Shown here: positions 1 through 64,000 of the stretch, piece after piece
How the letters are laid out: each line of letters begins with the position of its first letter
Numbering within the stretch: the first letter of the stretch is position 1
DNA from: Escherichia phage AV125
Length of the DNA stretch: 64,000 bases
Sequence record: OR352955.1
Strand: one strand, 5' to 3'
Notes under the pieces: model-generated
What the model saw: only the letters and a program-made list of their open reading frames with translations
Databases searched by the model: none
Told to the model about the DNA's origin: nothing
Position numbers and translations under genes: made by a program

Positions 1-1485
1 GTTACTGGGAATAGCGGCAAGTCTCGTCTGCTATTGCTGAAAGCTTTAAAATACGCCTACAAAGACCCTTTGTTTGGTGGAATACTTTTCCGTAAGAACA
101 CCACTGCTCACCGTAAACCAGGTGGTCTGTTTACAGAAGCAAAACGTTTGTATCTTCCTTTACAACCGCACGTAAAAGAAAGTACAATGGATATCATTTT
201 TGAAGCCACTGGCGGCGGAACCCTCAAATTTGACCATTTGGAAAACGATAACGTAACCGCAGAAACAAACCATCAGGGTACACAGTATTCAATGGTAGGT
301 TTTGACGAGTTAACCCACTTCACACAGTATGAAATGCTCTATCTTCTGGGACGTATGCGTTCAGAATCAGAAACAAGCTTCATGTTGTGCACATGTAACC
401 CCGATGCAGATAGTTGGGTTTTGAATTGGGTACTACCTTATCTCGATGAGGGCGGTTATCCTAGAGAAGATATGTGTGGTAAACAAAAATATTTCATCAT
501 TGTTAACGATGAACCTGTTTTTGCTGACACACCTGAAGAACTGAAAGAAAAATATCCAGAAAACTGTTTCATGGAAAACCCTAATACAGGGGAGACAGTT
601 GTTATTGAACCACAAACTTTCGTATTTATCGGTGGGACAATATTTGATAACCCAGAATTGATTAGGCTTAACCCTAATTATTTAGCACAGCTTAAATCAC
701 AAACAGCAATCAAAAGAGCACAACTCTTGGACGGCTGTTGGTTTGCACGTATACAGAAAGAGTCTTTCTTCCAACGTGAATGGTTGCATAAGATATCTTA
801 TAAAGATGTTCCTAATAATCTTAAACTAATGCGAGCATGGGATAAAGCTGTTTCAGTTCCTACAGAAACTTATCGTTATCCAGACTATACAACATCTGTC
901 AAAATGGGTAAAGACCAAGATGGTAATATCTACATCTTTGGTGACTATGATTATGATGCTGTGGATGAGAAAAGTAAAATTTTCGGAAGGTTTCGAAGAT
1001 TACCTGGGGAAAGGGATAACCTGATTCTAAATCAATGTAAGATTGATGGACCAGAAGTTACAGTAGTTCTTCCTAAAGACCCATCTGGTGCTGGGACAAT
1101 AGAATATACAGAGTCTGCAAAGAAACTTATTCTAGAGGGTTTTGTTGTTAAACCAGATGCTATGCCAGGCAACAAGAAAAAGCTTCAGCGTTTTATGCCT
1201 TTTAGTAGTGCGTGTCAAAACGGTTTTGTTTATATTGTTGAAGATTCTTTCCCTAATGTGGAAACTTTAACCCACTTTTATAAAGAATTGGAATCTTTCA
1301 ATGGTGAAAGATCTACAGCCACTATTAAAGATGACATTCCCGATGCTGCTGCTTCTTGTTTCAATACTCTGTCAAAAGAGAATACTTTCAAAGCAGTAGC
1401 TATCCCTGCAACAACAAATGCTCCTACAGGATACAGTAGAATGAACAGCGGATTTCACCAACCGTATAGTGTCCGTAAAAGATAA
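1..1485 (+). CDS. Terminase large subunit, 5' partial (reading frame open from window start)
   Basis: Frame 1 has no stop from position 1, so the track ORF at 34 is a truncation. P-loop-like GNSGKS at the window edge, Walker B-like MVGFDELTHF, CTCNP motif, C-terminal nuclease-like segment; sits directly upstream of the portal gene. Confidence 0.6.
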   Translation, partial: VTGNSGKSRLLLLKALKYAYKDPLFGGILFRKNTTAHRKPGGLFTEAKRLYLPLQPHVKESTMDIIFEATGGGTLKFDHLENDNVTAETNHQGTQYSMVGFDELTHFTQYEMLYLLGRMRSESETSFMLCTCNPDADSWVLNWVLPYLDEGGYPREDMCGKQKYFIIVNDEPVFADTPEELKEKYPENCFMENPNTGETVVIEPQTFVFIGGTIFDNPELIRLNPNYLAQLKSQTAIKRAQLLDGCWFARIQKESFFQREWLHKISYKDVPNNLKLMRAWDKAVSVPTETYRYPDYTTSVKMGKDQDGNIYIFGDYDYDAVDEKSKIFGRFRRLPGERDNLILNQCKIDGPEVTVVLPKDPSGAGTIEYTESAKKLILEGFVVKPDAMPGNKKKLQRFMPFSSACQNGFVYIVEDSFPNVETLTHFYKELESFNGERSTATIKDDIPDAAASCFNTLSKENTFKAVAIPATTNAPTGYSRMNSGFHQPYSVRKR

Positions 1486-1488
1486 TTG

Positions 1489-1517
1489 TTGACAAAAGTC
1501 ACTTTAAAGTGTATTAT
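1489..1517 (+). promoter_or_regulatory. sigma70-like promoter (TTGACA-17-TATTAT) upstream of portal gene
   Basis: -35 TTGACA at 1489-1494, 17-nt spacer, -10 TATTAT at 1512-1517, in the intergenic gap after the terminase stop. Confidence 0.5.
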
Positions 1518-1586
1518 AACTAGATAGGTGAGGTTGTATATAATACAGCCTTGCCTTAACGATTTTATACCTGACTGGAGGAACAA

Positions 1587-3152
1587 GTGTCAACAGGAAA
1601 AAGAACGTACACTAAAAAGTCAGAATACTGGGACAAAGGTGCTGCAAATAAAGCTGCTCTCTCTCCAACAAAAGAGGCAGAGAAAGAGAAAACGTTACTC
1701 CTGTCACCTGAAATAGGAACGATCGGATTAAACTCAATCAAAGCATTTACGAATTTCATGCAACCTTATGAGACTCGTTTCCCAGAATGTATTCGCACTT
1801 TTAAAGAGATGGGTGAAGACCCTGATGTAGCTACTGCTCTTGACGCTACATATATCTTTGTAGATAGAGCATTCTTTGATTTCAAGATAAAATACAATGT
1901 AAACTCGGCAAAGTCAAGAAAAGCTGCTAAGTTTATTGATTACATGTTACGCAATATGCAAGCCCCTCTACGTCAATATGTTAGATCACTTTTGACATAT
2001 AAGCAATATGGTTTTGCATTCGCAGAGAAAGTTTATGAGTTGGATGAAGATCCTAAAAGTCCTTACTTTGGGTATTGGCGATTGACCAAACTGGCTTTTA
2101 GACCACAAGACACTCTTCACATGGCTCAACCTTTTACATATTCGGCAGACGGACGTTCTATTCTATCTGTTAACCAGAATATCACCAATACGATGTTAGC
2201 TCCAGGTAATACAACTTTAGAAACTGGTATTAAAGAAATTCCTTTCAGTAAAGTTTTATTTGTTGGTAGCAACATTACAGAGAATAACCCACTAGGAGTT
2301 AGTCCGCTTTTAGCTGTATATCGTAGCTGGCGTGAAAAATCTCTTATTCAGGAATTTGAGGTTATTGGGGTATCTAAAGATTTAGGTGGTATGCCAGTTC
2401 TTAAGGTTCCAAGTGACATTCTAAACAGAGCATCTTTAGATCCTGCTGGGGATGAAGCACAATCTCTTCGAGTTCTCCAAGCCAACATCGCTAACCTGCA
2501 CTCTGGTGAGCAAGCCTACATGGTATTGCCTTCAGACGTTTATGAAGGCACAGTGATGCGTCAATACGATCTTGTATTCCAAGGTGTTGATGGCACGGGT
2601 AAACAGTTTGACACTCAAGCACTAATCAAACAACGCAAGCTAGATATTTATAACCGCTTTGGTGCGGGTGTGTTGATTATGGGTGATGGTGATGCAGGAA
2701 GTTTTGCGCTTTCTGACAACAAACAAACACTATTGTCTCATTTTATTGAGCGAGATGTAGATATTGTTGTAGAAGCTATAAACTCTCAACTGATCCCTCA
2801 AACACTACGACTAAACAATATCTTCCTTTCTGATGAAGATATGCCTAAGTTTGTCAGTGGTGAAATGGGTGATCCTGATATTGAAGTAAATGCTAAAGCT
2901 ATTCAGCAGTTGGTAGCCTCTGGTGCAATACCTTTAACCCCAGAAGTTATTAACGAGTTCCTTGAAAAAATTGGTTTTGAATATCGTATCCCTGACGATA
3001 TTGTTGCCAATAAAGAGAAATTCTTTGAATTCATGGATAACTATATGCCTGACAAAACTTCACGATCAGGAGATGGTTTAGCTACAGCGGGAACTGGAAC
3101 GTCTGATACTGTTTCTGCTTTAGATCCTTCAGCACAAAACCTGTCGAATTAA
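1587..3152 (+). CDS. Portal protein (putative)
   Basis: 521-aa ORF immediately after terminase; GTG start with GGAGG RBS; acidic C-terminus; position and size typical of portals. Confidence 0.5.
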   Translation: MSTGKRTYTKKSEYWDKGAANKAALSPTKEAEKEKTLLLSPEIGTIGLNSIKAFTNFMQPYETRFPECIRTFKEMGEDPDVATALDATYIFVDRAFFDFKIKYNVNSAKSRKAAKFIDYMLRNMQAPLRQYVRSLLTYKQYGFAFAEKVYELDEDPKSPYFGYWRLTKLAFRPQDTLHMAQPFTYSADGRSILSVNQNITNTMLAPGNTTLETGIKEIPFSKVLFVGSNITENNPLGVSPLLAVYRSWREKSLIQEFEVIGVSKDLGGMPVLKVPSDILNRASLDPAGDEAQSLRVLQANIANLHSGEQAYMVLPSDVYEGTVMRQYDLVFQGVDGTGKQFDTQALIKQRKLDIYNRFGAGVLIMGDGDAGSFALSDNKQTLLSHFIERDVDIVVEAINSQLIPQTLRLNNIFLSDEDMPKFVSGEMGDPDIEVNAKAIQQLVASGAIPLTPEVINEFLEKIGFEYRIPDDIVANKEKFFEFMDNYMPDKTSRSGDGLATAGTGTSDTVSALDPSAQNLSN

Positions 3153-3180
3153 AAATATTTAATATTTTTTAATTTTTCTA

Positions 3181-3209
3181 TTGACAAAACAACAAATATC
3201 CTGTAGACT
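3181..3209 (+). promoter_or_regulatory. sigma70-like promoter (TTGACA-17-TAGACT) with AT-rich upstream element
   Basis: -35 TTGACA 3181-3186, 17-nt spacer, -10 TAGACT 3204-3209; AT-rich run 3150-3180; followed by RBS and ATG at 3246. Confidence 0.45.
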
Positions 3210-3245
3210 AAGATTTATGGGATATCTGTTTTTAAGAGGTTTCAA

Positions 3246-3725
3246 ATGGAACTCAATAAAGATACACTGTGGGAACTCTTCAAAACCTTCGCTGGTTTTA
3301 AAGAGAATTCTGAATCCCAACAAGATTCTATACCATCTCAAAAACCTGAAACTCTAGTCAAACAAAATAAATTTGATGAAGAAAAGATGCAGGTTATTGA
3401 GGTCTTGTATTGTCCACCTGAAGAAGACGATCTCCACGGAGAGCGCATGTCTGATTTGGAAATCAGGAAGATGGTTGACAACTTCAATGAGAATATTACC
3501 AACATTAGTGGTAATCTTGGTCACATGAAGAACACCGATAAGTTTTCTCCAATTAAAGCTTGGGTAAATGAAGTCGATTGTTACATTGGTGACGAACTCG
3601 TTGTGGAAGGAACTCCCCTCGTTAAAATCCAATTCAACGACCCTGAATTATATCAAGCTCGTAAAGACGGCGTTCTTAAAGGTTTGAGTATAGGCGCAAT
3701 GGGCGTTAAAGTCAAGAAGGACTAA
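3246..3725 (+). CDS. Head morphogenesis protein (unassigned; possible prohead protease or assembly factor)
   Basis: 159-aa ORF between portal and scaffold-like gene; good RBS; no diagnostic motif recognised. Confidence 0.3.
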   Translation: MELNKDTLWELFKTFAGFKENSESQQDSIPSQKPETLVKQNKFDEEKMQVIEVLYCPPEEDDLHGERMSDLEIRKMVDNFNENITNISGNLGHMKNTDKFSPIKAWVNEVDCYIGDELVVEGTPLVKIQFNDPELYQARKDGVLKGLSIGAMGVKVKKD

Positions 3726-3727
3726 TC

Positions 3728-4843
3728 GTGGCAAATACATATTTAACTAACGTAGACTTTTCTGGAAAAGCTACGGAAGAGTCACTAGGTGCTCATATTG
3801 CTTACACTTTTGATTTTCAAGGTGGAGCGGCATCTGGTTATAATACCCCCCTTTTATTTAAGTCAGACGGATCTCCAGACATAACTTTTGAAAAGTTAGA
3901 AGCTCTCACTAAAATGGGAGAAGATGTTACAGAGTTACGTAAAAGCTATATTCAACAAGTGATGGATCGCATTTCTGAAAAAGTGCGTGAAAAATTTGAA
4001 GCTGGTTGGGATTGGGTTTACGTTATTGATGCTGACTTCGATGCGAACGTTGCAATTTTCTGTTCAGATAACGGTATGTTCTCTGTTGGCTTTAAAGTTG
4101 ACGGACTGAATGTTGAAGTTGAAGAGGTTGCTAAACCTGTTGTTCGTGTTACTGATTATCAAGTTGTTGATGGTGATGTAATGATCTCCATTGATTTCTT
4201 TGAGGACGTTTTAGACGATGCTTTGAGTAATCTCGTTAAGAGTTCCTTGAAACAAAGTCAAGTTAAAGATTATTTAGTGAAAGCTCACGCTAAAGCTAAT
4301 ACAAACTCTGTGGATGCAGAGGCTAACCCCGCAGGTGATAAATCTGCAAACACAACTGGAATCAATAAAGGAGAAACCCCTTTGGAAAATATCAACAAAG
4401 AAGAATTCCTGAAATCTGCTGAATTCCAAGAACTGATGAAAGCACAGATCGCTGAAGCTGTAGAAAAAGCAGCCGCAGATGCACGTGCAGCCGCAGAACT
4501 TGAAGCACAGGAAAAAATCGCTAAGGCAGAACAGGAAGCAGAAGAACTTCGTAAAGCTGAACAAGCTCGTATCGAAGAAGAATATACAACTGTTGTTAAA
4601 TCCTATTCTTTCGTAGAAGAAGACAAAGTTGAAGCTCTCGTTAAATATCTGGTAGACAATAAAGATATCGCTGAAACTATCGTCAAAGCATTCGAAAAAG
4701 CACGTGCAGAAGTGGACGCAGTTAAGAAAGAATTTGGAACAGAACGTGGTGTTGATGTGATCAATACTCAACCTGTAGCTAAATCTTCTTCTGAACTGAT
4801 TAGTCAGAAAGCTGCTGAACTTAAAAAAGCCCAGAAACAATAA
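3728..4843 (+). CDS. Scaffolding protein-like (C-terminal Ala/Glu/Lys-rich coiled coil)
   Basis: GTG start; C-terminal half is a heptad-like acidic/basic helix (AEAVEKAAADARAAAELEAQEKIAKAEQEAEELRKAEQ); sits between portal and capsid genes. Confidence 0.45.
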   Translation: MANTYLTNVDFSGKATEESLGAHIAYTFDFQGGAASGYNTPLLFKSDGSPDITFEKLEALTKMGEDVTELRKSYIQQVMDRISEKVREKFEAGWDWVYVIDADFDANVAIFCSDNGMFSVGFKVDGLNVEVEEVAKPVVRVTDYQVVDGDVMISIDFFEDVLDDALSNLVKSSLKQSQVKDYLVKAHAKANTNSVDAEANPAGDKSANTTGINKGETPLENINKEEFLKSAEFQELMKAQIAEAVEKAAADARAAAELEAQEKIAKAEQEAEELRKAEQARIEEEYTTVVKSYSFVEEDKVEALVKYLVDNKDIAETIVKAFEKARAEVDAVKKEFGTERGVDVINTQPVAKSSSELISQKAAELKKAQKQ

Positions 4844-4862
4844 TCTTAGGAGATTAAATTAA

Positions 4863-5261
4863 ATGGCTAAAGGAATTACTTTATCTAACTCTCGCCAGGA
4901 ATTCGGACACCTGGTTCTGGGTGGAGTGTTTAGCTCTGACCTTGGACACTGTGTACGTGAAGTTAACCTGGTTAAAACAGCAACCATGAAAATTGGTTCT
5001 ATCCTGAAAGCTGACAACACTGAAGCTGCTAAAGCTGAAGCTGCCGATGCTGCTAAAGTTCTGATTTGGACTGATGCTCTGTTCGGTATTGACGATGTAG
5101 CAGTAGGTGACACTTTCACCGCAGTTGTTGGCGTACGTGATCTTACTCTGAACCGCTTTGCAGTATACTACAAAGATGGCTCCCTGGTAGATGACGCTGG
5201 CGTAGCAGCACTGGAAACACATGATCTGAAACTGACCGAAAAAGTCGTTTTCACTTCTTAA
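4863..5261 (+). CDS. Head decoration protein-like
   Basis: 132-aa ORF immediately upstream of the major capsid gene with a strong RBS (TAGGAGA); size and position as for decoration proteins paired with E-type capsid proteins. Confidence 0.4.
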   Translation: MAKGITLSNSRQEFGHLVLGGVFSSDLGHCVREVNLVKTATMKIGSILKADNTEAAKAEAADAAKVLIWTDALFGIDDVAVGDTFTAVVGVRDLTLNRFAVYYKDGSLVDDAGVAALETHDLKLTEKVVFTS

Positions 5262-5282
5262 TTTTAATAGGAGATTAATATA

Positions 5283-6284
5283 ATGCCAGCAGTAATTTTA
5301 GATCAGGTTGTAGATTTCAGCCCTATGATCGAACTTCAGGATTCCCCTGATACACTGATTGCCAGCCTGAATCTGTTCAGTGTTGACTATCATTCAACTA
5401 CCGCTATTGAAATCGGTAAAGAAAAAGCTGAAGATGCTCTGATCTCCGCTCGTGAGCGTGGTGGTGAGCGTAACTTCCTGACCATGAAAAATCCAGAACT
5501 GAAAGCGTTCCGCATTCCGTTCTTCCCTCTGGATAAAAACATCAAAGCTCAAGATATTCAATCTTTCCGTAGCTTTGCAATGGCAGGAATCAATGACTCT
5601 CTGCGCACAGACGCTGAAGTTGTTAACCGCTATATGTCCCAGATTCTGCGTGACGTAGCAAAAACCAAAGAAAAAATCTTTGCAGAAGCAGTTATGGGTC
5701 GTGCCTATAACGGCGTAGGTGGTGCAGCTAACTCTGCATACAACTGGTATACCGAATGGGGTGCTACCCAGAAATCTGTTGCTGTAGACTTTGCTTCTAC
5801 CACTGTTTCTCCAGCAGCCACTATCGAGCAAGAAGCTCGTGCTTACATCATCGATACTAAACAAGATGGCTCTACCGCTACTCGTATCGTAGCTCTGTGT
5901 TCTCGTGAATTTTTCGCATCTCTGGTTAACTCTCCATTTGTTCGCCAGGCGTATCAGTATTTCCAGGGAACTCCTAACCTTCTGCGTGACCGCCTTAGCG
6001 GTAACATGGATGTTCAGGTGTTCGAATGGAACGGTGTAACTTACATTGAAGATATCCACGGTAACATTCCTGCTGGTGAAGCATATGTTCTGCCTATGGG
6101 TATCGAAGGTATGTTCCAGGCGCACTACGCTCCTGCGGATACTCCAGAACTGGCTAACACCCAGGCTCGTGAACTGTATACCTTCATGATCAGCCAGCAC
6201 CGCACTATTCAGCTTCAGTCTGAATTCTCGCTGCTCGCAGTTAACACCCGTCCAGAACTGGTAGTTAAACTGACTACGGCTTAA
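5283..6284 (+). CDS. Major capsid protein
   Basis: 333-aa ORF with strong RBS (TAGGAGAT), followed by a strong terminator; position after scaffold and decoration genes; size typical of E-type capsid proteins. Confidence 0.6.
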   Translation: MPAVILDQVVDFSPMIELQDSPDTLIASLNLFSVDYHSTTAIEIGKEKAEDALISARERGGERNFLTMKNPELKAFRIPFFPLDKNIKAQDIQSFRSFAMAGINDSLRTDAEVVNRYMSQILRDVAKTKEKIFAEAVMGRAYNGVGGAANSAYNWYTEWGATQKSVAVDFASTTVSPAATIEQEARAYIIDTKQDGSTATRIVALCSREFFASLVNSPFVRQAYQYFQGTPNLLRDRLSGNMDVQVFEWNGVTYIEDIHGNIPAGEAYVLPMGIEGMFQAHYAPADTPELANTQARELYTFMISQHRTIQLQSEFSLLAVNTRPELVVKLTTA

Positions 6285-6304
6285 TAGAACTCTGTTAAGA
6301 TTAG

Positions 6305-6338
6305 AGGCTCGTCCGTGATGGGCGAGCCTTTTCTGTTT
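6305..6338 (+). terminator. Rho-independent terminator after major capsid gene
   Basis: Stem AGGCTCG (6305-6311) / CGAGCCT (6323-6329) followed by a T-rich tract TTTCTGTTT. Confidence 0.6.
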
Positions 6339-6368
6339 ACAATAAGAGTTTACAACGAGGAGATTGAT

Positions 6369-6713
6369 ATGTCAAACCCAGAATTGAAACGTTACTTTAG
6401 TTATCACGAAATGATTCGTGATTTCGAATCGCTTTCACCACTGATCGATGCTGATAAAACATTAGTATCTGCGCCACCAATGTCTTTCTATCTGAAAGAT
6501 GGTCGTATTGCATTAGGTGGAAACTTCATTCACTTCCTCACGCGTTTGAGAGAAGAAACAGGTATTCTTGTGCATCCTTTTGCAAGTGAAGAACACATGG
6601 GTTACTATCTTGTAAGTTACGAAGACTATGCACCTGTAAAAATCAAAGAAGAAGTTTTAAAAGTAGAAGCGGTAGACACTCCAGCTAAAAAACGTTCCCT
6701 TCGTAAAAAATAA
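6369..6713 (+). CDS. Hypothetical head/neck protein
   Basis: Track ORF 6315-6713 trimmed to the ATG at 6369 preceded by AGGAG; the upstream part of the track ORF overlaps the terminator hairpin. Confidence 0.35.
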   Translation: MSNPELKRYFSYHEMIRDFESLSPLIDADKTLVSAPPMSFYLKDGRIALGGNFIHFLTRLREETGILVHPFASEEHMGYYLVSYEDYAPVKIKEEVLKVEAVDTPAKKRSLRKK

Positions 6714-6722
6714 GGTGGGCTT

Positions 6723-7271
6723 ATGCTGAATGCGGTAGAGTTGGCACCACTGATCCGAATTCTTGTTTATAACCCTTCTCAAGAAGTATTGCCAGATGCA
6801 ATGCTGATTCAGATCATCCAAACTTGGATTGATATTATAGGGAATGAAGATAGGGATAAGTGTGCAGTATTGTGGAACAGCTTGATTTCTGTTTTAGAGT
6901 ATCTATGGAACAACGATGTTCTTAACAACAGTACTCAAACAGGAGGAGCTATGTCCCGCAGAGAAAAGATGGGTGAAGTCGAAGTTGAAGTTAAATTTAA
7001 CAACGGTCAAGTAACTTATAAGTCTCCGTGGGAAGATATCTATCATAACTATTTAAATGGTCTTATGGTCATTCCTGGGTGCACGGCAGGACGAGGAGCA
7101 ACCAGCAAAGTTCTTATTGGCGGTGTGGATGCTCGTGAGATTGATCGAGTAAACAGCGATCCTAACTCTGTGAATGGTCTTGGTAATGTTGCAAGTGTTG
7201 ATCGTAATACCCGCAACGTTAATTATTTGCGAAATTACGGACCTGTTTCTTTTTATCGTAGGGACAAATAA
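6723..7271 (+). CDS. Hypothetical head-tail connector/neck protein
   Basis: 182-aa ORF in the neck module; RBS AAGGTGGG. Confidence 0.3.
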   Translation: MLNAVELAPLIRILVYNPSQEVLPDAMLIQIIQTWIDIIGNEDRDKCAVLWNSLISVLEYLWNNDVLNNSTQTGGAMSRREKMGEVEVEVKFNNGQVTYKSPWEDIYHNYLNGLMVIPGCTAGRGATSKVLIGGVDAREIDRVNSDPNSVNGLGNVASVDRNTRNVNYLRNYGPVSFYRRDK

Positions 7272-7759
7272 TGGAAAGTGAGATCTTACCAGGTGACGAT
7301 ACAGATTGGGAAACCATTATCAAAAAGATGATGGACCTTGAACAAGTTCAAATCGAAGCTGGTTTTTTAACAAACAAAAGGCATCCTGAATCAGATCTCA
7401 CTATTCCTGCAATAGCAGCTATTCAACAATATGGTAATGAAACAAATAACATACCTGCTCGCCCTTTTATAACAGATGGTGCTGTTATCTCACAGAAAGA
7501 TATCGCTAAAAAGATGAAGCAGGTGTTTGCAAATTACCTAATGAATAATGTCGGGTTAGCTGTTTTTGAGCCTATAGCGAGAGCCTCTAGAGAAGGAATA
7601 GCTCAAGCGATTGCAATGCAACGTTATCGTCCTTTATCTCCTGTGACAATTAAGATACGACAAGATAAAGGCAACTATTCTAATCATATCTTAATAGATA
7701 CGGCACACATGATAAATGCAATCGAAACAAAAATCACAAAAAGCAAGTCTAAAAAATAA
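7271..7759 (+). CDS. Hypothetical head-tail joining protein
   Basis: 162-aa ORF with start overlapping the upstream stop (translational coupling). Confidence 0.3.
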   Translation: MESEILPGDDTDWETIIKKMMDLEQVQIEAGFLTNKRHPESDLTIPAIAAIQQYGNETNNIPARPFITDGAVISQKDIAKKMKQVFANYLMNNVGLAVFEPIARASREGIAQAIAMQRYRPLSPVTIKIRQDKGNYSNHILIDTAHMINAIETKITKSKSKK

Positions 7760-7760
7760 C

Positions 7761-7789
7761 TTGCATAAACTTTGTTTTTGATGTATACT
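7761..7789 (+). promoter_or_regulatory. sigma70-like promoter (TTGCAT-17-TATACT)
   Basis: -35 TTGCAT 7761-7766, 17-nt spacer, -10 TATACT 7784-7789, in the intergenic gap before the next gene. Confidence 0.45.
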
Positions 7790-7804
7790 AAAAAGGAGAT
7801 ACAA

Positions 7805-8221
7805 GTGTTACTAGATCAATTTACTCTCCTTGATCTAACTGAATACCAAGGTCGTAGACGAGTCTACAAAGAGGCAGTTGGTTCAGTTATTGCTAACTTA
7901 GAAAGTAGTGTAGAGTATGAACCATTTACTATCGAAGCAGCAAGCTTACAACCGATATCTGGTAAAACACTGAATGCACTACCTGAAGGTTACAGATCTA
8001 AGGCTCAATATAGTTTCTGGACTAAAACAGAAATGAAGGGGTTACAACAAGGAACAGAACAGTTATCAGATCAGATATTGATAGATGGTAAATGGTATTC
8101 TGTTTATTCCCTTAAAGATTGGACCAGAACATCTTTCTTAGTCCATCATCACTGTGTTGCAATATTAGACGATCAAAACAACTCCTGGTCTTATGGAACA
8201 GAAGGAGGAAACTTTGGCTAA
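7805..8221 (+). CDS. Hypothetical neck/tail completion protein
   Basis: Track ORF 7772-8221 trimmed to the GTG at 7805, which lies 6 nt after an AAGGAG RBS and downstream of the promoter. Confidence 0.3.
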   Translation: MLLDQFTLLDLTEYQGRRRVYKEAVGSVIANLESSVEYEPFTIEAASLQPISGKTLNALPEGYRSKAQYSFWTKTEMKGLQQGTEQLSDQILIDGKWYSVYSLKDWTRTSFLVHHHCVAILDDQNNSWSYGTEGGNFG

Positions 8222-8852
8222 TATTTACCAACAAATAGAAGCATACGAAAATGCCATCTACTTAAATATAGGTGGCTTCCTTCAAGAATTAGTGGGGTTG
8301 CCAGTCTATGTTATGGATAAGCCATTCATTAAACCGGATACTCCTTACCTAGCACTACGTATTATCACTTCCAGCGATTCTGGAGGTTGGTCTTACCGAA
8401 GTTCTATTCAAAATGATATGTATTCCTACGAGATGGATAATACCTACGAGATTGAACTTGTAGCCTATCGTGGAAGACCTACCACTTTGATGAGCTATGT
8501 TCTGGCTGCTCTCCGTGGTGCAGAGGAATTAAAATACAAACATCTCTATTCTAAAGGTCTTGGTTTTTTAGGAGCCTCTAATATAGCTCAAGCCAATACA
8601 ATTGTAGACGGAGATAAGACTGAATTAAGAGCGCGTATGGTTATGACGTTCAACACTCGCATGAGTATTGAAGATATTGCTACTACACCAATAGAAGCAA
8701 TCAACATGCACATCCGTTCATTCAGAGATAGTTACAATGATCCTATCCCTTTAGATTTAATTCTAAACAGGGTTTATGCAATTACTTTGGTTCCAGGCGA
8801 ATACTCGTCAGTTAATCAAAATGGATCATTATTTAACAACCCTACCGAATAA
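8193..8852 (+). CDS. Hypothetical neck/tail protein
   Basis: 219-aa ORF; the ATG at 8193 has no RBS, whereas a TTG at 8214 lies 5 nt after AGGAGG, so the true start may be 8214. Confidence 0.3.
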   Translation: MEQKEETLANIYQQIEAYENAIYLNIGGFLQELVGLPVYVMDKPFIKPDTPYLALRIITSSDSGGWSYRSSIQNDMYSYEMDNTYEIELVAYRGRPTTLMSYVLAALRGAEELKYKHLYSKGLGFLGASNIAQANTIVDGDKTELRARMVMTFNTRMSIEDIATTPIEAINMHIRSFRDSYNDPIPLDLILNRVYAITLVPGEYSSVNQNGSLFNNPTE

Positions 8853-8886
8853 ACTCATTGGAATTAAGTTTCTAACAGGAGCATAA

Positions 8887-10260
8887 ATGGCAACTTTTCG
8901 TGAAAAGGTAGCAACCGTAACTTTACTGTATGGTGCTACATCAATTCGTGAAACCCAGTTCGATATTCCCCTGATCCTTACAGGTCAGAACGTAACTGGC
9001 GAAGCGATTCAATATTACTCTTCTTCCGATGCACTTTTGGAAGCAGGTTATGGATTAAATGATCCAGCGTATATTATGGCAGTCAAACTGTTTAACGGTT
9101 TGTTCCCACCAGATCAAGTTATGGTTGGTAAGCGTGAAGTTACAAACTTTACTCTAACTCCAATCGTAGAAGATAGTGCAACTTACACAATTACCATCAA
9201 AAATGGTACCAAGAAAAAAGAATTTAAATTCATTGCTGATGACACTGCAACTGCACAAGAGATTGTAGTTGGTCTGACTGAAATGATCAATGCAGATCTT
9301 GTTTATGGCCCACTGTTTACAGTAGCTAACAACGGCGCTGCAATGACTTTCACTCCAGTAGAAGGTAAGTTTGGTTCTATTGACAGCACAGGTTTCACTC
9401 AAGAAACTGTCTATGCTAATGCTATTACGGAAGATATTGCTGCTCTGCATGATATTGATAGTAGCTGGTTCTGGACCCTTTCAGATTCCCATGAAACAGA
9501 AGATATTCTAGCTTTGGCTGCATGGGTAGAAGAGAATGATAAAGTTTACTTCTTCTCTAGTTCTGAACCTGGAATTAAAACGAAAGCAGAAGATAACGTT
9601 CTGGAACGACTGAATGATCTCGGTTATAATAACACTTGCTTTGCATTGTGGATGACCGATGCAGATTCTGTATTCCCAGAAGCAGCAGTTGTTGGTGCTA
9701 TCTGTTCTCGTCAACCTGGTTTAACTACCCTTCACGGTAAAACACTGGTAGGTGTAGAGATCGAGAAACTGGATCAGACTTCGGAAAACAATATTGTTCA
9801 ACAGAACGGTAACATCTATCGTAAAGAGCATGGAACTCTGTTCTATCGTGATGGATTGATGGTTAGCGGTTTCTTTGTTGACTATGTTGTTCATGCTTTG
9901 TGGTTTAAAGCTCGCACAGAAGAATCACTGTTTACACTGTTTAAACAACAGTCTATGCTGGGTGGTGGTGTTCGTGCTACTTCAAACGGTCTAGCTTTGA
10001 TTCGACAAGCTGTTCTGGCTAACCCGATCCAAGTAGGTATCCTCAACGGTTCCATCGCTAATGAAGTTGTTACTTCTGAAGAGACTGGTTTGCGTGTCGA
10101 TCTGAAACCTATTGTTTATATTCCTTCTCGTGCCGATATGACCGATGCGCAAATCAATGCTCGTCTGGTTGATGGGATGAAGATTGAATATGTTTACGCT
10201 GGCTTCTTCCATTACGTTAAAGTTCAGGTCAACGTCCTGACTAACCGTACTGCAAACTAA
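8887..10260 (+). CDS. Tail sheath protein (putative)
   Basis: 457-aa ORF immediately upstream of the tube-like gene, chaperone pair and tape measure; followed by a strong terminator; RBS AGGAGCA. Confidence 0.5.
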   Translation: MATFREKVATVTLLYGATSIRETQFDIPLILTGQNVTGEAIQYYSSSDALLEAGYGLNDPAYIMAVKLFNGLFPPDQVMVGKREVTNFTLTPIVEDSATYTITIKNGTKKKEFKFIADDTATAQEIVVGLTEMINADLVYGPLFTVANNGAAMTFTPVEGKFGSIDSTGFTQETVYANAITEDIAALHDIDSSWFWTLSDSHETEDILALAAWVEENDKVYFFSSSEPGIKTKAEDNVLERLNDLGYNNTCFALWMTDADSVFPEAAVVGAICSRQPGLTTLHGKTLVGVEIEKLDQTSENNIVQQNGNIYRKEHGTLFYRDGLMVSGFFVDYVVHALWFKARTEESLFTLFKQQSMLGGGVRATSNGLALIRQAVLANPIQVGILNGSIANEVVTSEETGLRVDLKPIVYIPSRADMTDAQINARLVDGMKIEYVYAGFFHYVKVQVNVLTNRTAN

Positions 10261-10265
10261 TACGG

Positions 10266-10290
10266 CGGGGGTTAAGCCCCCGTTATCAAA
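10266..10290 (+). terminator. Rho-independent terminator after sheath gene
   Basis: Stem CGGGGG / CCCCCG (10266-10282) with loop TTAAG, then TTATCAAAAT. Confidence 0.5.
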
Positions 10291-10306
10291 ATAAAGAGGA
10301 TCTATA

Positions 10307-10786
10307 ATGGATAAAATGCTTACTGGCGTAATGGCCTACGACCCATCTCAAGTTATCCTTTCATTAGGTGGTTGGGAACCGTGGGGTTTTGCGGCTGATA
10401 CTAAAATCGTTATTGCTAAATCTAACGATATTATCAACCCTTATTCAGGGACTGATGGGGACGTTTCACTAGCTTTGAGTCGTAACCGTTTGGGAACACT
10501 CACAATGTCTTTGCAACGCACATCTCCAGCTAACGAAGTACTTGCAACATATGCACAAACAATGTATTCTACTCGTCAAGTAGCATTCAGTGTTTACTTG
10601 GAAGACCCACGTGGCTATTACATTAGCACGATTGGATGGATTCAAAGTCAACCTGAAGATACTATTGGCGAAATGATTACAGAGAACCAATGGGTTATTG
10701 GTCTTAAAGATGCAAGCCTTCTGCGTAATGAAGTTGGTGTAGGTTTGAGCACCCTTAACTCAATCTCTGCTCTGACAATTCAATAA
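10307..10786 (+). CDS. Tail tube protein (putative)
   Basis: 159-aa ORF between the sheath and chaperone genes; followed by a terminator. Confidence 0.45.
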   Translation: MDKMLTGVMAYDPSQVILSLGGWEPWGFAADTKIVIAKSNDIINPYSGTDGDVSLALSRNRLGTLTMSLQRTSPANEVLATYAQTMYSTRQVAFSVYLEDPRGYYISTIGWIQSQPEDTIGEMITENQWVIGLKDASLLRNEVGVGLSTLNSISALTIQ

Positions 10787-10791
10787 TAAAT

Positions 10792-10814
10792 AAAGGGCAG
10801 AAATGCCCTTTTTA
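10792..10814 (+). terminator. Rho-independent terminator after tube gene
   Basis: Stem AAAGGGCA / TGCCCTTT with loop GAAA, followed by TTTAT. Confidence 0.55.
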
Positions 10815-10831
10815 TCATTAGAGAGGAAAAT

Positions 10832-11314
10832 ATGTCACAAGAACAAGATAACACAATTCAAAAATATGCTCGACCAGAAGAAGTAGTTGAGATTCCGTTA
10901 GATGGAAACAGATCTGTTACTTTCCGTATTATGAAGTGGAGTCCATCTAAAGTGTTTGACAGGATTCCAGAATTAGGTAGTGTTCTGGTTGTTCCTATGA
11001 CTATGTATAGCACAGCAACAATGTCCGCAGACGAAGACCTTGAGTCACGTATTGCTATGGCACTGATCCAACTTTTTGCAGGTTTGGAAGAAAAGAATTT
11101 AACTGTCTTTTTGCGTAAAATTTTAGATGAGGTTTATACCCAAGACGGTTATAACGTTGCAGAAAATTTTGATGAATTATTTATGGCTCACCCAGAACTA
11201 GTGTTAGATCTTACTGCTAAAGTTCTGGAGGTAAACTACGGCCCTTTTTTCAAACGAGGTTTCGGAAAACTGTTCACACAGCTTCAGGCGATGACGAGTT
11301 TAGCAGCAAATTAA
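10832..11314 (+). CDS. Tail assembly chaperone (G-like, zero-frame product)
   Basis: 160-aa ORF directly upstream of the tape measure gene; contains a slippery heptamer near its 3' end. Confidence 0.5.
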   Translation: MSQEQDNTIQKYARPEEVVEIPLDGNRSVTFRIMKWSPSKVFDRIPELGSVLVVPMTMYSTATMSADEDLESRIAMALIQLFAGLEEKNLTVFLRKILDEVYTQDGYNVAENFDELFMAHPELVLDLTAKVLEVNYGPFFKRGFGKLFTQLQAMTSLAAN

Positions 11315-11580
11315 CACCTGCGATTGAACATGCTATCGACACAGCAACGAAAACCCTTACTTTGAAGTGGTATGAGGTTATTCTTTGCAAAGTCGTTAAA
11401 GATACCTCGGAAACACTGAAAACATTAGATAACTACGGTGTAGATTATCTTTTAAAACTATATGAGTATTTAACATACGAAGAGTATGTTGAAGCCATGT
11501 ATGTTAAAGACACTTCAATAAAGAGAAAACATCAAAACCAGACAAATAAAATGTCAGATTTGTTTAAGAAACTTGTTTAA
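11245..11580 (+). other. -1 programmed frameshift site (T_TTT_TTC at 11245-11251) and -1 frame extension giving a GT-like chaperone fusion
   Basis: Heptamer is in X_XXY_YYZ register in the zero frame. The -1 frame is open from at least 11221 through the track ORF 11362-11580 with no stop. Position between tube and tape measure matches the conserved G/GT arrangement. Confidence 0.5.
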
Positions 11581-11600
11581 TCCAACACGAGGAACATACT

Positions 11601-13589
11601 TTGTTAGAAATTAACGCCTCCAGAATTAGTAACGTGGTTACGTTTAAGGTGGACAAGAACAGTCTCAAGGAAGCAAAAGATGCCGTGTTGAGTGTTCAGA
11701 AGTTTGCAAATAAAATGCAACCCACTATGAACATGACCAAGTTTAGACAACAAATGAAAGAGATTGAGCGTGAACTTAAGAAAGCTCAAACTCAAAGCCA
11801 AAAACCTATGCGAGCACCTACTCCCGCTGGAGCGGGTGCTCCTGTAGGTGGTTCTGGTAGACCTAGAACTCCTAAAACCCCACAAGGTAGAGAAGAAGAA
11901 AAAGCTCGTAAAGCGGCTGAACGCGAAGCTAAAGCAGCAGCACGTAGGGAAGACTTAGGTAATCTTCGTTTACAGAACTTTAACTATCGAGCAAGAGCAT
12001 TTAGTAAAGCCAGTCCTGGAGCTATGCAAGAAGCTAGAGACGTTATGGGTAAAGCTGTAGAGCAATACAAAAAGGGTGAAATAACTCTTCAACGTATGAA
12101 CCAAGCTCTTGCTCACCAGTTAGATGCTTTACGCAGATCTCATCGTGAAAAGAATGCTGAAATAGAAGATGAGGTTCGCGGTCGTCGCCGTATTCGTAGA
12201 GAGCTAGAAGCAGAAGCTAAAATGCGTATACGTATGCGAAATCGTGAACTTAGGGATATAGAACGAAATCGTAAGCGTGAATTGGCACAACAAAAACGTG
12301 ATCGTGATCGTAGATATGGACAACTAAAAGAAGGTGCAGCAGGTCTTAATCCACGTATGATTGCATCCTCTTTGATAGGTGCTGGACTGTTTGCAGGTGG
12401 TTCTGTAGTAGGTAACACGTTGATGAATACTAACGAAAGAATTAAACTTGTAAGCCGTGGTGCTGAAAACGTACAGACAAACGCCAACTCTATTTTAACA
12501 ATGACAGCTTGGGGTGAACAGAACGGTGTAGACTCTGCAAATATTATTAAATCAATAGATAATATTAAAGACGTTCGTGAACGTCTTGGTAATACCGTTT
12601 TAGCTGCAAAGTGGAATGAGAAAGAAGGGAAGTGGAAAGGCGGTGATAATGGCATAACTGACATTATGAACTTGTTTGGATGGAATCCAGAACAGCTTAA
12701 ACCTTTACAGAACGATCCTTTAGCTTTTATTCAGGCTACTGTTAATGAAGGTGAGCGTCGAGGTATGAACTCTGCTCAAATCGGGCGACTTCTTGAAAAC
12801 CTTGGTGATGACCTTATGCACTACCAACGTATGTTTAGTAAAAACGGCGAAGGCTACAATGAAACATTGAAAATGCTTCAAAGAACAGGTGCAACATTAA
12901 CTCAAGAACAAATAGATGCTTCTAAAGAGTTTACTCGTTTTGCTGCAACAGTTCAGCTTGTAGGTCAAGGTATGCAGAACCACTTCTTAGAGGGTTTTGT
13001 GAAAGCCTTACCTAAAGATGATTCTTGGTTGGATAACGTTAAAGTGCTAGATCAGTTTGCCAAAGATTTAGGTGAAGAACTTGGTAAGACAACAGTTCAA
13101 TTAGGAGGTTTTGCTAAAGAATTGGGAGATGGTTTCGGATCTTTTACCAATTGGCTTAAAGAAACATTCCCAGATACCTTCGGAGACAACACAGATCCTA
13201 ATAAATCTATGGCACAAAAAGCATACGAGGCAACGCAAAGTGGAGATAGCAATCCTGTAGCAGATTGGTTGTACAATTTAACAGGTATTGATACACAAGA
13301 CATTGGTCGTATGTGGAGAGGAGAACAAACAAGGACACGTGCTTTTGGATTTGGTAATCCTCTTGAAGATTTACGTGAATCAGCCTATACACCTAACGTA
13401 AGTTTGGCTCGTAATCAACCTGTTGTTGAGAATACGGTAGCAATACCAAGTGATCTTATCAAAGTTACGATCAGCCCTTCTTCAGAGTTTGGAAATATTC
13501 TTGATGCAAGAATTCAAAATAGCGGAAATAGCATTTTCCAACGTTTATCTCTTTCAACTCTAAGTGGACAATCTAACACTGGTGGTTAA
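11601..13589 (+). CDS. Tail tape measure protein
   Basis: 662-aa ORF; N-terminal half Arg/Glu/Ala-rich helical; central hydrophobic Gly-rich segment (IASSLIGAGLFAGGSVVGN); TTG start after GAGGA; sits after the chaperone pair; followed by a terminator. Confidence 0.6.
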   Translation: MLEINASRISNVVTFKVDKNSLKEAKDAVLSVQKFANKMQPTMNMTKFRQQMKEIERELKKAQTQSQKPMRAPTPAGAGAPVGGSGRPRTPKTPQGREEEKARKAAEREAKAAARREDLGNLRLQNFNYRARAFSKASPGAMQEARDVMGKAVEQYKKGEITLQRMNQALAHQLDALRRSHREKNAEIEDEVRGRRRIRRELEAEAKMRIRMRNRELRDIERNRKRELAQQKRDRDRRYGQLKEGAAGLNPRMIASSLIGAGLFAGGSVVGNTLMNTNERIKLVSRGAENVQTNANSILTMTAWGEQNGVDSANIIKSIDNIKDVRERLGNTVLAAKWNEKEGKWKGGDNGITDIMNLFGWNPEQLKPLQNDPLAFIQATVNEGERRGMNSAQIGRLLENLGDDLMHYQRMFSKNGEGYNETLKMLQRTGATLTQEQIDASKEFTRFAATVQLVGQGMQNHFLEGFVKALPKDDSWLDNVKVLDQFAKDLGEELGKTTVQLGGFAKELGDGFGSFTNWLKETFPDTFGDNTDPNKSMAQKAYEATQSGDSNPVADWLYNLTGIDTQDIGRMWRGEQTRTRAFGFGNPLEDLRESAYTPNVSLARNQPVVENTVAIPSDLIKVTISPSSEFGNILDARIQNSGNSIFQRLSLSTLSGQSNTGG

Positions 13590-13596
13590 TAAAATA

Positions 13597-13618
13597 CCTC
13601 GCTTCGGCGAGGTTTTTT
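13597..13618 (+). terminator. Rho-independent terminator after tape measure gene
   Basis: Stem CCTCGC / GCGAGG with loop TTCG, followed by TTTTTT. Confidence 0.7.
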
Positions 13619-13626
13619 CGTTTCCC

Positions 13627-13656
13627 TTGACACGAAGTTTCTATATGTGTTACAAT
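13627..13656 (+). promoter_or_regulatory. sigma70-like promoter (TTGACA-18-TACAAT) upstream of baseplate cluster
   Basis: -35 TTGACA 13627-13632, 18-nt spacer, -10 TACAAT 13651-13656, immediately after the terminator. Confidence 0.5.
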
Positions 13657-13715
13657 AATCAATATGGGAAGATCTTGCATCTTCCTTTTGGCATTATCAT
13701 TACTACGAGGTTATC

Positions 13716-14417
13716 ATGGCAGCAATGACTCCACAACAGTCGGTGAGAGCCGTCTATAAGGCAGAACAGGAAATCAACTCTACCGAGAATAAAAATACCT
13801 CGGCATCTACTGTAAAGGGTGATAATGGTTTCTGCATTTTAGCAAGTGTTTATAATAGTTCAAGTGATCAATACATTCAAAACTTTAAAGCAATTACTTT
13901 CGATTCGGTCCCTGAAATAGGTGTAACTCGTGAGGCAGATGTTACAAGTTTTCCAGTAGAATCAGGATCGGATGTAAGTGACCACGTTCAAATAAAAAAC
14001 AACAGATTTAAACTTTCAGGTATAATTACCGAAACACCAATTCGGCTTATGCGAGATCAATTATACAGTGCAGGTGTAAATGGTGCAAGGATTTCTCAAG
14101 CAATAGAATATCTAGATCAAATATTTGAGTCAAGACAACCAATAGTTCTTTTGACAGAACACAGAACTTTTGAAAATGTTATTCTCAAAGGTTATTCGTA
14201 TGATTATAAATCTGAATTTGCTATGCAATTTGATTTAGAGTTTGAACAAATCCGTCTCGTTTCTAAGGCCACTACTAATGCTATTGCTGTAAAAACAGCA
14301 CCAAATAAATCGACGGGTGGTGATGTGAAAGGTCAAGTTGCTTCGAATGGTCCTAAGTCAGATATTACAGTAAGAACTGCTGAAGCTACTAATACCCCAA
14401 CAAACAACGGAGGTTAA
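13716..14417 (+). CDS. Baseplate/tail assembly protein (unassigned)
   Basis: 233-aa ORF, first gene after tape measure; RBS ACGAGG. Confidence 0.3.
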   Translation: MAAMTPQQSVRAVYKAEQEINSTENKNTSASTVKGDNGFCILASVYNSSSDQYIQNFKAITFDSVPEIGVTREADVTSFPVESGSDVSDHVQIKNNRFKLSGIITETPIRLMRDQLYSAGVNGARISQAIEYLDQIFESRQPIVLLTEHRTFENVILKGYSYDYKSEFAMQFDLEFEQIRLVSKATTNAIAVKTAPNKSTGGDVKGQVASNGPKSDITVRTAEATNTPTNNGG

Positions 14418-14419
14418 TA

Positions 14420-14833
14420 GTGACAACTTATTCTAAAACAACAAGGTCTACAAGTAATACAGGCTACAGTGCAGTTTATCTAGAGGACCATTCTACTTAT
14501 TTTGCATGGTACCTGAAAACTGAAGAGTATCCTGATCAAACATATACAGTTACATTGGATGGGGTTGATTATGATATTCGTTTAAGGTGGAACACTAGGG
14601 ACGAGTCTTGGCAATGTCAGATTGGATTATCTGGAGATGATCCAAGTATAAGTTTCAAAGTTACAAATGGTTTAGATCTTCTTAAACCTTATAAATATCT
14701 TGAAAGTGTGCCAGATGGTCAATTATATATAGTAGATACAGTTAAGATTAATGGTCGTCCTGGGTATACAACTACAGGTCGAGATAAACGTTTTGTATTG
14801 GTTTATATTGATAACAAACCTAATCAGGCGTAA
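14420..14833 (+). CDS. Baseplate protein (unassigned)
   Basis: 137-aa ORF with GTG start after GGAGG; within the baseplate cluster. Confidence 0.3.
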   Translation: MTTYSKTTRSTSNTGYSAVYLEDHSTYFAWYLKTEEYPDQTYTVTLDGVDYDIRLRWNTRDESWQCQIGLSGDDPSISFKVTNGLDLLKPYKYLESVPDGQLYIVDTVKINGRPGYTTTGRDKRFVLVYIDNKPNQA

Positions 14834-14842
14834 GGAGATAAT

Positions 14843-15853
14843 ATGGCAGAAAGAGAGTATACAAAAGCTCCTGCCCCTAATTTAAACAGGGCATACAAAT
14901 TATTAATTGGTTCTGCCACAAACACAATACAGAAGAGAACTAAGAACTCGGCATTTAAATCTACAGTAGATTTGGATACCAAGTTAGGGACAACAGAAAA
15001 ATCCTCTTCTAATTTGTATTTGTTGCAAGACCATCAAATAACCTTCAGTATTAAGAAAGATAATAACAAAGATCCTAACCAAGCAGAGATTGTAGTTTAT
15101 AACCTTTCGGATGATACTGTTAACTATATAAACCGTGGTATCCGAAATAACTTGGCTGTTGCTTTAGCGGTAGGATACGAAGGTGAAGAGTTGGTTATGG
15201 TCTTCAAAGGAACTATCCAGTGGGTTAGTGATACTTTTGACTCGGTAGACAGGAAAACCACTTTACACTGTTTGGATGGCGGTATTAACATTGCAGAAGC
15301 AAGAACAAGCCGCAGTTATCCAAAAGGAACTAAAATCAAACGTGTTGTGACAGATTTGGTAAAGGATTTAGGAACTACAGAAGGTAATATACACGTAGAT
15401 AATGATCAAACCTTATCTTCAGCAACAGCTATGTGTGGAAACACTTCACATTACCTAGAACATATTTGTAAAAGTATTGATCACAATGTGTCGATACAAG
15501 ATGGATCTGTTTATGTCACTCCTCGTTCACAAATGTCTAGTGCACGTAGCGCCTACATTAGCCCTGAAACTGGTCTGATAGGAAGTCCAGAACCATTCCA
15601 CAACGATATAAAACCTACTAAAAAAGTTACCAAGTCCTCTAAGAAGGCAAAGAAACCTACAGATGGTGTTAAATTCAAATGCCAAATGAATGGTGCAATA
15701 CTACCAGAAAAAACAATCTGGTTAAAAAGCCGAGATTATGATGGTCCATTTAAAGTTGTTTCTGTTTCTCACAATGGTGATAAAGAGGGTAAAGAGTGGG
15801 TTACTGAAGTGGAGTGTGTATCCGTGTCTGAAATAATGACTAAGGAGAAATAA
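14843..15853 (+). CDS. Baseplate hub-like protein (putative)
   Basis: 336-aa ORF immediately upstream of the spike gene, the position occupied by hub proteins in contractile-tail baseplates. Confidence 0.3.
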   Translation: MAEREYTKAPAPNLNRAYKLLIGSATNTIQKRTKNSAFKSTVDLDTKLGTTEKSSSNLYLLQDHQITFSIKKDNNKDPNQAEIVVYNLSDDTVNYINRGIRNNLAVALAVGYEGEELVMVFKGTIQWVSDTFDSVDRKTTLHCLDGGINIAEARTSRSYPKGTKIKRVVTDLVKDLGTTEGNIHVDNDQTLSSATAMCGNTSHYLEHICKSIDHNVSIQDGSVYVTPRSQMSSARSAYISPETGLIGSPEPFHNDIKPTKKVTKSSKKAKKPTDGVKFKCQMNGAILPEKTIWLKSRDYDGPFKVVSVSHNGDKEGKEWVTEVECVSVSEIMTKEK

Positions 15854-16587
15854 TGGATGCATTGAATTTTGTCACAGCAATGCGCGGATTAATGACAGAA
15901 CAATTAGCAGAAGTCCATACAGCCCTGCCAGTCCGTGTGACTGGCGTTAATTATGGTGCTAAAACTGTCACTTTAGAATCTATTGTTAAAAACACACGAT
16001 CTAGTGAAGATGAAATAGATTATCCTACTTTTGAAGATGTTCCTTTTATGGTTAATGGGGGTGGGACAGGAAGAATCTCATTCCCTATTAAAGCTGGCGA
16101 TTTAGGAACTGTTATATTTTCTGAAAGAGATCCTTCTAATGCACTGCAAACTAGTGGAGAAACCTCTTCATCATCCACTTTTATGCAGCCTTGTGGATTA
16201 TACCCTATTTGTTTTATTCCCAAAATAGCTACAGGAACAGATTCAACAGAAGCCGTAGATTCTGAAAAGGTAGTTATTTCTAATAACAAAAACACGTACG
16301 CTTCTTTCGACCCTACAGGTAATATTTCAATATGGAATAGTCAAGGGATGAAAATAGATATTACTACCTCCGGTATTACTATTACAGATGGCACAGGGAC
16401 TTTGGATCTAAAAGGTGGTAATTTAACTTTCAAAGGCGGCGTGGCAGATATCAATGGTCTTAAAATAGATCAGAACGGTTTGATGACAGATGGTAATGGC
16501 ATCGGATTCCATACTCACACGCACACGGTTCGTAACATTCAGAGCGGTAACTCAAGTGCCGAGTCCTTAAAACCAACAGGAGCCTAA
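15853..16587 (+). CDS. Baseplate central spike protein (gpV/gp5-like) with HxHxH tip
   Basis: N-terminal OB-fold-like region, Gly/Thr-rich beta-rich C-terminal part, terminal GIGFHTHTHT motif resembling metal-binding spike apexes. Confidence 0.5.
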   Translation: MDALNFVTAMRGLMTEQLAEVHTALPVRVTGVNYGAKTVTLESIVKNTRSSEDEIDYPTFEDVPFMVNGGGTGRISFPIKAGDLGTVIFSERDPSNALQTSGETSSSSTFMQPCGLYPICFIPKIATGTDSTEAVDSEKVVISNNKNTYASFDPTGNISIWNSQGMKIDITTSGITITDGTGTLDLKGGNLTFKGGVADINGLKIDQNGLMTDGNGIGFHTHTHTVRNIQSGNSSAESLKPTGA

Positions 16588-16588
16588 C

Positions 16589-17215
16589 ATGGGAATCCCT
16601 TTTGACTTAAAACTTGGGCCAAACAACGACCTCATTATGGATGATGGGGATTTGGTCCTCACTACAACCAGAACAGAAATTGCAGCACAAACTCTTGGGA
16701 TAACTCTGAACACGTATCGTGGGGAGTGGTTTTTAAATACTAACTTCGGTGTTCCTTACTTACAAGAGATTATTGGTGTTGCTAGAAAGAAAGATATTGT
16801 AGACAGAATATTTTTAGCAGAGATTGCCAAAAACGTTTACATAGATACAATAAACAGTTATAAATCTGCTTATGACATGGATCAACGTTATTACTCAATG
16901 ACAGTTATGGTCACAGTTGGAGCAGATACAGTAACATCTATATTCAATACTCAACCTTCTGAAGAGTTTATTTACCCTGAAGCTGGTGAAGACAATGCAG
17001 CGATCACTTGTGAAGCTTACAGTATTGTTGAGAATTCGAATAGACTTTATCGCTTTATCAACTTTGTTGGTTTGCCACGTGATACCTACTCTACTTGGTG
17101 GAATGAATGGTCTACAGAGTCAGCAGTGGAAAGAATCATGGTTAACGAAAAAGGTGATGCATTAGCTACAAACAATAATTTCGGTATAACAGCTATGACA
17201 GGAGTAGAAGAGTAA
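16589..17215 (+). CDS. Baseplate wedge protein (gp25/W-like, putative)
   Basis: 208-aa ORF directly after the spike gene, as for W/gp25-like proteins; no diagnostic motif. Confidence 0.3.
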   Translation: MGIPFDLKLGPNNDLIMDDGDLVLTTTRTEIAAQTLGITLNTYRGEWFLNTNFGVPYLQEIIGVARKKDIVDRIFLAEIAKNVYIDTINSYKSAYDMDQRYYSMTVMVTVGADTVTSIFNTQPSEEFIYPEAGEDNAAITCEAYSIVENSNRLYRFINFVGLPRDTYSTWWNEWSTESAVERIMVNEKGDALATNNNFGITAMTGVEE

Positions 17216-17688
17216 TGGCAGATTTAACTACGATCAAAGTTTCTGATCTTACACAAACAACCTCTGTGTCTGATACAGATTTCTTTGTAACAGATCAGGC
17301 TGGAATAACAAAGAAAACTTCTTTGAAAGTGCTGTTGAGTGGTGCAGGGGTAACTAGAAACCGTCTGAATGCACGGGGAACAGTAACTAGCACATTGGCA
17401 TTAGATATTAGTTCAGCAGAATATTTTTCAGCAACTTTATCTTCTGAAACGTGCACAATTAGTTTTACTAATATTCCAGTAGCAACAAATGCAGTTTTAA
17501 ACTTTACTTTAGCTTTGCGTCAAGGAAGTGGTGCAAATAAAGTCGTATGGCCTTCTTCTGTAAAATGGAGTTTTGGTCGTTCCCCAGTTTTGAGTTATCG
17601 TCAAGGTGCAACAGACACTTTTGAGTTTATCAGTTATGATAATGGTGCAACTTGGACAGGTAGCTTAGTTTTAGCAGGAGTTATTTAA
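17215..17688 (+). CDS. Small tail protein carrying a fiber N-terminal anchor-like motif
   Basis: N-terminus VSDTDFFVTDQAGITKKTSLKVL resembles the N-termini of the 22735 tailspike and the 45-aa ORF at 25189. Confidence 0.3.
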   Translation: MADLTTIKVSDLTQTTSVSDTDFFVTDQAGITKKTSLKVLLSGAGVTRNRLNARGTVTSTLALDISSAEYFSATLSSETCTISFTNIPVATNAVLNFTLALRQGSGANKVVWPSSVKWSFGRSPVLSYRQGATDTFEFISYDNGATWTGSLVLAGVI

Positions 17689-20564
17689 TGTCAAGAGTTA
17701 AGCACAATATTGACAACACGTTTCAGTTGATTGAAGGGTTGGTTCAGTTTTTGGAAAGAAATACTGGGCTTACCATAGATCCTACGGTTCAGCATTACAT
17801 TATCAACCCACAAAACGTATTGGCGAACAACAGACACTTTATTAACTGGACAGCGCAGGAAGGGCAACCAAACGGTGACGCTACTACCGAAGGTCAATCT
17901 GTGCTTATCACTGGTTTTGCTTATGCATATTTGGCTACAGGGGATAAAAAATATCTTGAATCTGCCGAGAAGTATTGGCAAGCCTATATAGATCACTTCT
18001 TCGGGGGCCAACCTATTCCTGATCCTCCGGCTAAGTATCGTCCCAACTGGATCATCAATGGTAAAGAACCACGTTTAGCACATTACCCTCTCACAGATGA
18101 TGGGTATCCTACGCACGGTGGGTTCAAAGGTAGCATGATGACTTGGATTAACGGAAGGACTGTTATTCCTAAAGGTGCACCGCATTGGGGAGAATACTTA
18201 GATAAAGCTTGGTTTGCTTTCAATGGTAATCTTGGTTGGAACTCCGTTAACGCAACAGTTTATGCAACTAACCCAGATGGTTCAACTAACTGGAAAGAAT
18301 ATGGAGATCAGTGGGACGTTGAATGGATTATAGATCGTCTAGGACGTAAAGTTGATTGGGATGGTAACATTTTATCTGCAGGGCACAGCTTCGCAGAATA
18401 TGGAACAGTGCAACTTAAAAATGCTTCTGTGAACGGTGATTATAAATTCAACTACGCTACATGCAACCCTGTAGAACACGGTGGATATCTGCTTAAGCGT
18501 AATGAGATGTGGCATAACCGTCCTGTAAACGTTCCGGTAGAGTTAGGCTATCAAGATAATGCTTCCGATGCTGAAACGTGGTGGTGTGATGCAAACTACT
18601 TGATGTATCAGATCACAGGAGAGAGAAAATACTGGCTTTGCTGGCAATCTTCTTTATTGTTGTGTCAAGACTACTCAAACATCGATATGTTTGATAAATT
18701 CTTCCGTAGATCTACGACAGCAATAATTCCTTTTACAGATGGTATCTCGTATGATTACTCATACCCATCTACAGCAATACCTAAATATTCTCGTGACGAA
18801 TTAGGATATACAGTAATTCGCCAAGATGTTTCAGCACAAACAACTCTAGAACAACAGGCAGTTTGGTTCAGAGTGGATCAGAATTCAAAACTGCGTATTG
18901 AGTTTCAAGGTGTAGATGATGCAGGGGAAGGTGTTCTTTTCCGTCCAGAGTTAGAATTAAGCAAGACTAAGAGTGAAACAGACACAGTGACATATCGTTG
19001 TGGCTTACCTCTTGGTGCAGCTAATATGACTAAGATGGATATACCTTTATCTAGTTTTATGCGCACCGAACCTCCTGGAGGTGGTGTATATATTATTGCT
19101 GAACCTAGAATCATTGTTGACTGGGGAAGCAATACTGTGATACAATATAAATATGCAACTGGTATTGCTGGGACAAATAGTGATCAGATAGTTTCTGCTA
19201 ATATGGATTCAGATGGTGGTTTTACTATTGGATTTTGGTTAACACCAACTAAAACAGCCAATTTAAAATCTATTACCTATCGTTCATACGCAGATGATTT
19301 TAACATCACTATTACGGATTCCGCAGGTTGGAGATGGTGGGCCATGTTAGAAAAAACAAATTCTGCATGGGTTACTAAAGCTTTAAGTCCTGCTGATTTC
19401 AAATTAAGCACTTGGCAACCTAATCACAATGACACAGAGACAAAACCTTCGTCAATAAACCTGACTGCTGTTGATCAGATCAACATTGCATTGGATTCTG
19501 AACCTGCAAATGGCTTGACAGGGGCAATCGACTTTTATTGCGTTAACGATATCCCATCTTTGTATTCTTCAGCCGCTGGTGATGATTACACAATGTATTT
19601 CAGGGTTACAGTTTCATCTGAAAATCCTTATACAGCAAAACTTGGAGATTGTACAATACTGGACTACAAACTTGACAGTTTGAATTATACTCCAGGAATC
19701 ATTCCATTTTCCAATATTAGTGATCCTAACACAGCATTATATGACGGTTGGCGTGGTATTCCTTACCCAGGTTATCAATACCCATCCTTATATTGTTTTA
19801 AAGGGAGAGATATTGACTGGGTTCGTATGAACAACAGTATAGACTTTTTATATGATTCACAAATGTGGTTTTATAATAAGTTTGCCCCTGTGATGCCTGG
19901 GCCAATGGCACAAGCTTATGTTTGGGATCGTTGGGATGCTCATAAATACGGAAACAAGAATGAGTTCACAATGTATCATTGGAACGATAAAGCTTGGGAT
20001 GGTTATGAAGCACGAGCATTCTTCTGTGCATGTCATACAGTATACGAACTGAAACAACGAGGAGCAGAAGTTCCTGCAAAACTTTTAACAGTTTGTAAAA
20101 ACTGGATCAACTATCTGAAATGGTTCCAAGATAACAACGAAGGAAGAACACCAACAATATTTTATCCCAATGGAGAAGTGGCTGCGCCTGTAGATGACTT
20201 TACAAGTCACATGTCTGCGCTCTTTATGGCGGGATGTGCTATAATGGGGATGGCTGGATATGATTCAGAAATTCCTAACATTAGAATAGTAGCAGACCGC
20301 TGTTTTGAACTTATTCAGGAAAACTATATTGTTCTTGGTCCTAATCACGTCATGAATGGTTGTTGGAGTGCCGCTCCTAGACCAGACAGTGATAACGGAG
20401 TCTTCTTTGGCTTCCACGCTGGAGAGTTGTTACGTGGTTTTGGGTTGTATGCTTTATACAAAAAACTTAATCCCCAAAATGCATTACCTGTTTTGGATTC
20501 GAGCAATATTCCTGCACTTACTGTTTTGACAATGGCAAACATTAGTGTGGACGTTACCGAGTAA
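17688..20564 (+). CDS. Large tail/baseplate-associated protein (958 aa), possible enzymatic receptor-binding protein
   Basis: Large ORF in the tail cluster; Trp/Tyr-rich; segment ITGFAYAYLATGDKKYLESAEKYWQAY is suggestive of a glycoside-hydrolase-like helical barrel (weak). Confidence 0.3.
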   Translation: MSRVKHNIDNTFQLIEGLVQFLERNTGLTIDPTVQHYIINPQNVLANNRHFINWTAQEGQPNGDATTEGQSVLITGFAYAYLATGDKKYLESAEKYWQAYIDHFFGGQPIPDPPAKYRPNWIINGKEPRLAHYPLTDDGYPTHGGFKGSMMTWINGRTVIPKGAPHWGEYLDKAWFAFNGNLGWNSVNATVYATNPDGSTNWKEYGDQWDVEWIIDRLGRKVDWDGNILSAGHSFAEYGTVQLKNASVNGDYKFNYATCNPVEHGGYLLKRNEMWHNRPVNVPVELGYQDNASDAETWWCDANYLMYQITGERKYWLCWQSSLLLCQDYSNIDMFDKFFRRSTTAIIPFTDGISYDYSYPSTAIPKYSRDELGYTVIRQDVSAQTTLEQQAVWFRVDQNSKLRIEFQGVDDAGEGVLFRPELELSKTKSETDTVTYRCGLPLGAANMTKMDIPLSSFMRTEPPGGGVYIIAEPRIIVDWGSNTVIQYKYATGIAGTNSDQIVSANMDSDGGFTIGFWLTPTKTANLKSITYRSYADDFNITITDSAGWRWWAMLEKTNSAWVTKALSPADFKLSTWQPNHNDTETKPSSINLTAVDQINIALDSEPANGLTGAIDFYCVNDIPSLYSSAAGDDYTMYFRVTVSSENPYTAKLGDCTILDYKLDSLNYTPGIIPFSNISDPNTALYDGWRGIPYPGYQYPSLYCFKGRDIDWVRMNNSIDFLYDSQMWFYNKFAPVMPGPMAQAYVWDRWDAHKYGNKNEFTMYHWNDKAWDGYEARAFFCACHTVYELKQRGAEVPAKLLTVCKNWINYLKWFQDNNEGRTPTIFYPNGEVAAPVDDFTSHMSALFMAGCAIMGMAGYDSEIPNIRIVADRCFELIQENYIVLGPNHVMNGCWSAAPRPDSDNGVFFGFHAGELLRGFGLYALYKKLNPQNALPVLDSSNIPALTVLTMANISVDVTE

Positions 20565-20572
20565 GGGGTAAA

Positions 20573-22726
20573 ATGAAACAAGCTATATTTACTGTCACGC
20601 GAGACAAGAGAGTAAATGCGAGTTCATTTAACTACACGACTGTTGACGGAACAGCAGTCGCTGGTAGAGATTATATAGCAAAATCGGGAACACTTGTGTT
20701 CCCTGATGATGCTGATTCTGCTACCATTGTGGTTGAAGTATTTGAACGACCAAAGAACTCAATAGATCTTAACTTCTCCCTCCAAGTTTCAGGGATTAGT
20801 CAAAATAACATGATGGTTGAAACGACCATCAATTGTATTATAACTACTATCCAAGAAAACACTACTCCAATAACTTGGACTACAAAAGACGTTAAAATGT
20901 TCTCTCCTATGTATTGGACAATAGACTCTCAAGCAACGGAAAGTTGTTCTATTGTATCTCATGGAGACTCTTTTACTGCAAGATTTGTAAACAGAACAGC
21001 AGCAGGTTTGGCAGGGGTTATCTGGAGCACAGTTGACAAATATGATCACAAAGGTGTTGGGTATTTACCCCACACAGATTTAAGTTCAGAGAAACTTTGG
21101 TTTAAAATGGAAATTAGTCAAAACATGCCAGGTTTTAAAGAAGAACCTTTGGTGCCGACTTTGACTGTAACTCTCCTGGATAAAAGTGTTCATTATGTCA
21201 GTTTAGGATTCTACGCTTCAGATATTTCAGAAGATGGTAAAACAGCCACAATCAAGTTAGATTTTGGTAATATCTTTTCTGGCCCTAATAATGATATTCC
21301 TTTGGATATGAGTGCTGTAGATAATATTTTCTTCTCTTTGATTACAGCAAGGTATGAAGAAATAGAAGAGATTGTACCTATTGCCAGTCAAGAGGCTTGG
21401 TTTACTTTCACTCTTCTTGAACCTACTTCTGGTTACAGTATGATGAAAGTCAGCAACCTTGTTCAGCCTGAACATGATATTCGCATGTGCACATCTTATG
21501 ATGATATGTATAACCTGACTCCAGAGAGAGTTATTTATAATACGTATGCACTAGGTTATCGTGGAATGATTAACCATTACAACGGAATGTCTCACTATTA
21601 TGAGTTCTCATGGAACGGAACATCTTGGGCTTTAAATAGATCTGTTTTCCTGAATCCGGCTACAGAAGCTTGGCTTAACAGTTTCCATTCTATAGCTAAT
21701 GAAAATGGCTACACAATAATGAACTCTTTGAGTTTTGAGTTGATGAGCACAGTTTGTCCTGTAGAATGGGTTCAACATGATTGGAACGATGCTCTTGCAG
21801 CAACAGGTTATGAGCCGCCTAGTTATGTGTTATCTCCAACAATTGATGAAGGTATGGAATATTTGCAAAATGTTATTAACAAAATAGCATCTATTTCTCA
21901 AGCTAACAATATTCCAGTCGTCATTCAAATTGGTGAACCTTGGTGGTGGTATAATACAGCAAGTAAAATGCCTTGCATATACGATTACACTACCAAACTG
22001 GCATTCAACACAGAAACTGGCTTATTTGCACAAGATGCAGGAACAATAGATAATTATAAAACAGGAACGCCGTTTGACGAATACTATGCGTTTTTGTCTC
22101 GTAAACTAGGATTAAGAGTTACAAAGTTTGCAACAGATACTAGAGCAACTTACCCAGGAGCTAAAGTAACATTGCTTCCGTTCTTACCATCGATTATCGG
22201 CAACGGTTTGATGGAGAAAGTTAACTTTCCGTCTGATTACTACATTCCTGAAACTTTTGATTTTTACTGTTCAGAGTGTTACGACTGGCTTCTGGAAGGT
22301 AAAATGATGAAAGCATTCGATGCAATTACCATACCACGTGAAAAATTAGGTTTTGAATATTCTGATATTCACTATCTTTCAGGTTTTGTTCCAGATGCTA
22401 CTCTTGCGCCTTTGTATGGCTTCGATCCTGAATCAAACTACCGCACGTATCTTTGGAAAATGATTATAGGTAATATAGTGTTGAACGCCAATAAGTTCAA
22501 TGGGCTTACACAATATATATGGGCCTATCCTCAAATAATGCATGATTCCATCACGGTAGTTAATTCTCAATCCCAAGTTTTCTATATGGGTAACGTGCCT
22601 TTGAACGTTTATTTACAGGATATCACGCTTAAACAGGTAAATGTTGAGATTGCCACCATAAGTGGAATTACATTAGCCACTAAATCTGGAGAAGATTTAG
22701 TAACAACACAAAAATTTTATATATAG
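20573..22726 (+). CDS. Tail-associated protein with N-terminal Calx-beta-like domain
   Basis: N-terminus FTVTRDKRVNASSFNYTTVDGTAVAGRDYIAKSGTLVF matches the Calx-beta pattern (R, DG, TA.AG.DY, G.L.F); 717 aa, in the tail cluster. Confidence 0.35.
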   Translation: MKQAIFTVTRDKRVNASSFNYTTVDGTAVAGRDYIAKSGTLVFPDDADSATIVVEVFERPKNSIDLNFSLQVSGISQNNMMVETTINCIITTIQENTTPITWTTKDVKMFSPMYWTIDSQATESCSIVSHGDSFTARFVNRTAAGLAGVIWSTVDKYDHKGVGYLPHTDLSSEKLWFKMEISQNMPGFKEEPLVPTLTVTLLDKSVHYVSLGFYASDISEDGKTATIKLDFGNIFSGPNNDIPLDMSAVDNIFFSLITARYEEIEEIVPIASQEAWFTFTLLEPTSGYSMMKVSNLVQPEHDIRMCTSYDDMYNLTPERVIYNTYALGYRGMINHYNGMSHYYEFSWNGTSWALNRSVFLNPATEAWLNSFHSIANENGYTIMNSLSFELMSTVCPVEWVQHDWNDALAATGYEPPSYVLSPTIDEGMEYLQNVINKIASISQANNIPVVIQIGEPWWWYNTASKMPCIYDYTTKLAFNTETGLFAQDAGTIDNYKTGTPFDEYYAFLSRKLGLRVTKFATDTRATYPGAKVTLLPFLPSIIGNGLMEKVNFPSDYYIPETFDFYCSECYDWLLEGKMMKAFDAITIPREKLGFEYSDIHYLSGFVPDATLAPLYGFDPESNYRTYLWKMIIGNIVLNANKFNGLTQYIWAYPQIMHDSITVVNSQSQVFYMGNVPLNVYLQDITLKQVNVEIATISGITLATKSGEDLVTTQKFYI

Positions 22727-22734
22727 GAGTAAAA

Positions 22735-24930
22735 ATGTCAACTACAATTACTAATTTACCCGAAACATCAAAAGTTAATGGTTCTGATTACCTGGTTTTA
22801 GACCAAGCTGACAAGACTGTTAAAAGCACAGTTTCCAACTTTCTTACTGACACTGGGGTGGTTTTAGCCACCCAGTTGAAAGATACAGATGGAGCAGATT
22901 TAATACAATCCTCAAATGGTAATACTGTTCAGGAAGAGTTGAATAACAATCTTCTTAATGATCGTGAACTATGGCGTCGTAGTCTTGCTGAGGCAGGGTT
23001 AACTCTTGTCAACGGTAGCTTTGAAGATGGCGCTATATTAAATAATAAGACGGATGCTGTTTGGTATATTGCAGGTGGACAGTGCTATACATGGGGTGGT
23101 GCTTTCCCTAAAGCTGTTCCCGCTGACTCAACCCCTGAAACATCCGGTGGTGTTGGGCCGGGTGCGTGGGTTTTGGTGAACGCCACCACCCAGCTACCTT
23201 ATGTCACCCCTGAAATTTATGGTGCAAAGGGTGATGGCGTAACTGACGACTTGACCGCGATACAAGCGGCATTAGATTCAGGTAAAGATGTAATTTTTTC
23301 TAAAAAATATACAGTATCAGCCCGTTTAACTTTGAAAACTAATAACCAGACTCTACAATTTATTAATGGGTCTTCTTTGATGTGCAATGTACCGACAGTT
23401 ACCTTGCTGTATGGTTCTGGTGTTACAGGTGTCAAAATCTTTAATGCTCGTCTTGCCTCCAGTTCAGGTTCTACCAACACATATAATGGTTCTTGTGTTT
23501 GGTTAGATACATGCTCATATTGTTGCATTGAAGATTGTGTGTTTTCTAACTATAAAGCCTCGGCGGTATTTCTAAATAACTCAAGTTATTGTAATGTTGT
23601 GAGATGCACATTTTTGGGATCTCCGGGGGCTGCTGGTGACGTGACTATGTGGCGTTCCAATGTGGGGCACTTGATTTCTGATAACAATATGGTTTCTGGT
23701 TCAGATACTGCTATTGTTTTGCAAACAATTGATGATGGGGACCATTCTAATGCCAACAGAATAGTTAACAATACTATTGAAAATTGTACGCGGTATGGTA
23801 TAGTCGTTTATAACAATCTGGAAACAAAGACAGGGACACTCACCAATACATTGGTACAAGGGAACACCATTAAGAATATTTATGGTAATGTTCTTAATAC
23901 CACAACCCAAACATATACTTACGGATCAGGGATATACATTTTGTCTGCCGAAGGTATCAAAGTGATTGGGAATACCATAGATCTCACAAATCAAAACACC
24001 GATTCTACGACACTTTCACCAGCGTGTATTGGTGTGAACGCAACATCTGAAGCCATTATTTCCAATAATATAATTTCTCGTGGGGCTTATTATGGGATTA
24101 TGATTTCAGATGCACTACAGCAGGGGGTAGGGACTAACGCCAATTCTGAATCATTTAAACCAAATTCTACTGTCGTTGTTGCTAACAATATTATTAAAGC
24201 ATGTTCCCGTAGCGGGTTGTATATCTTTAATCATCATAATGTTAAATGTGTGGGTAATATCACTATTTCCAACACACAAAATGGGGTTCTCACAGGTGCT
24301 GATAATGCGTTATATCCAACTTTAAACAATATTGAAATTCTTTCGCACACTTCCAGAGAAAATACTATGGCTGGTCTGTCAATAACAAAATGTGATACCC
24401 CTACGATTGATGTATCAGAATGTAAGGATAATTCGGGAGATGGAATCTATTGTTCTTCAATAAATGCTGTTATCAAAGTGGGGAGCGTAATTCGGAACAA
24501 CAGAGGGATCGTGATTGCAGCTTCCGGTTGTTCAATAATGGGCGGTAGAGTCACAGGGAATACTACAGGAATATTATCTACTCTTAGTTATAAGTTGATT
24601 TCTGCTTATGTAGCTGGTAATACTACAGATTATTCTGGGGATTTCGGTCCAATTTTGTCCTACAAAGGTAACTCTACACCATCAGTCAAAGACAGAGATA
24701 CGATCATCCTGAGCGATGCCACTACCATAACCGATTTCACTGATGGTGTGTTGGGCCAGACAATTAAGATTAGGGCCACAGTTAATGGAACGGTTATTTC
24801 TCATAATTCATCCGGTATACGTCTTAAAGGGAATACCTCATTCTCTATGCAAGCTGGAGAAACATTGACGTTAACTAAATTTTACACGAACCAATGGGAT
24901 GAAATATCTAGAAAAACCGTAACCGAATAA
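22735..24930 (+). CDS. Tailspike with right-handed parallel beta-helix (pectate-lyase-like)
   Basis: N-terminal anchor motif SDYLVLDQADKTVKSTV; motif FPKAVPADSTPETSGGVGPGAWV; repeated N/G-x-I-x-N beta-helix rungs (NNTIENCTRYGIVVYNN, GNTIKNIYGN, SNNIISRGAYYGIMISD). Confidence 0.5.
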   Translation: MSTTITNLPETSKVNGSDYLVLDQADKTVKSTVSNFLTDTGVVLATQLKDTDGADLIQSSNGNTVQEELNNNLLNDRELWRRSLAEAGLTLVNGSFEDGAILNNKTDAVWYIAGGQCYTWGGAFPKAVPADSTPETSGGVGPGAWVLVNATTQLPYVTPEIYGAKGDGVTDDLTAIQAALDSGKDVIFSKKYTVSARLTLKTNNQTLQFINGSSLMCNVPTVTLLYGSGVTGVKIFNARLASSSGSTNTYNGSCVWLDTCSYCCIEDCVFSNYKASAVFLNNSSYCNVVRCTFLGSPGAAGDVTMWRSNVGHLISDNNMVSGSDTAIVLQTIDDGDHSNANRIVNNTIENCTRYGIVVYNNLETKTGTLTNTLVQGNTIKNIYGNVLNTTTQTYTYGSGIYILSAEGIKVIGNTIDLTNQNTDSTTLSPACIGVNATSEAIISNNIISRGAYYGIMISDALQQGVGTNANSESFKPNSTVVVANNIIKACSRSGLYIFNHHNVKCVGNITISNTQNGVLTGADNALYPTLNNIEILSHTSRENTMAGLSITKCDTPTIDVSECKDNSGDGIYCSSINAVIKVGSVIRNNRGIVIAASGCSIMGGRVTGNTTGILSTLSYKLISAYVAGNTTDYSGDFGPILSYKGNSTPSVKDRDTIILSDATTITDFTDGVLGQTIKIRATVNGTVISHNSSGIRLKGNTSFSMQAGETLTLTKFYTNQWDEISRKTVTE

Positions 24931-25018
24931 ATATTGATCAATAGGGGTTAAGTGCTCCTCTTCTTTTGATGCTATTTATCAAAACAGAGTATCATCACAC
25001 CGCAATGTTTCAAAAACA

Positions 25019-25047
25019 TTGACAACTTTGTGTGCACAAGTTATAAT
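25019..25047 (+). promoter_or_regulatory. Consensus sigma70 promoter (TTGACA-17-TATAAT) with palindrome across the -10
   Basis: Perfect -35 and -10 hexamers with 17-nt spacing; inverted repeat TGTGTGCA (25029-25036) / TGCACACA (25047-25054) brackets the -10 element. Confidence 0.65.
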
Positions 25048-25188
25048 GCACACACGTTAATAGATGGTTTGTGTGGCTTGCCGCACTTTACGACACAACA
25101 AGAACAAGCGACTGAGTATCATCACCCTGAAGGGGAAATCATCTCCTTCAGGTGGTGTTCAGTGCATAACGTATAAAAGGAAAAGTAA

Positions 25189-25326
25189 ATGTTAAATTAC
25201 ACCACTAGTCGCCCAACAGTAGCTATCTCAGATCTTGATAGCACTGGGGTTGTAACTTTATCAAACGATCTTGTCGTGGATCAACCTGATGCCACGAGAA
25301 AGGCCTCTTTAGCCTCTGTTCTGTAG
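25189..25326 (+). CDS. 45-aa ORF resembling a tail fiber N-terminal anchor module
   Basis: ATG at 25189 after AAAGGAAAAG; translation MLNYTTSRPTVAISDLDSTGVVTLSNDLVVDQPDATRKASLASVL shares the D-x-LVxDQxxxTxK motif with ORFs 17215 and 22735; not in the track because it is under 60 aa. Confidence 0.3.
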   Translation: MLNYTTSRPTVAISDLDSTGVVTLSNDLVVDQPDATRKASLASVL

Positions 25327-25378
25327 ACCTTGGGGAATTAGCTGTATATCGTGATTTAAAAAGTAATGAGAACGCACC

Positions 25379-25621
25379 ATGAGAAAGTTTTTAATCGGAA
25401 TGTTTTGTACTTATCCAAACAACAAAATCAGTTCTACTAAAGTGTGGAACGCACTGGGAATGCTAACCATGACAGGCATGTTTATCTTTTTAGGAATAGA
25501 AAAAGAAATTCCTGAATGGATGGGTTGGGCTTTTGTTTTCATGATAACTCCTTCTCGCCTCATGAAAAATCTTATTGATTTACGCTGGGGCAGATCACAA
25601 TCTACCAAAGAGGATGAATAA
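25379..25621 (+). CDS. Small membrane protein (two predicted TM helices)
   Basis: 80-aa ORF with two hydrophobic segments (LIGMFCTY...; MTGMFIFLGI...WMGWAFVFMI). Confidence 0.3.
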   Translation: MRKFLIGMFCTYPNNKISSTKVWNALGMLTMTGMFIFLGIEKEIPEWMGWAFVFMITPSRLMKNLIDLRWGRSQSTKEDE

Positions 25622-27108
25622 TGGACGAATATGGTTTGACAGATGCGGGATTTGTAATCCCGACTTTTGACGATGTTTTAAACAACTACATGACAGCAGT
25701 AAAAAACACATTTGGTGCAGATGCAGCCACTTCGGAAGATACTGTGATCGGACAACTGTTTAGAATAATTGCATACACAGATTACACATTGTGGGAAGGT
25801 ATGCAAGGGGTTTATAATACTCAAACACTGGATGGTGCAGAAGGTATTTATCTTGATGAAATCTTTTCTAAACGCGGTTTCTATCGAGCAGGTGCAGCAG
25901 CAAGTACAGGTTATGCATATGTTAAGAGTAATAACAAAGCAGCTTGGACTTATGAGCTAGGCACGGATATTTACTTCAACTCTGACAGTGATATGAACTA
26001 CTATGTTAGCACACCAACTATGTTGAATGCTAAGATTGCAGCTTATCAAATCTCTCGTGCTAATGCAACTGCTACAGGTGTTCCAAATATTACTTTTTAT
26101 GCACAAAGTGCGGTGGATGGAGGACTAAACAGTAAAACACTTGCACCTGGTTCTTCTACATTTATAACCGATCTTGAAACTTTTATCAAGGCGAATTTAA
26201 CAGAAGCTGATCGTAGTCTTGTATTTTCTGATTCAGGTAACTTATCAATTGGTTTTACTTCTTTAACCAGTGATACTCCAGTGGGGCTGGTAACTCCTAT
26301 TAAATTTTATGCTAGTGTTCCGGTTGGAACCAAGTGGAGTGAGATTCCGGTAGTTGCAGCAGAGAAAGGATACAATCCTGTTGGTGTGGAGTCTATTACA
26401 GGGATATCTTCTACCTTTACAGGTTATCTTGATAGTGGTAACTTCTATTCATTTTCCCCTGGTCGAGATGTTGAGACAGACGCAGAATTCCGCTCTCGTT
26501 TCAATGACAACGTTGACGAAGCTAACGCAGGGACACGAGCAGCTATTGTGAAAGCTCTGCTACTTACAGATGGTGTTACTAAGGTGAAGATTTATGATAA
26601 CCCTACATTACATGATCAAGAACATGCTCCAGCTATGACTTTCCAGACTATAGTTTATGGTGGCAGTGCAGAAGAAATTGCAAATGTTATCTATAAAACC
26701 AAACCAATCAACACTTTGACACACGGAACAACAAACATAACAGTTACAACAGAAGATGGAGGACAAGAAATTATTCGCTTCTCTCCTGGTGCTTCTGCTA
26801 TGTATTCCGTAAAACTTGTTTATCAAACTGTCAACGGAACAACTTTAAGTGGAACAGAAAAACAAAACATCGTAGAAGCTTTACAAAACCTGCAAGCTTA
26901 CTTTGAGTTAGGTTCTTCAGTAACGAACGATCAAATCAAAGGTGTTATTTATGCAGCACTTGCTTTTGGACGCTTGACTTCTCTTCGTGTTTATGTTAAA
27001 CTTAATACTGAGGATGACAGTAAATATACAGAGAATAATATAGTTCCTGCTTATAATGTTGTCCCTTCTTTTGACCTTGATAACATTTCTTACGAGTATG
27101 GAGTGTAA
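25621..27108 (+). CDS. Baseplate J-like protein
   Basis: N-terminus (GLTDAGFVIPTFDDVLNNYMTAVKNTFGADAATSEDTVIGQLFRIIAY) resembles baseplate J-family N-termini; 495 aa; followed by an I-like gene and a tail fiber. Confidence 0.45.
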   Translation: MDEYGLTDAGFVIPTFDDVLNNYMTAVKNTFGADAATSEDTVIGQLFRIIAYTDYTLWEGMQGVYNTQTLDGAEGIYLDEIFSKRGFYRAGAAASTGYAYVKSNNKAAWTYELGTDIYFNSDSDMNYYVSTPTMLNAKIAAYQISRANATATGVPNITFYAQSAVDGGLNSKTLAPGSSTFITDLETFIKANLTEADRSLVFSDSGNLSIGFTSLTSDTPVGLVTPIKFYASVPVGTKWSEIPVVAAEKGYNPVGVESITGISSTFTGYLDSGNFYSFSPGRDVETDAEFRSRFNDNVDEANAGTRAAIVKALLLTDGVTKVKIYDNPTLHDQEHAPAMTFQTIVYGGSAEEIANVIYKTKPINTLTHGTTNITVTTEDGGQEIIRFSPGASAMYSVKLVYQTVNGTTLSGTEKQNIVEALQNLQAYFELGSSVTNDQIKGVIYAALAFGRLTSLRVYVKLNTEDDSKYTENNIVPAYNVVPSFDLDNISYEYGV

Positions 27109-27110
27109 AA

Positions 27111-27740
27111 ATGGCAGTGAGTGTTGACCATGTAACAACTTGGGCCAGTATCAATGAAGATGTTAAAAACCTTCTGATTGAAGATTTTAAATCTTCTCCT
27201 AACATTGTCAAGCTCCTCTACATCGTATCCAGTGAAAAGCAAAAGATAGATCAGGCAATGATCTATCTTGCTAAACACCGCTTGATCTCTACAGCCACAG
27301 GCAAATACCTAGATATTCTAGGGGAAGAAATGGGGATCGAACGTAATGGCTCTGATGATGAAGAGTATAGAACAATATTAAAAATCAGGGCTTACCGCGT
27401 AGCCTCATCGGGGACTCGTGGTGACATAATTGATATCTTCGCCCGTTTCACAGGAACAGAGCGTGAAACGCTTAATACTTACGTAGGTTTGAATAAAACC
27501 TTTGATGTGTTTTTCTACAACCTGTGTCTTCAATCTGATCAAGCTTTAGAGCAGTTGCTAAGTGTTTTCCCTATTATTAGTAGCTACCGTCTTGGAGCAA
27601 AAGCAGGATCAGCTTTTGGTTTTAGTTCTTATTATGCTACCAAACCGCCTCATGGTATTGGTGGTTTAGGTTCCCTGTACATGGAATCTACTGGGGATGA
27701 AACAGGACGCATGTGTACGCTTCTCAAGCAAATAGATTAA
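27111..27740 (+). CDS. Baseplate/tail protein I-like
   Basis: 209-aa ORF between the J-like and tail fiber genes, the conserved J-I-H order. Confidence 0.35.
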   Translation: MAVSVDHVTTWASINEDVKNLLIEDFKSSPNIVKLLYIVSSEKQKIDQAMIYLAKHRLISTATGKYLDILGEEMGIERNGSDDEEYRTILKIRAYRVASSGTRGDIIDIFARFTGTERETLNTYVGLNKTFDVFFYNLCLQSDQALEQLLSVFPIISSYRLGAKAGSAFGFSSYYATKPPHGIGGLGSLYMESTGDETGRMCTLLKQID

Positions 27741-27749
27741 GGAGTTTAA

Positions 27750-28811
27750 ATGGCGAAGCCAATATATTATCCTGACTGGGCTACACAAACTGTAACGCTC
27801 CCAGGAACTTTAAACACAAACAAAATTAGACCTAAAGAAACCATCCGCACAATTGGTATGGATTATGGTCAAATCATGACTTGCGAAGAAATGAACTGGA
27901 TTCTTAATAATATCGGTTTATGGATTCGCTATTTGGTGGATGACTTTCTTCCAACTTTACCTAATACCTACTTGCCTTTAGTGGGAACTAAGATTACAAT
28001 GGCAGGTGATGCTACTGGTGAGGCTACTTGGAACGGTAACAAAGAAGTTACTTTATCTATCCAGGTTCAAGATAACAGTCATAATCACTTGTCGGCAAAC
28101 ATTACAGATGCCACTAGTTCAACAGTAACACCAAACGTGTTGGTAAAACGTGATGCGGGTGGTGCTATTTATGGTGGCGATGTTTATGTTAACGGTACTT
28201 CCACAACAGATCCTGCAACACTGTTCTTCAAAAACTTTGCAGGACAAACAAATGGTGAGATTTCTGCCGAGTATCAAAGCGGAGGTCAGCTTTATATTTA
28301 TCGTAGAAATCCTAGCACAGGTAGTGTATCGGCAGGTGTTCGTTTATATGATGCAGGTTATGTTCTAATAGATAATCCAAGATCAAACAGTGGACAAGAT
28401 ACTTCTAACGGAAATGCTTTAGTTCGTTTAGATTATCTGAACTCTCGTTTGACTTCCCTTCAGAACACATTGCAGACGAATATTAACACTGTTCAAAACA
28501 ACTTGAATAATGTTAACAACAACCTCTCTTCTCGTATAAACAATGTAGAAAGTAATCATCAAAGTCAGATTACAAATAACTACAACTATGCTAACGGAAC
28601 CTTTGTAAGAGATATTCGTTATACTAGCCAAGGTGTGTATTATCCACCAGGGAACGAGGTTTCTTGGACTTATATCTGTTCTTCTGGTTATGTTCTTTCT
28701 GGTATTATCGTACAGGAAACAGGACGTAGCTCTGCGGATAACATCGGTGGGGTTTACTTCAAACGCCTCCAGCGCAACGTTAACGGAAACTGGTACGATA
28801 TTGGAGGCTAA
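27750..28811 (+). CDS. Tail fiber protein
   Basis: 353-aa Gly/Asn/Thr/Ser-rich ORF with an N/Q/L-rich helical stretch (LQNTLQTNINTVQNNLNNVNNNLSSRINNVESN) typical of fiber shafts; followed by a chaperone-sized gene. Confidence 0.5.
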   Translation: MAKPIYYPDWATQTVTLPGTLNTNKIRPKETIRTIGMDYGQIMTCEEMNWILNNIGLWIRYLVDDFLPTLPNTYLPLVGTKITMAGDATGEATWNGNKEVTLSIQVQDNSHNHLSANITDATSSTVTPNVLVKRDAGGAIYGGDVYVNGTSTTDPATLFFKNFAGQTNGEISAEYQSGGQLYIYRRNPSTGSVSAGVRLYDAGYVLIDNPRSNSGQDTSNGNALVRLDYLNSRLTSLQNTLQTNINTVQNNLNNVNNNLSSRINNVESNHQSQITNNYNYANGTFVRDIRYTSQGVYYPPGNEVSWTYICSSGYVLSGIIVQETGRSSADNIGGVYFKRLQRNVNGNWYDIGG

Positions 28812-29357
28812 ATGATATTTACAAACTTTAAAAAATATATTCCTGAAGATCCTGAACTAAAAGAATTGGTAGAAGCAGAGAACATTCTTTTTCTTCGTTG
28901 CGATCAAGGTTACGATTGGTATTATTTACGTAGCACAGAATTCAATAACGATAAAATGAAAGTCGTTTTTGATGATCAAAATCGTATTGTGTTTTGGAAT
29001 ACTGATCCTACCCTACTTTGCCCTGAAGATCTTTCTATAGCACAAGTAGACTTTAATATAGATACTTTTGAGGATATTAGAAACAAGGTTCTGGATTTAG
29101 AAACCTTAACTCTTAAAGATAAAGAGTATTCCCGTGAAGAGTTGATGACACAAGCTAGTGCAAAAATTCGCTCTTTACAAGAAACAGCAGTAGCACTTAT
29201 AACACCTTTACAGTATGCTAAAGATTTAGAAATGGCTACTGAAGACGAATTAGCTTATCTTAAAAATCTTCAAGTTTATGTAGTTAAACTAAATCGTGTT
29301 CCGCTTCAAAAAGACTATCCTTACGCTATAGATTGGCCTACATTACCGACAGAATAA
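28812..29357 (+). CDS. Tail fiber assembly protein (putative)
   Basis: 181-aa ORF immediately downstream of and coupled to the tail fiber gene (ATG overlaps the upstream stop). Confidence 0.4.
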   Translation: MIFTNFKKYIPEDPELKELVEAENILFLRCDQGYDWYYLRSTEFNNDKMKVVFDDQNRIVFWNTDPTLLCPEDLSIAQVDFNIDTFEDIRNKVLDLETLTLKDKEYSREELMTQASAKIRSLQETAVALITPLQYAKDLEMATEDELAYLKNLQVYVVKLNRVPLQKDYPYAIDWPTLPTE

Positions 29358-29366
29358 GGGATCACT

Positions 29367-29702
29367 ATGGAATTTCAAGAAGCATGGGGACTTGCAAAGG
29401 ATGCAATAATCCCTTTAATAGGAGTCATCTGGTTCTTTTTCAAACAAAAAATGGATAAATTCGGCTCTGATCTTGAGGAAATGGAGGAGAAAAGTCGAGA
29501 GCTAGAGAAGAAGTTGGTCTTTGTTGAATCAACTTATGCAACTAAAGCCGAACTTACCCAGATGCTAAATCAAATTAACTCTACATTAATGGCAAATAAT
29601 AACACCCTTGAGCAAAAAATTGAAAAGATTATGGACCTCAAGAATGCGACTATCCAAATGATGCTAGATGACATAGTTAAACGTACACAGAATAAGGGGT
29701 AA
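29367..29702 (+). CDS. Small protein with N-terminal TM helix and coiled coil
   Basis: Hydrophobic segment AIIPLIGVIWFFF followed by a charged helical region. Confidence 0.3.
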   Translation: MEFQEAWGLAKDAIIPLIGVIWFFFKQKMDKFGSDLEEMEEKSRELEKKLVFVESTYATKAELTQMLNQINSTLMANNNTLEQKIEKIMDLKNATIQMMLDDIVKRTQNKG

Positions 29703-29705
29703 TTA

Positions 29706-32700
29706 ATGGCAACATTCCCAACATATCCAGCAACGTCTCTCGAACAGGGCGTAGACCTGGTTATTTTCTCATCTAACCAACTCCATGATGTTATTAATGG
29801 AAGTGCTACAGAGAGTATTGAAACAGAATCAGGGTTGATACCAACCCTGAGAAAAGCCCTTGTTGACAACTTTTTCTTTAAAAGCCCATTGGATTGGGCG
29901 CAAGGCACAAACGAAACAGTTTTTAACCAACTTCGTTATTTCCAGAATGGAGTGTTGAGTGGTTATTACTATGCGCCTAATGCTACACTGGTAAACCCAA
30001 TTCCTATGCAAGGGACTCCAGTAGGAGATAACAACTGGGTATTGTGGGGACTGAAGACAGAACAACTAGCAACAGAAGTCACCCCTTGGGTATATTCTGG
30101 TGCAACTGGTTATGAAACAGTAATCAGTCCTCCCTACATCTTTGATAGTGCTATTGTTACAATCAATGGTGTTATTCAGGTTCTGGGAGAAGCTTTCCGC
30201 ATAGAAGATAGTAAAATCATTTTATCTGAACCTTTGGGACATGATCCTGCAACAGGACTGCCAAACAAGCTTTTTGCCTATATTGGTAAAATCGTAGCTT
30301 CCGCAGATACAGATCCTAACTTAGAAAACCGTCTTGTCAGTTTAGAAACAAAAACTGAAGAACTGACAGAAAGCATGGATAAAGTACCTTTACAAACTAT
30401 TGCTCGTAAATACGGTTTGTTGGATGATGAAGTAGCTTACGCAACAGCGGGTCAATCATTAACAGGGATTAAAGCTCTGTATGATCCAGTAGCACAATCT
30501 TCCTACACATTGCCTCCTAACATCACAGGGACTTTAACATCTTTGTCTGTTTCTGGAGTAATGACTTATTCTGGCGGATCTGTAGATCTTTCTGCATTAG
30601 CTGTTGAACGTGGACAGTTTGTTCATTTGCCTACAAGCTTTGGTAATAATGTAACTCTGACAGCTAAAAATCAGACGATTGGACGTGGTGCTGGTCGTTA
30701 TCGTTGGGCTGGAAGTTTACCAAAAAGTATTTTGGCCTCTGACACGTTAGAGACAAGTGGTGGATTAGGTCCAAACGCATGGGTTCTAACTAATACGGAA
30801 GGACTGTTAACCCCTCGTGGTGGAACATACAACGATTTATTCGATGTTGTCTACTTGTCAGAATTTGCTAACAATACAACTACCTATACCACACCAGAAG
30901 CAGCTTTCCAGGCGGCACTGTTAGCAGCAAAAGCTTCGAAAAGTAAGATTCTCGATGCTTACGGTTGCGATATGACTTTCACGACAAGCTCTTTTGATAT
31001 TCAAGGTATCACTTTGCGTGGTGGTGTGTTCCGTGGTCAACGCGACTATCGTGTGCAGAATGCTACAGTAGAAGGCACAACTTTCCGTAACTCTCGTGTT
31101 ATGTATTGGGGTGGTGCTGTGCGCATGTTCGATTGTTTGTGGGACGGTGCTCCTCGCGCAGGTCAAGTTGGTAGCTTGGTATTCCAAGGCAACCCAATAT
31201 CAGGTACTTTTGAAATTGATAATTGTACTTTTAAAAACGGGTTATATGGCATCCTTCAACAAGGGACAGGAGAACCAGTAACACGCGGTGTCTTCCGTAA
31301 CCTTACCTTCATGGACATGCAAGGTGATGCGATAGAACTGAACGTCATCAATAAACATTATGATGATGGTTGTGTGATTGAGAATATTTACCTGTCTAAT
31401 ATCGATGGGACTAACGCTCCTATTCCTCTGTCCAACTGGGGTATCGGTATCGGTGTAGCTGGTAAAGGACCATATGGTTACGGAATCCCTGATGATCAAT
31501 ATTGCAAGAATATTACAATTCGTAACGTTTTTGCAAAACGTTGCCGTCAGATTGTCCACGTAGAAGTTGGTCGTAATATTTCTATCGAAAACATTCATGG
31601 CGATCCAGATCAAACCGTATCTGTTGGGACAGGTTTGGCAACTGGCGCAGTTGTAATGTATGGAAGTAAAGATTTTACGATTGACGGTGTTTATGGAGAG
31701 CCTAAAACAGACGGTAGCACACTTGCAAGTAATATCCGTATGATTTATTTGGAGTGGGGAACTAACGCAGTTCTGGACGAAGAGGGTAATCCGGTAGTTC
31801 CGGCACAGGGTAGACCTTCAAACCCATGTTTTAACTATTCTGTTCGTAACATTCACACCAAAACTGGGCGTGTTTTTGCGGGAGTTTCCGCTGGGCCAGG
31901 TTATGAAAACAGAGTTAGCTTTGAAAATATTCGTTGCGCTGCATTGCAGTTGTTCGGTATAGCTTCTTGGCTTTCAATGTCTAACATCACCTGTAATATC
32001 TTCGATTGTGTTGGTCAACCTGAATCTGGTCCAGGAACATTTTATGATGGATTCTTCCGTAGAGAAAAATCTGTTCTTGAAATGGTTAACGTAAACTGTT
32101 ACCCAGATGGCAAGACGATGGTTACTGGTCGTCCACAGTGGAGCCGTTGCCGTTACTCGGATATTCATCGTGTCAACTGTAATGTTGAAGCTAATATGTA
32201 TACCAATATCGCAGGTGGTATTGGAGCTATTGTAGGGACAACGGGCAAAGTTTATTACTTAGAGCCTAATCCTAGTCGAAACATTGATGGAATGCATTTC
32301 CCAACAGGGAAAGAGTTTGACAAAGGTGATATGATAGTCAAAGCGGATAATACGTTCTTCCTTGTAACAACAAGTGGGGCATATATTCCAGATATCCCAG
32401 CTTTCGGTATTCGAGCTACACAGGCAGGAGATACCTTCCTGACACAGAACTTGACTCCTAACGGGACAGCAACAAATGCTTCTTGGTTGTATCATTACCC
32501 TCTGTCAGCAGGGACACGTATCCGTATTCCTGGTGCTGGTGTAGGTGGAGCAGATTTGGACACAGTTATTACTCGTGCACCTTATCAAGATAATGATACG
32601 TGGACTAACCCAGTTAAAATAGACATTGCAGATCCAATTGTAACGCCTACAAGTGCTGGAGTTAGAATTAAAACCATACCTAATGATTCCAGTAATGTTT

Positions 32701-32759
32701 CTGTAGGTAATACTGCGGTTATTCGCCCAACGCCAGTAGTAGATGTGCCAACAACCTAA
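29706..32759 (+). CDS. Tailspike/tail fiber (1017 aa) with beta-helix-like region
   Basis: Internal module RYRWAGSLPKSILASDTLETSGGLGPNAWVLTN shared with two other fiber genes; beta-helix-like repeats (ITIRNVFAKRC, ISIENIHGDP, SVRNIHTKTG); followed by a terminator. Confidence 0.5.
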   Translation: MATFPTYPATSLEQGVDLVIFSSNQLHDVINGSATESIETESGLIPTLRKALVDNFFFKSPLDWAQGTNETVFNQLRYFQNGVLSGYYYAPNATLVNPIPMQGTPVGDNNWVLWGLKTEQLATEVTPWVYSGATGYETVISPPYIFDSAIVTINGVIQVLGEAFRIEDSKIILSEPLGHDPATGLPNKLFAYIGKIVASADTDPNLENRLVSLETKTEELTESMDKVPLQTIARKYGLLDDEVAYATAGQSLTGIKALYDPVAQSSYTLPPNITGTLTSLSVSGVMTYSGGSVDLSALAVERGQFVHLPTSFGNNVTLTAKNQTIGRGAGRYRWAGSLPKSILASDTLETSGGLGPNAWVLTNTEGLLTPRGGTYNDLFDVVYLSEFANNTTTYTTPEAAFQAALLAAKASKSKILDAYGCDMTFTTSSFDIQGITLRGGVFRGQRDYRVQNATVEGTTFRNSRVMYWGGAVRMFDCLWDGAPRAGQVGSLVFQGNPISGTFEIDNCTFKNGLYGILQQGTGEPVTRGVFRNLTFMDMQGDAIELNVINKHYDDGCVIENIYLSNIDGTNAPIPLSNWGIGIGVAGKGPYGYGIPDDQYCKNITIRNVFAKRCRQIVHVEVGRNISIENIHGDPDQTVSVGTGLATGAVVMYGSKDFTIDGVYGEPKTDGSTLASNIRMIYLEWGTNAVLDEEGNPVVPAQGRPSNPCFNYSVRNIHTKTGRVFAGVSAGPGYENRVSFENIRCAALQLFGIASWLSMSNITCNIFDCVGQPESGPGTFYDGFFRREKSVLEMVNVNCYPDGKTMVTGRPQWSRCRYSDIHRVNCNVEANMYTNIAGGIGAIVGTTGKVYYLEPNPSRNIDGMHFPTGKEFDKGDMIVKADNTFFLVTTSGAYIPDIPAFGIRATQAGDTFLTQNLTPNGTATNASWLYHYPLSAGTRIRIPGAGVGGADLDTVITRAPYQDNDTWTNPVKIDIADPIVTPTSAGVRIKTIPNDSSNVSVGNTAVIRPTPVVDVPTT

Positions 32760-32765
32760 TGGAAT

Positions 32766-32790
32766 AGAGGGGGATTCCCCCTCTTCTTCC
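32766..32790 (+). terminator. Terminator hairpin after tailspike gene
   Basis: Stem AGAGGGGG / CCCCCTCT with a 3-nt loop, followed by TCTTCC. Confidence 0.45.
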
Positions 32791-32820
32791 AATAGAATGG
32801 TCTAATGATAGGAGAGATAA

Positions 32821-34845
32821 ATGAATTTAACAAGACCTAATAGTGCGATAGCCGATCTGGTAGAAGCTACTTATCGAAAACGTCGCAGCTTTGAGGCAGG
32901 TTTTACATTACGTAATTCCCGTGAAGTTTTGCTGTTAGCAGCAGAAGGGAATTATTACCAATGGAAAGGAACTTTTCCTAAAGTGGTTCCAGCAAACTCT
33001 ACGCCAGCCACCACAGGTGGTATTTCTTCCCTTGCATGGCAAAGTGTTGGGACCGCTGATGATATAGCAATTATCAATGCCAAGTTTACGGCAATGCAGC
33101 AACAAATTGATGATCTGTCGGAAACAATACCTGAAGCTGGTAAATCGGCTTATCAGATCGCACTTGATAATGGTTTTGTTGGAACAGAAGCACAGTGGCT
33201 TGCCTCTTTGAAAGGGGATACTGGTGCTCAACTTAATATTAAAGGATCATTAGCAAGTACTAGTGAACTACCATCCACAGGTAACGTTGCAGGGGATGGT
33301 TATATCGTAGGTGATGTAATCTACGCTTGGGATGGTTCTGTTTGGAAACTTATTTCTTCTCTTGGGCCAGAAGGTAAATCAGCTTACGAGGTATGGTTGG
33401 CAGATGGTAATACAGGATCTGTTTATGATTTCCTTACCTCTATAAAAGGTGATAAAGGCGATGTTGGTCCTACAGGGCCACAGGGAGCACCTGGTGTTAA
33501 CGCCAACGGTTTTGATTATCGTGGAGATTTGCCTTCTACAAGTAACTTACCACAACCTACCTCTGAAAACGTAAGCCAAGCTTATTCTATCAATGGTAAT
33601 CTTTATGTCTCTAATGGGACAGCTTGGGTCAACATGGGTAATATTGTTGGTCCTCAAGGTCCACAAGGCGAGGCAGGAAAAGACGGTCTAGATGGAACAG
33701 ATGGAGATGAAGGGAAATCTGCATATCAAAGTTGGCTGGATGCTGGTAATGAAGGGACAGAAGTAGATTTTATTGCCTCACTTAAAGGTCCAAAAGGAGA
33801 CAAGGGTGATCAAGGAGAGCGAGGTCCACAAGGTGAACTAGGTCCACAAGGACCAGTGGGTGCAACAGGATCAGGCTTAGAGATTATCGGGGTTCTGAAC
33901 AGCGAAGCTGAACTTCCTCCGACTGGAGAAGTAGGTGACGCATATAAAATTAATAATGATTTATATGTTTGGGTCCAAGATGCTACGGAATGGATGAATG
34001 TTGGCAGTCTTGGAGGAACATCAATTACAGCTAAAGGTCATGTTCCGAACAGTGAAGCTCTCCCTGTTTACAATAACTATGGTGATGCTTACTTAACTGA
34101 AGACACTAGTAATCTTTACATCTATACCTACGATCAAGACACCAATTCCGCATCTTTTGTTGACATGGGAAGTATTAAAGGCGACAAAGGTGAAAAAGGG
34201 GATAAAGGAGATAAGGGTGATCCTGGAACAAACGGAACCAACGGTACTGATGGGACCAACGGTAAGGACGGCGCACAGTGGTTTGTAGCAACAACTAATC
34301 CAGTCGCAGGAGACGGTGTTATCAATGATTACGCCTTCAATACTACCACTGGAGCAGTGTTTAAGAAAACAGATTCTTCTACGTGGACGCTTATAGGCAC
34401 TCTTCCTAGTATACCAGAAGCCCCTCAAGACGGCTTGACGTATGGTAGGTCTGATGGAAATTGGATCGAAATATCAGGATCAGATCCTACGGAAGCTATA
34501 ACACCAACTAGAGTTACAGCAGGTTTCATGGAACTTGAAACAACTACTGCCAACTCTGGAGCATCTTGGACTCCTTCTGGAACTTCCAATATGTATGTTG
34601 TTACAGTAACTGACGCTCTGACAGTTGGAGCATGGCCTGGTGTCACTGGCTCTACAAAACCTAAAGCGTTTTCAGCAATGATTTATTTGATTCAAGATAC
34701 AACGGGACACACGGTTACACTAGATGCGTCTTATGGAGCACTAAATGATACAGAAATAGCAACTACTGCTAACGCAGTAACAATTTTGCAATTAACGTAT
34801 CCTGGTGTGGGTGATATCGTGGACATGGTTGTTGTAACACGATAA
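32821..34845 (+). CDS. Tail fiber with collagen-like G-X-Y repeats
   Basis: Motif FPKVVPANSTPATTGG near the N-terminus; three GKSAY-x-WL-x-G-x-G repeats; several G-X-Y tracts (GPQGPQGEAGKDGLDGTDG; KGDKGEKGDKGDKGDPGTNGTNGTDGTNGKDG). Confidence 0.55.
   Translation: MNLTRPNSAIADLVEATYRKRRSFEAGFTLRNSREVLLLAAEGNYYQWKGTFPKVVPANSTPATTGGISSLAWQSVGTADDIAIINAKFTAMQQQIDDLSETIPEAGKSAYQIALDNGFVGTEAQWLASLKGDTGAQLNIKGSLASTSELPSTGNVAGDGYIVGDVIYAWDGSVWKLISSLGPEGKSAYEVWLADGNTGSVYDFLTSIKGDKGDVGPTGPQGAPGVNANGFDYRGDLPSTSNLPQPTSENVSQAYSINGNLYVSNGTAWVNMGNIVGPQGPQGEAGKDGLDGTDGDEGKSAYQSWLDAGNEGTEVDFIASLKGPKGDKGDQGERGPQGELGPQGPVGATGSGLEIIGVLNSEAELPPTGEVGDAYKINNDLYVWVQDATEWMNVGSLGGTSITAKGHVPNSEALPVYNNYGDAYLTEDTSNLYIYTYDQDTNSASFVDMGSIKGDKGEKGDKGDKGDPGTNGTNGTDGTNGKDGAQWFVATTNPVAGDGVINDYAFNTTTGAVFKKTDSSTWTLIGTLPSIPEAPQDGLTYGRSDGNWIEISGSDPTEAITPTRVTAGFMELETTTANSGASWTPSGTSNMYVVTVTDALTVGAWPGVTGSTKPKAFSAMIYLIQDTTGHTVTLDASYGALNDTEIATTANAVTILQLTYPGVGDIVDMVVVTR
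33448..34270 (+). repeat. Collagen-like G-X-Y triplet repeat region, coding
   Basis: Four interrupted G-X-Y tracts encoded within the 32821-34845 gene. Confidence 0.5.
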
Positions 34846-34849
34846 CAGA

Positions 34850-34874
34850 AGCCCCGAAAGGGGCTTTCTTTTTA
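34850..34874 (+). terminator. Rho-independent terminator after collagen-like fiber gene
   Basis: Stem AGCCCC / GGGGCT with loop GAAA, followed by TTCTTTTTA. Confidence 0.65.
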
Positions 34875-34886
34875 TGGAGGGTTTAA

Positions 34887-37559
34887 ATGTTTCCAATTCC
34901 AATATTTACTATTATGACCAGCACTGGTGTCGTTCCTCTGCCAGCAGGTATTGTTAAAAAAGTAATCACTTTAGATTACCCAGATAATGCTGGTAATTCT
35001 AATAGCAGTTTAGCAATTTTGCTTAATGATGGTAGATTGTTTACTCAAGGCGCAAACCTTTTTGGTGAGATTGCAGATGGAACTCGTAGTGCACGATTCA
35101 ATAATTTCCACTTAGCTTCTACTGTAGTAGCGGATGTGTTTACCGCAGATCGTTGTTTTGTTATTAAAACTAACAGTGGAGGATGGCAATATTCAGGATT
35201 GACAGCAGGATTGGTAGGATCTATAGCAGCAGGTGGTACGGACGCATGTGTAACTACTTGGACCAGCTTTCCATCTGTAATAACAGGGACTATCTCTTTA
35301 GCTAATCTTAAAGAGGTTAAGGGAGGATATAACAATACTCTCTGGTTAATGAATAGTGGTGTTCTTTATGGATCAGGTCAAAACACAGTAGGTAGTTTAG
35401 GTGCAAGTACTACTAACGAAGTTTCTACTCCTCGTCAGATAACAAGTGCAGCAGTTGCTTTTGATGCAGGTTACAACCAATGTTCTTATGTCAACAATGT
35501 GGGAACCTTGCGTGTTTGTGGAGCCAGTAAAGGTTTAGCAGGTAATAATAACACAACAACAGCTTTTGTCAATGCCAAGATATCCGCTACTGAAACAGTG
35601 TATGTCAAAGATTACATCAATACAGTTTCCCAGACAATAGTTGTAGGAGATACCTCCGGTGGCACGGGTGCAGTAAACTACTTATATGTTAGATCTAATA
35701 CAGAAACAACCTATACTAAACTGGATACCTTTGCAGCAGGTTTCTCAACATGGAAATTTCCACCAAGCCGCCACTCTTTTTTCGTTGGGATCAATAATTC
35801 CTTGTGGGCTATTGGTAAGAACTACACTGCAAACTTAGGTTTGGGGTATGATTCTGCGAGCGGAGATCCACTTCAAGTGGGAAAACCAGTTAAACCTGAA
35901 GGAGTGGGTTCCTGGGATATAAACAAGCTCACAAGCGTTCATACGCTGAATATGGATGTTACTAACCAATTAGGTTATCAAGGAACCTTTTTCGTTTATA
36001 ATGGAGATATGTATTATTCCGGTATTTGGAAAGATGGGAAAGCCTCGTATCTGTTCAATAGCGGTCTAAACTATAATAAATTCACACCAATAGCAAGCTC
36101 TGTGATTACAGGGGATGTGCTGGCAACTAGCTTAACTACAGATTCTTTAGGAATTTGTATTGTAGGTGGAACTAAACAGTTGACACATTCTGTTAGCCCA
36201 GAAGGAGGTAAACTTTTCAATATTAAATACACTTCTTCTGCCCCTGCAAACATGACAATATCATCTACTGGTTTAATGACTTTCCATGCAGAAGGTGGTT
36301 TTGATGCAGGTATGACATCCTTAAACGCTGAAGGAACAACTTTATCAGATACCTCTGGAGGATATGCTTCAACATTGAGCGTTTACACCCCTAGCTTATC
36401 TGCGATGGATGTAGGAACAACACAAACAATGGTAGCAGAAATAACGCCAACAGGAGCAGCAAGCTTACCTGGCATGGTTGTTGAGTATACAACTACAGAT
36501 CCTAGTGTTGCTACAGTAGATCCTACAACTGGTGTAATAACTGGTGTTGGTGATGGTGGTTGTAGGATTGGTTGCACAGCTACGTATCAAGGTGTTGTTA
36601 CCGCTTCCGATAGTTCTTATTTAACGGTGAATGCTGTTGCGGGAAAGGAGTTAGCTCCATCTCCGAGTAGTAGTTTAACGGTTCTAAACGGATATTTCAA
36701 CCACTCGGCAGATGGGGCAATTACGTTCCCAATTTTATCGGGTACTGTCACACCAGCTAACTTTGTAGTTAAGGTGGATGACGTTGTAATACCTTCAAAT
36801 AAAGTAATATTTAGAAATAAAGCTTTCTCTACAGTGGATAGTTATCCAGCAGGAGAATATAGACTGGCTATTGAATTTGCAAGTGCTTCAGTAGTGAATA
36901 GTGTTGATGTGTCTATGGAAGCAAATCCAAATCTTTTAGAATTATGGGGCGGCAACAGAATTGGTTATTCTACAAGCCCAGCCTCACAATTCTTAAAAGG
37001 TTGTGCTAACTTAAGACGAATAACTTCTGATTGTTTTAGTAACACATCTTACACCGGAACATCTATAAGTGGTATCTTCTCTGGCTGTACAAGTTTGACA
37101 GCTATCCCTGAAGGTTTATTCAGTGATACTTTATTTCCTTCAATGACAACAATGTCAAGCACGTTTGAAGGTTGTACATCTTTAACATCTATTCCTTCAG
37201 ATTTATTTAAGAATCTATCAAAAGTTACAAGATATTCTTACACCTTTAAAGATTGCACGTCTCTTGCAGAAGTTCCAGCAGGAATGTTTGATAATATTCC
37301 AACGAAAGTGACCTCTTTAACAGCTACATTCCAAGGTTGTTTAGCACTTACAGATTTTAATAAAATCTTTAATGACAACCCAGGGTTAACTGTTTGTGGT
37401 AAACGTGGAGCATTATCTTCTTTCTTTAGTGGATGCACAAATCTTACAGGAACAGGAACAACATTAACAAATACATTAGGCGGAGTAGCTAATAGTTACC
37501 TATTCAGGTATTGCACAAAACTTTCTGATTATAACAACATTCCTTCCAATTATAAATAA
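34887..37559 (+). CDS. Tail fiber-like protein with Ig-like (Big_2-type) and BspA-type leucine-rich repeat regions
   Basis: Ig-like segment TTDPSVATVDPTTGVITGVGDGGCRIGCTATYQGVV; C-terminal repeats of the form F-x-GCTSLT-x-IP (FSGCTSLTAIPEGLF, FEGCTSLTSIPSDLF, FKDCTSLAEVPAGMF, FQGCLALTDF); 890 aa. Confidence 0.45.
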   Translation: MFPIPIFTIMTSTGVVPLPAGIVKKVITLDYPDNAGNSNSSLAILLNDGRLFTQGANLFGEIADGTRSARFNNFHLASTVVADVFTADRCFVIKTNSGGWQYSGLTAGLVGSIAAGGTDACVTTWTSFPSVITGTISLANLKEVKGGYNNTLWLMNSGVLYGSGQNTVGSLGASTTNEVSTPRQITSAAVAFDAGYNQCSYVNNVGTLRVCGASKGLAGNNNTTTAFVNAKISATETVYVKDYINTVSQTIVVGDTSGGTGAVNYLYVRSNTETTYTKLDTFAAGFSTWKFPPSRHSFFVGINNSLWAIGKNYTANLGLGYDSASGDPLQVGKPVKPEGVGSWDINKLTSVHTLNMDVTNQLGYQGTFFVYNGDMYYSGIWKDGKASYLFNSGLNYNKFTPIASSVITGDVLATSLTTDSLGICIVGGTKQLTHSVSPEGGKLFNIKYTSSAPANMTISSTGLMTFHAEGGFDAGMTSLNAEGTTLSDTSGGYASTLSVYTPSLSAMDVGTTQTMVAEITPTGAASLPGMVVEYTTTDPSVATVDPTTGVITGVGDGGCRIGCTATYQGVVTASDSSYLTVNAVAGKELAPSPSSSLTVLNGYFNHSADGAITFPILSGTVTPANFVVKVDDVVIPSNKVIFRNKAFSTVDSYPAGEYRLAIEFASASVVNSVDVSMEANPNLLELWGGNRIGYSTSPASQFLKGCANLRRITSDCFSNTSYTGTSISGIFSGCTSLTAIPEGLFSDTLFPSMTTMSSTFEGCTSLTSIPSDLFKNLSKVTRYSYTFKDCTSLAEVPAGMFDNIPTKVTSLTATFQGCLALTDFNKIFNDNPGLTVCGKRGALSSFFSGCTNLTGTGTTLTNTLGGVANSYLFRYCTKLSDYNNIPSNYK

Positions 37560-37561
37560 GA

Positions 37562-37590
37562 AAAGGAGCCAAATGGCTCCTTTCTTTTAT
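37562..37590. terminator. Bidirectional terminator at the convergent junction
   Basis: 9-bp stem AAAGGAGCC / GGCTCCTTT with loop AAAT, flanked by A-rich sequence upstream and T-rich downstream; between the end of the plus-strand fiber gene and the end of the minus-strand HNH gene. Confidence 0.6.
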
Positions 37591-38018
37591 TCAGCGTTCA
37601 ACCCTTCACCATGTTCTTGATGCCAAGCCTCATGGTGTAGAGGGCACAGCCATAGAACATCTAACGGTTTATCATAATCACAATGATGAGCATGAACATC
37701 AACAGACCCACACACTTGGCAAGGTTGTTTTACTAACTTTCCATCTCGGAGTGCGTTACCAACTAAAACGTGAACACTACGCTTCTTGGGATTCTTTTCT
37801 TGCCAACGTTTTTTAGCCGCGTCCGCTTTATCCTTTCCTTTTCCTTTTACATACTTTTCTTTTGCTGCTTTACGATTAGGGTCTTGATCTCGTATACGGT
37901 CACGTTCTTTTAAGCAAGCTTTACAGGACGCCGTATAGCCATCTTTAGAAGCCTTCCTTACTTGGAACATGTTGAGAGGCTTTTCAGCCCCACAACACGA
38001 GCATAACTTACTGATCAA
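37587..38018 (-). CDS. HNH homing endonuclease (free-standing)
   Basis: C-terminal HNH motif HAHHCDYDKPLDVLWLCPLHHEAWH; N-terminal Cys cluster CSCCG...SCKAC. Confidence 0.6.
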   Translation of the reverse strand: MISKLCSCCGAEKPLNMFQVRKASKDGYTASCKACLKERDRIRDQDPNRKAAKEKYVKGKGKDKADAAKKRWQEKNPKKRSVHVLVGNALRDGKLVKQPCQVCGSVDVHAHHCDYDKPLDVLWLCPLHHEAWHQEHGEGLNAE

Positions 38019-38902
38019 AAAGGAATATCTTCGTCGAAGTCCATTGGAGGTTCTTCTTGATTACTTGGAGTTGGTTCTGGTTGTGGTTCAGGTTTCTTAA
38101 CTTCTTTCTTCTCTTCTTTCTTAGGCTGTTCTGCGGAACCACGAATGGCAGCAGCAACTTTATCAGACAGAGCCAGAACTTTACGAGCAGAATCAATCAG
38201 ATCTTCTACAGAGACAGTCTTGATGGTATGGTCTTTACAAGCATTGAGAATAGCGTGACCAACAGATGCCCCAAGATCATAATCATTAATATCAACGCCA
38301 CGAGATTCAGCAATTTCAGATTTCAGCGTGACAGTTGCAGATTGAACAACCCCAGCGATATCGAAAGCATCGCCTTTAACACCATTACGAATCAGTTCCA
38401 GTGCACCATTTACTGCGTGACCAGTTTCCAGACCTACAGTATCACGTTTTTTATAGGACTGCTTAGGAGCAGCATCGTTGGAACCTTTATTGCCAGAAGA
38501 TTTGTTAGACTTCTGAACACCATCGGTAGACAATACTGTAATACGAGATTTTTTAGTATTGTAGTAAGTTTTACCGCCTTTATTATCAACGCGATCAATA
38601 TCAATACTTACTTCTACACCTTTTTCAATAGTGATCCAATTATCACCTTCTTTGACTTGCAGGTTTTCATAACCTTCTTTCAGTTCAATGTCACCAAGAG
38701 AAATCCAAACACCTTTCTCATCTGGTTTAGCACCTTTCTCTTTCAGAACAAGAGAAGCTCGGTGAGTTGAAACAATCGTTTTTCCTTCCCAATGGAAGGT
38801 TTTAGGTTCAGCGAATTTATCCAGTTTAACGTAGTCTACGATACCAGTTGCATAAGTTACGGTTTTGCCTTTACGATCAGTTTCAGTATTAATTACGGAC
38901 AT
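38015..38902 (-). CDS. ssb: Single-stranded DNA-binding protein with E. coli SSB-like acidic C-terminal tip
   Basis: 295 aa; Pro/Glu/Lys-rich linker then terminal PMDFDEDIPF, closely resembling the bacterial SSB tip DFDDDIPF; located in the replication module. Confidence 0.5.
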   Translation of the reverse strand: MSVINTETDRKGKTVTYATGIVDYVKLDKFAEPKTFHWEGKTIVSTHRASLVLKEKGAKPDEKGVWISLGDIELKEGYENLQVKEGDNWITIEKGVEVSIDIDRVDNKGGKTYYNTKKSRITVLSTDGVQKSNKSSGNKGSNDAAPKQSYKKRDTVGLETGHAVNGALELIRNGVKGDAFDIAGVVQSATVTLKSEIAESRGVDINDYDLGASVGHAILNACKDHTIKTVSVEDLIDSARKVLALSDKVAAAIRGSAEQPKKEEKKEVKKPEPQPEPTPSNQEEPPMDFDEDIPF

Positions 38903-38918
38903 TATTATCTCCTCTACA

Positions 38919-39311
38919 TTACATTAATTTTGCACAGAAAGAGCGGAGTCTTTCCATATCATCTTGCTCTAACAGGTATTTACCTTTACCTATTCCAACC
39001 CCAATTTCACCATTAGGAAAATGAACTATTTGCACTGGGAAACCTCCGAGTTTAATTGTGGCAGCTTTGCCTTCTTCGTCTATAACGTTTCGGATTGTAT
39101 CTTGCAGTGAAATGAATTCTTTGTTTGTAACAGTGGTTTCAATTATTTCAGATGTTTCAACACGAGCAGTTAGCTTCTTGTTTCCACCTTGAATAACCAA
39201 AATTTGAAAATAAAAAGAGTTGTCAAGACCTACAACATTTTTCTCAACTAGTGTCAAACTGGTATAGTTTCCATAAACAGTTTCAACAGCTATCTTAGAA
39301 CGTTCAGTCAT
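38919..39311 (-). CDS. Hypothetical protein
   Basis: 130-aa ORF with consistent strand and spacing; no motif recognised. Confidence 0.3.
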   Translation of the reverse strand: MTERSKIAVETVYGNYTSLTLVEKNVVGLDNSFYFQILVIQGGNKKLTARVETSEIIETTVTNKEFISLQDTIRNVIDEEGKAATIKLGGFPVQIVHFPNGEIGVGIGKGKYLLEQDDMERLRSFCAKLM

Positions 39312-39356
39312 TGAATGCTATCCTATCATAAAATGTTTAATATTGTCAAGCTTTAA

Positions 39357-39953
39357 TTACCAAGGAATATCATCTTCTTCTTCCGATTTGGTATCTACTT
39401 GAGGTGGACGTGGAACCTTAACCTCTTTAACAAAGCGAAGATATGGGAAACGCGTAGCGATTTTAATAACATGTTTGGCATCTTCTCTAACATCTTTGTG
39501 CAAGAAGCAGATCCCTGTTTCCAAAGTTGTTTCAAAATCTTTAGAGTAATAACAATCCTTTCCATCAAATGCAGCCTGGCAGATGGACAGATCAAACTCA
39601 TTCAGAAAGGTTGTCATTACATTTGGGTCCATAATCATAAGGTTGCAAAGCTGACCATCACGTTCAAATTCAAAAACGTGTTTAAGACCAGTAACACCCT
39701 CGTAGTTATCAGAAGCCTCTTTGTTTCCTAGTTTACGAATATTAGTTCCCATCAAAGCAGATGCAATCAAGTCTTGTATTTGCTCTTCTGATCGATGTGC
39801 AGGAAGAGACGTGTAAAAATCCAGATCACGTCCGGCAATATCAAGAATACGCCAATCACGAACAGCACCGCCAGCCAAGACAGAATTAGGATCAGCGATC
39901 TTTAATACGGTAAGAATTTCTTTGGCAATATTGATTTGTTTTGATTTAGTCAT
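39357..39953 (-). CDS. Pol-beta superfamily nucleotidyltransferase (CCA-adding/poly(A) polymerase head-like) with SSB-like C-terminal tip
   Basis: Motif LAGGAVRDWRILDIAGRDLDF matches the GGAVRD...D.D head-domain signature of class II CCA-adding enzymes; C-terminus ...SEEEDDIPW mimics the SSB tip. Confidence 0.45.
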   Translation of the reverse strand: MTKSKQINIAKEILTVLKIADPNSVLAGGAVRDWRILDIAGRDLDFYTSLPAHRSEEQIQDLIASALMGTNIRKLGNKEASDNYEGVTGLKHVFEFERDGQLCNLMIMDPNVMTTFLNEFDLSICQAAFDGKDCYYSKDFETTLETGICFLHKDVREDAKHVIKIATRFPYLRFVKEVKVPRPPQVDTKSEEEDDIPW

Positions 39954-40164
39954 TGATACGCTCCACAGTTACTTTAACAATATCGTCCATATTAATCTCA
40001 TCTCTCAAGACTTCAATAACACCTTTCTCATAAAGTCGAGCACATTCTTCCCATACTTCTGCTTCCGTCATTCCACCTTCAATCTTATTTGCAAGACCTT
40101 TAATAACATCTTCATTTTGTTCATCAATAAGAATTGAAACATTAAAGCTCACTAGTTTACGCAT
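39946..40164 (-). CDS. Hypothetical small protein
   Basis: 72-aa ORF with ATG and AAGGAG RBS; overlaps the downstream gene by 8 nt. Confidence 0.3.
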   Translation of the reverse strand: MRKLVSFNVSILIDEQNEDVIKGLANKIEGGMTEAEVWEECARLYEKGVIEVLRDEINMDDIVKVTVERIND

Positions 40165-40174
40165 TGTTTTCTCC

Positions 40175-40327
40175 TTATACCTCTAAACGGAAAGTTTCTT
40201 TAGATACAAAATCGTATCCACCTTTTTCAAGCCAGTCATTGTAAACCTCATCGGCTTGAGACTCTATCATAAAATACCGAGTGGTAATTTCGTCTCCGAC
40301 AATACGCACAATTTTATAGCAAATCAT
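40175..40327 (-). CDS. Hypothetical small protein (50 aa; not in ORF track)
   Basis: Manual translation MICYKIVRIVGDEITTRYFMIESQADEVYNDWLEKGGYDFVSKETFRLEV; fills an otherwise empty 160-nt gap in a tightly packed operon. Confidence 0.2.
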   Translation of the reverse strand: MICYKIVRIVGDEITTRYFMIESQADEVYNDWLEKGGYDFVSKETFRLEV

Positions 40328-40341
40328 GATACCATTTCCCA

Positions 40342-40533
40342 TTAATCTTCCTCCAGATCAATTTCATTATAGCAATGTATGCAGTAGCCATCGTTGTGCA
40401 TATGCTGTTCATAAGACATATCTTTACCACAAGACCAACAACGAATATCACCATCGTCCCATTCACGTTCTTCTTCGCCTTCAAATGCATCTGGTAGGTA
40501 AGGCATACCAAGACAATCTAAATCGTAATGCAT
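40342..40533 (-). CDS. Small zinc-ribbon-like protein
   Basis: Track ORF trimmed to the ATG at 40533 preceded by AGGAGG; the upstream part of the track ORF overlaps the polymerase 3' end and terminator. Cys pairs CWSCG...CIHC. Confidence 0.35.
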   Translation of the reverse strand: MHYDLDCLGMPYLPDAFEGEEEREWDDGDIRCWSCGKDMSYEQHMHNDGYCIHCYNEIDLEED

Positions 40534-40546
40534 ATCTCCTCCTATA

Positions 40547-40564
40547 AAGGGGCAGAAGCCCCTT
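40547..40564 (-). terminator. Terminator hairpin after DNA polymerase gene
   Basis: Perfect stem AAGGGGC / GCCCCTT with loop AGAA, between the polymerase stop and the next RBS. Confidence 0.45.
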
Positions 40565-40582
40565 ATAAAACAATATGTTAGA

Positions 40583-43500
40583 TCAATGACAGGATGCCCA
40601 GGAATTACCCACATCATATCCGGCAGTAAGCTGAACGTTAAGATTGTAAAATTCTCCAGCCTTAGTAACAGCTAAAGCAGCAAGTTCACCTGCCCGACTA
40701 TAGGCTGTAAACCATCCACCTTTGGGAGATTCATGAATGTTAGCCCAAATTTGCCCTGTCTCTTTTTCCTTATTATGCTTCCATTCTTCGACTTTAGCAA
40801 GACATTCTTTATCAATTTTCTTTTGTTCTTCAGGATCGTCTACTTTCTTCCAACCTAATGATTCAGGTGAAAACCATTTGAATTCTACAAGGTTACGAGA
40901 AACTTCAAGCTGGGCTTCATCGTGGTATGCAATCATTTGTTGCACGAAGTCTTTATTCTTCCAGTCATCTTTAAAGAAGTCAACACTTAGCCCTTCTTCT
41001 TCGATCATGTCGTCATAAATAACCATTGCACGTTTAGCACAGATAACCCCACCACTTTGGAACAGAGAGTTAAGAATCGCGTGAGCAGAACGAGTAGGAA
41101 CCTTACGACCGTCAATACCCAAAACATACTGTTTACCAGTCTTAACCCAGAAATCGTTTAAACGTTCTTTAAGACGCGCCAGTGGGAATGCAGCTTCCCA
41201 GAAAGCATCGAACACCAGTTGCCCTGTGTATTTATCGCTACCAATTGTTTTAGCAACCTTGTCTGCTTGTGCACCATAAGTGATCCCGTATTTAACAGAT
41301 TTCGCCGGACTACGTTCAAACTTACGCCCAATAGTATCTGTAATACGTTTTGCCATCATGGTATGAACATCGTTAGGCTTCTCTAACAAGAGAGCGTTAC
41401 AGTATTCATGAGGCTCCGGTTCGTAGCGCCAACAGTTTCCTGTGATGGTAATGCAGTCTTTCTGACGCATGACCCACGTACCAAGTTCTGTTTGTGGACA
41501 CCAAACATCCTCTACACCCCACTCTTCAATAGTCAAACTTTGAACAGGAATGTGAGAGCGGTTAGTCAATGTTGCCACTTTTACTTTCTGCTCTTTTGTA
41601 TTGAAAGCTACAGAGATATTGCCTCCATGCACCAGGTACGAGGCAGTTAAAGCTGCTTCAAAAAGTTCACCTGGGTTCTGCGCCCAACGCCAAACAGGTT
41701 TTTGTTTATGTTCATGCCAGTAACCATCTGCAATCAAGAAACCTTCCAAGAAAGCTACACGCTCGGCATGAGACATATTAACTACACGCTCTACCCACGG
41801 AACATCCCATTTACCTTGTTGAACAGAAGTTAAACTATTTACCTGATCTTGTTCCATGTTAAATGGAGCATTACAAATAATATTATCTCCTGTGCAAAGA
41901 TCGGCAGTTGTTCTGACTTTAGGCACATAAGTATTCCCTTTACTACGGGTATTAACATACCAACGGTGATCTGCTGTTGCACGGTAAGTGTGTGATTTCC
42001 CTTTAATCTCAAACGTCTTACTATTTTTATAGAAGACCTTACCTTTTACTTTAGTCCATTCTTTCATACCTGTTTCAGCATTGTACCCTAAAATCTCATC
42101 CCCTTCCTTCAGGTCGTGATATCCTACCCAACCTTTACGAGTCAAAGCTTGAGCATCCATCGGCACACAGTAATGCGACTCAATCTTTGCTTCCAAAGAG
42201 TCGAAGTCATAACCGATCTGGAAGTATTTAGGAACCTCTACACCAAACAAGTTACGCATCTCCCATCCAAACAAAGATGTGACACGAGGAATATTAGCTA
42301 CAGACCTATGCTTCATACGAGAGGTTGCAGCATCACATGTAGCTGCTGGGGTAGGAATACGACCATCCGCCCTTACTGCGGCTAAGAAACCTTTATCGTA
42401 TTCTTGATCTTCTTCGTCTTCTTCCCAATCGGCACCACCACCTAAAATAGAGTTCCTACGGTGTTTATACGTTAAGTATTCTACAATCTGTGTAGCATAA
42501 GGAAATTTCTCACCCAAAGCTTGCAGGTTAGGACAAATTTCTTTTTCCTGACCTTTGGTAAAACATGGGTTAGTCAATACTTTAAGACCGCGACCTTTAC
42601 CTTTTGCTATACGCTCTTGAATCTTCCTTTCCAAGGTTTCCGGTGTGCACTCCAGATGATCACAACGATCCTGACAAAAATTAGAAGATAGAGTTTGCTC
42701 AACGTAAGCTCGAATACCTTTCTGAAGTTCTTCCTCGCTCTTTTTAATCTTGGTGCCAGATTTAAGAGTCAAGTCTTTATCTTTATATTCAGACGGTACC
42801 CAACCTAACCCTACAAGCCAGTTTTTAATATGGGTTGTATCGTTCAATGTTGCAGGGATATTAGGATCACACAAAGGCTCATCTGCTGCAACTGGCAGTT
42901 TCCACTCTTTCCCCAACATAACTAACCACCAATCTCCATCCCTCTCTTCCAAATGACCATCATGTTTCTTAGCAAAATTGATCATATGGTTAGTTGGCTC
43001 TAAGTTCTTTTTAATTTGCAACTTAGGTGGAATAAAAGCCTTAAGATAGCCTTTTGTTGCTGGTTTAGGTGGCAAAATAGGCTCAACGAGTAAACGAAGA
43101 CGCTCCATTTCTGCATCCAAAAAAGCAAGGTTCTCTTCTGCTTGCTTCATGTTAAAAGCAAATCCACGGTGTTCCTGGCGTGTAATAATGTCTGCTACAC
43201 GTTGTTCAAGTTCAAATGGACCTTCCCATTTATCATAATCACCCCACTCTTCCATAAGGTAATTATATACGCTTGTATTAGCTTTGTTGTCATAGATACA
43301 GTAATAAAGCATATCCGCAGCAAAAGTCTTAAATCGATCTTCTTCTGGAATCTCTTTACGGAAATCTATTTTTACATCACCACCTGCTTTTCGAGAAAGT
43401 GCTGCCAAGCTATGTCCTGATTTGCCCTCAATCTTTCGATCTGGGTTTAACACTTTACTCAAAATCAAGGAGTCAATAAGTTTTACCTTATTTTTGCCCC

Positions 43501-43915
43501 ACGTATTATATTTAACACTGTAATCTAATCCATAAAACAGTTTTGTAGCCAACCAGTCGTAGTTGATACCGTTGTGAGCCACAGCCATTTCAACCAGATA
43601 TTCAGGCTTGTCTTCAAAATAACCTTCATGATTAATAAAGTCTGGGAAATCTTTTAGTTGAAAATGCGTGTAATCTTGCGCCACATACTCTTTAAGAACA
43701 TATGTGTATTTACCATCTGACTCTTCATAAGGACGCCCATCAAAGATGTATTTAGGGCCATCGTGGAAAGCTACTATTTCTCCTGTTTCATGGTTCTCTA
43801 AGACAATACAGTGCATTTGAAATGTGTCTTTGAGACGATAAGGACTAGCTAAATAATCAATAGTGTCATTATTCAACAATCCGTTTGCTTCAATATCCCA
43901 TGTAAACTTACTCAC
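40583..43915 (-). CDS. Family A DNA polymerase with 3'-5' exonuclease domain, interrupted by an intein-like insertion
   Basis: Exo I motif DIEANGL; polymerase motif A DFDSLEAKI, motif B RSPAKSVKYGITYG, motif C YHDEAQLEV; about 245 extra residues between motifs A and B; GTG start overlapping the upstream stop. Confidence 0.75.
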   Translation of the reverse strand: MSKFTWDIEANGLLNNDTIDYLASPYRLKDTFQMHCIVLENHETGEIVAFHDGPKYIFDGRPYEESDGKYTYVLKEYVAQDYTHFQLKDFPDFINHEGYFEDKPEYLVEMAVAHNGINYDWLATKLFYGLDYSVKYNTWGKNKVKLIDSLILSKVLNPDRKIEGKSGHSLAALSRKAGGDVKIDFRKEIPEEDRFKTFAADMLYYCIYDNKANTSVYNYLMEEWGDYDKWEGPFELEQRVADIITRQEHRGFAFNMKQAEENLAFLDAEMERLRLLVEPILPPKPATKGYLKAFIPPKLQIKKNLEPTNHMINFAKKHDGHLEERDGDWWLVMLGKEWKLPVAADEPLCDPNIPATLNDTTHIKNWLVGLGWVPSEYKDKDLTLKSGTKIKKSEEELQKGIRAYVEQTLSSNFCQDRCDHLECTPETLERKIQERIAKGKGRGLKVLTNPCFTKGQEKEICPNLQALGEKFPYATQIVEYLTYKHRRNSILGGGADWEEDEEDQEYDKGFLAAVRADGRIPTPAATCDAATSRMKHRSVANIPRVTSLFGWEMRNLFGVEVPKYFQIGYDFDSLEAKIESHYCVPMDAQALTRKGWVGYHDLKEGDEILGYNAETGMKEWTKVKGKVFYKNSKTFEIKGKSHTYRATADHRWYVNTRSKGNTYVPKVRTTADLCTGDNIICNAPFNMEQDQVNSLTSVQQGKWDVPWVERVVNMSHAERVAFLEGFLIADGYWHEHKQKPVWRWAQNPGELFEAALTASYLVHGGNISVAFNTKEQKVKVATLTNRSHIPVQSLTIEEWGVEDVWCPQTELGTWVMRQKDCITITGNCWRYEPEPHEYCNALLLEKPNDVHTMMAKRITDTIGRKFERSPAKSVKYGITYGAQADKVAKTIGSDKYTGQLVFDAFWEAAFPLARLKERLNDFWVKTGKQYVLGIDGRKVPTRSAHAILNSLFQSGGVICAKRAMVIYDDMIEEEGLSVDFFKDDWKNKDFVQQMIAYHDEAQLEVSRNLVEFKWFSPESLGWKKVDDPEEQKKIDKECLAKVEEWKHNKEKETGQIWANIHESPKGGWFTAYSRAGELAALAVTKAGEFYNLNVQLTAGYDVGNSWASCH
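41435..42169 (-). other. Intein-like insertion (Hint domain with a single LAGLIDADG-like motif) within the DNA polymerase
   Basis: Begins with Cys583 right after motif A (ESHY|CVPMDAQ); TxxH block (TADH); LAGLIDADG-like AFLEGFLIADGYW (nt 41723-41752); ends ...ITGN followed by Cys828 as +1 nucleophile. Other family A polymerases have about 30 residues here. Confidence 0.5.
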
Positions 43916-44709
43916 TATTCCTCCTTTCTAATGTTCTCCAGAACCCACTGAAGTTCTTTTAAACTTAAACTTCTTACTCCCGCAGTTTTACTAGCTTCAG
44001 CTTTAAGTAACGGGTAAGCCTCAATGATACGCGTTTTAAGATCAGAAGTCAAGGCTTTTAAAAAATAGGTAGATGCTTCAGATAAAGAATCTTCTTCTGA
44101 TAACACTTTACCTGCACTTGCTCCCGCTCTCCTAACGGCTATATCGTAGTCTTTACTGTTACCTAATACGAATAGTCGATTCTCTCCTAAAACAACGGGA
44201 GAACGCTTCTCGTTGCGTTTAATCCATATCTGGAATACACAAGGAACATCCCAAGGTTCTCCATGAAGAATAAAAGATCCTTTTGGACATTCTTCTTCGT
44301 AAAGAAGATGCATATGGGGATTTAGTTTGTGTGCAAAAAAGATTTTTTGAAATGTGCGAGGCAAGATAAAACAAATACCACCTTCGTTATCCAGCATTTC
44401 AGCACAATGGTTAAAGAATTTAATGGCAAGACTAGCATTTTTTCCAAATGGAGGATTACCGACAAAAGCAGTTACACTACCAACAGACTCAACAGATTGA
44501 GCTAAAAAATCTGCCTCAATACAATCTTCAAACTTAGGGTCAATATCAAAAGAAGTTATGTTTTTAAAACAAGAAGAGAAAGCTCCTTCTCCCGCAGATG
44601 GTTCTACGTAGTTAGCTTCCTCTCCAAAAATTTCTTTGATCTTATCACATAAGAACCCCGCATAAGCGGGGTTAGTGTAATATTGATCAAGTGTGTTCAA
44701 CTTGCTCAA
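43915..44709 (-). CDS. N6-adenine DNA methyltransferase (gamma-class motif order; orphan)
   Basis: Motifs DQYYTNPAYAGFL, EPSAGEGAF (AdoMet-binding) and VGNPPFGK (NPPF catalytic motif); no adjacent restriction endonuclease; stop overlaps the polymerase start. Confidence 0.5.
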   Translation of the reverse strand: MSKLNTLDQYYTNPAYAGFLCDKIKEIFGEEANYVEPSAGEGAFSSCFKNITSFDIDPKFEDCIEADFLAQSVESVGSVTAFVGNPPFGKNASLAIKFFNHCAEMLDNEGGICFILPRTFQKIFFAHKLNPHMHLLYEEECPKGSFILHGEPWDVPCVFQIWIKRNEKRSPVVLGENRLFVLGNSKDYDIAVRRAGASAGKVLSEEDSLSEASTYFLKALTSDLKTRIIEAYPLLKAEASKTAGVRSLSLKELQWVLENIRKEE

Positions 44710-44718
44710 TAGTCCTCC

Positions 44719-45150
44719 TTAGTTGTTAGCGAACTCAATAGTGAGGTCCACTTTACCATCATCAGAAATAACCATGTTTTTGGTATTTTTAAAGATGATA
44801 TCTACTTTACCTTCACTTACACGACAGAATGCAACACCATCTGCAACTTTATCAATATAATATTTGTAAGAAAGAATACCCACTTTACTACGACCAGCAC
44901 CTTTTGTGAAAGAAGGGCTTACATCGAAACGGAAACCTTTAGAAGAAACAACACGGTAAGAACGTCCAGTTGGAAGATGTTCAATAACAGAGACATTGTT
45001 CTCAACAACTTTTACAGCAAACTCTTCAGGATGATCCTCAACAATCATGTGTGGGATGGCAAACGCCAACGCTTGTTTGTGTTTAATAACACCAGCACCC
45101 AGAGCACCAGCAGCTTTAACTTTTGCATTCAGATCGATTGTCATACGCAT
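44719..45150 (-). CDS. Hypothetical protein (first gene of the promoter-proximal MTase/polymerase operon)
   Basis: 143-aa ORF with AGGAG RBS, downstream of a strong minus-strand promoter. Confidence 0.3.
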   Translation of the reverse strand: MRMTIDLNAKVKAAGALGAGVIKHKQALAFAIPHMIVEDHPEEFAVKVVENNVSVIEHLPTGRSYRVVSSKGFRFDVSPSFTKGAGRSKVGILSYKYYIDKVADGVAFCRVSEGKVDIIFKNTKNMVISDDGKVDLTIEFANN

Positions 45151-45184
45151 TTTTTACTTCTCCTCTTGTTTGGTTGATGAGACA

Positions 45185-45213
45185 AGTATAAGTCCCTTCC
45201 GTAAAGTTGTCAA
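45185..45213 (-). promoter_or_regulatory. sigma70-like promoter (TTGACA-17-TATACT) on minus strand
   Basis: Minus-strand -35 TTGACA (plus 45208-45213), 17-nt spacer, -10 TATACT (plus 45185-45190); between the primase-helicase terminator and the next gene. Confidence 0.55.
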
Positions 45214-45229
45214 CAGGTATTTTTAATAA

Positions 45230-45245
45230 AAGGGCCGAAGCCCTT
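45230..45245 (-). terminator. Terminator hairpin at 3' end of primase-helicase gene
   Basis: Stem AAGGGC / GCCCTT with loop CGAA, followed on the minus strand by TTATTAAAAAT; overlaps the stop codon. Confidence 0.4.
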
Positions 45246-47022
45246 AATAATTGCTATCCGTAGGCAAATTAGCAGGATTGTTGAAATACTGCTCTTTGTC
45301 ATGCAGAGTTGCAGTTCTAATGTCATAGTAAAACTGCCCTGCCGGACCAGTTTCCGAGAACTCACGGTTTTTTAGGATAAAGCAATGAGTCGTATTGCGT
45401 TCTACAGGGTCTTCAGCGGCTTTATCTCGTTCCAAAGCCAAGGTAATACCAGCACCTTTAGCCAAGAAACTACTACCCATTGCATCGTCCTCTGTTAAGT
45501 GTTCATTGCCACCATTAGCCGATTTCTTAACGTGTGAGATGACGATAATAGTTATAGCATACTCTTTCATGATGCGCTTCAACCATGTTGCTAACTCTTC
45601 CTGGGCTTGAACATCCATACCAGAAAGCAAATCAGAATAAGGGTCGATAACAAGAATTGTTACTCCAAAATAGATGATCATCTCCAAAACTTTTTCTTTG
45701 ATAGACTCCACATCTGCTCCACGATCATCACACACATAAAAACGTGGTGATCCATCTTCTCTTTCGTAAAAATCTAGGATTTTTTCTTTATTCTCTTCCA
45801 AGATTTGAAATTTCTCTTCCGGTGTTTTCCTGTGTAGAGGAATATGCAGGAACGAGGACAACAGGTTACGAGAATATTTCTTATAAGTTGCTTCCAAGGA
45901 CAGAATACCTAGGGTATGTTCTGGGTGCGCAACAATAATATGTTTGGTGATCTCGTTCACCATCAAAGTTTTACCGATACTGGTCTTTGCCAGGATGACT
46001 GTAATCTCTTCCTCTACTAAACCACCACCCAGCATATTTGCAGCAACACGCATAAAAGGAGGCAAGGTAATCATCTTGGATTCCAAGCATTCTAATGCAG
46101 CTTCATACAAGACATTAGAAGCATAAACACCTGCTGGGGTGTATAGACGAGCACTCCAAAAAGCTTTTACGAAATCTTTTGCACGACCTTCTTCCAGATA
46201 CTGATTGGCATCCTTAAGATCCATCTGCATACGGTAGACTTTGTTACGAGGCAGCACCTTAACAATATTTTCAAATGCCTCATTACCTGCTTTGTCATTA
46301 TCCATGCAAACAATAATCTTCTTAAATTTTTCAAAGAAAGGGTATTGTGCCTGAACTTGTTTATACATACTGGTTTCACCAGTTGTGCCACTAACTACTG
46401 CTGGAAGTTCATATTTGTTGTCCAAGTTTTCAGACAGCATTTGATAAGCTGCCAGAGCATCGTGTTCACCACCTGTAATTACCACAGTATGAGAACGGTC
46501 TGCAAAACGAATTTGTCCAAAAAGATCTACATCTTTACCTACTTGACCAATAGGTTTACTGAAATCTTTAGGATGAATACGACGCTTAAAACCAACCAAT
46601 TCTTTACCGATGGTAGTTGGATATAAACAACTTTCTACTACCATCTGATCCCCTTCCTGACGGTATTCATAACGAACACCATAGAAAGATGAAACTTTTT
46701 CTTTAATGCCTCGATAACCACGTGGGTTGGTTGATGTTTCTTGAACAATTTTACGATGAATCTGTTTATTAAATTCCGAACCCACAATCTCCTCCTCTTC
46801 TTCTAAAACTTCACCATTTTCTCGTAACCATTCTACGCTAGGAATAGTGTATTCACACGCAAAGCACTTAGCACCTTTATGCTCTCCATTAGAATCTAAT
46901 CCATAAACCATCAGGTTATTACGAGAGCGATCCTTGCCATTTTTCATGCAGCGCGGACAACCTGTATGTCCTTCCTTGCTAAGATCAACATCAAATCCAT
47001 ATTTAGTTATAATGTGCGACAC
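45244..47022 (-). CDS. Bifunctional DNA primase-helicase (T7 gp4-like)
   Basis: N-terminal zinc finger CPRC...CFAC; TOPRIM-like VVITGGEHDALAAY and VCMDNDKAGNEA; helicase Walker A KTSIGKT and Walker B ILVIDPYSD. Confidence 0.7.
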   Translation of the reverse strand: MSHIITKYGFDVDLSKEGHTGCPRCMKNGKDRSRNNLMVYGLDSNGEHKGAKCFACEYTIPSVEWLRENGEVLEEEEEIVGSEFNKQIHRKIVQETSTNPRGYRGIKEKVSSFYGVRYEYRQEGDQMVVESCLYPTTIGKELVGFKRRIHPKDFSKPIGQVGKDVDLFGQIRFADRSHTVVITGGEHDALAAYQMLSENLDNKYELPAVVSGTTGETSMYKQVQAQYPFFEKFKKIIVCMDNDKAGNEAFENIVKVLPRNKVYRMQMDLKDANQYLEEGRAKDFVKAFWSARLYTPAGVYASNVLYEAALECLESKMITLPPFMRVAANMLGGGLVEEEITVILAKTSIGKTLMVNEITKHIIVAHPEHTLGILSLEATYKKYSRNLLSSFLHIPLHRKTPEEKFQILEENKEKILDFYEREDGSPRFYVCDDRGADVESIKEKVLEMIIYFGVTILVIDPYSDLLSGMDVQAQEELATWLKRIMKEYAITIIVISHVKKSANGGNEHLTEDDAMGSSFLAKGAGITLALERDKAAEDPVERNTTHCFILKNREFSETGPAGQFYYDIRTATLHDKEQYFNNPANLPTDSNY

Positions 47023-47034
47023 TTTGTTCTCCTG

Positions 47035-47313
47035 TTAAAATGGTTCGTTAGTCTCCATCATATATTCTGCTTCTAGTTCTTCCATGTGCTTTCTAAATTG
47101 GAAAGCAATTTCTGCTACAGTTACATTTAAATCTTTTTCAAAAACTTCTGTAGATCCTTCATAAAAACGAATACCGTCAATTAAAAGCCCTCCGTGGTAA
47201 TCCCAATCGCTTTCACGAGAAAGTGGATTAGGTTCTTCATAATAGTAATCCACCTCCACGACCAAGGCTTTCCCGTTACGAGTGGTGTATTCAAAATCAA
47301 AAGTGTTAATCAT
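47035..47313 (-). CDS. Hypothetical protein
   Basis: 92-aa ORF, coupled to the upstream gene. Confidence 0.3.
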   Translation of the reverse strand: MINTFDFEYTTRNGKALVVEVDYYYEEPNPLSRESDWDYHGGLLIDGIRFYEGSTEVFEKDLNVTVAEIAFQFRKHMEELEAEYMMETNEPF

Positions 47314-48257
47314 TATAGCTCCTCAAATAAAAGTCTACGACGCTCATTCAACACATCAATGTGATAATGAGTCCTGACATACTTAGCTAATGCTAATCCT
47401 TTCTCCATGCAAACATCGGGAGCACTTGATAAGTATTCCGTAATATCTTTCCACTCGGAAGGTGTTTCAGCAAAGAATAACAAATCTTTAAACTCTTGTG
47501 TATGATAATTCTCACGAGGAGAGCAGATTAAAGGTAAACCCTTAGCACCTGCCTCAAGAATTTTAAGATTGCTTTTTGCATTATTAAACACGTTATCGAT
47601 CAATGGTGCAAGACTGATTTGATGACCATCGTAAGATTCCATGTAGTTGGCATATGGTCTTACACCTTCATAAACACAAGTTGGTGCTACATTTTCCCTG
47701 ATTAAAGACCATTCACGACTACTTAAAACTTCAGAATCCCTACGAAAACCACATATTGTAAGATCTTTACCAAAATCGGGCAAGATAGCCAAATCTTGTT
47801 TATGTGTTTCACTTCCAGCCCAGACTAATGGAGTTTTGGAGTAGCGATCACGGGTCAACACAAATTGACCTTCATCGTAAGGAAGTCCATTAGGGATTAT
47901 GTGCACATTATCATTGTATTGTGAAAGTTCAACTTGCAAGGCAGGTGTCGTAGTTGTAACAAGATCACTGTGCTCTAAAAACCATTTTAAATGTTCACGA
48001 ATACCTGATTCAAAAATACCTTCTAACATGTGTCCTTTTGGAATAACTAAAGAGTCATCCAAATCCATAACCATTTTAAAGCCCAGGTTTTTAAGGGCTA
48101 AAAAGCCCTCTTTACCTTTTGTTGGCACTCCGTTAAAAACGAAAACGTTGTGTTTAGGTTGTGAAGAGAACTGCCTTGAGTAAGGCAGCACTACCCTATG
48201 GAAATCGCAGACACTATAATTGATTCCGTTACGATTGTCAAGAATTATTTGTCCCAT
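47313..48257 (-). CDS. Glycosyltransferase (GT-B fold-like), paralog 1
   Basis: C-terminal motif KSNLKILEAGAKGLPLICS typical of GT-B donor-binding domains; paralogous to the adjacent gene. Confidence 0.45.
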   Translation of the reverse strand: MGQIILDNRNGINYSVCDFHRVVLPYSRQFSSQPKHNVFVFNGVPTKGKEGFLALKNLGFKMVMDLDDSLVIPKGHMLEGIFESGIREHLKWFLEHSDLVTTTTPALQVELSQYNDNVHIIPNGLPYDEGQFVLTRDRYSKTPLVWAGSETHKQDLAILPDFGKDLTICGFRRDSEVLSSREWSLIRENVAPTCVYEGVRPYANYMESYDGHQISLAPLIDNVFNNAKSNLKILEAGAKGLPLICSPRENYHTQEFKDLLFFAETPSEWKDITEYLSSAPDVCMEKGLALAKYVRTHYHIDVLNERRRLLFEEL

Positions 48258-48264
48258 ACTTCAC

Positions 48265-49251
48265 CTACAAACTTTCAATAACCTGGCGTCGCAATTCGTT
48301 TGCATCTGCCAGATTATAATGTGTTCGAACATGTTCCGCTAAGAACAAGCCGCGATCTTCCCGATAGTTCGGATTTCGAAGAAGCTTAACAATTTCGTAA
48401 TGCCATTCTGCTTTATTCTCTGCATAAGCAACAGCGCGAGCATCTACAGGGTTAAAATAAGGTAATACCTTAGAACAAACAATCGGAATACCTTTTGCCC
48501 CAGCTTCAAGGATTTTGAGATTACTTTTACAATTATTAAAATCATTATCTACCAAAGGAGCTATAGCAATAGCATGACTTTCGTAAACACTCATGTAATT
48601 ATCTAAATCTTTTACAGCAGCTTTATATTTGGCATTTGGTAAATTTCTACGGATCTTAATCCACTCTTGCCCTGTGATACTCTGCGATGCTTCATATCCT
48701 GCAATAGTAAGAAGTTCATCATCGAAAGTATTAGAGACTAGTCGTAAATCGGGTTCGTGACTAGCACCGCCAGCCCATACAACAGGGGTACCGGATGAAC
48801 GATCATTTGACAAAGTGAATTGTCCGCTATCAAAAGGAAGTGCATTTCGGATCACAACAACATTCCTATTTAAGTGACGGATCTTATATGCCAAATATTC
48901 CGTAGTCACAATGACCACATCGGCAAGCTTAACCATAGCTACAATAGCATGAGTGTTTGACTCATATAAACTTGCTAAATAATGTTCTGGATTAAGTTGG
49001 TAGAAATCATCTAAATCTACAACAATCTTAACACCTTGACGTTTCAGGGACAGAACATATTCTGCCCCTTTAGAATGAATACGGTTAAACACGACAACAT
49101 CTTTCTTAGGCTGAAAATTATTGTTGTTAAATGGTATAACAATACGATGATAATCACAACCACTGTGAGGTTTTGCATCAATTTTCAGTTTAGTCCATTT
49201 TTTATTTGACATGTGCCAGTGCCTCCTCATAAGAAATTCGGATTTTCCCAT
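48265..49251 (-). CDS. Glycosyltransferase (GT-B fold-like), paralog 2
   Basis: Collinear similarity to the 47313 gene (DYHRIVIPF vs DFHRVVLPY; KSNLKILEAGAKGIPIVCS). Confidence 0.45.
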   Translation of the reverse strand: MGKSEFLMRRHWHMSNKKWTKLKIDAKPHSGCDYHRIVIPFNNNNFQPKKDVVVFNRIHSKGAEYVLSLKRQGVKIVVDLDDFYQLNPEHYLASLYESNTHAIVAMVKLADVVIVTTEYLAYKIRHLNRNVVVIRNALPFDSGQFTLSNDRSSGTPVVWAGGASHEPDLRLVSNTFDDELLTIAGYEASQSITGQEWIKIRRNLPNAKYKAAVKDLDNYMSVYESHAIAIAPLVDNDFNNCKSNLKILEAGAKGIPIVCSKVLPYFNPVDARAVAYAENKAEWHYEIVKLLRNPNYREDRGLFLAEHVRTHYNLADANELRRQVIESL

Positions 49252-49885
49252 TTTTAATATCTTCTAAAGACGCTTTATATTCTTCCCAGTTAATGCCAAT
49301 AGCAGCTTCTTTCTCTTCTTTTGTCAGATTAGCAAAAGGCATAGGATTGTTTCCAAAAACATCGTCTGGGTGGATATAAGCCATGATACGAAGTGGACAA
49401 GGTATTGCCTGAATGCCCTGATTCAAACCAGCAGCTTTCAAACGGTGTACCCATTCAGCATCTTCAAAACCATAGCCGTGAGTGTAAGGGCGGAAATAAC
49501 CCATCTTCTCAACAACGGCACGAGAATACATTGCAAATTGACACATTGCAAGTTCCCAGAGAATAACTTCTCCTTTACTCCCAACAACTTTATCTTTGAA
49601 ATACTCCGGCATACCAAAGAAATCCCATCCTCCAGAGACAGCTTGATCTACAAAATATGTTTCCCATCCCTCCATGATTGGGTAGCAATCGTCGTCAAAA
49701 ATAAACCAATAATCATAACCTTCTTCATAAAACTGGTGCATAAGTTCATTCCTGGCGTAAGCTACACCTTTACGATCTGGATCGTTGAATATTCGAAAAT
49801 CTGCATGTGGATCTGTTACAAGATAGTCTTTAAGTGGACGGACACCTACAGTGATAACACCCACTCCGATTTTAATATTTTCCAT
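49202..49885 (-). CDS. Glycosyltransferase (GT-A fold-like, DxD)
   Basis: FIFDDDCYP (DxD) and YGFEDAEW motifs; the 3' end overlaps the next gene by about 50 nt. Confidence 0.45.
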   Translation of the reverse strand: MENIKIGVGVITVGVRPLKDYLVTDPHADFRIFNDPDRKGVAYARNELMHQFYEEGYDYWFIFDDDCYPIMEGWETYFVDQAVSGGWDFFGMPEYFKDKVVGSKGEVILWELAMCQFAMYSRAVVEKMGYFRPYTHGYGFEDAEWVHRLKAAGLNQGIQAIPCPLRIMAYIHPDDVFGNNPMPFANLTKEEKEAAIGINWEEYKASLEDIKNGKIRISYEEALAHVK

Positions 49886-49893
49886 TTTCTCTC

Positions 49894-50457
49894 CTAGATA
49901 GTTTTACTGTGATCGTGACAGTGTAATAAATGATGTATAGACCGTTGAGGATTTGTTTGACCTAATCTGTAAATGTGAAACAGATACATTCCCCGCATCA
50001 ATCCTAACCTTTTTCCTTTTTCATGTAAAGTGCGAGAGAAAATTAGGTCGAATTGGATAGATTTTTCTTCGAAAGGAATTTCATTCCACAATGATTTTCT
50101 AAAAAGCAAAAAGAAACCTGCCAGAGGTGTTCCGAAAGGAACTTCTTCAACACTCACTTTATGATATTCTCTTGCAATCTTAGCATATTCTATATGGTTT
50201 AGAATATTTGGATCATCGTTAATTTGGTTAGAGAAAAGCTGATAACCACTACCTAACCTGTTACAAGTTGCACCTATTACATCAAAAGGCGGGTTTGACA
50301 TAATAAGCTCTTCAAGCATAGATGGTTGATCAGGCAGGAGGAACATTGTATCGGTATCTCTTAAGCACACCCAACTATCATCTGGAAGAACGGCAATAGC
50401 TTCATTGATAGCCTTGCCGATATTTCCTGTCAGATAGGGAGTAATATAATAAATCAT
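49894..50457 (-). CDS. Putative glycosyltransferase (GT-A-like, DxD motif CLRDTDTMF)
   Basis: N-terminal YITPY..GNIGKAINEAI then DTD motif; fourth member of a glycosyltransferase cluster. Confidence 0.3.
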   Translation of the reverse strand: MIYYITPYLTGNIGKAINEAIAVLPDDSWVCLRDTDTMFLLPDQPSMLEELIMSNPPFDVIGATCNRLGSGYQLFSNQINDDPNILNHIEYAKIAREYHKVSVEEVPFGTPLAGFFLLFRKSLWNEIPFEEKSIQFDLIFSRTLHEKGKRLGLMRGMYLFHIYRLGQTNPQRSIHHLLHCHDHSKTI

Positions 50458-50473
50458 TCTCCCCTCCGTTATA

Positions 50474-50665
50474 TTAACTGTCAGCTACAATCCCACGTTT
50501 AATCATTTCTTGTTGGATTTGGATGACACGATCTCGTGCTTCCATATATTCTTTAAAAGATTCTTGGAGATGGTCACGAGCTACATCCCGTAGTTTAATC
50601 AGCTTGTCGTTTGTCACTTCTTGAAGAGAGATCTCGCCAGTTTCATTGGTCCCAAGCGTTTTCAT
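50474..50665 (-). CDS. Hypothetical small protein
   Basis: 63-aa helical, charged ORF. Confidence 0.3.
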   Translation of the reverse strand: MKTLGTNETGEISLQEVTNDKLIKLRDVARDHLQESFKEYMEARDRVIQIQQEMIKRGIVADS

Positions 50666-50873
50666 TTACAACCTCCTTAATAGCTACTGCACAGTTCTTA
50701 CAAATACATTGACCTTTGTTCTTAGAAATTTCAATGTAAGGTTCATTTTCGTTTTCTCCGCGTCGTGAATCGTATATTACAGTATTGAAGCAGACAACGC
50801 AAATGTTTTTAATAACAACATATTTTTGCACTTTTTGTTTAGTGCGAAAATTTACTTCAATGACTTCTCCCAT
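50643..50873 (-). CDS. Small zinc-ribbon protein
   Basis: Track ORF trimmed to the ATG at 50873 that overlaps the upstream stop; Cys pairs CVVC...CICKNC. Confidence 0.3.
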   Translation of the reverse strand: MGEVIEVNFRTKQKVQKYVVIKNICVVCFNTVIYDSRRGENENEPYIEISKNKGQCICKNCAVAIKEVVNENAWDQ

Positions 50874-51157
50874 CAGTGAATCTCCCCTAAAATGTTGTTT
50901 TGAGACATTACTGCGGAGCATTCTACAGCATCATGAGTCCTTGCAAAACGCTCCCACAGCACAGCATCTACTTTAAGAACCATACAAGGATAAATACTGT
51001 CGTTGATCATATCAATGCTATATTTATCTACATCCTTTTCATCTTCCATAAACAAAGTAGCGTATGCTTCCAAATGTTTACGGGTGTAGTATACGTCCTC
51101 TTCGGTAAGACCGACAACCAGGTAACTTGCTACAACAACAGTATTATCTTCTTGCAT
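50873..51157 (-). CDS. Hypothetical protein
   Basis: Track ORF trimmed to the ATG at 51157, the first start after the upstream gene's stop, with AAGGGGAG RBS. Confidence 0.3.
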   Translation of the reverse strand: MQEDNTVVVASYLVVGLTEEDVYYTRKHLEAYATLFMEDEKDVDKYSIDMINDSIYPCMVLKVDAVLWERFARTHDAVECSAVMSQNNILGEIH

Positions 51158-51158
51158 T

Positions 51159-51680
51159 TTAACTCCCCTTTGGTAGATAGAAACCATGCACTTTATCTCG
51201 ATAAACAAGACGCATATCACGCTCCCAGTGTGTCCTTATATTCCGTTTCTTGAAGTATAGAGCACCTTTAGTAACATCTAAAACAGACCGCAATTCAGGA
51301 AAATGTTTCTCTAAATAAAGTAAACGCTCCGCTATTGCTTTTGCTTCCTGCCACTTATCTTTCTCTGTCACGTTAAAAGTTTTCGCATATGAGAATTGCC
51401 CTTTCTGGAACAAGACTCCCTTGACTGTGTTAGGGAAGTAGGCATCATTTCTTCTGTTGATTACCACATTCCCAACGGCATTCATTCCTTTTTTACCCAG
51501 ACCGCGACCTTCTGCGTAAATTGCACAAGCTAATAGAATTTTATCATTATATTGCTTTGTACATTTGTGAACTACTTTAGCGGTTTTTACGTTTGCAGCT
51601 TCGGCTTTCGCCACAACAGGTGTAAATGTAAAAGCAGTTAAGGATAGTAACGCAACTGTTACAAAGTTTTTTATCAGCAA
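51159..51680 (-). CDS. Secreted cell-wall hydrolase, SleB/CwlJ-like (candidate endolysin)
   Basis: N-terminal signal peptide (LIKNFVTVALLSLTAFTFTPVVAKA); Hydrolase_2-like core LLACAIYAEGRGLGKKGMNAVGNVVINRR; TTG start 8 nt after AAGGAGG; own promoter. Confidence 0.5.
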   Translation of the reverse strand: MLIKNFVTVALLSLTAFTFTPVVAKAEAANVKTAKVVHKCTKQYNDKILLACAIYAEGRGLGKKGMNAVGNVVINRRNDAYFPNTVKGVLFQKGQFSYAKTFNVTEKDKWQEAKAIAERLLYLEKHFPELRSVLDVTKGALYFKKRNIRTHWERDMRLVYRDKVHGFYLPKGS

Positions 51681-51712
51681 ATTTTGCCTCCTTTTTAAGT
51701 TAACGAACTTCT

Positions 51713-51741
51713 AGTATAACACGATAGAGGCTTTATTGCAA
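51713..51741 (-). promoter_or_regulatory. sigma70-like promoter (TTGCAA-17-TATACT) on minus strand upstream of the SleB-like gene
   Basis: Minus-strand -35 TTGCAA (plus 51736-51741), 17-nt spacer, -10 TATACT (plus 51713-51718). Confidence 0.45.
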
Positions 51742-51762
51742 GAGGGGGGACTTCTCCCCCTC
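51742..51762 (-). terminator. Terminator hairpin after TerD gene
   Basis: Stem GAGGGGG / CCCCCTC with a 7-nt loop, immediately downstream of the TerD stop and abutting the promoter. Confidence 0.4.
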
Positions 51763-51780
51763 AAAATCATTTGTTAATTA

Positions 51781-52383
51781 TTATGGACATTCATACCATT
51801 CTTTTTTACCACCGAAGGCCATCACCACATCGCAAATATCCAGACCAGCTTTACCTACACCATATGCTTTCAGCTTCCATTCTCCATCTTCACGAACCAG
51901 GGAAGCCACGTGGCAGATTGTGTTGCCAGCTACTTCAGGAGCCAGGAAGTCAAAATCCAGAATTTCCACATTGCGCTCGGAGTCGAAGATTTTAAGCATA
52001 CCTTCAGAAGCATGACCAAAACGTTTCAGACCTGTATCATCATCAATGGTCAGAACAAAGGCAATCTCTTGTGCATCAGGAGAGATTTTAGCCAGAGTAA
52101 TATCAATCTGCTCCATGCTGCCAGTTCCATCACGAACATCGTCACCAGCGAAGGTAGAACGTTCAGGATCAAACTTGTTAGCATAGCAAACCAGATGACG
52201 TGCAGACAGCATTTCAGGATTGCCAGCGGCATTGTGACGACAAACCAGTGCACTTACATCCAGATCCAGTTTAGAATCAGATTTCCAAGAGAATTCCAGA
52301 CGCAGTTCTTTCAGAGCCGGAGCAACTTTCTTCAGGGAAATTTTTTCGCTAGAACCTTTTTTCAGGGAAATTTTATCAGTCAT
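51781..52383 (-). CDS. terD: TerD-domain protein (tellurite-resistance TerD family)
   Basis: N-terminal ISLKK repeats; core TFAGDDVRDGTGSMEQIDITLAKISPDAQEIAFVLTIDD matches the TerD GDxxxG..GDDE..I...L pattern; about 200 aa. Confidence 0.6.
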   Translation of the reverse strand: MTDKISLKKGSSEKISLKKVAPALKELRLEFSWKSDSKLDLDVSALVCRHNAAGNPEMLSARHLVCYANKFDPERSTFAGDDVRDGTGSMEQIDITLAKISPDAQEIAFVLTIDDDTGLKRFGHASEGMLKIFDSERNVEILDFDFLAPEVAGNTICHVASLVREDGEWKLKAYGVGKAGLDICDVVMAFGGKKEWYECP

Positions 52384-52398
52384 CTTTTGTCTCCTCTA

Positions 52399-52668
52399 TT
52401 ATTTAAGTGTAATACCAGTTACAGTCAATTCTACTTCCAAAAGCTTAGATGTGTTTTGGATTGATACTAATTGTGCATGATGGTTTAGTTCTACAGCAGA
52501 ATAATCATTTTCCCCATCATCTACTTTTAAATAAACAATGATTTCACTAAGGTCTAAACCATTTTCGTCAAATGCATTTTCATAGACGAAAGTATCTCCT
52601 ACATCCAAATCTTTGATGGTAAGGCATCGTTTATTTACTTTTTGCTCATCAATTTCGAAGTTTAACAC
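52399..52668 (-). CDS. Small protein, paralog B of a two-member family (precedes TerD)
   Basis: KDLDVGDTFVYENAFDENGLD...LEVELTVTGITLK aligns with the 53690 ORF (EDLGIGATFMYYDAYEDAGLD...VEVDLEVTNITLK). Confidence 0.35.
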   Translation of the reverse strand: MLNFEIDEQKVNKRCLTIKDLDVGDTFVYENAFDENGLDLSEIIVYLKVDDGENDYSAVELNHHAQLVSIQNTSKLLEVELTVTGITLK

Positions 52669-52897
52669 TTCTTCCTCCTAATGTTATCTCCGGTTTGTAT
52701 ATACGAAGAATTATAACATTTTCATTTTCTTTGTCAACCCATTCTTCATAATCAGGCCATACATGAATCTCTACTCTACTTACAATATCTTCCATTCGCA
52801 CAGTCCCAATGAAATACTCTTTGAGACTGCGCATAATGAAAGCTTCTCTCTCGCGCCAATAATTTTCTATGACTTGAGAGGCAAGCTCGTCGATCAT
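52649..52897 (-). CDS. Hypothetical small protein
   Basis: 82-aa ORF between the vWA gene and paralog B; overlapping coupled starts. Confidence 0.3.
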   Translation of the reverse strand: MIDELASQVIENYWREREAFIMRSLKEYFIGTVRMEDIVSRVEIHVWPDYEEWVDKENENVIILRIYKPEITLGGRSVKLRN

Positions 52898-53688
52898 TTT
52901 TTAGCACCTACTTTAACAACCCACTCTCCGAACTCTTCAGATAAGAGTTTGTCATAAAGCTCTGAATCTGTCAAGTCTAAATCTTTAATGCCAATAAAAC
53001 CAACATTATCATAAGCATTTGCCAGTTCTTTCAGGAAGCCAAACTTCTCATTACCAACGCCAACCATGAACCAATAAATAGGTTTATTCTTATTCTCTTC
53101 AATAAGACGACGAACAGCACTAGGATCACCATTCTCACCATCCGTCTGGAAGAATACAACACCAGGGGTAACGTCAGCACCTGGTTCAGACACAGCTACA
53201 ACCTTTTCACGCTCTACAGATACTGTTTCAGTTTTACCAAGCAGACGATTAAAGAAGCCTTTCTTTGGAGCCTCCTCTTGTACCACTTGTTTAGTGGTAA
53301 TATATTTGGTAACAGTGCCAAAATACTCATCGTAGATATCTGCCATTACAGGGGCGTAATTTGTTCCACCTCCGATACGAACATTGCGCATACATTTACC
53401 AACATAGTCATCGTAAACGTCTGCTGTTGCTGGAGTAAGCTCTTGGGAACTCGTATTGAAGGCCCACATATCAATTTGTTGATTATCGTCGAACAGCATA
53501 CCAAAAGGAAGCAGTTTACCTACAAAATCACTCACTACCCCACTAGAATATAGACCATGCATACTACCAGAAATATCTAGAGCACATGCTACACGAAGAA
53601 CAATCTTACCTTCATTCAGGTTCTTATTCTTTTTCAGAGAGAAAGCAAGGTTTTCTTGACGTTTTTTCAGGCTGATTTTCTCGGACAT
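52894..53688 (-). CDS. von Willebrand factor A (vWA) domain protein with TerD-like N-terminal leader
   Basis: MIDAS motif DISGSM in LRVACALDISGSMHG; N-terminus MSEKISLKKRQENLAFSLKK parallels the TerD N-terminus MTDKISLKKGSSEKISLKK. Confidence 0.55.
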   Translation of the reverse strand: MSEKISLKKRQENLAFSLKKNKNLNEGKIVLRVACALDISGSMHGLYSSGVVSDFVGKLLPFGMLFDDNQQIDMWAFNTSSQELTPATADVYDDYVGKCMRNVRIGGGTNYAPVMADIYDEYFGTVTKYITTKQVVQEEAPKKGFFNRLLGKTETVSVEREKVVAVSEPGADVTPGVVFFQTDGENGDPSAVRRLIEENKNKPIYWFMVGVGNEKFGFLKELANAYDNVGFIGIKDLDLTDSELYDKLLSEEFGEWVVKVGAKK

Positions 53689-53689
53689 A

Positions 53690-53986
53690 TTATTTCTCCT
53701 TCTTAAGTGTAATATTGGTAACTTCTAAATCTACTTCCACCATATTTGTATCTGGCGGGATGCAATGAGTATAGCCTCGTTGTGCTAGTGATCCATTAAT
53801 ACAGATCGCACTGTTTGTGGAATTTTTAATGAACACCAAGTTACGGTAGGTATCCAACCCTGCGTCTTCATAGGCATCATAATACATGAATGTGGCCCCT
53901 ATGCCAAGATCTTCGAAAGCAATAGGTAAATCCTGACACTTTTCTTCTTGAATATTGAATCTAAACACGCATACCTCCTCTACCAA
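53690..53986 (-). CDS. Small protein, paralog A (precedes the vWA gene)
   Basis: See paralog B; 98 aa. Confidence 0.35.
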   Translation of the reverse strand: MVEEVCVFRFNIQEEKCQDLPIAFEDLGIGATFMYYDAYEDAGLDTYRNLVFIKNSTNSAICINGSLAQRGYTHCIPPDTNMVEVDLEVTNITLKKEK

Positions 53987-54524
53987 TTTTGAAGCCCAAA
54001 TCGTAAGCTTCTTTAGTGATCTTTTGCAACTCGCTTATAGGAAGTGTTACAAGAGGATCATCTTCTTCAATTTCCATCTTGTCATCTTCTGTTTCAATGA
54101 GAGTATTATGCACTTTATGATAAGGGTTGTCAACACGTTTAAACTTATTCTTTTCTGTGCTGAAGAAACAATCTGGATCTTCTTCACCATCACCCCAACC
54201 TTGATTAGGATCTCTGTCAGATTGTTCTGTAGGGATCTCACCTGTAAAGTACTCTTCCAGCACCATAGCGATGCCGTCCCTTGGATTTGAGGAATGCATC
54301 AAATCACAAACCTTACTCCAATCCATAGCCCAGTCGAACCGTTCACGAACGCCATTTTCATCCTCTTTTCCAGAGAAAACACAACCATAACTATCATAGT
54401 TGCCATACATCTCTTCAATAACAACACCGTCCTTCAAAAGAAAGAGGTAGCAAGGTGATCCGTCGAAAGAAGTAGAAAGGGCAGCTTTGCCCGATTCTTT
54501 GCACAAAAAGCTAAAACAACCCAT
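53961..54524 (-). CDS. Hypothetical acidic protein
   Basis: 187-aa ORF rich in Asp/Glu (EEDPDCFF, ETEDDKMEIEEDDP). Confidence 0.3.
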   Translation of the reverse strand: MGCFSFLCKESGKAALSTSFDGSPCYLFLLKDGVVIEEMYGNYDSYGCVFSGKEDENGVRERFDWAMDWSKVCDLMHSSNPRDGIAMVLEEYFTGEIPTEQSDRDPNQGWGDGEEDPDCFFSTEKNKFKRVDNPYHKVHNTLIETEDDKMEIEEDDPLVTLPISELQKITKEAYDLGFKIGRGGMRV

Positions 54525-54727
54525 TACAAACCCTCCTTCAGATTATCAAGAGCTACAGTGGTTTCACAAAATTCTCCATAAGCTTTATGATGTTCCAGAA
54601 AAGCTTCGGGTCCACCCCAATCATTGTCTTGTGTATTCCAGCCATCAATAAAAGCATCTTCAATGATTGTGATCAGTTCTTGTCGGGTTAACTGGATAAT
54701 ATTAGGGTCGTTATCGTAGTTAAACAT
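54524..54727 (-). CDS. Hypothetical small acidic protein
   Basis: 67-aa ORF; ATG with GAGGAGGAAG RBS. Confidence 0.3.
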   Translation of the reverse strand: MFNYDNDPNIIQLTRQELITIIEDAFIDGWNTQDNDWGGPEAFLEHHKAYGEFCETTVALDNLKEGL

Positions 54728-54893
54728 CCTCTTCCTCCTCTAAAATATGGAACCCGTAATTACAATAGTCCTGAAAGGTTTCGTGTGCAAGATCTTCTAT
54801 ATCCTCTTGAGACATATCATCTTCAATTTCGATATCCACAACCTCATTGCATCCACACCAAGCAGTTTCAATATTCACTCGTAATATTTTCAT
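54720..54893 (-). CDS. Hypothetical small acidic protein (57 aa; not in ORF track)
   Basis: Manual translation MKILRVNIETAWCGCNEVVDIEIEDDMSQEDIEDLAHETFQDYCNYGFHILEEEEDV; ATG overlaps the upstream stop (TAATG) and follows a GGAGGAGGAG RBS. Confidence 0.25.
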   Translation of the reverse strand: MKILRVNIETAWCGCNEVVDIEIEDDMSQEDIEDLAHETFQDYCNYGFHILEEEEDV

Positions 54894-55090
54894 TACTCCT
54901 CCTCCTCATTGAAGTCAATATCTGCAAGGAGTTCGAATTTACGGAAGTTACGACAACCTTCATAAATATAACAATCACGACAAACTGCTAGAACACTTGG
55001 GGGATATATGCCTCCCATCGGCGCGAATCGTTTTTCGTCATCATAACGGACACCAATGTCCTCATCAATTATATAGATACGGATTCTCAT
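54893..55090 (-). CDS. Hypothetical small protein with acidic C-terminus
   Basis: 65-aa ORF ending ...DIDFNEEEE; start overlaps the TelA stop. Confidence 0.3.
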   Translation of the reverse strand: MRIRIYIIDEDIGVRYDDEKRFAPMGGIYPPSVLAVCRDCYIYEGCRNFRKFELLADIDFNEEEE

Positions 55091-56199
55091 TTACCAAGCC
55101 CTCGTTTCACAGCAGCTACCATCCCGTCTTCCAAAGATTGAACTTCATTAATATAATCAACACGAGCAGCACGGGCTTCCGTATTGATGCGGTTAGTTTC
55201 TTCCAACATCTTAACCAAGTTTTCCTGATCGTGACGCAGAGTTTCAATATCCAACACTTGACGGTTAGCCAGTGCTGCTGCTTCGATCTGATTCTGTGTG
55301 GCAAGATCGCTACCCAGTTTAATTGCCAGGTTAAATTCATCAAGAACGTTATTCTGCGACTCTGCTGCTTTCATTTGACGTAAGCTCTCGATATACATTG
55401 AGAAGTTAGCAGAGTAAGCAGGAATAACATTATTTACTATGTTACGCGCAGATCGCATTAAGCTTGCAGAAACTTTTTGCATACCTTGTACACGCGGTCC
55501 CATTTGGACACACAGTAGGCGCAATGCTTTTAAATCTGCAATACGAATCTCCAGAAGATCCAAAGTATCTCGGATCACTTGTCGCTGTTCTACTGCATCT
55601 TCTGGAAGAGCAGCCAAAGCTTGTTCTTCTTTTTCATAGGTTGCTGTTAGAAGCTGCATATCTCGGTTCAAACTTGCAGCATATTGTCCAATAGCTTGAT
55701 GTAGCTTTTCAAGATATACCAAGGAATCTTCTTCTTTGCGAATATCCATTTGAAGGTTTTTTACCAACTCTTCAATACGGTTATTAACATTATCAAACTC
55801 CCCAAACAGATCTTCTTTCATACCCATAACTTTTTTAATGAGTTTAGTAATACCCTTGCTTTGTTTAATAGAGTTTGGATCAAGTTGTTTTGCCTGTTTA
55901 ATCAAAGCTGTGAGTCGTTCACTCATCTGATCGCCTTGATTACTACGTTGATGTTTTAATACCTCGGCATTCAAGGAACGCAAGGTTGTTCCTGCCTCTG
56001 CCCCAATCTCTTCGATCTCCTGTCGGGTCATAGAAGGCAAAACTGGAACTTCTTGCGGTGCCGCTGGTGCATAAACAGGACTGGCATCTAACACGCTTGG
56101 AGCGAATACAGATTTACTTGCATCTGTTGTTGCAGCAAATACGCTCATTTCAGGTTTCTTCTGACAGCCAGTAGCTGCTTTTAAAAATGGACTTGTCAT
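55087..56199 (-). CDS. telA: TelA-like toxic anion resistance family protein
   Basis: 370 aa, largely helical with long heptad-like segments; size and composition as for TelA/KlaA; lies in a cluster with TerD, vWA and TerC homologs. Confidence 0.5.
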   Translation of the reverse strand: MTSPFLKAATGCQKKPEMSVFAATTDASKSVFAPSVLDASPVYAPAAPQEVPVLPSMTRQEIEEIGAEAGTTLRSLNAEVLKHQRSNQGDQMSERLTALIKQAKQLDPNSIKQSKGITKLIKKVMGMKEDLFGEFDNVNNRIEELVKNLQMDIRKEEDSLVYLEKLHQAIGQYAASLNRDMQLLTATYEKEEQALAALPEDAVEQRQVIRDTLDLLEIRIADLKALRLLCVQMGPRVQGMQKVSASLMRSARNIVNNVIPAYSANFSMYIESLRQMKAAESQNNVLDEFNLAIKLGSDLATQNQIEAAALANRQVLDIETLRHDQENLVKMLEETNRINTEARAARVDYINEVQSLEDGMVAAVKRGLGK

Positions 56200-56786
56200 T
56201 CTTCATTCTCCTCTTCTGCATCTCTTATATATGGTGAAACACCGTACTCTTTAGCTACTTTAACCCAATCGTCCCATTTATACAACCATAATTTTCCTTC
56301 GGTCCCTTCTTTATCTGATTTCAACCACATATTAGGTTGCTTACCTGGGTACATGCGATTAGGTTTACGATTATAACCTCTAACACATCTTGTCGCAAAC
56401 CTATCTACCAGAACAAGAACATATTTATATTCGTGGTTCAACGGCTCTTTGGAAGTGGCTTTAGGATTAGCCCCTAACTCTGCTGCCAGTTTTTGCCAAT
56501 GAGCACCGTGTCTACTAAACTTACCCATACAACCATCAATAGCATGAGCAATTTCGTGCTTCATTGTATCCACGATCATATCTCTTGTAGAGTTCTTATG
56601 CAAGTGCCAATTTACAACAACAATTTTATCTCGGTAGTTGCACCAACCGAAAGAGTTATTCACTTTGTTTCTAACACAAGCTTTATATCCTGCTTCACGT
56701 AACATGTTGTAGTAAACAGGAAAATCTTCTTTTATTTCCTGCATCACTTCCCACCACAAGAGTTGCAAGTCTCTCTCGGTATACAT
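56196..56786 (-). CDS. SprT-like zinc metalloprotease domain protein
   Basis: HExxH motif in MKHEIAHAIDGCMGKFSRHGAHWQKLAAELG; acidic C-terminal tail. Confidence 0.5.
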   Translation of the reverse strand: MYTERDLQLLWWEVMQEIKEDFPVYYNMLREAGYKACVRNKVNNSFGWCNYRDKIVVVNWHLHKNSTRDMIVDTMKHEIAHAIDGCMGKFSRHGAHWQKLAAELGANPKATSKEPLNHEYKYVLVLVDRFATRCVRGYNRKPNRMYPGKQPNMWLKSDKEGTEGKLWLYKWDDWVKVAKEYGVSPYIRDAEEENEE

Positions 56787-56789
56787 AAC

Positions 56790-57383
56790 TTACACCTTAA
56801 AAGTGAAATGCGTGGTCGTGGTTTCAAAATCAGGACCAGATAAACGTGCACTGAAATCTGAAATATTTGTAATTAAAAAGCTTTTATGCATACCTAACAC
56901 AGCTACGCTTTCAATATCTTCTACTAACATTTCAATCATGTTAGAAACATGGCTGAACGTAGAGTTTTGTTTTTTGATGGTGTAGAAAGAAAGATTCCCA
57001 CCTGCTGTATAAGATACCTCTTCAAAATCTTTAATGGTATATTGTGTGCCATCAGTAAAGAAAATGGTAGCTTTATTAGTAGCACGTTTCTTGTTTTTTG
57101 GTCCTTTTTTACGTTTACTGCGAGTAGGCAAACCGTTTGGGAACACCATAGCTACAAATTCTTCAGCAGAAACCTCCTTACCGAAATCATAACCATAAGA
57201 AACAGCGTCTATAAACTCGTCATCTTCATTTTTAAAATAATGGAAATAGGGCCAATTTGAAAGATTATCAAGCATCTTATGCTCGTCCACAGCAGAGAAT
57301 GTATCCCTCAAAGCGCGTGTGATTTGCAAAGCATTAGGCAACCTTTTAACACCTACGATGGAAGTACGAATAGAAATTGTCAT
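56790..57383 (-). CDS. Hypothetical protein
   Basis: 197-aa ORF with a basic stretch (RSKRKKGPKNKKRATNK). Confidence 0.3.
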   Translation of the reverse strand: MTISIRTSIVGVKRLPNALQITRALRDTFSAVDEHKMLDNLSNWPYFHYFKNEDDEFIDAVSYGYDFGKEVSAEEFVAMVFPNGLPTRSKRKKGPKNKKRATNKATIFFTDGTQYTIKDFEEVSYTAGGNLSFYTIKKQNSTFSHVSNMIEMLVEDIESVAVLGMHKSFLITNISDFSARLSGPDFETTTTHFTFKV

Positions 57384-57397
57384 TGTTTTTCTCCTTA

Positions 57398-57835
57398 TTA
57401 ACGTCGCTTGCTACGAGATGAACTCTTTTTACTTAAAGGGCTATTGTAAGATTTACGAGTTGTATAGCTACTATTTGTTTTAAAAGTTTGTCTCGGCTTT
57501 TCATAAGTTTTTATCTCTTGTTTAGGCTTACTATAAAAATTAGTTTTCGGTTTAGGTGTATTATAATGCTTATTAATAATCGTTCTGTTATCGTTATAAT
57601 CCCCACTGCTACGATTACTACCGCCACTCATCATATGCCCTAACAACATACCTGTAGCAAACTCACCAACACCGCTACTACTAGAACCGCCACCATTGTT
57701 GATAATAGTTGTATCTCCGTCAGATCCTTGTTGAGCGTATTGTTGAGGAGGTTGTTGGTATTGTGCAGGATTTGTTTCATCCTCGCAAGCTGTTAAAAAG
57801 ATACAACCAATTAAAATCAGGGCTAGTTTTTTCAT
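57398..57835 (-). CDS. Lipoprotein (lipobox LTAC), Gly/Ser-rich
   Basis: Track ORF trimmed to the ATG at 57835; signal peptide MKKLALILIGCIFLTAC with lipobox Cys; overlaps the 3' end of the upstream TM-protein gene in another frame. Confidence 0.4.
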   Translation of the reverse strand: MKKLALILIGCIFLTACEDETNPAQYQQPPQQYAQQGSDGDTTIINNGGGSSSSGVGEFATGMLLGHMMSGGSNRSSGDYNDNRTIINKHYNTPKPKTNFYSKPKQEIKTYEKPRQTFKTNSSYTTRKSYNSPLSKKSSSRSKRR

Positions 57836-58022
57836 ATTTGCTTTCCTCGTTTTGGCTATTAATACATCTGTGTTTGAAATCTCCAGAGAAGCAATAAAGT
57901 TGCTCTCCATCTCGGTATAAACTCACTTTACTGCCGTTGATTACGCTTGTCAATACAAAAATTACAACAAACAACCCTATTGCAAAACAAATATTTTCAA
58001 ACACAACCAACAAGTATTTCAT
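57777..58022 (-). CDS. Small membrane protein with N-terminal TM helix
   Basis: 81-aa ORF; hydrophobic segment LVVFENICFAIGLFVVIFVLTSVI; ATG with GAGGT RBS. Confidence 0.3.
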   Translation of the reverse strand: MKYLLVVFENICFAIGLFVVIFVLTSVINGSKVSLYRDGEQLYCFSGDFKHRCINSQNEESKYEKTSPDFNWLYLFNSLRG

Positions 58023-58369
58023 TTTAAAAATACCTCATCATCAGTTTCATTATCCCAGAAGAACAAGTCCCAACCATTCGGATCATTCCATTTAGCTGCT
58101 GGAGAAGTCCATATTTGCTCGATATCAATATTCAAAACTTCACCGTTTCGTTTTGAAACAGCTTTAGTTAATTCCCAACGGGATACAGGCTCCACTTCCC
58201 CTGAACCACTCCCACAACAAGCTACCACATTAGGAGGCAAATTAATTGGATCTTTGGTCACGATCATAACGCTTACCCCAGGGTAAACTTTTGAAAGATA
58301 ATCTAAAACGTAATCCACATCACCAGATAAATCCCAAACAAGTTCTTGAATTTCATCAAAATTACTCAT
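58019..58369 (-). CDS. Hypothetical protein
   Basis: 116-aa ORF; start after a terminator hairpin. Confidence 0.3.
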   Translation of the reverse strand: MSNFDEIQELVWDLSGDVDYVLDYLSKVYPGVSVMIVTKDPINLPPNVVACCGSGSGEVEPVSRWELTKAVSKRNGEVLNIDIEQIWTSPAAKWNDPNGWDLFFWDNETDDEVFLK

Positions 58370-58387
58370 AAGTCTCTCCTATAAAAT

Positions 58388-58405
58388 AGCCTCCCGAAGG
58401 AGGCT
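58388..58405 (-). terminator. Terminator hairpin after TerC gene
   Basis: Stem AGCCTCC / GGAGGCT with loop CGAA, followed on the minus strand by ATTTTAT. Confidence 0.5.
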
Positions 58406-58411
58406 CATTTA

Positions 58412-59386
58412 TTAAACAGTAGCTTCTTCTTTTTCAGGGAAGATAAAGCTTGCAATAACACCAAGAGATAATGTGCCTAGAACAATCATCAGACTTACGT
58501 TAGGGGAAATATCATGCGGGAGGAATGACCACTTGGCATGAAGTGTTTCACCGAACGGGTGATACATAAGTTTAGCACCAACAAACACCAGAACCACAGC
58601 AACAGCTTTCTCTAAGTGAACCAGATATTTCACAGCTACACTTAACACAAAGAAAAGTGCACGTAAACCAAGAACAGCCATCAGCATTGCAGAATAAACT
58701 AGCAGAGGTTCTTGTGTCACACCGATCACAGCCGGAACTGAATCAAAAGAGAAGACAATATCTGTAAGCTCAATAACAAACACACAAAGAAGAGCAGGAG
58801 TTGCATATTTAATACCATTCTTAATGGTGATGAACTTTTCACCATCCAGTGCATTGTGCACAGGCAGAACTTTACCTACTAAACGAACAGCCCAATGTTT
58901 AGAGTAATCAATATCCTCTTCTTCGTCACCACCTTTGATGATAGCCACGGCAGACCAAGCTACAATCAAACCGAACAACACTTGGACCGACCAATGAAGG
59001 TTAAACAAAGCGGTCCCTGCTGCAACAAAAATACCTCGGAAGACAATGGCTCCTGCAATCCCCCAAAGTAGAATCTTATGTTGGAGATGTGTGCTCTTAA
59101 TTCCAAAGCTTGCAAAAATTGCCATGAACACCATTAGGTTATCTACAGAAAGACTCTTTTCCAACACATAGCCACTTAGGAAAAGCGCGGCAAACTCTTT
59201 ACCATGTTCTACCCAAATGAATGCGTAATACCCTAAAGCTAAAGCAATCCAAAAAACAGACCAAAGCAAAGCAGATTTAATTCCAATTTCTTTATTCTCT
59301 TTATGACCAAAGAAATCGATACCAATAGACAATGCTAAAATACCAACTAAAACAACTACATCAATAATTGGGAAACCGAGTTGCAT
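58412..59386 (-). CDS. terC: TerC-family integral membrane protein
   Basis: 324 aa with multiple hydrophobic helices throughout; size and topology consistent with the TerC family; in the Ter-like cluster. Confidence 0.45.
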   Translation of the reverse strand: MQLGFPIIDVVVLVGILALSIGIDFFGHKENKEIGIKSALLWSVFWIALALGYYAFIWVEHGKEFAALFLSGYVLEKSLSVDNLMVFMAIFASFGIKSTHLQHKILLWGIAGAIVFRGIFVAAGTALFNLHWSVQVLFGLIVAWSAVAIIKGGDEEEDIDYSKHWAVRLVGKVLPVHNALDGEKFITIKNGIKYATPALLCVFVIELTDIVFSFDSVPAVIGVTQEPLLVYSAMLMAVLGLRALFFVLSVAVKYLVHLEKAVAVVLVFVGAKLMYHPFGETLHAKWSFLPHDISPNVSLMIVLGTLSLGVIASFIFPEKEEATV

Positions 59387-59403
59387 TCTTTTCTCCTCTC
59401 TTT

Positions 59404-59422
59404 GCGGGGAACTATTCCCCGC
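59404..59422 (-). other. GC-rich hairpin in intergenic region (possible terminator or processing site)
   Basis: Stem GCGGGGA / TCCCCGC with a 5-nt loop, between the small membrane protein gene and the TerC RBS; no clear U-tract. Confidence 0.3.
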
Positions 59423-59465
59423 TTCATGTGATATATCTTACTCTTTTTAAGAACTATGTCAACAC

Positions 59466-59687
59466 TTATTTTGTTGAATGAGAGGAAAAGATTCCTCGTA
59501 ATACCGCCAAAATAAACGAAACACAAACCACGGTCCAGAAGGTTACTGGGACAGTGATATCTGCATGACCCATAACTTCAGCAACATAGTTGTAAGCCAG
59601 CAACAGTAACCAAGCTGGAATCAAACTAAGCATAAAAGCAATAACAAAAAAGCTTACCACTGCAACAATACCTGCAAAAACACCCAT
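59466..59687 (-). CDS. Small membrane protein (two TM helices)
   Basis: 73-aa ORF with two hydrophobic segments; immediately upstream of TerC. Confidence 0.3.
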   Translation of the reverse strand: MGVFAGIVAVVSFFVIAFMLSLIPAWLLLLAYNYVAEVMGHADITVPVTFWTVVCVSFILAVLRGIFSSHSTK

Positions 59688-59699
59688 ACTAATCTCCTC

Positions 59700-60173
59700 T
59701 TAAAGTTTATAAATAGTCACATCGTGGCCTGTTTTTACTAAAGTTTCTTCAATCATCACTTGGATGATAGCCCAATTACCTCCGGCATGTCCCGCTCCAA
59801 TCATAGGTAAACCGATCTTACATTTTTGGTCACGGAGAAGCAAATCATTAGCCATAGCTATTAGTGCATCGTAAAGTGCATCATAGTCCAACTGACGACC
59901 TTTAGCATTGTATCCGTAACGGTATTGCCCGTATAGATTATATACCAAAGGGTCTGATTGTTCGTCTGGCACCCCTAAACTAAAAGAACCTAACTTACTT
60001 TGATCACCAGCCATTGTGTCTAAATCTGCCGCATATGCATAAGGGAATGCTCGTTTAATTTGCGGAGCAATTCCTGCTCCCATATTACACATACAATTGC
60101 AACAATGAGCAATAACAGTTACTTCACCTGCTTTAGCGGCATCAATAAGATTACCTGTTTTCATTTTAAGCAT
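59700..60173 (-). CDS. Macro-domain-like protein (putative ADP-ribose/nucleotide-binding)
   Basis: Track ORF trimmed to the ATG at 60173 after AAGGAG. Segments VIAHCCNCMCNMGAGIAPQIKRAF and KIGLPMIGAGHAGGNW parallel the macro-domain NAAN..GGGV..AI and AFPAISTGVYG blocks (divergent). Confidence 0.3.
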   Translation of the reverse strand: MLKMKTGNLIDAAKAGEVTVIAHCCNCMCNMGAGIAPQIKRAFPYAYAADLDTMAGDQSKLGSFSLGVPDEQSDPLVYNLYGQYRYGYNAKGRQLDYDALYDALIAMANDLLLRDQKCKIGLPMIGAGHAGGNWAIIQVMIEETLVKTGHDVTIYKL

Positions 60174-60186
60174 TTTTAGCTCCTTA

Positions 60187-61014
60187 TTACAGAATGTGTT
60201 GTTTTGTGTAACGATCCAAGAATTCAAAGTTTTCAGCATACTTTGAAATTCGGTTGTAACCTTCTCCCAAACATCCGAAGAAAAGTTGCTCTACATAGTA
60301 GTGTGGCAATTGGCTAAGAATGATTTTGAAGTCTTCGTGATTTTGGCCCATAAGATACTTAATAGGACGAACAAGACACTGTGCATCACGTTCTTCATTA
60401 ATCATTTTAACAAACGCTTCTGGTGTATTGATGTAGTTAAAATTCAGTTTAGCTTCAGTATCTGCTTGATTACCTTCATATTTTGCAAAATACAAGAAGT
60501 AAACATCATTTTTAACTTGATTTTCATCAAGAATCTCAATCAGTTTGTCTTCATGAGTTCCGGTGATATTTACATCATCAATGAACACAAGCTTCTTATC
60601 ACCCCAGAATTCTTTGTTGCAGTAGAATGTATCCCCATCAATAAGTTTCTTACGACTAGCTTTATCCAAGAAACCATAATCGTTGATATAGCTAACTTTA
60701 CGATGAATAATATCCAGTTCTGCTGAACGACCTTGATCATATTGTGCTTGCAACATATTAAAGTAATTAATAAAATGATCTGTCATCATTGTTGCAGCAT
60801 TGTGCACATGGTTATAAGGAGAAGGGATGATAACAAATTGTTCCCCAATATGTTTCATTGCCACTTGAGCAAAAAACTGAAGTGCCAATTCTTTACCCAT
60901 ACGACGCGCAGCTTGGTTACTACCAAATTTCAATTTTGAATAGTCTTTGATATCAAAAGTAGCAGTTTCCAGGTCATCAAATTTATTTGCAAAAATTTGA
61001 GTTTGATTACGCAT
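60187..61014 (-). CDS. Phosphoribosyltransferase (type I PRTase fold)
   Basis: PRPP-binding motif KLVFIDDVNITGTHEDK (hhhhDDhhtTGxT). Confidence 0.55.
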   Translation of the reverse strand: MRNQTQIFANKFDDLETATFDIKDYSKLKFGSNQAARRMGKELALQFFAQVAMKHIGEQFVIIPSPYNHVHNAATMMTDHFINYFNMLQAQYDQGRSAELDIIHRKVSYINDYGFLDKASRKKLIDGDTFYCNKEFWGDKKLVFIDDVNITGTHEDKLIEILDENQVKNDVYFLYFAKYEGNQADTEAKLNFNYINTPEAFVKMINEERDAQCLVRPIKYLMGQNHEDFKIILSQLPHYYVEQLFFGCLGEGYNRISKYAENFEFLDRYTKQHIL

Positions 61015-61663
61015 TTACAATTTCTCCTCTTTTAAGTTTCTCTAGTAAGTCGTTAGGGTTCTTAATATGACAGAAGTTAATCCCTATGTCAACACATTTA
61101 CCATCAAATTCTTCGCTGTCCCCAACATGTAAAATCTCTTCAGCCTTCAAAGGAATGCTTGAATATGTGGCGGTCCTAACAAAGAATCTAGGATCTGGTT
61201 TACATAACAGATGTTCGTCTGAAAAATGCATAAATTCAAAACAATTCCAACTGTCGAACATACAAGCACGACGCAAAATATCCCCAGATATAAAATTAGT
61301 ATTGCTTTTAATACTAAGATCATATTTACCAGACAAGTATAGCAAACAAACTGGCAAATCTAAAGCGATATGTGGAGGAAATTTAAGAAACCATTGCTCA
61401 CACTCAAAACGCATTTGTGCAGATTCTACAGGGGTTAAACCTATCTTTCTTCCCAACATATTCCATGCATATGCTACACCTTCTGCACACCCATTTAGTG
61501 CAGCATTATCCATAATTTCTTTGGCATCTTTATATGCTTCTTTTGCCGCACGTTCAGACATTCTACCATATGTAGCAATAGTGTGCGTACGTGCATCTGC
61601 ATAGTTTTGATTGGCAGAAATAAGAGTATTCCATACATCAAAAGAAATATGTTTTATTGTCAT
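61007..61663 (-). CDS. HAD-superfamily hydrolase (phosphatase-like)
   Basis: Motif I-like ISFDVWNTL (DxYGT variant), motif III KPDP, motif IV HVGDS. Track ORF begins at a TTG (61684); the ATG at 61663 follows the upstream stop and a GGTGGG RBS. Confidence 0.5.
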   Translation of the reverse strand: MTIKHISFDVWNTLISANQNYADARTHTIATYGRMSERAAKEAYKDAKEIMDNAALNGCAEGVAYAWNMLGRKIGLTPVESAQMRFECEQWFLKFPPHIALDLPVCLLYLSGKYDLSIKSNTNFISGDILRRACMFDSWNCFEFMHFSDEHLLCKPDPRFFVRTATYSSIPLKAEEILHVGDSEEFDGKCVDIGINFCHIKNPNDLLEKLKRGEIVNA

Positions 61664-61664
61664 A

Positions 61665-62270
61665 CTAGGCCCACCACGCATCAAGATTTAAGTTACTGTC
61701 TACCACAACTTGTTCTATGTGGTAGCCTTTTATCTGTATCCCACTGTTCAAGAGCATATCATACGCTTCATTGAAACGCAACTTATCTTCTGCGGAATAT
61801 AAGCGAGCATTATAAAATCGGTAATCAATTTCTTCAGCATTAGAAGAAATACGGAAGAAGTTTGTTTCTACTTCAGGATCACTTGCTGAAGTTTTAATGT
61901 GAACTTCTCCGTAATTTTCTTTGCTTAGATCCATGAAAAGAACACAGGCAACATGTTTGAACATTCGTTCTAGTTTGTAACGAACAACATTGAAACCTGC
62001 ATTCTCAAGTTTTTCTACACATTGCAACATTAACGTAGTGTCGAGATCGCTTTGATACTTTGTTAACATACGATCACGTTGAGACTTTGTATCCCGATGT
62101 AAATCAATTGTTGTGCATTTGGCACCAATGATCTTAGCTGCTTTCATCAACTCTTCAGAACTAACGTTAGATAAAGTAAGATGAAAATGGGCTTTCCACA
62201 CTTTTTTAGCAGGGACACCAAAAGATTTATCCCCACTATTCGGCATGTTGACTACTACACTATGTTGCAT
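61665..62270 (-). CDS. Hypothetical protein (weak 2H-phosphoesterase-like H-x-T-x motif)
   Basis: 201-aa ORF with HFHLTL near the N-terminus and a second, imperfect HIKTS; assignment tentative. Confidence 0.25.
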   Translation of the reverse strand: MQHSVVVNMPNSGDKSFGVPAKKVWKAHFHLTLSNVSSEELMKAAKIIGAKCTTIDLHRDTKSQRDRMLTKYQSDLDTTLMLQCVEKLENAGFNVVRYKLERMFKHVACVLFMDLSKENYGEVHIKTSASDPEVETNFFRISSNAEEIDYRFYNARLYSAEDKLRFNEAYDMLLNSGIQIKGYHIEQVVVDSNLNLDAWWA

Positions 62271-62285
62271 TACTTATCTCCTCAC

Positions 62286-62477
62286 TTAAAATGGAAGTCT
62301 TTGAAGTTCATCTCCTCCGATATCAAGTAATTTAGCAACATCTCGATCAGAAAGCAACTCTTTTCTTTGTAAAATATCCACAAGGGTTGCAAGAATGTCC
62401 TTAACGTCCCGATCACTGTTCTTCAAAAGTTCTCCTGCCGTCCCTACCCTATCTCCTACAGCAAAATATGTAACCAT
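62286..62477 (-). CDS. Hypothetical small protein
   Basis: Track ORF trimmed to the ATG at 62477 preceded by AGGAGG. Confidence 0.3.
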   Translation of the reverse strand: MVTYFAVGDRVGTAGELLKNSDRDVKDILATLVDILQRKELLSDRDVAKLLDIGGDELQRLPF

Positions 62478-62490
62478 AAAACCTCCTACG

Positions 62491-62961
62491 CTAATCTGAT
62501 TGCCAACCACTCGCCGTTTTGGTCCATAATCTTTGATTATCTGACCCTCTGAAAGGTTTTGTGGTTGGATTGTTTATTTCATACTTTCCGTCTACAATAA
62601 TGTCAACAAGATTTTTAATATACAAAGGCACTTCCTCAAAAGTATATCCTGTATACACCATTATATCTTTGCTTGACCCATAAACGTCTCTAACCTTTTC
62701 TATAAGGTTTTTAACATTGTAAATATTCTGCGGATCTAATGGTTCTCCTCCTAAAATTGTTAAACCTTTTACAAACGGTCTTGACAAATCTTTTAAAACT
62801 TGCTCTACATTTTCGTTAGTGAACGGTTTCCCATAAGAATAAGACCAGGCTTTCTGGTTAAAACAGCCACGACAACCGTGGCTACAACCACTAACCCAGA
62901 GGGAGCACCTAACTCCCTCACCATTAATAAGATCTACAGGTTCATATCCTGCAAAATTCAA
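62491..62961 (-). CDS. nrdG: Anaerobic ribonucleotide reductase activating protein (radical SAM)
   Basis: Cluster motif CSHGCRGC (Cx3Cx2C) near the N-terminus, GGEPL motif, 156 aa; start overlaps the NrdD stop (ATGA). Confidence 0.65.
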   Translation of the reverse strand: MNFAGYEPVDLINGEGVRCSLWVSGCSHGCRGCFNQKAWSYSYGKPFTNENVEQVLKDLSRPFVKGLTILGGEPLDPQNIYNVKNLIEKVRDVYGSSKDIMVYTGYTFEEVPLYIKNLVDIIVDGKYEINNPTTKPFRGSDNQRLWTKTASGWQSD

Positions 62962-64000
62962 AGATGTTTCTCCCTTTGCAAAACTTCCTGCATTTTACCT
63001 TTGTTATAAGGCCGTGAATTAGGGGCAGAAAGATACCCTGATACACGTCTAACTACAGAAATAGTTTCTTCTTCATGGTTGCCACAATTAGGACACTCAA
63101 ACCCTTTAGCCGTTGCCTTAAATTCTCCATGAAAACCACACTTAAAGCATTGATCCACGGGCTGATTAATACCAAAATAGTGAATATGTTCATAAGCGTA
63201 GTCTACTAAAGTCTCCAAAGCTTCTAAGTTATTCTTTAAGTTTGGTGTTTCGACATAACTTATGTTACCACCATTGCTAATCTGTGCAAAACCTGCTTCA
63301 TAATCCCATTTTTCAAAAGGATTTGTTACCAACCATACAGGTTGATGAAAAGAATTAGTAAGATAGTCTCTTTCTACCAGACCTGGATATTTTTCATTTA
63401 AAGCTGTTGCAAATTTATAGCACAAGGATTCTGCTGGAGTTCCATAAAGACTAAATGCCAACTTAGATCGTTCTTTAAACACAGCACACACATCTTTCAT
63501 ATGTTGCAGAATGTTTTTACCTAGTTCCTTTTTATCTTTTTCTTCTGGATAAAGGATTTCCAAAGCTTCGGCAAGACCTACATAACCAATACTAATAGAA
63601 GCATAACCACCTTCAAACAAAACACCAATTTCATCATTGGCATTTAAACGCGCTAAAGCCCCTTCCATGAAAAGAATAGGGTTTTCAGATGCTTTGGTAT
63701 GCCTAATACGGTTTACACGTAACATGTGAGCATCGTAGGCTATCTCCATATGTTTATTAAGGAGGTCGGTGAAAGATTCTCCTTTACTTCTCGCTTCCGC
63801 AGCAATCAGAGGTAAATTGATAGAAACTACTCCAAGGTTGAATCGTCCATCATATTTTTCTCCTTGTTCGGTGGCATAGTACGACAAAAAGGAACGACAA
63901 CCCATACTCGTAACAGTACCCTCTGCTGATCCCGTAACTTCTTTGTTCAAAGGAACAGAAATAAAATCTGGATAAATACGATCAGCACAACATGCCAAAG
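62958..64000 (-). CDS. nrdD: Anaerobic ribonucleoside-triphosphate reductase, 5' partial (N-terminus beyond window end)
   Basis: C-terminal zinc ribbon CFKCG...CPNCG followed by glycyl-radical motif RRVSGYL; only the C-terminal 346 aa are in the window. Confidence 0.7.
   Translation of the reverse strand, partial: LACCADRIYPDFISVPLNKEVTGSAEGTVTSMGCRSFLSYYATEQGEKYDGRFNLGVVSINLPLIAAEARSKGESFTDLLNKHMEIAYDAHMLRVNRIRHTKASENPILFMEGALARLNANDEIGVLFEGGYASISIGYVGLAEALEILYPEEKDKKELGKNILQHMKDVCAVFKERSKLAFSLYGTPAESLCYKFATALNEKYPGLVERDYLTNSFHQPVWLVTNPFEKWDYEAGFAQISNGGNISYVETPNLKNNLEALETLVDYAYEHIHYFGINQPVDQCFKCGFHGEFKATAKGFECPNCGNHEEETISVVRRVSGYLSAPNSRPYNKGKMQEVLQREKHL

Follow-up and report, generated by a model that had tools for sequence, protein, structure and literature searches.

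Organization of the locus

The window analysed here is a 64,000-nt stretch of the genome of Escherichia phage AV125 (OR352955.1). Its backbone is that of a Phapecoctavirus (phi92/rV5-like myovirus), 99% identical to Phapecoctavirus genomes such as EF1-1. Downstream of the third tailspike gene lies a gap that a preliminary description had called the only sizeable one of the tail cluster, and which is indeed the largest in the fibre and spike part of that cluster. It is followed by a 45-aa open reading frame (ORF), the remnant of a small resident gene and an 80-aa gene, after which come the baseplate wedge genes. The features discussed below are the following:

22735-24930, plus strand: chimeric third tailspike gene (731 aa), with a resident anchor up to ~23170 and a putatively imported beta-helix from ~23171
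23171-25317, plus strand: probable horizontally acquired segment, with a tailspike receptor-binding domain, terminator, promoter, leader and 43-44 codons of the donor's next tailspike
24943-24968, plus strand: terminator-like hairpin and T-run immediately 3' of the tailspike stop (6 pairs, CTTCTTTTGA tail)
25003-25021, plus strand: A/T-rich inverted repeat (CAATGTTT / AAACATTG) overlapping the -35 box
25019-25047, plus strand: sigma-70 consensus promoter, with -35 TTGACA (25019-25024), a 17-nt spacer and -10 TATAAT (25042-25047)
25029-25054, plus strand: inverted repeat over the -10 box, first described as an operator (TGTGTGCA, 25029-25036 / TGCACACA, 25047-25054)
25071-25086, plus strand: small leader hairpin HP1 (GUGUGG-CUUG-CCGCAC)
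25111-25163, plus strand: long leader hairpin HP2 (~22 bp, with a bulge and an internal loop)
25177-25181, plus strand: Shine-Dalgarno sequence AAGGA, 7 nt 5' of the ATG
25189-25326, plus strand: 45-aa ORF, apparently the truncated extreme N-terminus of a donor-type tailspike
25318-25324, plus strand: putative right-hand crossover at a 7-nt microhomology (GTTCTGT)
25318-25382, plus strand: remnant of the resident stub gene, comprising its last 20 codons (ending in SVDLGELAVYRDLKSNENAP) and stop, with no start codon and in a frame different from that of the 45-aa ORF
25379-25621, plus strand: first resident downstream gene (80 aa), annotated as a membrane protein in EF1-1

The perfect TTGACA-17-TATAAT promoter that had been reported here is present, matching the consensus at 12 of 12 positions, with transcription predicted to start at ~25054. 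It is the sole 12/12 match in the region 16000-34000 and the sole site without mismatch and with a 17-nt spacer in the whole window; another perfect hexamer pair, at 52737 on the minus strand, has a 16-nt spacer. Pairs with at most one mismatch number 5 versus 0.93 expected, and weaker promoter-like matches number 50 versus 50.2 expected from shuffled sequence. Between 24959 and 27598, no terminator-like site is predicted on the plus strand.

A probable imported tailspike segment and its junctions

The 731-aa tailspike carries a Tail_spike_N domain (aa 92-148) and a Beta_helix domain in Pfam searches. At 23171, its identity to the relative PaulScherrer falls from 83-100% to 20-40%, and identity to the donor-like metagenomic contig L005 climbs to 97-100% from ~23170. 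This left junction lies within a STPETSGGVGPGAWV motif common to both sides. The right junction was located by reading the window against both PaulScherrer and donor-type sequences. BLAST homology to 46 relatives begins exactly at 25318, and 46 of the 48 matching phage genomes align to 25318-25378 only. The TAG stop codon of the 45-aa ORF (25324-25326) spans this junction.

The segment between the two junctions is homologous to positions 728-3197 of L005. It had no match among 5,426 E. coli genomes, and scans for exact and degenerate forms of the promoter pattern retrieved nothing in IMG/VR, JGI metagenomes or GTDB genomes; a scan of IMG/VR with the leader-hairpin pattern was equally negative. 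A prophage or bacterial origin was rejected on the first of these results and on the GTDB scan. The larger block 22977-25386 is 100% identical in the Justusliebigvirus AV123, with flanks of ~55-85% identity, whereas the window backbone is only ~80% identical to AV123.

The locus bears the scar of an exchange of tailspike genes between phages, which consists of a foreign terminator, a strong promoter, a leader and the first codons of the next tailspike. We consider it highly probable that a segment of ~2.15 kb (~23171-25317) was acquired in the tailspike locus of a Phapecoctavirus, and that the promoter and short ORF are its right-hand end. In such an exchange, the receptor-binding part of the resident third tailspike would have been swapped for that of the donor, with the left crossover in the common motif. 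The exchange would have continued past the donor terminator, promoter and leader, taken in 43-44 codons from the start of the following donor tailspike gene, and terminated at the 7-nt microhomology within the small resident stub gene. The out-of-frame junction would immediately create a TAG, leaving a 45-aa ORF devoid of Tail_spike_N and receptor-binding domains, and the block 22977-25386 would subsequently have been transferred or exchanged across genera. The history may alternatively have involved two steps, an in-frame import such as that seen in L012 (see below) and a deletion afterwards.

This is phage mosaicism of an ordinary kind, of which the locus is an unusually clear example. Exchange of receptor-binding domains behind a conserved anchor is described in Kuttervirus, Gamaleyavirus, Justusliebigvirus and Klebsiella phages (PMC10408124; see also PMC8262889). 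The window follows this pattern in that the anchor (aa 1 to ~145) is resident and the beta-helix foreign, with relatives in unrelated phages, and in that the left crossover lies in the conserved motif ending the anchor domain. It departs from it in that the event overshot the 3' end of the gene and took in a terminator, a promoter, a leader and the beginning of the gene that follows; the resident stub gene downstream was destroyed, and the right end appears illegitimate (microhomology) rather than homologous. The segment also recalls morons, reportedly described by Hendrix and colleagues as autonomous units of promoter, gene and terminator that are inserted between two genes of related phages. 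As in these, an extra segment with its own strong promoter stands between two genes that in relatives are neighbours or flank other content. Unlike a moron, it carries a truncated fragment of a structural gene instead of an accessory gene, has no terminator after it, and would have come as the tail of a gene replacement, not as a discrete insertion.

The putative donor lineage and its cassette

Metagenomic contigs L005 and L013-L016 match ~23171-25317, and by these matches the donor appears to be a member of an uncultured myovirus lineage. This lineage is represented by short contigs, and copies of the cassette were recovered solely through protein look-ups in ENA and Logan assemblies. A full-length fibre gene at this position, which the preliminary description had proposed to look for in relatives, is found in L005, L013, L014, L015 and L016, where tailspike genes of 685-909 aa are preceded by a homologous terminator, promoter, leader and ribosome-binding site. 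In L005, for example, tailspikes of 690 and 850 aa are encoded in that order, separated by 261 nt that are homologous to 24931-25188. The 690-aa protein is 98% identical to the imported domain; the imported beta-helix is also 90% identical to L003 and ~50% identical to the tailspike of a Klebsiella K16 phage. L005 is 97-100% identical to the window over the tailspike domain and only ~77% over the cassette and stub, with the drop at ~24954, which suggests that the donor was another relative or that several events are superimposed.

We propose that each tailspike gene of the donor came with its own self-contained expression cassette, in which an intrinsic terminator and an A/T-rich stretch are followed by a perfect sigma-70 promoter (TTGACAAC-N16-TATAAT) bearing small stem-loops across its boxes, and then by a structured leader, a strong ribosome-binding site and the conserved tailspike anchor at the N-terminus. 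The terminator hairpin of the window is weakened by two G.T pairs. Its counterpart in L003 is a perfect GC-rich hairpin (AGGGGC-TAAGT-GCCCCT) followed by TCTTTTG, and the element is present in L005 too. At the ribosome-binding site, AAAGGAAAA is invariant across all copies.

The leader, from the predicted start to the ATG at 25189, measures ~135 nt as had been estimated, and has a predicted fold of -42.3 kcal/mol (z = -3.4). Its first hairpin was not retained as a conserved structure: HP1 is broken in L016b, one of the two L016 copies, despite one compensatory change (G-C to A-U) with respect to L005. The 8-bp inverted repeat reported in the leader (CCTGAAGG / CCTTCAGG, 25126-25152) is likewise present and proves to be the core of the longer HP2. 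Seven one-sided changes separate the 5' arm of HP2 from that of L005 and none breaks the stem, pairing being kept via G.U, which is possible only in plus-strand RNA. The 16-bp core is retained in all three long-leader copies, with a predicted stem of 22 bp in the window and L005 and of only 16 bp in L016b. Hairpins processed by RNase III are known from phage leaders, such as the R sites of T7 and the N leader of lambda. The predicted HP2 is like these in its ~22-bp stem with bulge and internal loop and in its G.U-compatible changes, but short-leader variants of the cassette lack it and L016b misses the outer 6 bp. Rfam searches gave sub-threshold matches only (best 21.9 bits versus a gathering score of 55), and no tRNA or tmRNA was found.

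A further case is provided by L012, which is 97% identical to the window upstream and harbors, in the same slot, a replacement from the same donor lineage. The product is in frame (110 aa) and no promoter accompanies it. The replacement in L012 is independent of that in the window, and the event a recurrent one.

Resemblance to PeSL cassettes

Among known regulatory elements, the cassette appears to resemble most the PeSL (promoter-early stem-loop) cassettes of the T4-type phages RB49, phi1, PST and nt-1, in which a sigma-70 consensus promoter with an AT-rich upstream stretch and stem-loops overlapping the -35 or -10 box lies near the most plastic genes (PMC2839356, PMC4122927). The window cassette is similarly a composite terminator/promoter unit that ends in a Shine-Dalgarno sequence and a start codon, shows predicted 8-bp stems over both promoter boxes and adjoins highly plastic genes. 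Following the definition in PMC2839356, it has a perfect consensus, and 12 of the 16 nt upstream (CAATGTTTCAAAAACA) are A or T.

The cassette could then be a repeated mobile regulatory module that itself provides the homology for tailspike shuffling, the scar being a product of cassette-mediated recombination. Such a mechanism is compatible with the acquisition of a ~2.15-kb segment, to which it adds how the recombination came about, and we regard it as a possible, still tentative, extension. It is favored by the architecture, which fits the published descriptions (PMC2839356, PMC4122927), by the recurrence of the cassette ahead of successive tailspike genes of the donor lineage (two copies within 5.3 kb in L016), and by breakpoints adjacent to the cassette, since homology between the window and L003 stops just past the terminator (24979) and the identity to L005 drops beside it (~24954). 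However, the two junctions of the scar itself lie outside the cassette, in a coding motif (23171) and at the microhomology (25318). The window also holds a single copy of the cassette, unlike the many copies per genome of PeSL elements, and repetition in the donor is seen locally and not genome-wide, the donor being known from short contigs. Moreover, the phages concerned are not of T4 type but Stephanstirmvirinae and an uncultured relative, the genes preceded by the cassette are large structural tailspike genes and not small ORFans, and the cassette differs in its separate terminator upstream and in its long, structured leader (60-135 nt).

The promoter in its present context

Over six diverged homologous copies, none of the 12 hexamer positions is variable, as against 32 of 47 neighbouring positions (Fisher p = 1.6e-5), and the spacing of the hexamers is likewise invariant in these six distinct copies. 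Because the hexamers are unchanged while their surroundings vary, we infer that the promoter is real and under selection in the donor lineage; in the window it seems to be a passenger. The other 46 Stephanstirmvirinae genomes with this locus lack it, their DNA match being confined to 25318-25378, and none of the five examined individually (PaulScherrer, ZCKP1, alia, ECGD1 and UP17) has a plus-strand promoter there. EF1-1, the closest backbone relative (99% identical downstream), has instead a 249-nt gap without plus-strand promoter and an intact 102-aa stub. Since it is missing from these 46 genomes and from EF1-1, the promoter does not appear to be a native internal promoter of the distal fibre genes of the window phage.

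Sigma-70-like promoters are dispersed in rV5-like genomes, including their late region (PMC3606486), and the 25019 promoter is like them a consensus-like host promoter inside a structural cluster. On its structural strand, the window also contains terminator-plus-promoter pairs of native origin (13627, 1489 and 3181); these promoters have 1-2 mismatches and share no further sequence with the one at 25019, which differs also in being imported and missing from sister genomes. Intact and with a perfect consensus, the imported promoter is most likely still used by host RNA polymerase. Transcripts from it would cover the stub and extend into the 80-aa gene and the baseplate wedge genes beyond, a transcription that would be tolerated and not required.

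The preliminary description had gone further and proposed a regulated internal promoter for the distal fibre genes. Spelled out, a phage or host repressor bound to the palindrome at the -10 box would time distal fibre and baseplate expression. A real and selected promoter survives from this proposal, but its owner is the donor, and we find regulation in the window phage improbable. The perfect consensus kept in six copies would agree with it, as would the lack of a predicted terminator between the promoter and the baseplate genes, yet the other sequenced relatives with this backbone express the same downstream genes without the promoter.

The palindrome itself was described accurately: TGTGTGCA and TGCACACA bracket the -10 element, with arms of 8 bp that are 100% complementary and 10 nt apart. 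Its reading as an operator is not supported by comparison of the copies. The arms are perfect in three of the six copies, namely the window, L005 and L015, the last remaining paired despite one change per arm (C to T and G to A), but the repeat is only 5 bp in L013 and both L016 copies (L016a and L016b). Short-leader copies have their downstream arm shifted by 3 nt, and neither half-site sequence nor spacing is conserved among the homologous promoters. The predicted stem-loop has -10 kcal/mol in the window (z = -1.8) and -16, -9.5, -8.8, -8.4 and -4.8 kcal/mol in the homologous copies. Its arms are alternating pyrimidine-purine tracts, a kind of sequence that pairs with itself almost by default, and shuffles that preserve dinucleotides gave folds nearly as stable (z = -1.3 to -2.0 for four of the six copies). 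We know of no cognate regulator; by inspection, the palindrome contains neither a LexA box (CTG-N10-CAG) nor a CRP box (TGTGA-N6-TCACA). The repeat over the -35 box persists in L005 and L013; in L015, changes on its two arms leave it paired, and neither L016 copy has kept it. In the window, 8-bp stems lie across both promoter boxes, and the z-scores of the -10 stem are mostly modest over the six copies.

The 45-aa ORF

The ORF is 76% identical to the N-terminus of the 690-aa tailspike of L005 (E = 1e-17) and 60% identical to that of the 850-aa tailspike (E = 7e-16). The preliminary description had likened it to the anchors of two proteins of the window. The likeness extends to the 157-aa 17215 protein (BLASTP E = 3e-5, 39% identity over 36 aa), but is restricted to a motif (L-V-x-DQ-x-D-x-T-x-K) in the 22735 tailspike, where BLASTP gives a non-significant E value of 28. 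Pfam detected no domain in the ORF. In the 850-aa homologue, Tail_spike_N (PF18668) occupies aa 54-107, so the ORF ends 9 residues before it and, stopping at codon 45, has no C-terminal receptor-binding or beta-helix domain. A tblastn search gave matches in ~180 rV5/PVP-SE1-like phages, within genes whose annotation reads tail fibre, tail spike or colanidase. A protein search with the ORF alone recovered only itself, so that a profile of donor-type anchors had to be used; the ORF is found only as near-identical copies in AV123, cardinal and the window phage.

Its stop codon being made by the out-of-frame junction with the resident stub, the ORF is by all appearances a gene fragment, in agreement with the recombination remnant first suggested and with the L005 tailspike N-termini that match it. 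A programmed frameshift joining it to the ...VDLGELAV tail was rejected, as there is no slippery heptamer at 25315-25326. The resident stub, when intact, measures 101-102 aa in PaulScherrer, ZCKP1 and EF1-1, and 49 aa in alia, ECGD1 and UP17. N-terminal stubs are in fact frequent (45, 49, 62, 68, 93, 98, 101, 102 and 110 aa), and the 49- and 101-aa forms have retained an open frame in many genomes; this frequency and retention leave room for a function of anchor-only proteins.

It is nevertheless very unlikely, in our view, that the 45-aa ORF encodes a functional small protein, for instance an anchor peptide that caps or competes for the tailspike docking site of the baseplate. Besides the common anchor-only stubs, such a role could invoke the intact start codon, the strong and conserved ribosome-binding site and the presence of the anchor motif in the phage's own 17215 protein. 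Against it, the stop codon is an accident of the junction, the anchor lacks Tail_spike_N, copies other than near-identical ones are absent, and the corresponding junction in L012 was resolved otherwise, into the in-frame 110-aa product. The 45-aa product is most likely functionless. Finally, that the promoter-like sequence and palindromes arose by chance in AT-rich intergenic DNA is virtually untenable, for although weak matches do not exceed their number in shuffled sequence, the 12/12 match is unique among the window's sites with a 17-nt spacer, and its exact preservation in six diverged homologues with variable spacer and flanks effectively refutes it.

Implications for host-range evolution

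The locus resolves the transfer of a host-range gene between phages to the base pair: the left end lies in a conserved protein motif and the right end in a 7-nt microhomology, and regulatory DNA was dragged along with the gene. For annotation, it follows that the 45-aa "hypothetical protein" of AV123, and presumably of AV125 too, should be treated as a fragment of a tailspike gene. AV125 is itself reported to differ from AV126 in a specific RBP. For the engineering of therapeutic phi92/phAPEC8-like phages, the slot appears to tolerate replacement, loss of the stub gene and a strong foreign promoter, and the conserved 61-nt remnant and the anchor region may be usable as natural homology arms. 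The donor cassette, which unites a terminator and a strong promoter with a leader and a ribosome-binding site, is a candidate for use as a natural part in the expression of heterologous tailspikes.

A broader and rather doubtful possibility is that, in an uncultured lineage of enterobacterial myoviruses that are not T4-like, each tailspike is a portable PeSL-like cassette by which receptor-binding genes are shuffled across subfamilies, imports placing a strong constitutive promoter in the recipient's baseplate operon. Expression of the virion genes there would then change in timing or dosage, and the structured leader might be processed by RNase III. Should the analogy with PeSL hold, a recombination mechanism described so far only in T4-type phages would extend beyond them.

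Genomic setting and the resident gene

The backbone of the window (39.2% GC) is that of a Phapecoctavirus of the Stephanstirmvirinae, with phAPEC8, phi92 and rV5 as relatives. The stretch 25379-29400 is 99% identical to phages EF1-1, 536P1, DE16 and UP17 and only ~80% identical to Justusliebigvirus AV123. The gene order, shared with phi92, runs from the sheath initiator and a 157-aa protein through three large fibre/spike genes to a small slot, after which come an 80-aa gene and the baseplate wedge genes. The small slot, that of phi92 gp143, carries a small gene, annotated tailspike or tail protein, in 46 genomes, and is also found in L002, L008-L011 and L018. Among the 48 phage genomes matching 24931-25378, 46 align over 25318-25378 only, which corresponds to the 3' end of this gene. 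Its N-terminus (MNKMFTQPTG...NKQAIARKFG) is similar to the one (MKTQFNQSQGS...NKEAIARIFG) of a full-length tailspike, 670 aa, encoded by contig L003. The gene is 101-102 aa long in phages PaulScherrer, ZCKP1 and EF1-1; alia, ECGD1 and UP17 have a 49-aa form that has lost an internal segment in frame. In the window its last 20 codons are left (ending in SVDLGELAVYRDLKSNENAP and the stop), in a frame differing from that of a 45-aa ORF that overlaps them. The gene looks like an anchor-only relic whose reading frame has nonetheless stayed open. Upstream of it, the tailspike is a chimera, PaulScherrer-like to ~23170 and unrelated beyond. On these alignments, the region around the promoter is foreign DNA.

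The sequence features listed in the preliminary description of this region, among them the perfect consensus promoter, the inverted repeat around its -10 element and the 45-aa ORF, are all present, and the finding is real. The features are as follows.

25003-25021: A/T-rich 8-bp inverted repeat CAATGTTT / AAACATTG, overlapping the -35 box
25019-25047, plus strand: consensus sigma-70 promoter, -35 TTGACA (25019-25024), 17-nt spacer, -10 TATAAT (25042-25047)
25029-25036 and 25047-25054: inverted repeat TGTGTGCA / TGCACACA, bracketing the -10 box
25111-25163, plus strand: long leader hairpin, predicted ~22 bp in the window and in contig L005
25189-25326: 45-aa ORF, protein MLNYTTSRPTVAISDLDSTGVVTLSNDLVVDQPDATRKASLASVL

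Donor lineage and junctions of the exchange

The imported tailspike domain shows 98% protein identity to a 690-aa tailspike on L005 (ENA ERZ8974715), a contig of an uncultured myovirus lineage. There, a 261-nt spacer with homology to window 24931-25188 comes after the 690-aa gene; it has the same terminator-like hairpin, perfect promoter, inverted repeat and long leader hairpin, and leads to an 850-aa tailspike. Further contigs of this donor lineage were retrieved by a profile of donor-type anchors. The cassette precedes tailspikes of 909 aa (L013), 685 aa (L014) and 894 aa (L015), and L016 holds two copies (L016a and L016b), before a 731-aa tailspike and before another tailspike gene; a full-length gene after the promoter, the comparison proposed in the preliminary description, is thus found in relatives. 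The donor-lineage phages have a sheath-initiator/baseplate layout in common with the window phage, their kinship being only distant.

The left junction lies at ~23171, where the match to PaulScherrer breaks down and that to L005 climbs to 97-100% identity. It falls inside the motif STPETSGGVGPGAWV, common to both anchor types, so this crossover was a homologous one within a conserved protein motif. At the right junction, homology to the resident gene begins at 25318. The window reads ...GCC TCT GTT CTG TAG ACC, donor-type genes encode ...S-(V/I/M)-L-S-S-L-G, and the resident gene reads ...GCG GGT TCT GTA GAC C; GTTCTGT (25318-25324) is common to the donor-type and resident sequences. The two reading frames do not match at the join, across which the stop codon TAG (25324-25326) is formed. 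Identity between the window and L005 is 97-100% to ~24953. Because it is only 55-88% over the cassette and stub, either the true donor was unlike L005 in that part or two or more events are superimposed.

The 45-aa ORF, preceded at 7 nt by an AAGGA ribosome-binding site, matches the N-terminus of the 690-aa tailspike of L005 at 76% identity and the first 45 residues of the 850-aa one at 60%. It ends before the Pfam domain Tail_spike_N, since this begins at residue 54 in full-length proteins. Of the two N-terminal resemblances proposed earlier, the one with the 17215 protein (157 aa) reaches significance (E = 3e-5), and the one with the 22735 tailspike exists at the motif level only. The ORF's description as a remnant left by recombination was right.

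The donor lineage is likewise rich in N-terminal tailspike stubs. Anchor stubs of 68 aa (L015 153-359, L014 6001-6207) run straight into a terminator, tailspike genes are split in L013 (358-654, 98 aa) and L016 (288-569, 93 aa), and contig L017 has an in-frame TAA within the anchor (799-987, 62 aa). Two HNH endonuclease genes (PF13392) lie among the baseplate genes of L014 (3498-4163 and 4857-5366), possibly as homing elements near the tailspike locus. The imported beta-helix domain (23171-24930) shares ~50% identity with a Klebsiella phage K16 tailspike and 41% with a protein of Raoultella that carries the annotation 'right-handed parallel beta-helix repeat protein'; it may be a capsule/O-antigen depolymerase of Klebsiella-like specificity on an E. 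coli phage.

Conservation and role of the promoter

The promoter is the sole 12/12 sigma-70 match within 16000-34000 and, with a 17-nt spacer, the single zero-mismatch site of the 64-kb window. On the minus strand, in a non-structural gene block, TTGACA and TATAAT recur as a perfect pair 16 nt apart (52709-52737). Six distinct homologous copies were compared (window, L005, L013, L015/L014, L016a and L016b), and TTGACA-17-TATAAT is present in all six. None of the 12 hexamer positions varies, against 32 of 47 neighbouring positions (p = 1.6e-5), namely 8 of 17 in the spacer and 24 of 30 upstream. In every donor-lineage copy, the promoter has a terminator hairpin on one side and, on the other, a tailspike gene whose ribosome-binding site AAAGGAAAA is invariant. 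We conclude that the promoter is functional and selected in that lineage.

The promoter is intact in the window phage, and no terminator is predicted between it and the baseplate genes; it probably fires and reads into these genes. It is genuine yet imported. No plus-strand promoter-like site was found in the 249-nt gap of EF1-1, the closest backbone relative, nor any at the matching locus of PaulScherrer, ZCKP1, alia, ECGD1 or UP17. Since these phages do without one, the window phage would not need it. Host-type promoters within structural clusters are normal in this phage group, given the 33 predicted across the rV5 genome (PMC3606486) and the native pairs of the window at 1489, 3181 and 13627. 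The native pairs of a terminator and a near-consensus sigma-70 promoter are:

1489-1517, plus strand: pair on the structural-gene strand
3181-3209, plus strand: pair on the structural-gene strand
13590-13660, plus strand: pair on the structural-gene strand; hairpin CCTCGCTTCGGCGAGG, T-run, then TTGACA-18-TACAAT (at 13627)
45185-45213, minus strand: pair

Palindromes and leader

An operator requires conserved half-sites with fixed spacing. The palindrome around the -10 box had been called operator-like, but both half-sites and spacing vary among the six copies, and this reading is not supported by the comparison. The perfect repeat measures 8 bp in the window, 9 bp in L005 and 9 bp in L015 (one change per arm), is down to 5 bp in L013, L016a and L016b, and has its downstream arm shifted by 3 nt in short-leader copies. 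A stem-loop can be drawn in five of the six copies (-8.4 to -16 kcal/mol), with z-scores mostly of -1.3 to -2.0, modest because the arms are alternating pyrimidine-purine tracts. The repeat over the -35 box is retained in L005 and L013, and in L015 via changes on both arms, and is absent from both L016 copies.

The leader defines two cassette variants, short (~60 nt; L013, L014, L015 and L016a), without convincing structure (z = -1.3), and long (~125-140 nt; window, L005 and L016b). The leader inverted repeat noticed at 25126-25152 proved to be the core of the longer hairpin 25111-25163. Between the window and L005, its 3' arm is invariant and its 5' arm shows seven one-sided changes, none of which breaks a pair, all remaining paired via G.U. 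Such changes are expected if the plus-strand RNA is what folds, and not for DNA or an RNA of the opposite strand. In L016b the hairpin retains a 16-bp core. It may be an RNase III site or serve to stabilise the mRNA, these being the obvious candidate roles. A 15-nt direct repeat ACAGAGTATCATCAC / ACTGAGTATCATCAC (24984-24998 and 25111-25125, 127 nt spacing) supplies, with its second copy, the outer part of the hairpin's 5' arm. It is not in L005 and may be chance or a conversion tract.

Spread of the mosaic and a second event in the slot

Over the block 22977-25386 the window and Justusliebigvirus AV123 are 100% identical, with flanks at 55-85%; the finished mosaic was therefore exchanged between two Stephanstirmvirinae genera. 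To judge from the alignment, this crossing is very recent. Homology arms were provided by the anchor region and the 61-nt conserved remnant. Contig L012, 97% identical to the window over 18788-22898, carries in the same slot another tailspike domain and a donor-type terminator, and is best read as an independent replacement. Its region 5802-6333 lacks promoter and leader between the terminator and the ribosome-binding site, and a donor-type anchor is joined in frame to the resident ...VDLGELAV... tail at a shared AGS motif (110-aa product).

In T4-type phages, PeSL cassettes consist of a sigma-70 consensus promoter with AT-rich DNA upstream and a stem-loop that overlaps the boxes or lies between them; they occur repeatedly, beside plastic genes, and bring about modular shuffling (PMC2839356, PMC4122927). 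The window cassette is alike in its promoter and palindrome pattern. However, it is present as a single copy, the junctions of the exchange fall outside it, and neither the window phage nor the donor phages are T4-type; for these reasons its membership among PeSLs is not established. Taken as a whole, the feature is what tailspike module exchange ordinarily produces, here resolved very cleanly; its most interesting by-product is the PeSL-like cassette of the uncultured donor lineage.

Follow-up and report, generated by a model that had tools for sequence, protein, structure and literature searches.

The window analysed here, a stretch of 64,000 nucleotides from Escherichia phage AV125 (OR352955.1), belongs to Phapecoctavirus, a well-known group of E. 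coli phages. The gene under study occupies positions 34887..37559 of the + strand, exactly as delimited in an earlier note on this DNA, and the open reading frame list and its translation give a protein of 890 aa plus stop codon with an ATG start. It closes the tail-fibre cluster of the + strand, in which it follows the genes of a colanic-acid-degrading tailspike and of a collagen-like fibre, and this final slot is common to the window, ESCO5, Bas62, rV5 (gp27) and PVP-SE1 (gene 40). The gene shares 97-99% nucleotide identity with 33 full-length phage records, and its product matches PHROG 11922 (‘tail protein’) across the full length with 1340 bits. The ESCO5 counterpart, gp226, is labelled ‘tail protein’, as is the same phapecoctavirus gene elsewhere, and one paper names the product TfpM1.

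A Shine-Dalgarno sequence (GGAGG, 34876..34880, + strand) can be read directly 6 nt 5' of the ATG. The interval between the collagen-like fibre gene and the 890-aa gene also contains a terminator-like hairpin with an 8-bp stem and a T run, found by consensus scan (34848..34867, + strand); this candidate terminator may lower read-through into the 890-aa gene. Directly 3' of the stop codon lies another terminator-like hairpin, for which the scan was positive on both strands (37562..37583); it marks the predicted end of the tail-gene transcription unit. In PVP-SE1, terminators are annotated on both strands at the equivalent place 3' of the homologue, gene 40.

This local organization bears on whether the product belongs to the virion. 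It could be a non-structural or assembly-only protein whose gene stands at the end of the tail operon by chance. The hairpin separating it from the upstream fibre gene would fit this scenario, some phage BspA-type proteins are encoded outside structural modules, and our literature search on PVP-SE1 and Phapecoctavirus virion proteomics returned nothing usable and no direct detection of the protein. Nevertheless, we regard a non-virion role as highly improbable, given that the slot at the end of the fibre cluster is conserved across four phage groups, that the PHROG category is tail, and that the Big_2 pair and an alternative C-terminal module of this family (type B, see below) are shared with phi92-like annotated lateral tail fibres. 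Furthermore, peptides of rV5 gp27, a distant, much larger homologue with the N-terminal ~190 aa in common with the window protein, were weakly detected in virions by mass spectrometry (3 peptides, 3.1% coverage). The 890-aa protein is presumably incorporated into the virion.

The N-terminal ~30 residues (MFPIPIF...GIVKKV; 34887..34976, + strand) combine a conserved sequence with low model confidence (pLDDT 51-70). P3, P5, G14, P17, G21 and K25 are near-invariant among 37 homologues with identity down to 27%, and the segment is kept in the internal-deletion variants with a 5' end on record (P0164 and P0169). We infer that it is a candidate docking segment. It leads into an RCC1-like seven-bladed beta-propeller (aa ~8-400; 34908..36086, + strand), identified from Pfam, AF2 and Foldseek. 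The Pfam RCC1 repeat (PF00415) scores above threshold (23.9 bits vs a cut-off of 21.7) and WD40_RLD (PF25390) below it (42.5 bits vs 150). AF2 predicts seven four-stranded blades with pLDDT mostly 85-95, and Foldseek matches the propeller to UVR8, HERC, RPGR and RCC1 with E values of 1e-14 to 1e-9 and target TM of 0.6-0.7. This domain of 400 aa, almost half of the protein, had been overlooked in the earlier note. A literature search brought up no relevant paper on tail proteins of phages with an RCC1 propeller or a BspA LRR. Among the homologues with the same C-terminal module as the window protein (type A), no domain varies more than the propeller (mean entropy 1.10 vs 0.68 in the LRR), which could, because of this variability, be the adaptive binding surface.

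Two Big_2 Ig-like domains follow on the + strand, the first at aa ~410-495 (36114..36371; two Pfam Big_2 stretches and an AF2 beta-sandwich) and the second at aa ~498-582 (36378..36632; best Pfam stretch aa 505-565). Pfam Big_2 (PF02368) reaches 40.7 bits against a gathering threshold of 22.8, with two tandem copies, and AF2 likewise predicts two sandwiches. The pair is 64% identical to that of phi92-like ‘lateral tail fiber’ proteins, and the PHROG matches of the protein include Ig-domain structural proteins (PHROG 215, ‘structural protein with Ig domain’). A Big_2 segment had been announced before the repeats; the segment exists, in two copies, but another beta-sandwich intervenes (aa ~598-690; 36678..36956, + strand; AF2 strands, pLDDT 86-97). 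The latter, missed by the earlier note together with the exchangeable nature of sandwich and LRR, is the first half of the type A cassette and accompanies the LRR in all type A homologues. Foldseek also returned weak matches of 68-88 aligned columns to phage tail/neck proteins and to the N-terminus of CBA120 TSP4, for which the model region concerned was not pinpointed.

The protein ends in a BspA/DUF285-type LRR solenoid of 7 units with a helical C-terminal cap (aa 703-890; 36993..37556, + strand). There are 7 copies of the motif [FLMY]xxCxxL, at aa 703, 731, 760, 787, 815, 847 and 873 (spacings of 28, 29, 27, 28, 32 and 26 residues), whereas 5000 shuffles of the protein gave a mean of 0.2 and a maximum of 3. 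The previously proposed repeat F-x-GCTSLT-x-I/V-P describes three units closely (FSGCTSLTAIP, FEGCTSLTSIP and FKDCTSLAEVP) but not the other four, which are degenerate, and the repeats amount to 21% of the protein rather than its C-terminal third, the remainder of that third being the separate beta-sandwich. Assignment to the BspA type is less direct than had been suggested. LRR_5 (PF13306; threshold 27.7 bits) finds no match in the full protein (E<=0.1) or in its C-terminal 306 aa (E<=0.001). The best Pfam and NCBIfam matches of the repeats, DUF285 (PF03382; 13.5 bits, E 0.061, aa 752-818) and TIGR02167 PARCEL (17.5 bits), lie below their cut-offs of 25 and 30 bits, and the spacing of 26-32 residues departs from the 26-residue period of DUF285/PARCEL. 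However, LRR_5 matches 28 of 87 aligned relatives (best E 3.5e-19), Pfam matches to LRR_5 and DUF285 both occur among the relatives, one of which is named ‘BspA family leucine-rich repeat surface protein’, and a profile made from the module-family alignment finds the solved LRR_5 proteins 4fs7 (4e-25) and 4gt6 (8e-20) as top matches. The predicted fold is itself an LRR solenoid. The classification rests on these intermediates, the profile and the predicted structure, the direct Pfam and NCBIfam calls being sub-threshold; on this sequence comparison the window repeats are evidently LRR homologues. The HMM search recommended earlier thus recovers Big_2 above threshold and no LRR_5, and structure prediction yields both the Ig-like sandwiches (AF2) and the LRR fold that had been anticipated. 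Analysed by repeat position among type A homologues, variability within the LRR peaks in the predicted beta-strand segment (0.91 vs 0.62 bits, p~0.007). In a Klebsiella P2-like phage, related LRR repeats terminate a 1008-aa tail protein encoded next to the baseplate genes.

The overall architecture, predicted with high confidence, is one of globular domains arranged as beads on a string. All 890 residues are assigned to globular domains (Pfam, AF2), and neither the Pfam matches nor the predicted segments include the coiled coil, collagen or beta-helix of a trimeric shaft. The description ‘fiber-like’ is consequently doubtful for these globular, usually monomeric folds with no shaft, although the tail role that it implied fits the gene position, the PHROG match and the exchange of cassettes. 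With the receptor-binding and lateral tail fibre class the protein shares its location in the tail-fibre cluster and the combination of a conserved N-terminus with an exchanged C-terminus.

This exchange is sharply localized. The C-termini of 40 homologues and the per-domain identities place a cassette boundary at aa ~567-585 (...YQGVVTASDSSYLTVNAVAG; 36585..36641, + strand), where homologues change over to unrelated C-termini. Three relatives (P0008-10) have a 99% identical propeller and an alternative C-terminus of ~300 aa, with no relation beyond aa ~585, and proteins of the Wecvirus lineage are 75-81% identical in the propeller vs 89-92% in the cassette. In type C relatives, PKD is combined with a canonical DUF285 (145 bits), whereas short forms of 565-609 aa, encoded by Salmonella phages and by many phage contigs of 140-150 kb, consist of propeller and Big_2 only, without cassette. 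The type B module recurs, like the Big_2 pair, in phi92-like proteins annotated as lateral tail fibres, and isolated phages split about evenly between type A (35 records) and type B (39 records) at an identity of at least 90%. In P0041, Tail_spike_N of the neighbouring fibre (aa 1-81) is joined to aa 567-890, the fusion junction falling at the cassette boundary. This fusion occurs in one contig only; it was rejected as a recurrent variant, the other ten cluster members being either pieces of the usual protein or deletion variants of another kind. Citrobacter phage Tr1 has the type C module as a separate ORF in the same slot. From these two cases it appears that the cassette can sit on another anchor. 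A search with the cassette DNA gave no match in E. coli genomes or prophages, and so revealed no sign of exchange with the chromosome of the host. Altogether, the sandwich and LRR form a cassette exchanged between phage lineages, and the combination of a conserved N-terminus with a swapped C-terminus follows the pattern of receptor-binding proteins.

In-frame deletion variants that break the propeller are present in two near-complete phage genomes, which suggests that the protein may be dispensable. We did not accept these variants as proof of an essential cassette, because a homology search favours in-frame products, and they may represent tolerated loss-of-function alleles, since half a propeller is unlikely to fold.

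The same observations help to orient the molecule. With reverse polarity, or with the propeller as a lectin-like or enzymatic receptor-binding domain, the C-terminal cassette would serve chiefly to dock onto further fibre components, or as a secondary binder of lesser importance. Sugars are bound by beta-propellers in other receptor-binding proteins of phages, reportedly for instance by the five-bladed one in Gp45 of staphylococcal phage phi11. The window propeller diverges fastest of all domains among type A homologues, and the short natural forms of 565-609 aa imply that the scaffold works without a C-terminal module. We nonetheless consider such an arrangement unlikely: the first ~30 residues are among the most conserved, as expected for the attachment end, non-homologous module replacement takes place at the C-terminus, in P0041 the cassette follows a known N-terminal anchor domain, and the half-propeller deletion variants retain the cassette in frame. 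The N-terminus would rather be proximal and the LRR distal.

Some indication of what the cassette may do comes from Wec phages. Infectivity is lost on a yhaH mutant for phiWec188/190, which have the 890-aa LRR type of protein, and on an flhD mutant for phiWec179/181/186, which have the 891-aa type B protein, both groups requiring a WaaT-dependent LPS core (PMC12548472; PMC12695924). The phiWec190 protein (P0003) is 84% identical to the window protein. The correlation between cassette and host factor is confounded by TfpL, another tail protein in which the two groups differ, and YhaH is unlikely to be the direct ligand of the LRR since it is an inner-membrane protein. The co-variation of cassette type with a bacterial host-factor requirement also argues against an environmental adhesin, in which Ig, propeller and LRR would hold the virion on mucus, biofilm matrix or animal surfaces in a Hoc-like manner, raising the encounter rate without determining the strain infected. 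Big_2 Ig-like domains are indeed typical of accessory decoration proteins, in line with the match to PHROG 215, and the deletion variants suggest a dispensable protein. In oral and gut bacteria, LRR proteins of the BspA family attach to matrix proteins of the host, and the wider family of the module consists of bacterial surface proteins from metagenomes. Yet the gene is placed in the tail-fibre cluster, not among head genes, and discrete cassette exchange between lineages is a signature of host-range selection. An adhesin role of this kind seems to us quite improbable.

The product of the gene most likely helps the phage to recognize its host. More precisely, we favour, with a probability of about 0.6, an accessory host-recognition protein in a multi-fibre adsorption apparatus, with a distal LRR tip carried on an exchangeable cassette. 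In this model, the conserved N-terminal segment and the RCC1-like propeller would attach the protein to the tail or to the fibre complex, or else provide a second binding surface; the two Big_2 domains and the beta-sandwich would act as a spacer arm; and the C-terminal BspA-type LRR horseshoe would form the distal ligand-binding tip, probably contacting a bacterial surface ligand. The sandwich and LRR would be swapped as a cassette by recombination between lineages, alternating with unrelated C-terminal modules, and each swap could re-target one arm while leaving the rest of the tail undisturbed. The protein receptor or non-canonical target proposed for the LRR in the earlier note was pure speculation. 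To its extended form, an LRR cassette for a proteinaceous rather than a glycan target, or for binding to animal mucosa or matrix in the manner of bacterial BspA adhesins, with types A, B and C as a switch of receptor class, we give little credence. If the protein-specific reading of the LRR were true, the A/B/C cassettes would let one arm switch, in a natural plug-and-play manner, between receptor classes of different chemistry, and the adjacent homing endonuclease could aid their spread.

The host ranges of phapecoctaviruses and related phages rank among the broadest of all coliphages, and these phages serve in cocktails for therapy and biocontrol; according to the literature, it is nevertheless unclear which fibre is built from which genes and what receptor each fibre recognizes (PMC8594841; PMC10844046). 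The least-understood gene of the fibre cluster now has a confident domain map, and the exchangeable cassette, a discrete unit whose boundary is defined (aa ~567-585), offers a candidate engineering site. In the literature that could be searched, we found no phage receptor-binding tip described as an LRR; an LRR shown to bind a defined ligand would add a new scaffold to the repertoire of phage receptor-binding proteins.

BspA/DUF285 proteins as such are already known from phages and annotated in many of them: we retrieved 109 records of LRR/BspA-type proteins in phage genomes, several annotated in this way, so that their presence is not unusual. DUF285/PARCEL proteins with 26-residue repeats, which NCBI names ‘BspA family leucine-rich repeat surface protein’, are annotated in Goslar (gp161), Aeromonas LAh10, Campylobacter CPt10 and Synechococcus ACG-2014f, and some of them, as in Goslar, are located outside tail modules. 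Close relatives of the window protein exceed the DUF285 threshold, and its same-slot sisters of type C (P0021-25 and Citrobacter phage Tr1) have an unambiguous DUF285 array of 145 bits; in the window units the W/N-rich half ‘w-d-t-s-n-V-t-n-M’ is replaced by ‘IP-x-G-L-F-x-N-x-x-x-V-T’. Compared with BspA/TpLRR-type surface proteins (LRR_5; 4fs7, 4gt6, 4h09 and TpLRR 6mlx), the window LRR remains below the LRR_5 threshold and has longer units (27-29 residues, one of 32 and one of 26), only 7 in number, with the last three degenerate and a helical cap. It also forms the C-terminus of a phage tail-cluster protein, whereas the BspA/TpLRR type is found at the bacterial cell surface.

The propeller has the seven-bladed fold of UVR8, HERC2 RLD, RPGR and RCC1 but is only 12-17% identical to them, and, unlike them, it stands at the N-terminus of a protein from a phage tail cluster. 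Nothing leads one to expect it to exchange guanine nucleotides or to sense UV. The closest parallel in organization is with the modular lateral fibres and tailspikes of rV5-, phi92- and CBA120-like phages (the ‘nanosized Swiss army knife’), with which the window protein shares cluster and slot, a conserved N-terminus and C-terminal modules exchanged horizontally. The window family even shares its Big_2 pair and its alternative module, type B, with the phi92-like ‘lateral tail fiber’ proteins. However, the lateral fibres and tailspikes of those phages are trimers of the beta-helix or collagen/coiled-coil kind that often carry glycan-degrading enzymes and Tail_spike_N/XD anchors; in place of such a shaft, anchor or enzyme domain, the window protein has a propeller, Ig-like domains, a sandwich and an LRR.

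The open reading frame at 34887..37559 on the + strand agrees exactly with that of the earlier note: in the ORF list and its translation it begins with ATG, encodes 890 aa and is preceded by a ribosome-binding site, GGAGG, 6 nt 5' of the gene. Terminator-like hairpins flank it at 34848-34867 and, on both strands, at 37562-37583. The phage is a Phapecoctavirus (Stephanstirmvirinae), an Escherichia coli myovirus of ~150 kb similar to phAPEC8, ESCO5 and tuntematon. Full-length copies of the gene occur in 33 phage records at 97-99% nucleotide identity, labelled either 'tail protein' or 'hypothetical protein', and PHROG 11922 'tail protein' matches the whole protein (1340 bits). The gene ends the tail-fibre cluster (+ strand), and the replication genes 3' of it lie on the - strand in convergent orientation. 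Its 5' neighbours are a tailspike of 1017 aa (29706-32759, + strand), which PHROG places under 'colanic acid degradation' and which contains an internal Tail_spike_N domain (aa 302-361) together with a weak match to a beta-helix, and a collagen-like fibre of 674 aa (32821-34845, + strand), with an N-terminal Tail_spike_N domain and collagen triple-helix repeats. These two represent the cluster's classical fibrous proteins. The protein has been named 'TfpM1 (890 or 891 aa)', without any domain analysis, and reported to be absent from phi92-like phages (PMC12695924); the assignment of genes to fibres has been called unclear (PMC8594841).

AlphaFold2 modelled the full protein with a mean pLDDT of 85.8 (family alignment of 37 sequences) and its C-terminal 306 aa with a pLDDT of 92.8 and a pTM of 0.89 (87 sequences). 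A conserved N-terminal segment of low confidence (aa ~1-30; P3, P5, G14, P17, G21 and K25 near-invariant) leads into a seven-bladed RCC1-like propeller (aa ~8-400), overlooked in the earlier note and recovered by both Foldseek (UVR8/HERC/RPGR/RCC1, E ~1e-14, target TM ~0.7) and Pfam, where an RCC1 repeat exceeds the threshold. The Ig-like (Big_2) fold proposed in that note was confirmed, in the form of two tandem domains (aa ~410-495 and 498-582; 40.7 bits, threshold 22.8) which do not directly precede the repeats, as a beta-sandwich intervenes (aa ~598-690; AlphaFold2 strands, pLDDT 86-97). An LRR solenoid (aa 703-890), with a helical cap at its C-terminus, completes the protein. The description 'fiber-like' does not suit this build: no coiled coil, collagen or beta-helix shaft was found in the protein, and 'fibre' thus describes the gene neighbourhood better than the protein itself.

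The C-terminal repeats are real and their LRR fold is confirmed. Seven copies of the motif [FLMY]xxCxxL, 26-32 residues apart, lie at aa 703, 731, 760, 787, 815, 847 and 873, against a mean of 0.2 and a maximum of 3 copies when the protein was shuffled 5000 times. Three of the seven repeats closely fit the F-x-GCTSLT-x-I/V-P unit that had been read from the sequence, the other four being degenerate, and the array spans only 188 residues, or 21% of the protein, rather than its C-terminal third. The protein has no match to LRR_5 at E<=0.1, and its scores for DUF285 (13.5 bits, cut-off 25) and the TIGR02167 PARCEL repeat (17.5 bits, cut-off 30) fall below threshold. Many of the 249 relatives of the C-terminal 306 aa carry precomputed DUF285 or LRR_5 matches, one relative bearing the name 'BspA family leucine-rich repeat surface protein'. 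Among the 87 aligned relatives, 28 match LRR_5 and 24 DUF285, and the profile of this alignment places two solved LRR_5 proteins, 4fs7 (4e-25) and 4gt6 (8e-20), ahead of every other LRR. Since homology is clear through these intermediates and the profile, the 'BspA-type' assignment holds at the level of the family cluster; the array itself is divergent and short, with units of 27-29 residues, and lies between the LRR_5 and DUF285 models. An exhaustive phmmer search of 1.84 billion representatives returned 14,294 relatives at E<=1e-3, with 789 reaching E<=1e-30, frequently giant multi-repeat proteins, as expected for bacterial surface proteins. The closest non-phage relative examined is surrounded by bacterial housekeeping genes.

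Homologues of the tail protein retain aa 1 to ~585 and diverge completely beyond this point, where several alternative cassettes are found. The sandwich and LRR of the window protein (type A) are present in 35 phage records at >=90% identity. An unrelated module of ~300 aa ending in ...GLKYYD (type B) is present in 39 at >=90% identity, phiWec179 among these, and in the 'lateral tail fiber' proteins of phi92-like phages it also follows the same Big_2 pair. Type C, a PKD-like domain with a canonical DUF285 array (145 bits), occurs in metagenomic phages and in Citrobacter phage Tr1, and a fourth, unique module (type D) in a single sequence, P0020. Short forms of 565-609 aa, from many contigs of 140-150 kb and from Salmonella phages, have no cassette. 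In the homologues P0008-10 the propeller is 99% identical to that of the window protein and the cassette is unrelated; in Wecvirus-lineage proteins the cassette is 89-92% identical and the propeller 75-81%. These per-domain identities show horizontal exchange of the cassette.

In Citrobacter phage Tr1 (Stephanstirmvirinae) the PKD+DUF285 module is a separate ORF of 351 aa in the same slot (compared locus L010, 6746-7801), following an 842-aa 'tail assembly protein', so that cassette and scaffold are split. A ~420-nt insertion, missing from ESCO5 and from the metagenomic contig L002, carries an endonuclease VII/HNH-like ORF of 143 aa (37587-38018, - strand; PHROG 2340, E 3e-40), which probably encodes a homing endonuclease of the free-standing kind. 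This ORF occurs sporadically, in about six distinct phages, and invariably sits immediately 3' of the tail gene, whether the cassette there is of type A or type B. It might promote co-conversion of the adjacent cassette. Further along, the DNA polymerase (40583-43915, - strand) is unusually long at 1110 aa, its Bas62 counterpart having just 859 aa; a family A polymerase domain was detected only at aa ~845-1009, and PHROG 17 matches separately at aa 2-585, which suggests an extended or interrupted architecture. Phages deposited under names such as 'Campylobacter phage B15' and 'Pseudomonas phage PsgM04F' (MG065650.1, OR584014.1 and other records) also have this E. coli-phage tail gene, the proteins being 90-96% identical; with genomes of ~150 kb, these are phapecoctaviruses, and their recorded hosts look doubtful.

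The only exact direct repeat of at least 13 nt within the tail gene, TTTTGATGCAGGT, lies at 35459-35471 and 36299-36311, and two homologues of 610 aa (P0164 and P0169) from different near-complete phage contigs bear an in-frame deletion of aa 196-471 exactly between its copies, removing four propeller blades and the first Big_2 domain. Given that two different genomes, both near-complete, carry this propeller-breaking deletion, the phages may be able to dispense with the protein. Another homologue (P0011, 573 aa, on a 60-kb contig) has a natural in-frame deletion of aa 422-578 (window ~36150-36620) that takes out the Big_2 pair, so that the propeller runs straight into the sandwich and LRR cassette. 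Finally, the metagenomic contig SRR10359460 (L002) is collinear with the window apart from a 3.5-kb deletion (window ~33064..36588), which fuses in frame aa 1-81 of the collagen-like fibre, with its Tail_spike_N anchor, to aa 567-890 of the window protein (L002 8001-9191). The junction shows imperfect microhomology, CAA(A/G)GTGTTG..ACCGCT; seen on one contig only, the fusion could represent either genuine variation or a chimeric assembly.

A conserved N-terminus with a swapped C-terminus is the standard pattern of phage receptor-binding proteins. Together with the position in the tail cluster, this arrangement points to an accessory host-recognition arm, and we consider the probable reading (roughly 60%) to be an accessory recognition protein of the tail whose LRR tip can be exchanged. 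In such an arm, the N-terminal segment and propeller would form the proximal end, the Ig and sandwich domains would act as spacers and the LRR would be the distal binding tip; a protein receptor for this tip, as suggested in the earlier note, is speculative. Phages phiWec188/190, whose protein is of the 890-aa LRR type (the phiWec190 copy shares 84% identity with the window protein), lose infectivity on a yhaH mutant, and phiWec179/181/186, with an 891-aa type B protein, on an flhD mutant, both groups requiring the WaaT-dependent LPS core (PMC12548472; PMC12695924). These genetics fit a recognition arm, without proving it. The correlation with the cassette is limited by TfpL, a second tail protein, which likewise differs between the yhaH- and flhD-dependent groups, and YhaH is unlikely to be the direct ligand because it is an inner-membrane protein. 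Among type A homologues, which are few and related, LRR variability reaches 0.91 bits in the segment with the predicted beta-strand against 0.62 (p ~0.007); over the protein as a whole, variability peaks in the propeller, which counts against an LRR tip. The sole support for presence in the virion comes from three virion peptides of rV5 gp27, a distant and much larger homologue.

Proteins annotated as BspA/DUF285-type are known from 109 phage records, including Goslar, LAh10, CPt10, ACG-2014f, PAU and Lak megaphages, some of them outside tail modules, and a Klebsiella P2-like phage encodes, next to its baseplate genes, a 1008-aa tail protein ending in related LRR repeats. The tail gene is already annotated in dozens of genomes. 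A literature search returned no paper on its domain map, an alternative LRR cassette or a swap boundary. That receptor-binding proteins are modular and their tips exchangeable is textbook knowledge; what is new here is the domain map, running from an RCC1 propeller through two Big_2 domains and a sandwich to the LRR, the divergent LRR as one among several alternative cassettes in the same slot, and a defined boundary for the swap. The main value of these results is that they make host recognition cleanly testable in a group of phages with therapeutic use.

Follow-up and report, generated by a model that had tools for sequence, protein, structure and literature searches.

A putative single-stranded DNA-binding protein of Escherichia phage AV125 that ends in a close match to the E. 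coli SSB tip

SSB tips serve as the hub that leads bacterial replication and repair proteins, more than a dozen of them, to single-stranded DNA (ssDNA). A phage gene whose product ends almost exactly as E. coli SSB does raises the question of whether that product is an ssDNA-binding protein in its own right, and which proteins its tip would address. We analysed such a gene in a 64,000-nucleotide stretch of Escherichia phage AV125 (OR352955.1; hereafter, the window), whose DNA in this region is 95-97% identical to that of E. coli Phapecoctavirus phages (nepoznato, ESCO5, Mt1B1_P17 and others). An open reading frame check returned the gene exactly as it had first been delimited, with 295 codons. 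The gene and the parts of its product, here called the SSB-like protein, are:

38015..38902, minus strand: complete gene of the SSB-like protein (295 aa, phrog_4477), with an ATG start and its stop codon at 38015-38017
38909..38914, minus strand: ribosome-binding site GAGGAG, 6 nt before the ATG, read from the sequence
38519..38902, minus strand: predicted OB-fold beta domain, the putative ssDNA-binding part (residues 1-128)
38447..38518, minus strand: basic interdomain linker, low confidence (residues 129-152)
38138..38446, minus strand: four-helix domain, the most conserved part of the family (residues 153-255)
38054..38137, minus strand: K/E/P-rich intrinsically disordered linker (residues 256-283), from composition and a pLDDT below 50 at residues 260-285
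38018..38053, minus strand: acidic tip EPPMDFDEDIPF (residues 284-295), 11/12 identical to the E. coli SSB C-terminus

The SSB-like protein has the same sequence as WPK37834.1 of phage AV125 and is present on 48 contigs; GenBank records give the gene one of two names, 'hypothetical protein' or 'single-stranded DNA-binding protein'.

The SSB-like protein ends in ...NQEEPPMDFDEDIPF. When its last 12 residues, EPPMDFDEDIPF, were aligned with those of E. coli K-12 SSB, EPPMDFDDDIPF, 11 of the 12 were identical and the remaining one was a conservative D-to-E change, which bears out the near-copy of the host tip reported in the initial annotation. The blastp alignment of the whole protein with E. 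coli SSB was confined to residues 270-295 (5e-7), and blastp detected no sequence similarity between the OB region and E. coli SSB. At the DNA level, 31 of the 45 tail nucleotides are identical to E. coli ssb, and the third bases of identical residues with degenerate codons agree at 2 of 10 synonymous positions. Since the third bases agree at so few of these positions, the identity of the tip is kept by selection at the peptide level; the same two counts exclude a recent copy of host ssb DNA as the source of the tail.

The tip is not peculiar to this phage. The SSB-like protein matched phrog_4477, a PHROG family with no assigned function, at 1.1e-96, and a profile search of 1.84 billion cluster representatives retrieved 276 clusters at E <= 1e-3. 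Among the 150 representatives listed, 106 of the 145 newly retrieved ones have a C-terminus in which [ILVMCT]-P-[FWY] comes after an acidic run, and the endings of the remainder are mostly close variants (xAPF, xSPF, LDF, IPFN). The match of the tip is not a chance one, because an acidic xP[FWY] ending occurs in most of the family. The majority-rule consensus of a 40-sequence family alignment ends in EPPMDFDDDIPF, the exact E. coli sequence, and an Ile/Val/Leu-Pro-Phe ending is kept in members down to 27% identity. Judged from these alignments, the tip is an old, conserved trait of the family.

As a canonical bacterial SSB, the protein was rejected by sequence. The Pfam scan assigned no family, PF00436 included, to it or to any of the 40 aligned relatives; the PHROG families named SSB matched residues 247-295 only, that is, the tail; and the family profile, compared with PDB sequences, matched E. 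coli-type SSBs over the last ~23 positions only. Several Dictyostelium myosin-2 motor-domain constructs in the PDB also matched the profile, at the last 20 residues only; these constructs apparently bear an SSB-tip-like C-terminal tag, which accounts for the odd PDB matches and is irrelevant to the phage.

We then modelled the protein with AlphaFold2, using 40 homologues as input. The model (mean pLDDT 78) comprises a beta domain (residues 1-125, pLDDT 80-90), a basic linker (residues 131-149, low confidence), a four-helix domain (residues 156-253, pLDDT ~90) and a disordered stretch (residues 260-285, pLDDT < 50) followed by the tip. The OB fold on which the initial assignment depended is thus predicted at the N-terminus. 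Nearly all structural neighbours of this predicted fold are ssDNA binders; the matches are moderate in score and consistent in kind, suggesting an OB domain of the ssDNA-binding type. The domain bears family-conserved aromatic (Y17, W89, Y113, Y114) and basic (K29, K41, K84, K111) residues and is near neutral overall (pI 6.7), and the tail is acidic (pI 4.4). In the four-helix domain, D154, G157, G161, H162, A163, T190, G215 and A221 are invariant, D154 being in one of the twelve invariant columns of the 40-sequence alignment, and the family motifs D-x2-G-x3-GHA and GASVGHA are both present. Assignment of this domain to a known fold was rejected, as it returned generic helical matches only (a designed repeat protein, ECF sigma region 2); it is putatively an oligomerisation or partner surface. 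Set beside the features of the bacterial SSB family (PF00436), the protein has a predicted N-terminal OB fold, a disordered linker and a D-D-D-I-P-F-type tip, and lacks a sequence match to the OB profile. The initial designation as a phage SSB consequently holds for fold and genomic context, but not for membership of the bacterial SSB family.

A relative of this protein has been studied genetically. Bas52_0087 (QXV84166.1) of the Vequintavirus Escherichia phage RudolfGeigy was described in an April 2026 preprint as a trigger of DRT10/UG17, and mutants of this BASEL phage (Bas52) that escape the DRT10/UG17 reverse-transcriptase defence carry Bas52_0087 D252V and Y351C (bioRxiv 10.64898/2026.04.29.721553). 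Using Phold and AlphaFold2, the authors described Bas52_0087 as an SSB-like protein that has two OB folds and, in its disordered C-terminus, FDDDIPF. They raised a possible interface with host ssDNA-processing factors such as SbcB/ExoI, linked the DRT10 phenotype to host ExoI dosage and ExoI-controlled cDNA levels, and reported that Bas52_0087 expressed alone was non-toxic and insufficient to trigger DRT10 (bioRxiv 10.64898/2026.04.29.721553). Our literature search found no biochemical work on any member of the Bas52_0087/phrog_4477 family.

Bas52_0087 (MZ501102 75981-77207) lies downstream of the Bas52 DNA polymerase gene and shares 405 of 408 residues with bas55_0086, to which the SSB-like protein aligned by blastp over the OB domain (8e-13) and over the helical domain plus tail (2e-15). 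The SSB-like protein and Bas52_0087 belong to the profile family around phrog_4477 and have in common homologous OB and helical domains, a disordered tail (ending FDDDIPF in Bas52_0087) and a site downstream of a DNA polymerase gene. They differ in phage group (Stephanstirmvirinae for the SSB-like protein, Vequintavirus for Bas52_0087) and in length (295 versus 408 aa): where the SSB-like protein has residues 129-152, the long Vequintavirus homologues have a Q-rich linker and a second small beta domain (~residues 140-245 of Bas52_0087), both absent here. In keeping with this, our AlphaFold2 model contains one beta domain, not the two OB folds described for Bas52_0087. By sequence homology, the SSB-like protein is a short-form member of the Bas52_0087/phrog_4477 family. 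In the MAFFT alignment, the escape site D252 corresponds to D154 (codon 38441..38443, minus strand) and Y351 to A250, where the last helix ends. The D154-D252 correspondence predicts that DRT10 could sense this phage, and that the phage could escape. The host-like tip itself is largely known already, as it was noted for Bas52_0087 in the preprint; what goes beyond the descriptions we found is that a nucleotidyltransferase bears the tip as well and that there is a widespread capped-tip module, both described below.

The surroundings of the gene are those of a replication operon. In ESCO5, the minus-strand operon runs from glycosyltransferases through primase/helicase, adenine methyltransferase, DNA polymerase I, three small genes, the nucleotidyltransferase and a 130-aa gene to the SSB-like gene, which is the last and converges on a tail gene. 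The neighbouring features in the window are:

39357..39953, minus strand: stand-alone class-II nucleotidyltransferase of the CCA-adding/poly(A)-polymerase type (198 aa), with GGAVRDW...DLDFY motifs and the ending EEEDDIPW
39320..39349, minus strand: promoter-like site (TTGACA, 18 nt, TG-TAGGAT) between the nucleotidyltransferase and 130-aa genes, a consensus match only
38919..39311, minus strand: gene of a 130-aa protein (phrog_16560, no assigned function) between the nucleotidyltransferase and the SSB-like gene
37587..38018, minus strand: HNH homing-endonuclease gene (phrog_2340, 3e-40), directly after the SSB-like gene
37561..37584, no strand: bidirectional terminator-like hairpin that ends both the minus-strand replication operon and the tail gene converging with it

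The last two operon genes may have their own promoter at 39320..39349, a site identified by consensus match in a region where the count of promoter-like sites equals the shuffle expectation. The 130-aa protein, which gave no match in Pfam or the PDB, is a possible partner of the SSB-like protein; three related loci (L008, L009, L012) have a gene of 130-135 aa at this position, with C-terminal residues that are alike by eye only. A tblastn search with E. coli SSB of the window and the rest of the nepoznato genome returned no match other than this tail. Because the gene closes an operon with primase/helicase and DNA polymerase I genes, and because tblastn found no E. coli-type SSB elsewhere, the SSB-like protein is best read as a working SSB.

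The nucleotidyltransferase, two genes upstream of the SSB-like gene, carries the second tip. The initial annotation had coupled the SSB-like tip with a nucleotidyltransferase tail, and the open reading frame at 39357..39953 (minus strand) does end in EEEDDIPW, so that both proteins have I-P-aromatic at their very end. The DDIPW ending recurs in 10 of 12 homologues (58-96% identity), and a further one ends in DSFPW; two homologues at 31-33% identity lack the DDIPW tail. The protein has the GGxVRD and DxD motifs of class-II enzymes and a predicted pol-beta-like head fold; its model (pLDDT 78.5, tail disordered) resembles several known enzymes. Its score against Pfam PolyA_pol (PF01743), 15.2 bits, is below the gathering cutoff of 23, and the best PF01743 E-value among 13 members of the alignment is 0.0011. 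A scan for D-D-I-P-[FW] endings took in every ORF from 50 aa upwards in the window and from 40 aa upwards in the other ~87 kb of the 97%-identical nepoznato genome, and found them on the SSB-like protein and the nucleotidyltransferase only. A tip on further proteins of the phage, including the primase/helicase, was accordingly rejected for the window and the remainder of the nepoznato genome.

The identification of the nucleotidyltransferase as the anti-Gabija protein Gad2 was also rejected: two homologues have precomputed matches described as 'faint', and neither the Pfam scans nor PADLOC gave any. In more distant relatives, a SIR2-domain protein or a nucleotidyltransferase whose Gad2 Pfam match is faint occupies the slot two genes upstream (L012 1270-2082, L009 1440-2015), both without the DDIPW tail. 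This slot seems to hold variable accessory enzymes.

What would such a tip do? The SSB-Ct pockets of ExoI, RecQ, chi and PriA hold the terminal Phe side chain and its free carboxylate beside a basic residue, and E. coli cannot do without the Pro of IPF, as known from the ssb-113 allele. The SSB-Ct pocket of DnaG likewise reads Pro-Phe and the terminal carboxylate (PMC5872125). We consider it probable that the SSB-like gene encodes the phage's own ssDNA-binding protein with a functional SSB-Ct-type tip. The N-terminal OB fold would bind ssDNA, the four-helix domain would hold the subunits together, and the disordered K/E/P linker would present the acidic C-terminal tip, which would reproduce the E. 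coli SSB-Ct ligand in its acidic residues, its Ile-Pro and its terminal Phe, whose carboxylate is free. Docked in SSB-Ct pockets, the tip would allow phage-coated ssDNA to recruit or compete for proteins that read this code: host exonuclease I, RecQ, PriA or the chi subunit, and possibly replisome proteins of the phage. The DDIPW end of the nucleotidyltransferase would be a variant ligand delivered to the same docking sites. In this scheme, we infer ssDNA binding, oligomerisation and all protein-protein contacts of the SSB-like protein. The engagement of the host SSB interactome proposed in the initial annotation is plausible from the sequence, and the same idea has already been proposed for Bas52_0087 and ExoI/SbcB. 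The proposed architecture is that of E. coli SSB, with a predicted OB fold, a disordered linker and an acidic tip; unlike E. coli SSB, the phage protein has an extra four-helix domain and a K/E/P-rich rather than G/Q/P-rich linker, and the similarity between the two is confined to the tail.

The tip may instead serve the phage's own replisome, as in T7, its likeness to the host's then being due to shared ancestry or to a tail module taken over from a canonical SSB; we hold this to be possible, though not the expected outcome. The same operon encodes a Pol A-type polymerase and a primase/helicase, and among related Mydovirus phages the primase/helicase itself ends in ...DPDDDTPF plus an APIGLQY extension, the same pattern of one tail on several replisome proteins. 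T7 gp2.5 is similarly a phage-specific OB-fold SSB with an acidic tail and a terminal aromatic docking ligand (predicted in our case), and the gp2.5 tail binds T7 polymerase and helicase/primase. T7 gp4 has a similar tail. Reuse of the ligand near replication genes is thus a further likeness to T7, on the nucleotidyltransferase here and on the primase/helicase in Mydovirus. The HK620 SSB, a divergent phage SSB, requires its last six residues (NDYPPF, similar to DDDIPF) for partner contact and for stimulating the phage's own Sak4 (PMC5928155). Its demonstrated partner is this phage annealase, and its tip is far less host-like than the one described here (PMC5928155). Against a T7-style role, the match to the host extends over a 12-residue stretch that includes PPM upstream of the core hexapeptide, which is beyond a generic acidic-aromatic tail; T7 and T4 manage with tails unlike the host's; and the primase/helicase of this phage lacks such a tail. 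The T7-style use is nonetheless a serious rival that is equally compatible with the data, and it and the host-partner reading are not mutually exclusive.

A tip can sit on a protein other than an SSB, as it does on the nucleotidyltransferase, and this would also suit a decoy or anti-host factor, whose host-type tips sequester or misdirect ExoI, RecQ and RecJ away from phage DNA while the OB and helical domains serve another purpose. The link between Bas52_0087 and ExoI-controlled cDNA levels fits such a role, whereas the non-toxicity of Bas52_0087 on overexpression does not (bioRxiv 10.64898/2026.04.29.721553). The position in the replication operon, the strong ribosome-binding site, the OB fold and the lack of any other SSB in the genome favour a working SSB, and we regard a decoy as unlikely.

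The free end of the tip is not universal among relatives. In 15 of 103 relatives from the first search, 14-17 residues follow IPF; examples of these capped ends are APIGLQYGRNFLHCF, SPLGLQYPNHSMYALYA and APIGLQYRELLYAM, and a capped tail reads DFDDDIPFAPIGLQYGRNFLHCF. The composite end consists of DDD[IV]PF, then APIGLQY, then 7-9 mostly hydrophobic residues, often with a penultimate Cys (...PALLNCM). One capped relative, P0001, is 99% identical to the SSB-like protein of the window. The allele in the window is uncapped, and so is the majority among the members listed for its 90% cluster. Capped ends were seen in L008 4001-4933 (a 99% identical relative), in L015 667-1887 (BIS47_17) and in IMG/VR loci L016-L058. 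They occur on three unrelated scaffolds: the SSB-like family; canonical E. coli-type SSBs, such as the 187-aa protein of Vibrio phage K290 (L014 1018-1581), which ends in DFDDDIPFAPIGLQYPAIVHCM; and the primase/helicase of Mydovirus AV124 (L013 518-2581).

A degenerate DNA pattern for PFAPIGLQY was found on 43 IMG/VR contigs, always 7-9 codons before a stop. The matched ORFs include 27 with an OB domain 32-85% identical to E. coli SSB, 4 of the SSB-like family and 3 that are 691-aa primase/helicases. In 185,579 bacterial and archaeal species (one genome each), the pattern was rare, occurring at only 9 sites, 7 of which are SSB paralogues with the composite tail, all but one gamma-proteobacterial. 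A 28-aa query of tip plus extension was covered to at least 80% in 215 GenBank phage records, and full-text string searches of the literature for an APIGLQY-type motif returned nothing relevant. The codons of A-P-[IVL]-G-L-Q-Y differ synonymously among loci, which shows that the capped end is under selection at the peptide level.

The extension would bury the Phe carboxylate and should therefore block host-type docking or make a different ligand. The initial annotation had seen a deliberate use of the tip code in the two tails; the DDIPW ending in 10 of 12 homologues and the tip on the primase/helicase of related phages speak for this view, which the capped alleles with their 14-17 extra residues complicate. 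We tentatively suggest, as a conjecture more doubtful than our main reading, that the SSB tip is a portable phage docking code placed on unrelated scaffolds in free or capped form, that the capped form is either a second, phage-specific ligand or a masked host tip, and that allelic switching within a genus changes the partners.

Capped alleles retain the acidic stretch and lose the free end, as would be acceptable if the tail acted in cis, bending back onto the OB domain and so adjusting the affinity and cooperativity of ssDNA binding, with IPF docking no partner. T7 gp2.5 is one case of an acidic tail that regulates DNA binding. The acidic tail of E. coli SSB is described as regulating DNA binding too (PMC5928155). 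Such auto-regulation needs charge, not the strict Ile/Val/Leu-Pro-Phe ending that distant family members keep, and we consider a cis role highly improbable. Purely cis-regulatory and pure decoy roles are both less likely than the host-docking and T7-style readings.

The HNH gene lies immediately beyond the tip: its TTG start overlaps the TGA stop of the SSB-like gene, and ESCO5 lacks it. Related HNH genes occur at the same spot in L008, L009 and L011 (33-69% identical over most of their length) and in L012 (the N-terminal ~40 residues only), and in Bas51 (bas51_0090) and L054 the gene next to the 3' end of the homologue encodes an apparently different endonuclease (only weak N-terminal similarity, E ~0.01-0.02). 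The 3' end of the SSB-like gene looks like a recurrent homing site. An origin of the extension as a by-product of the HNH cassette read in the SSB frame was rejected: in L009 and L012, stops interrupt the stretch when it is read in the HNH frames; in L011, where stops close both remaining frames, the HNH gene is situated past the stop codon of the SSB frame; the codons of the extension differ synonymously in the SSB frame; and the extension is present without an HNH gene in Klebsiella phage BIS47, the Justusliebigvirus-like loci L058 and L034, and Vibrio phage K290.

For our favoured reading, an ssDNA-binding protein of the phage with a functional SSB-Ct-type tip, the meaning for infection is that an unrelated body bearing the host tip could redirect or compete for the SSB network. 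That DRT10 senses relatives of the SSB-like protein makes the family relevant to phage-host conflict. The main gain for the window is one of annotation: a gene often labelled 'hypothetical' becomes that of an SSB-like replication protein, a short form of the Bas52_0087 family.
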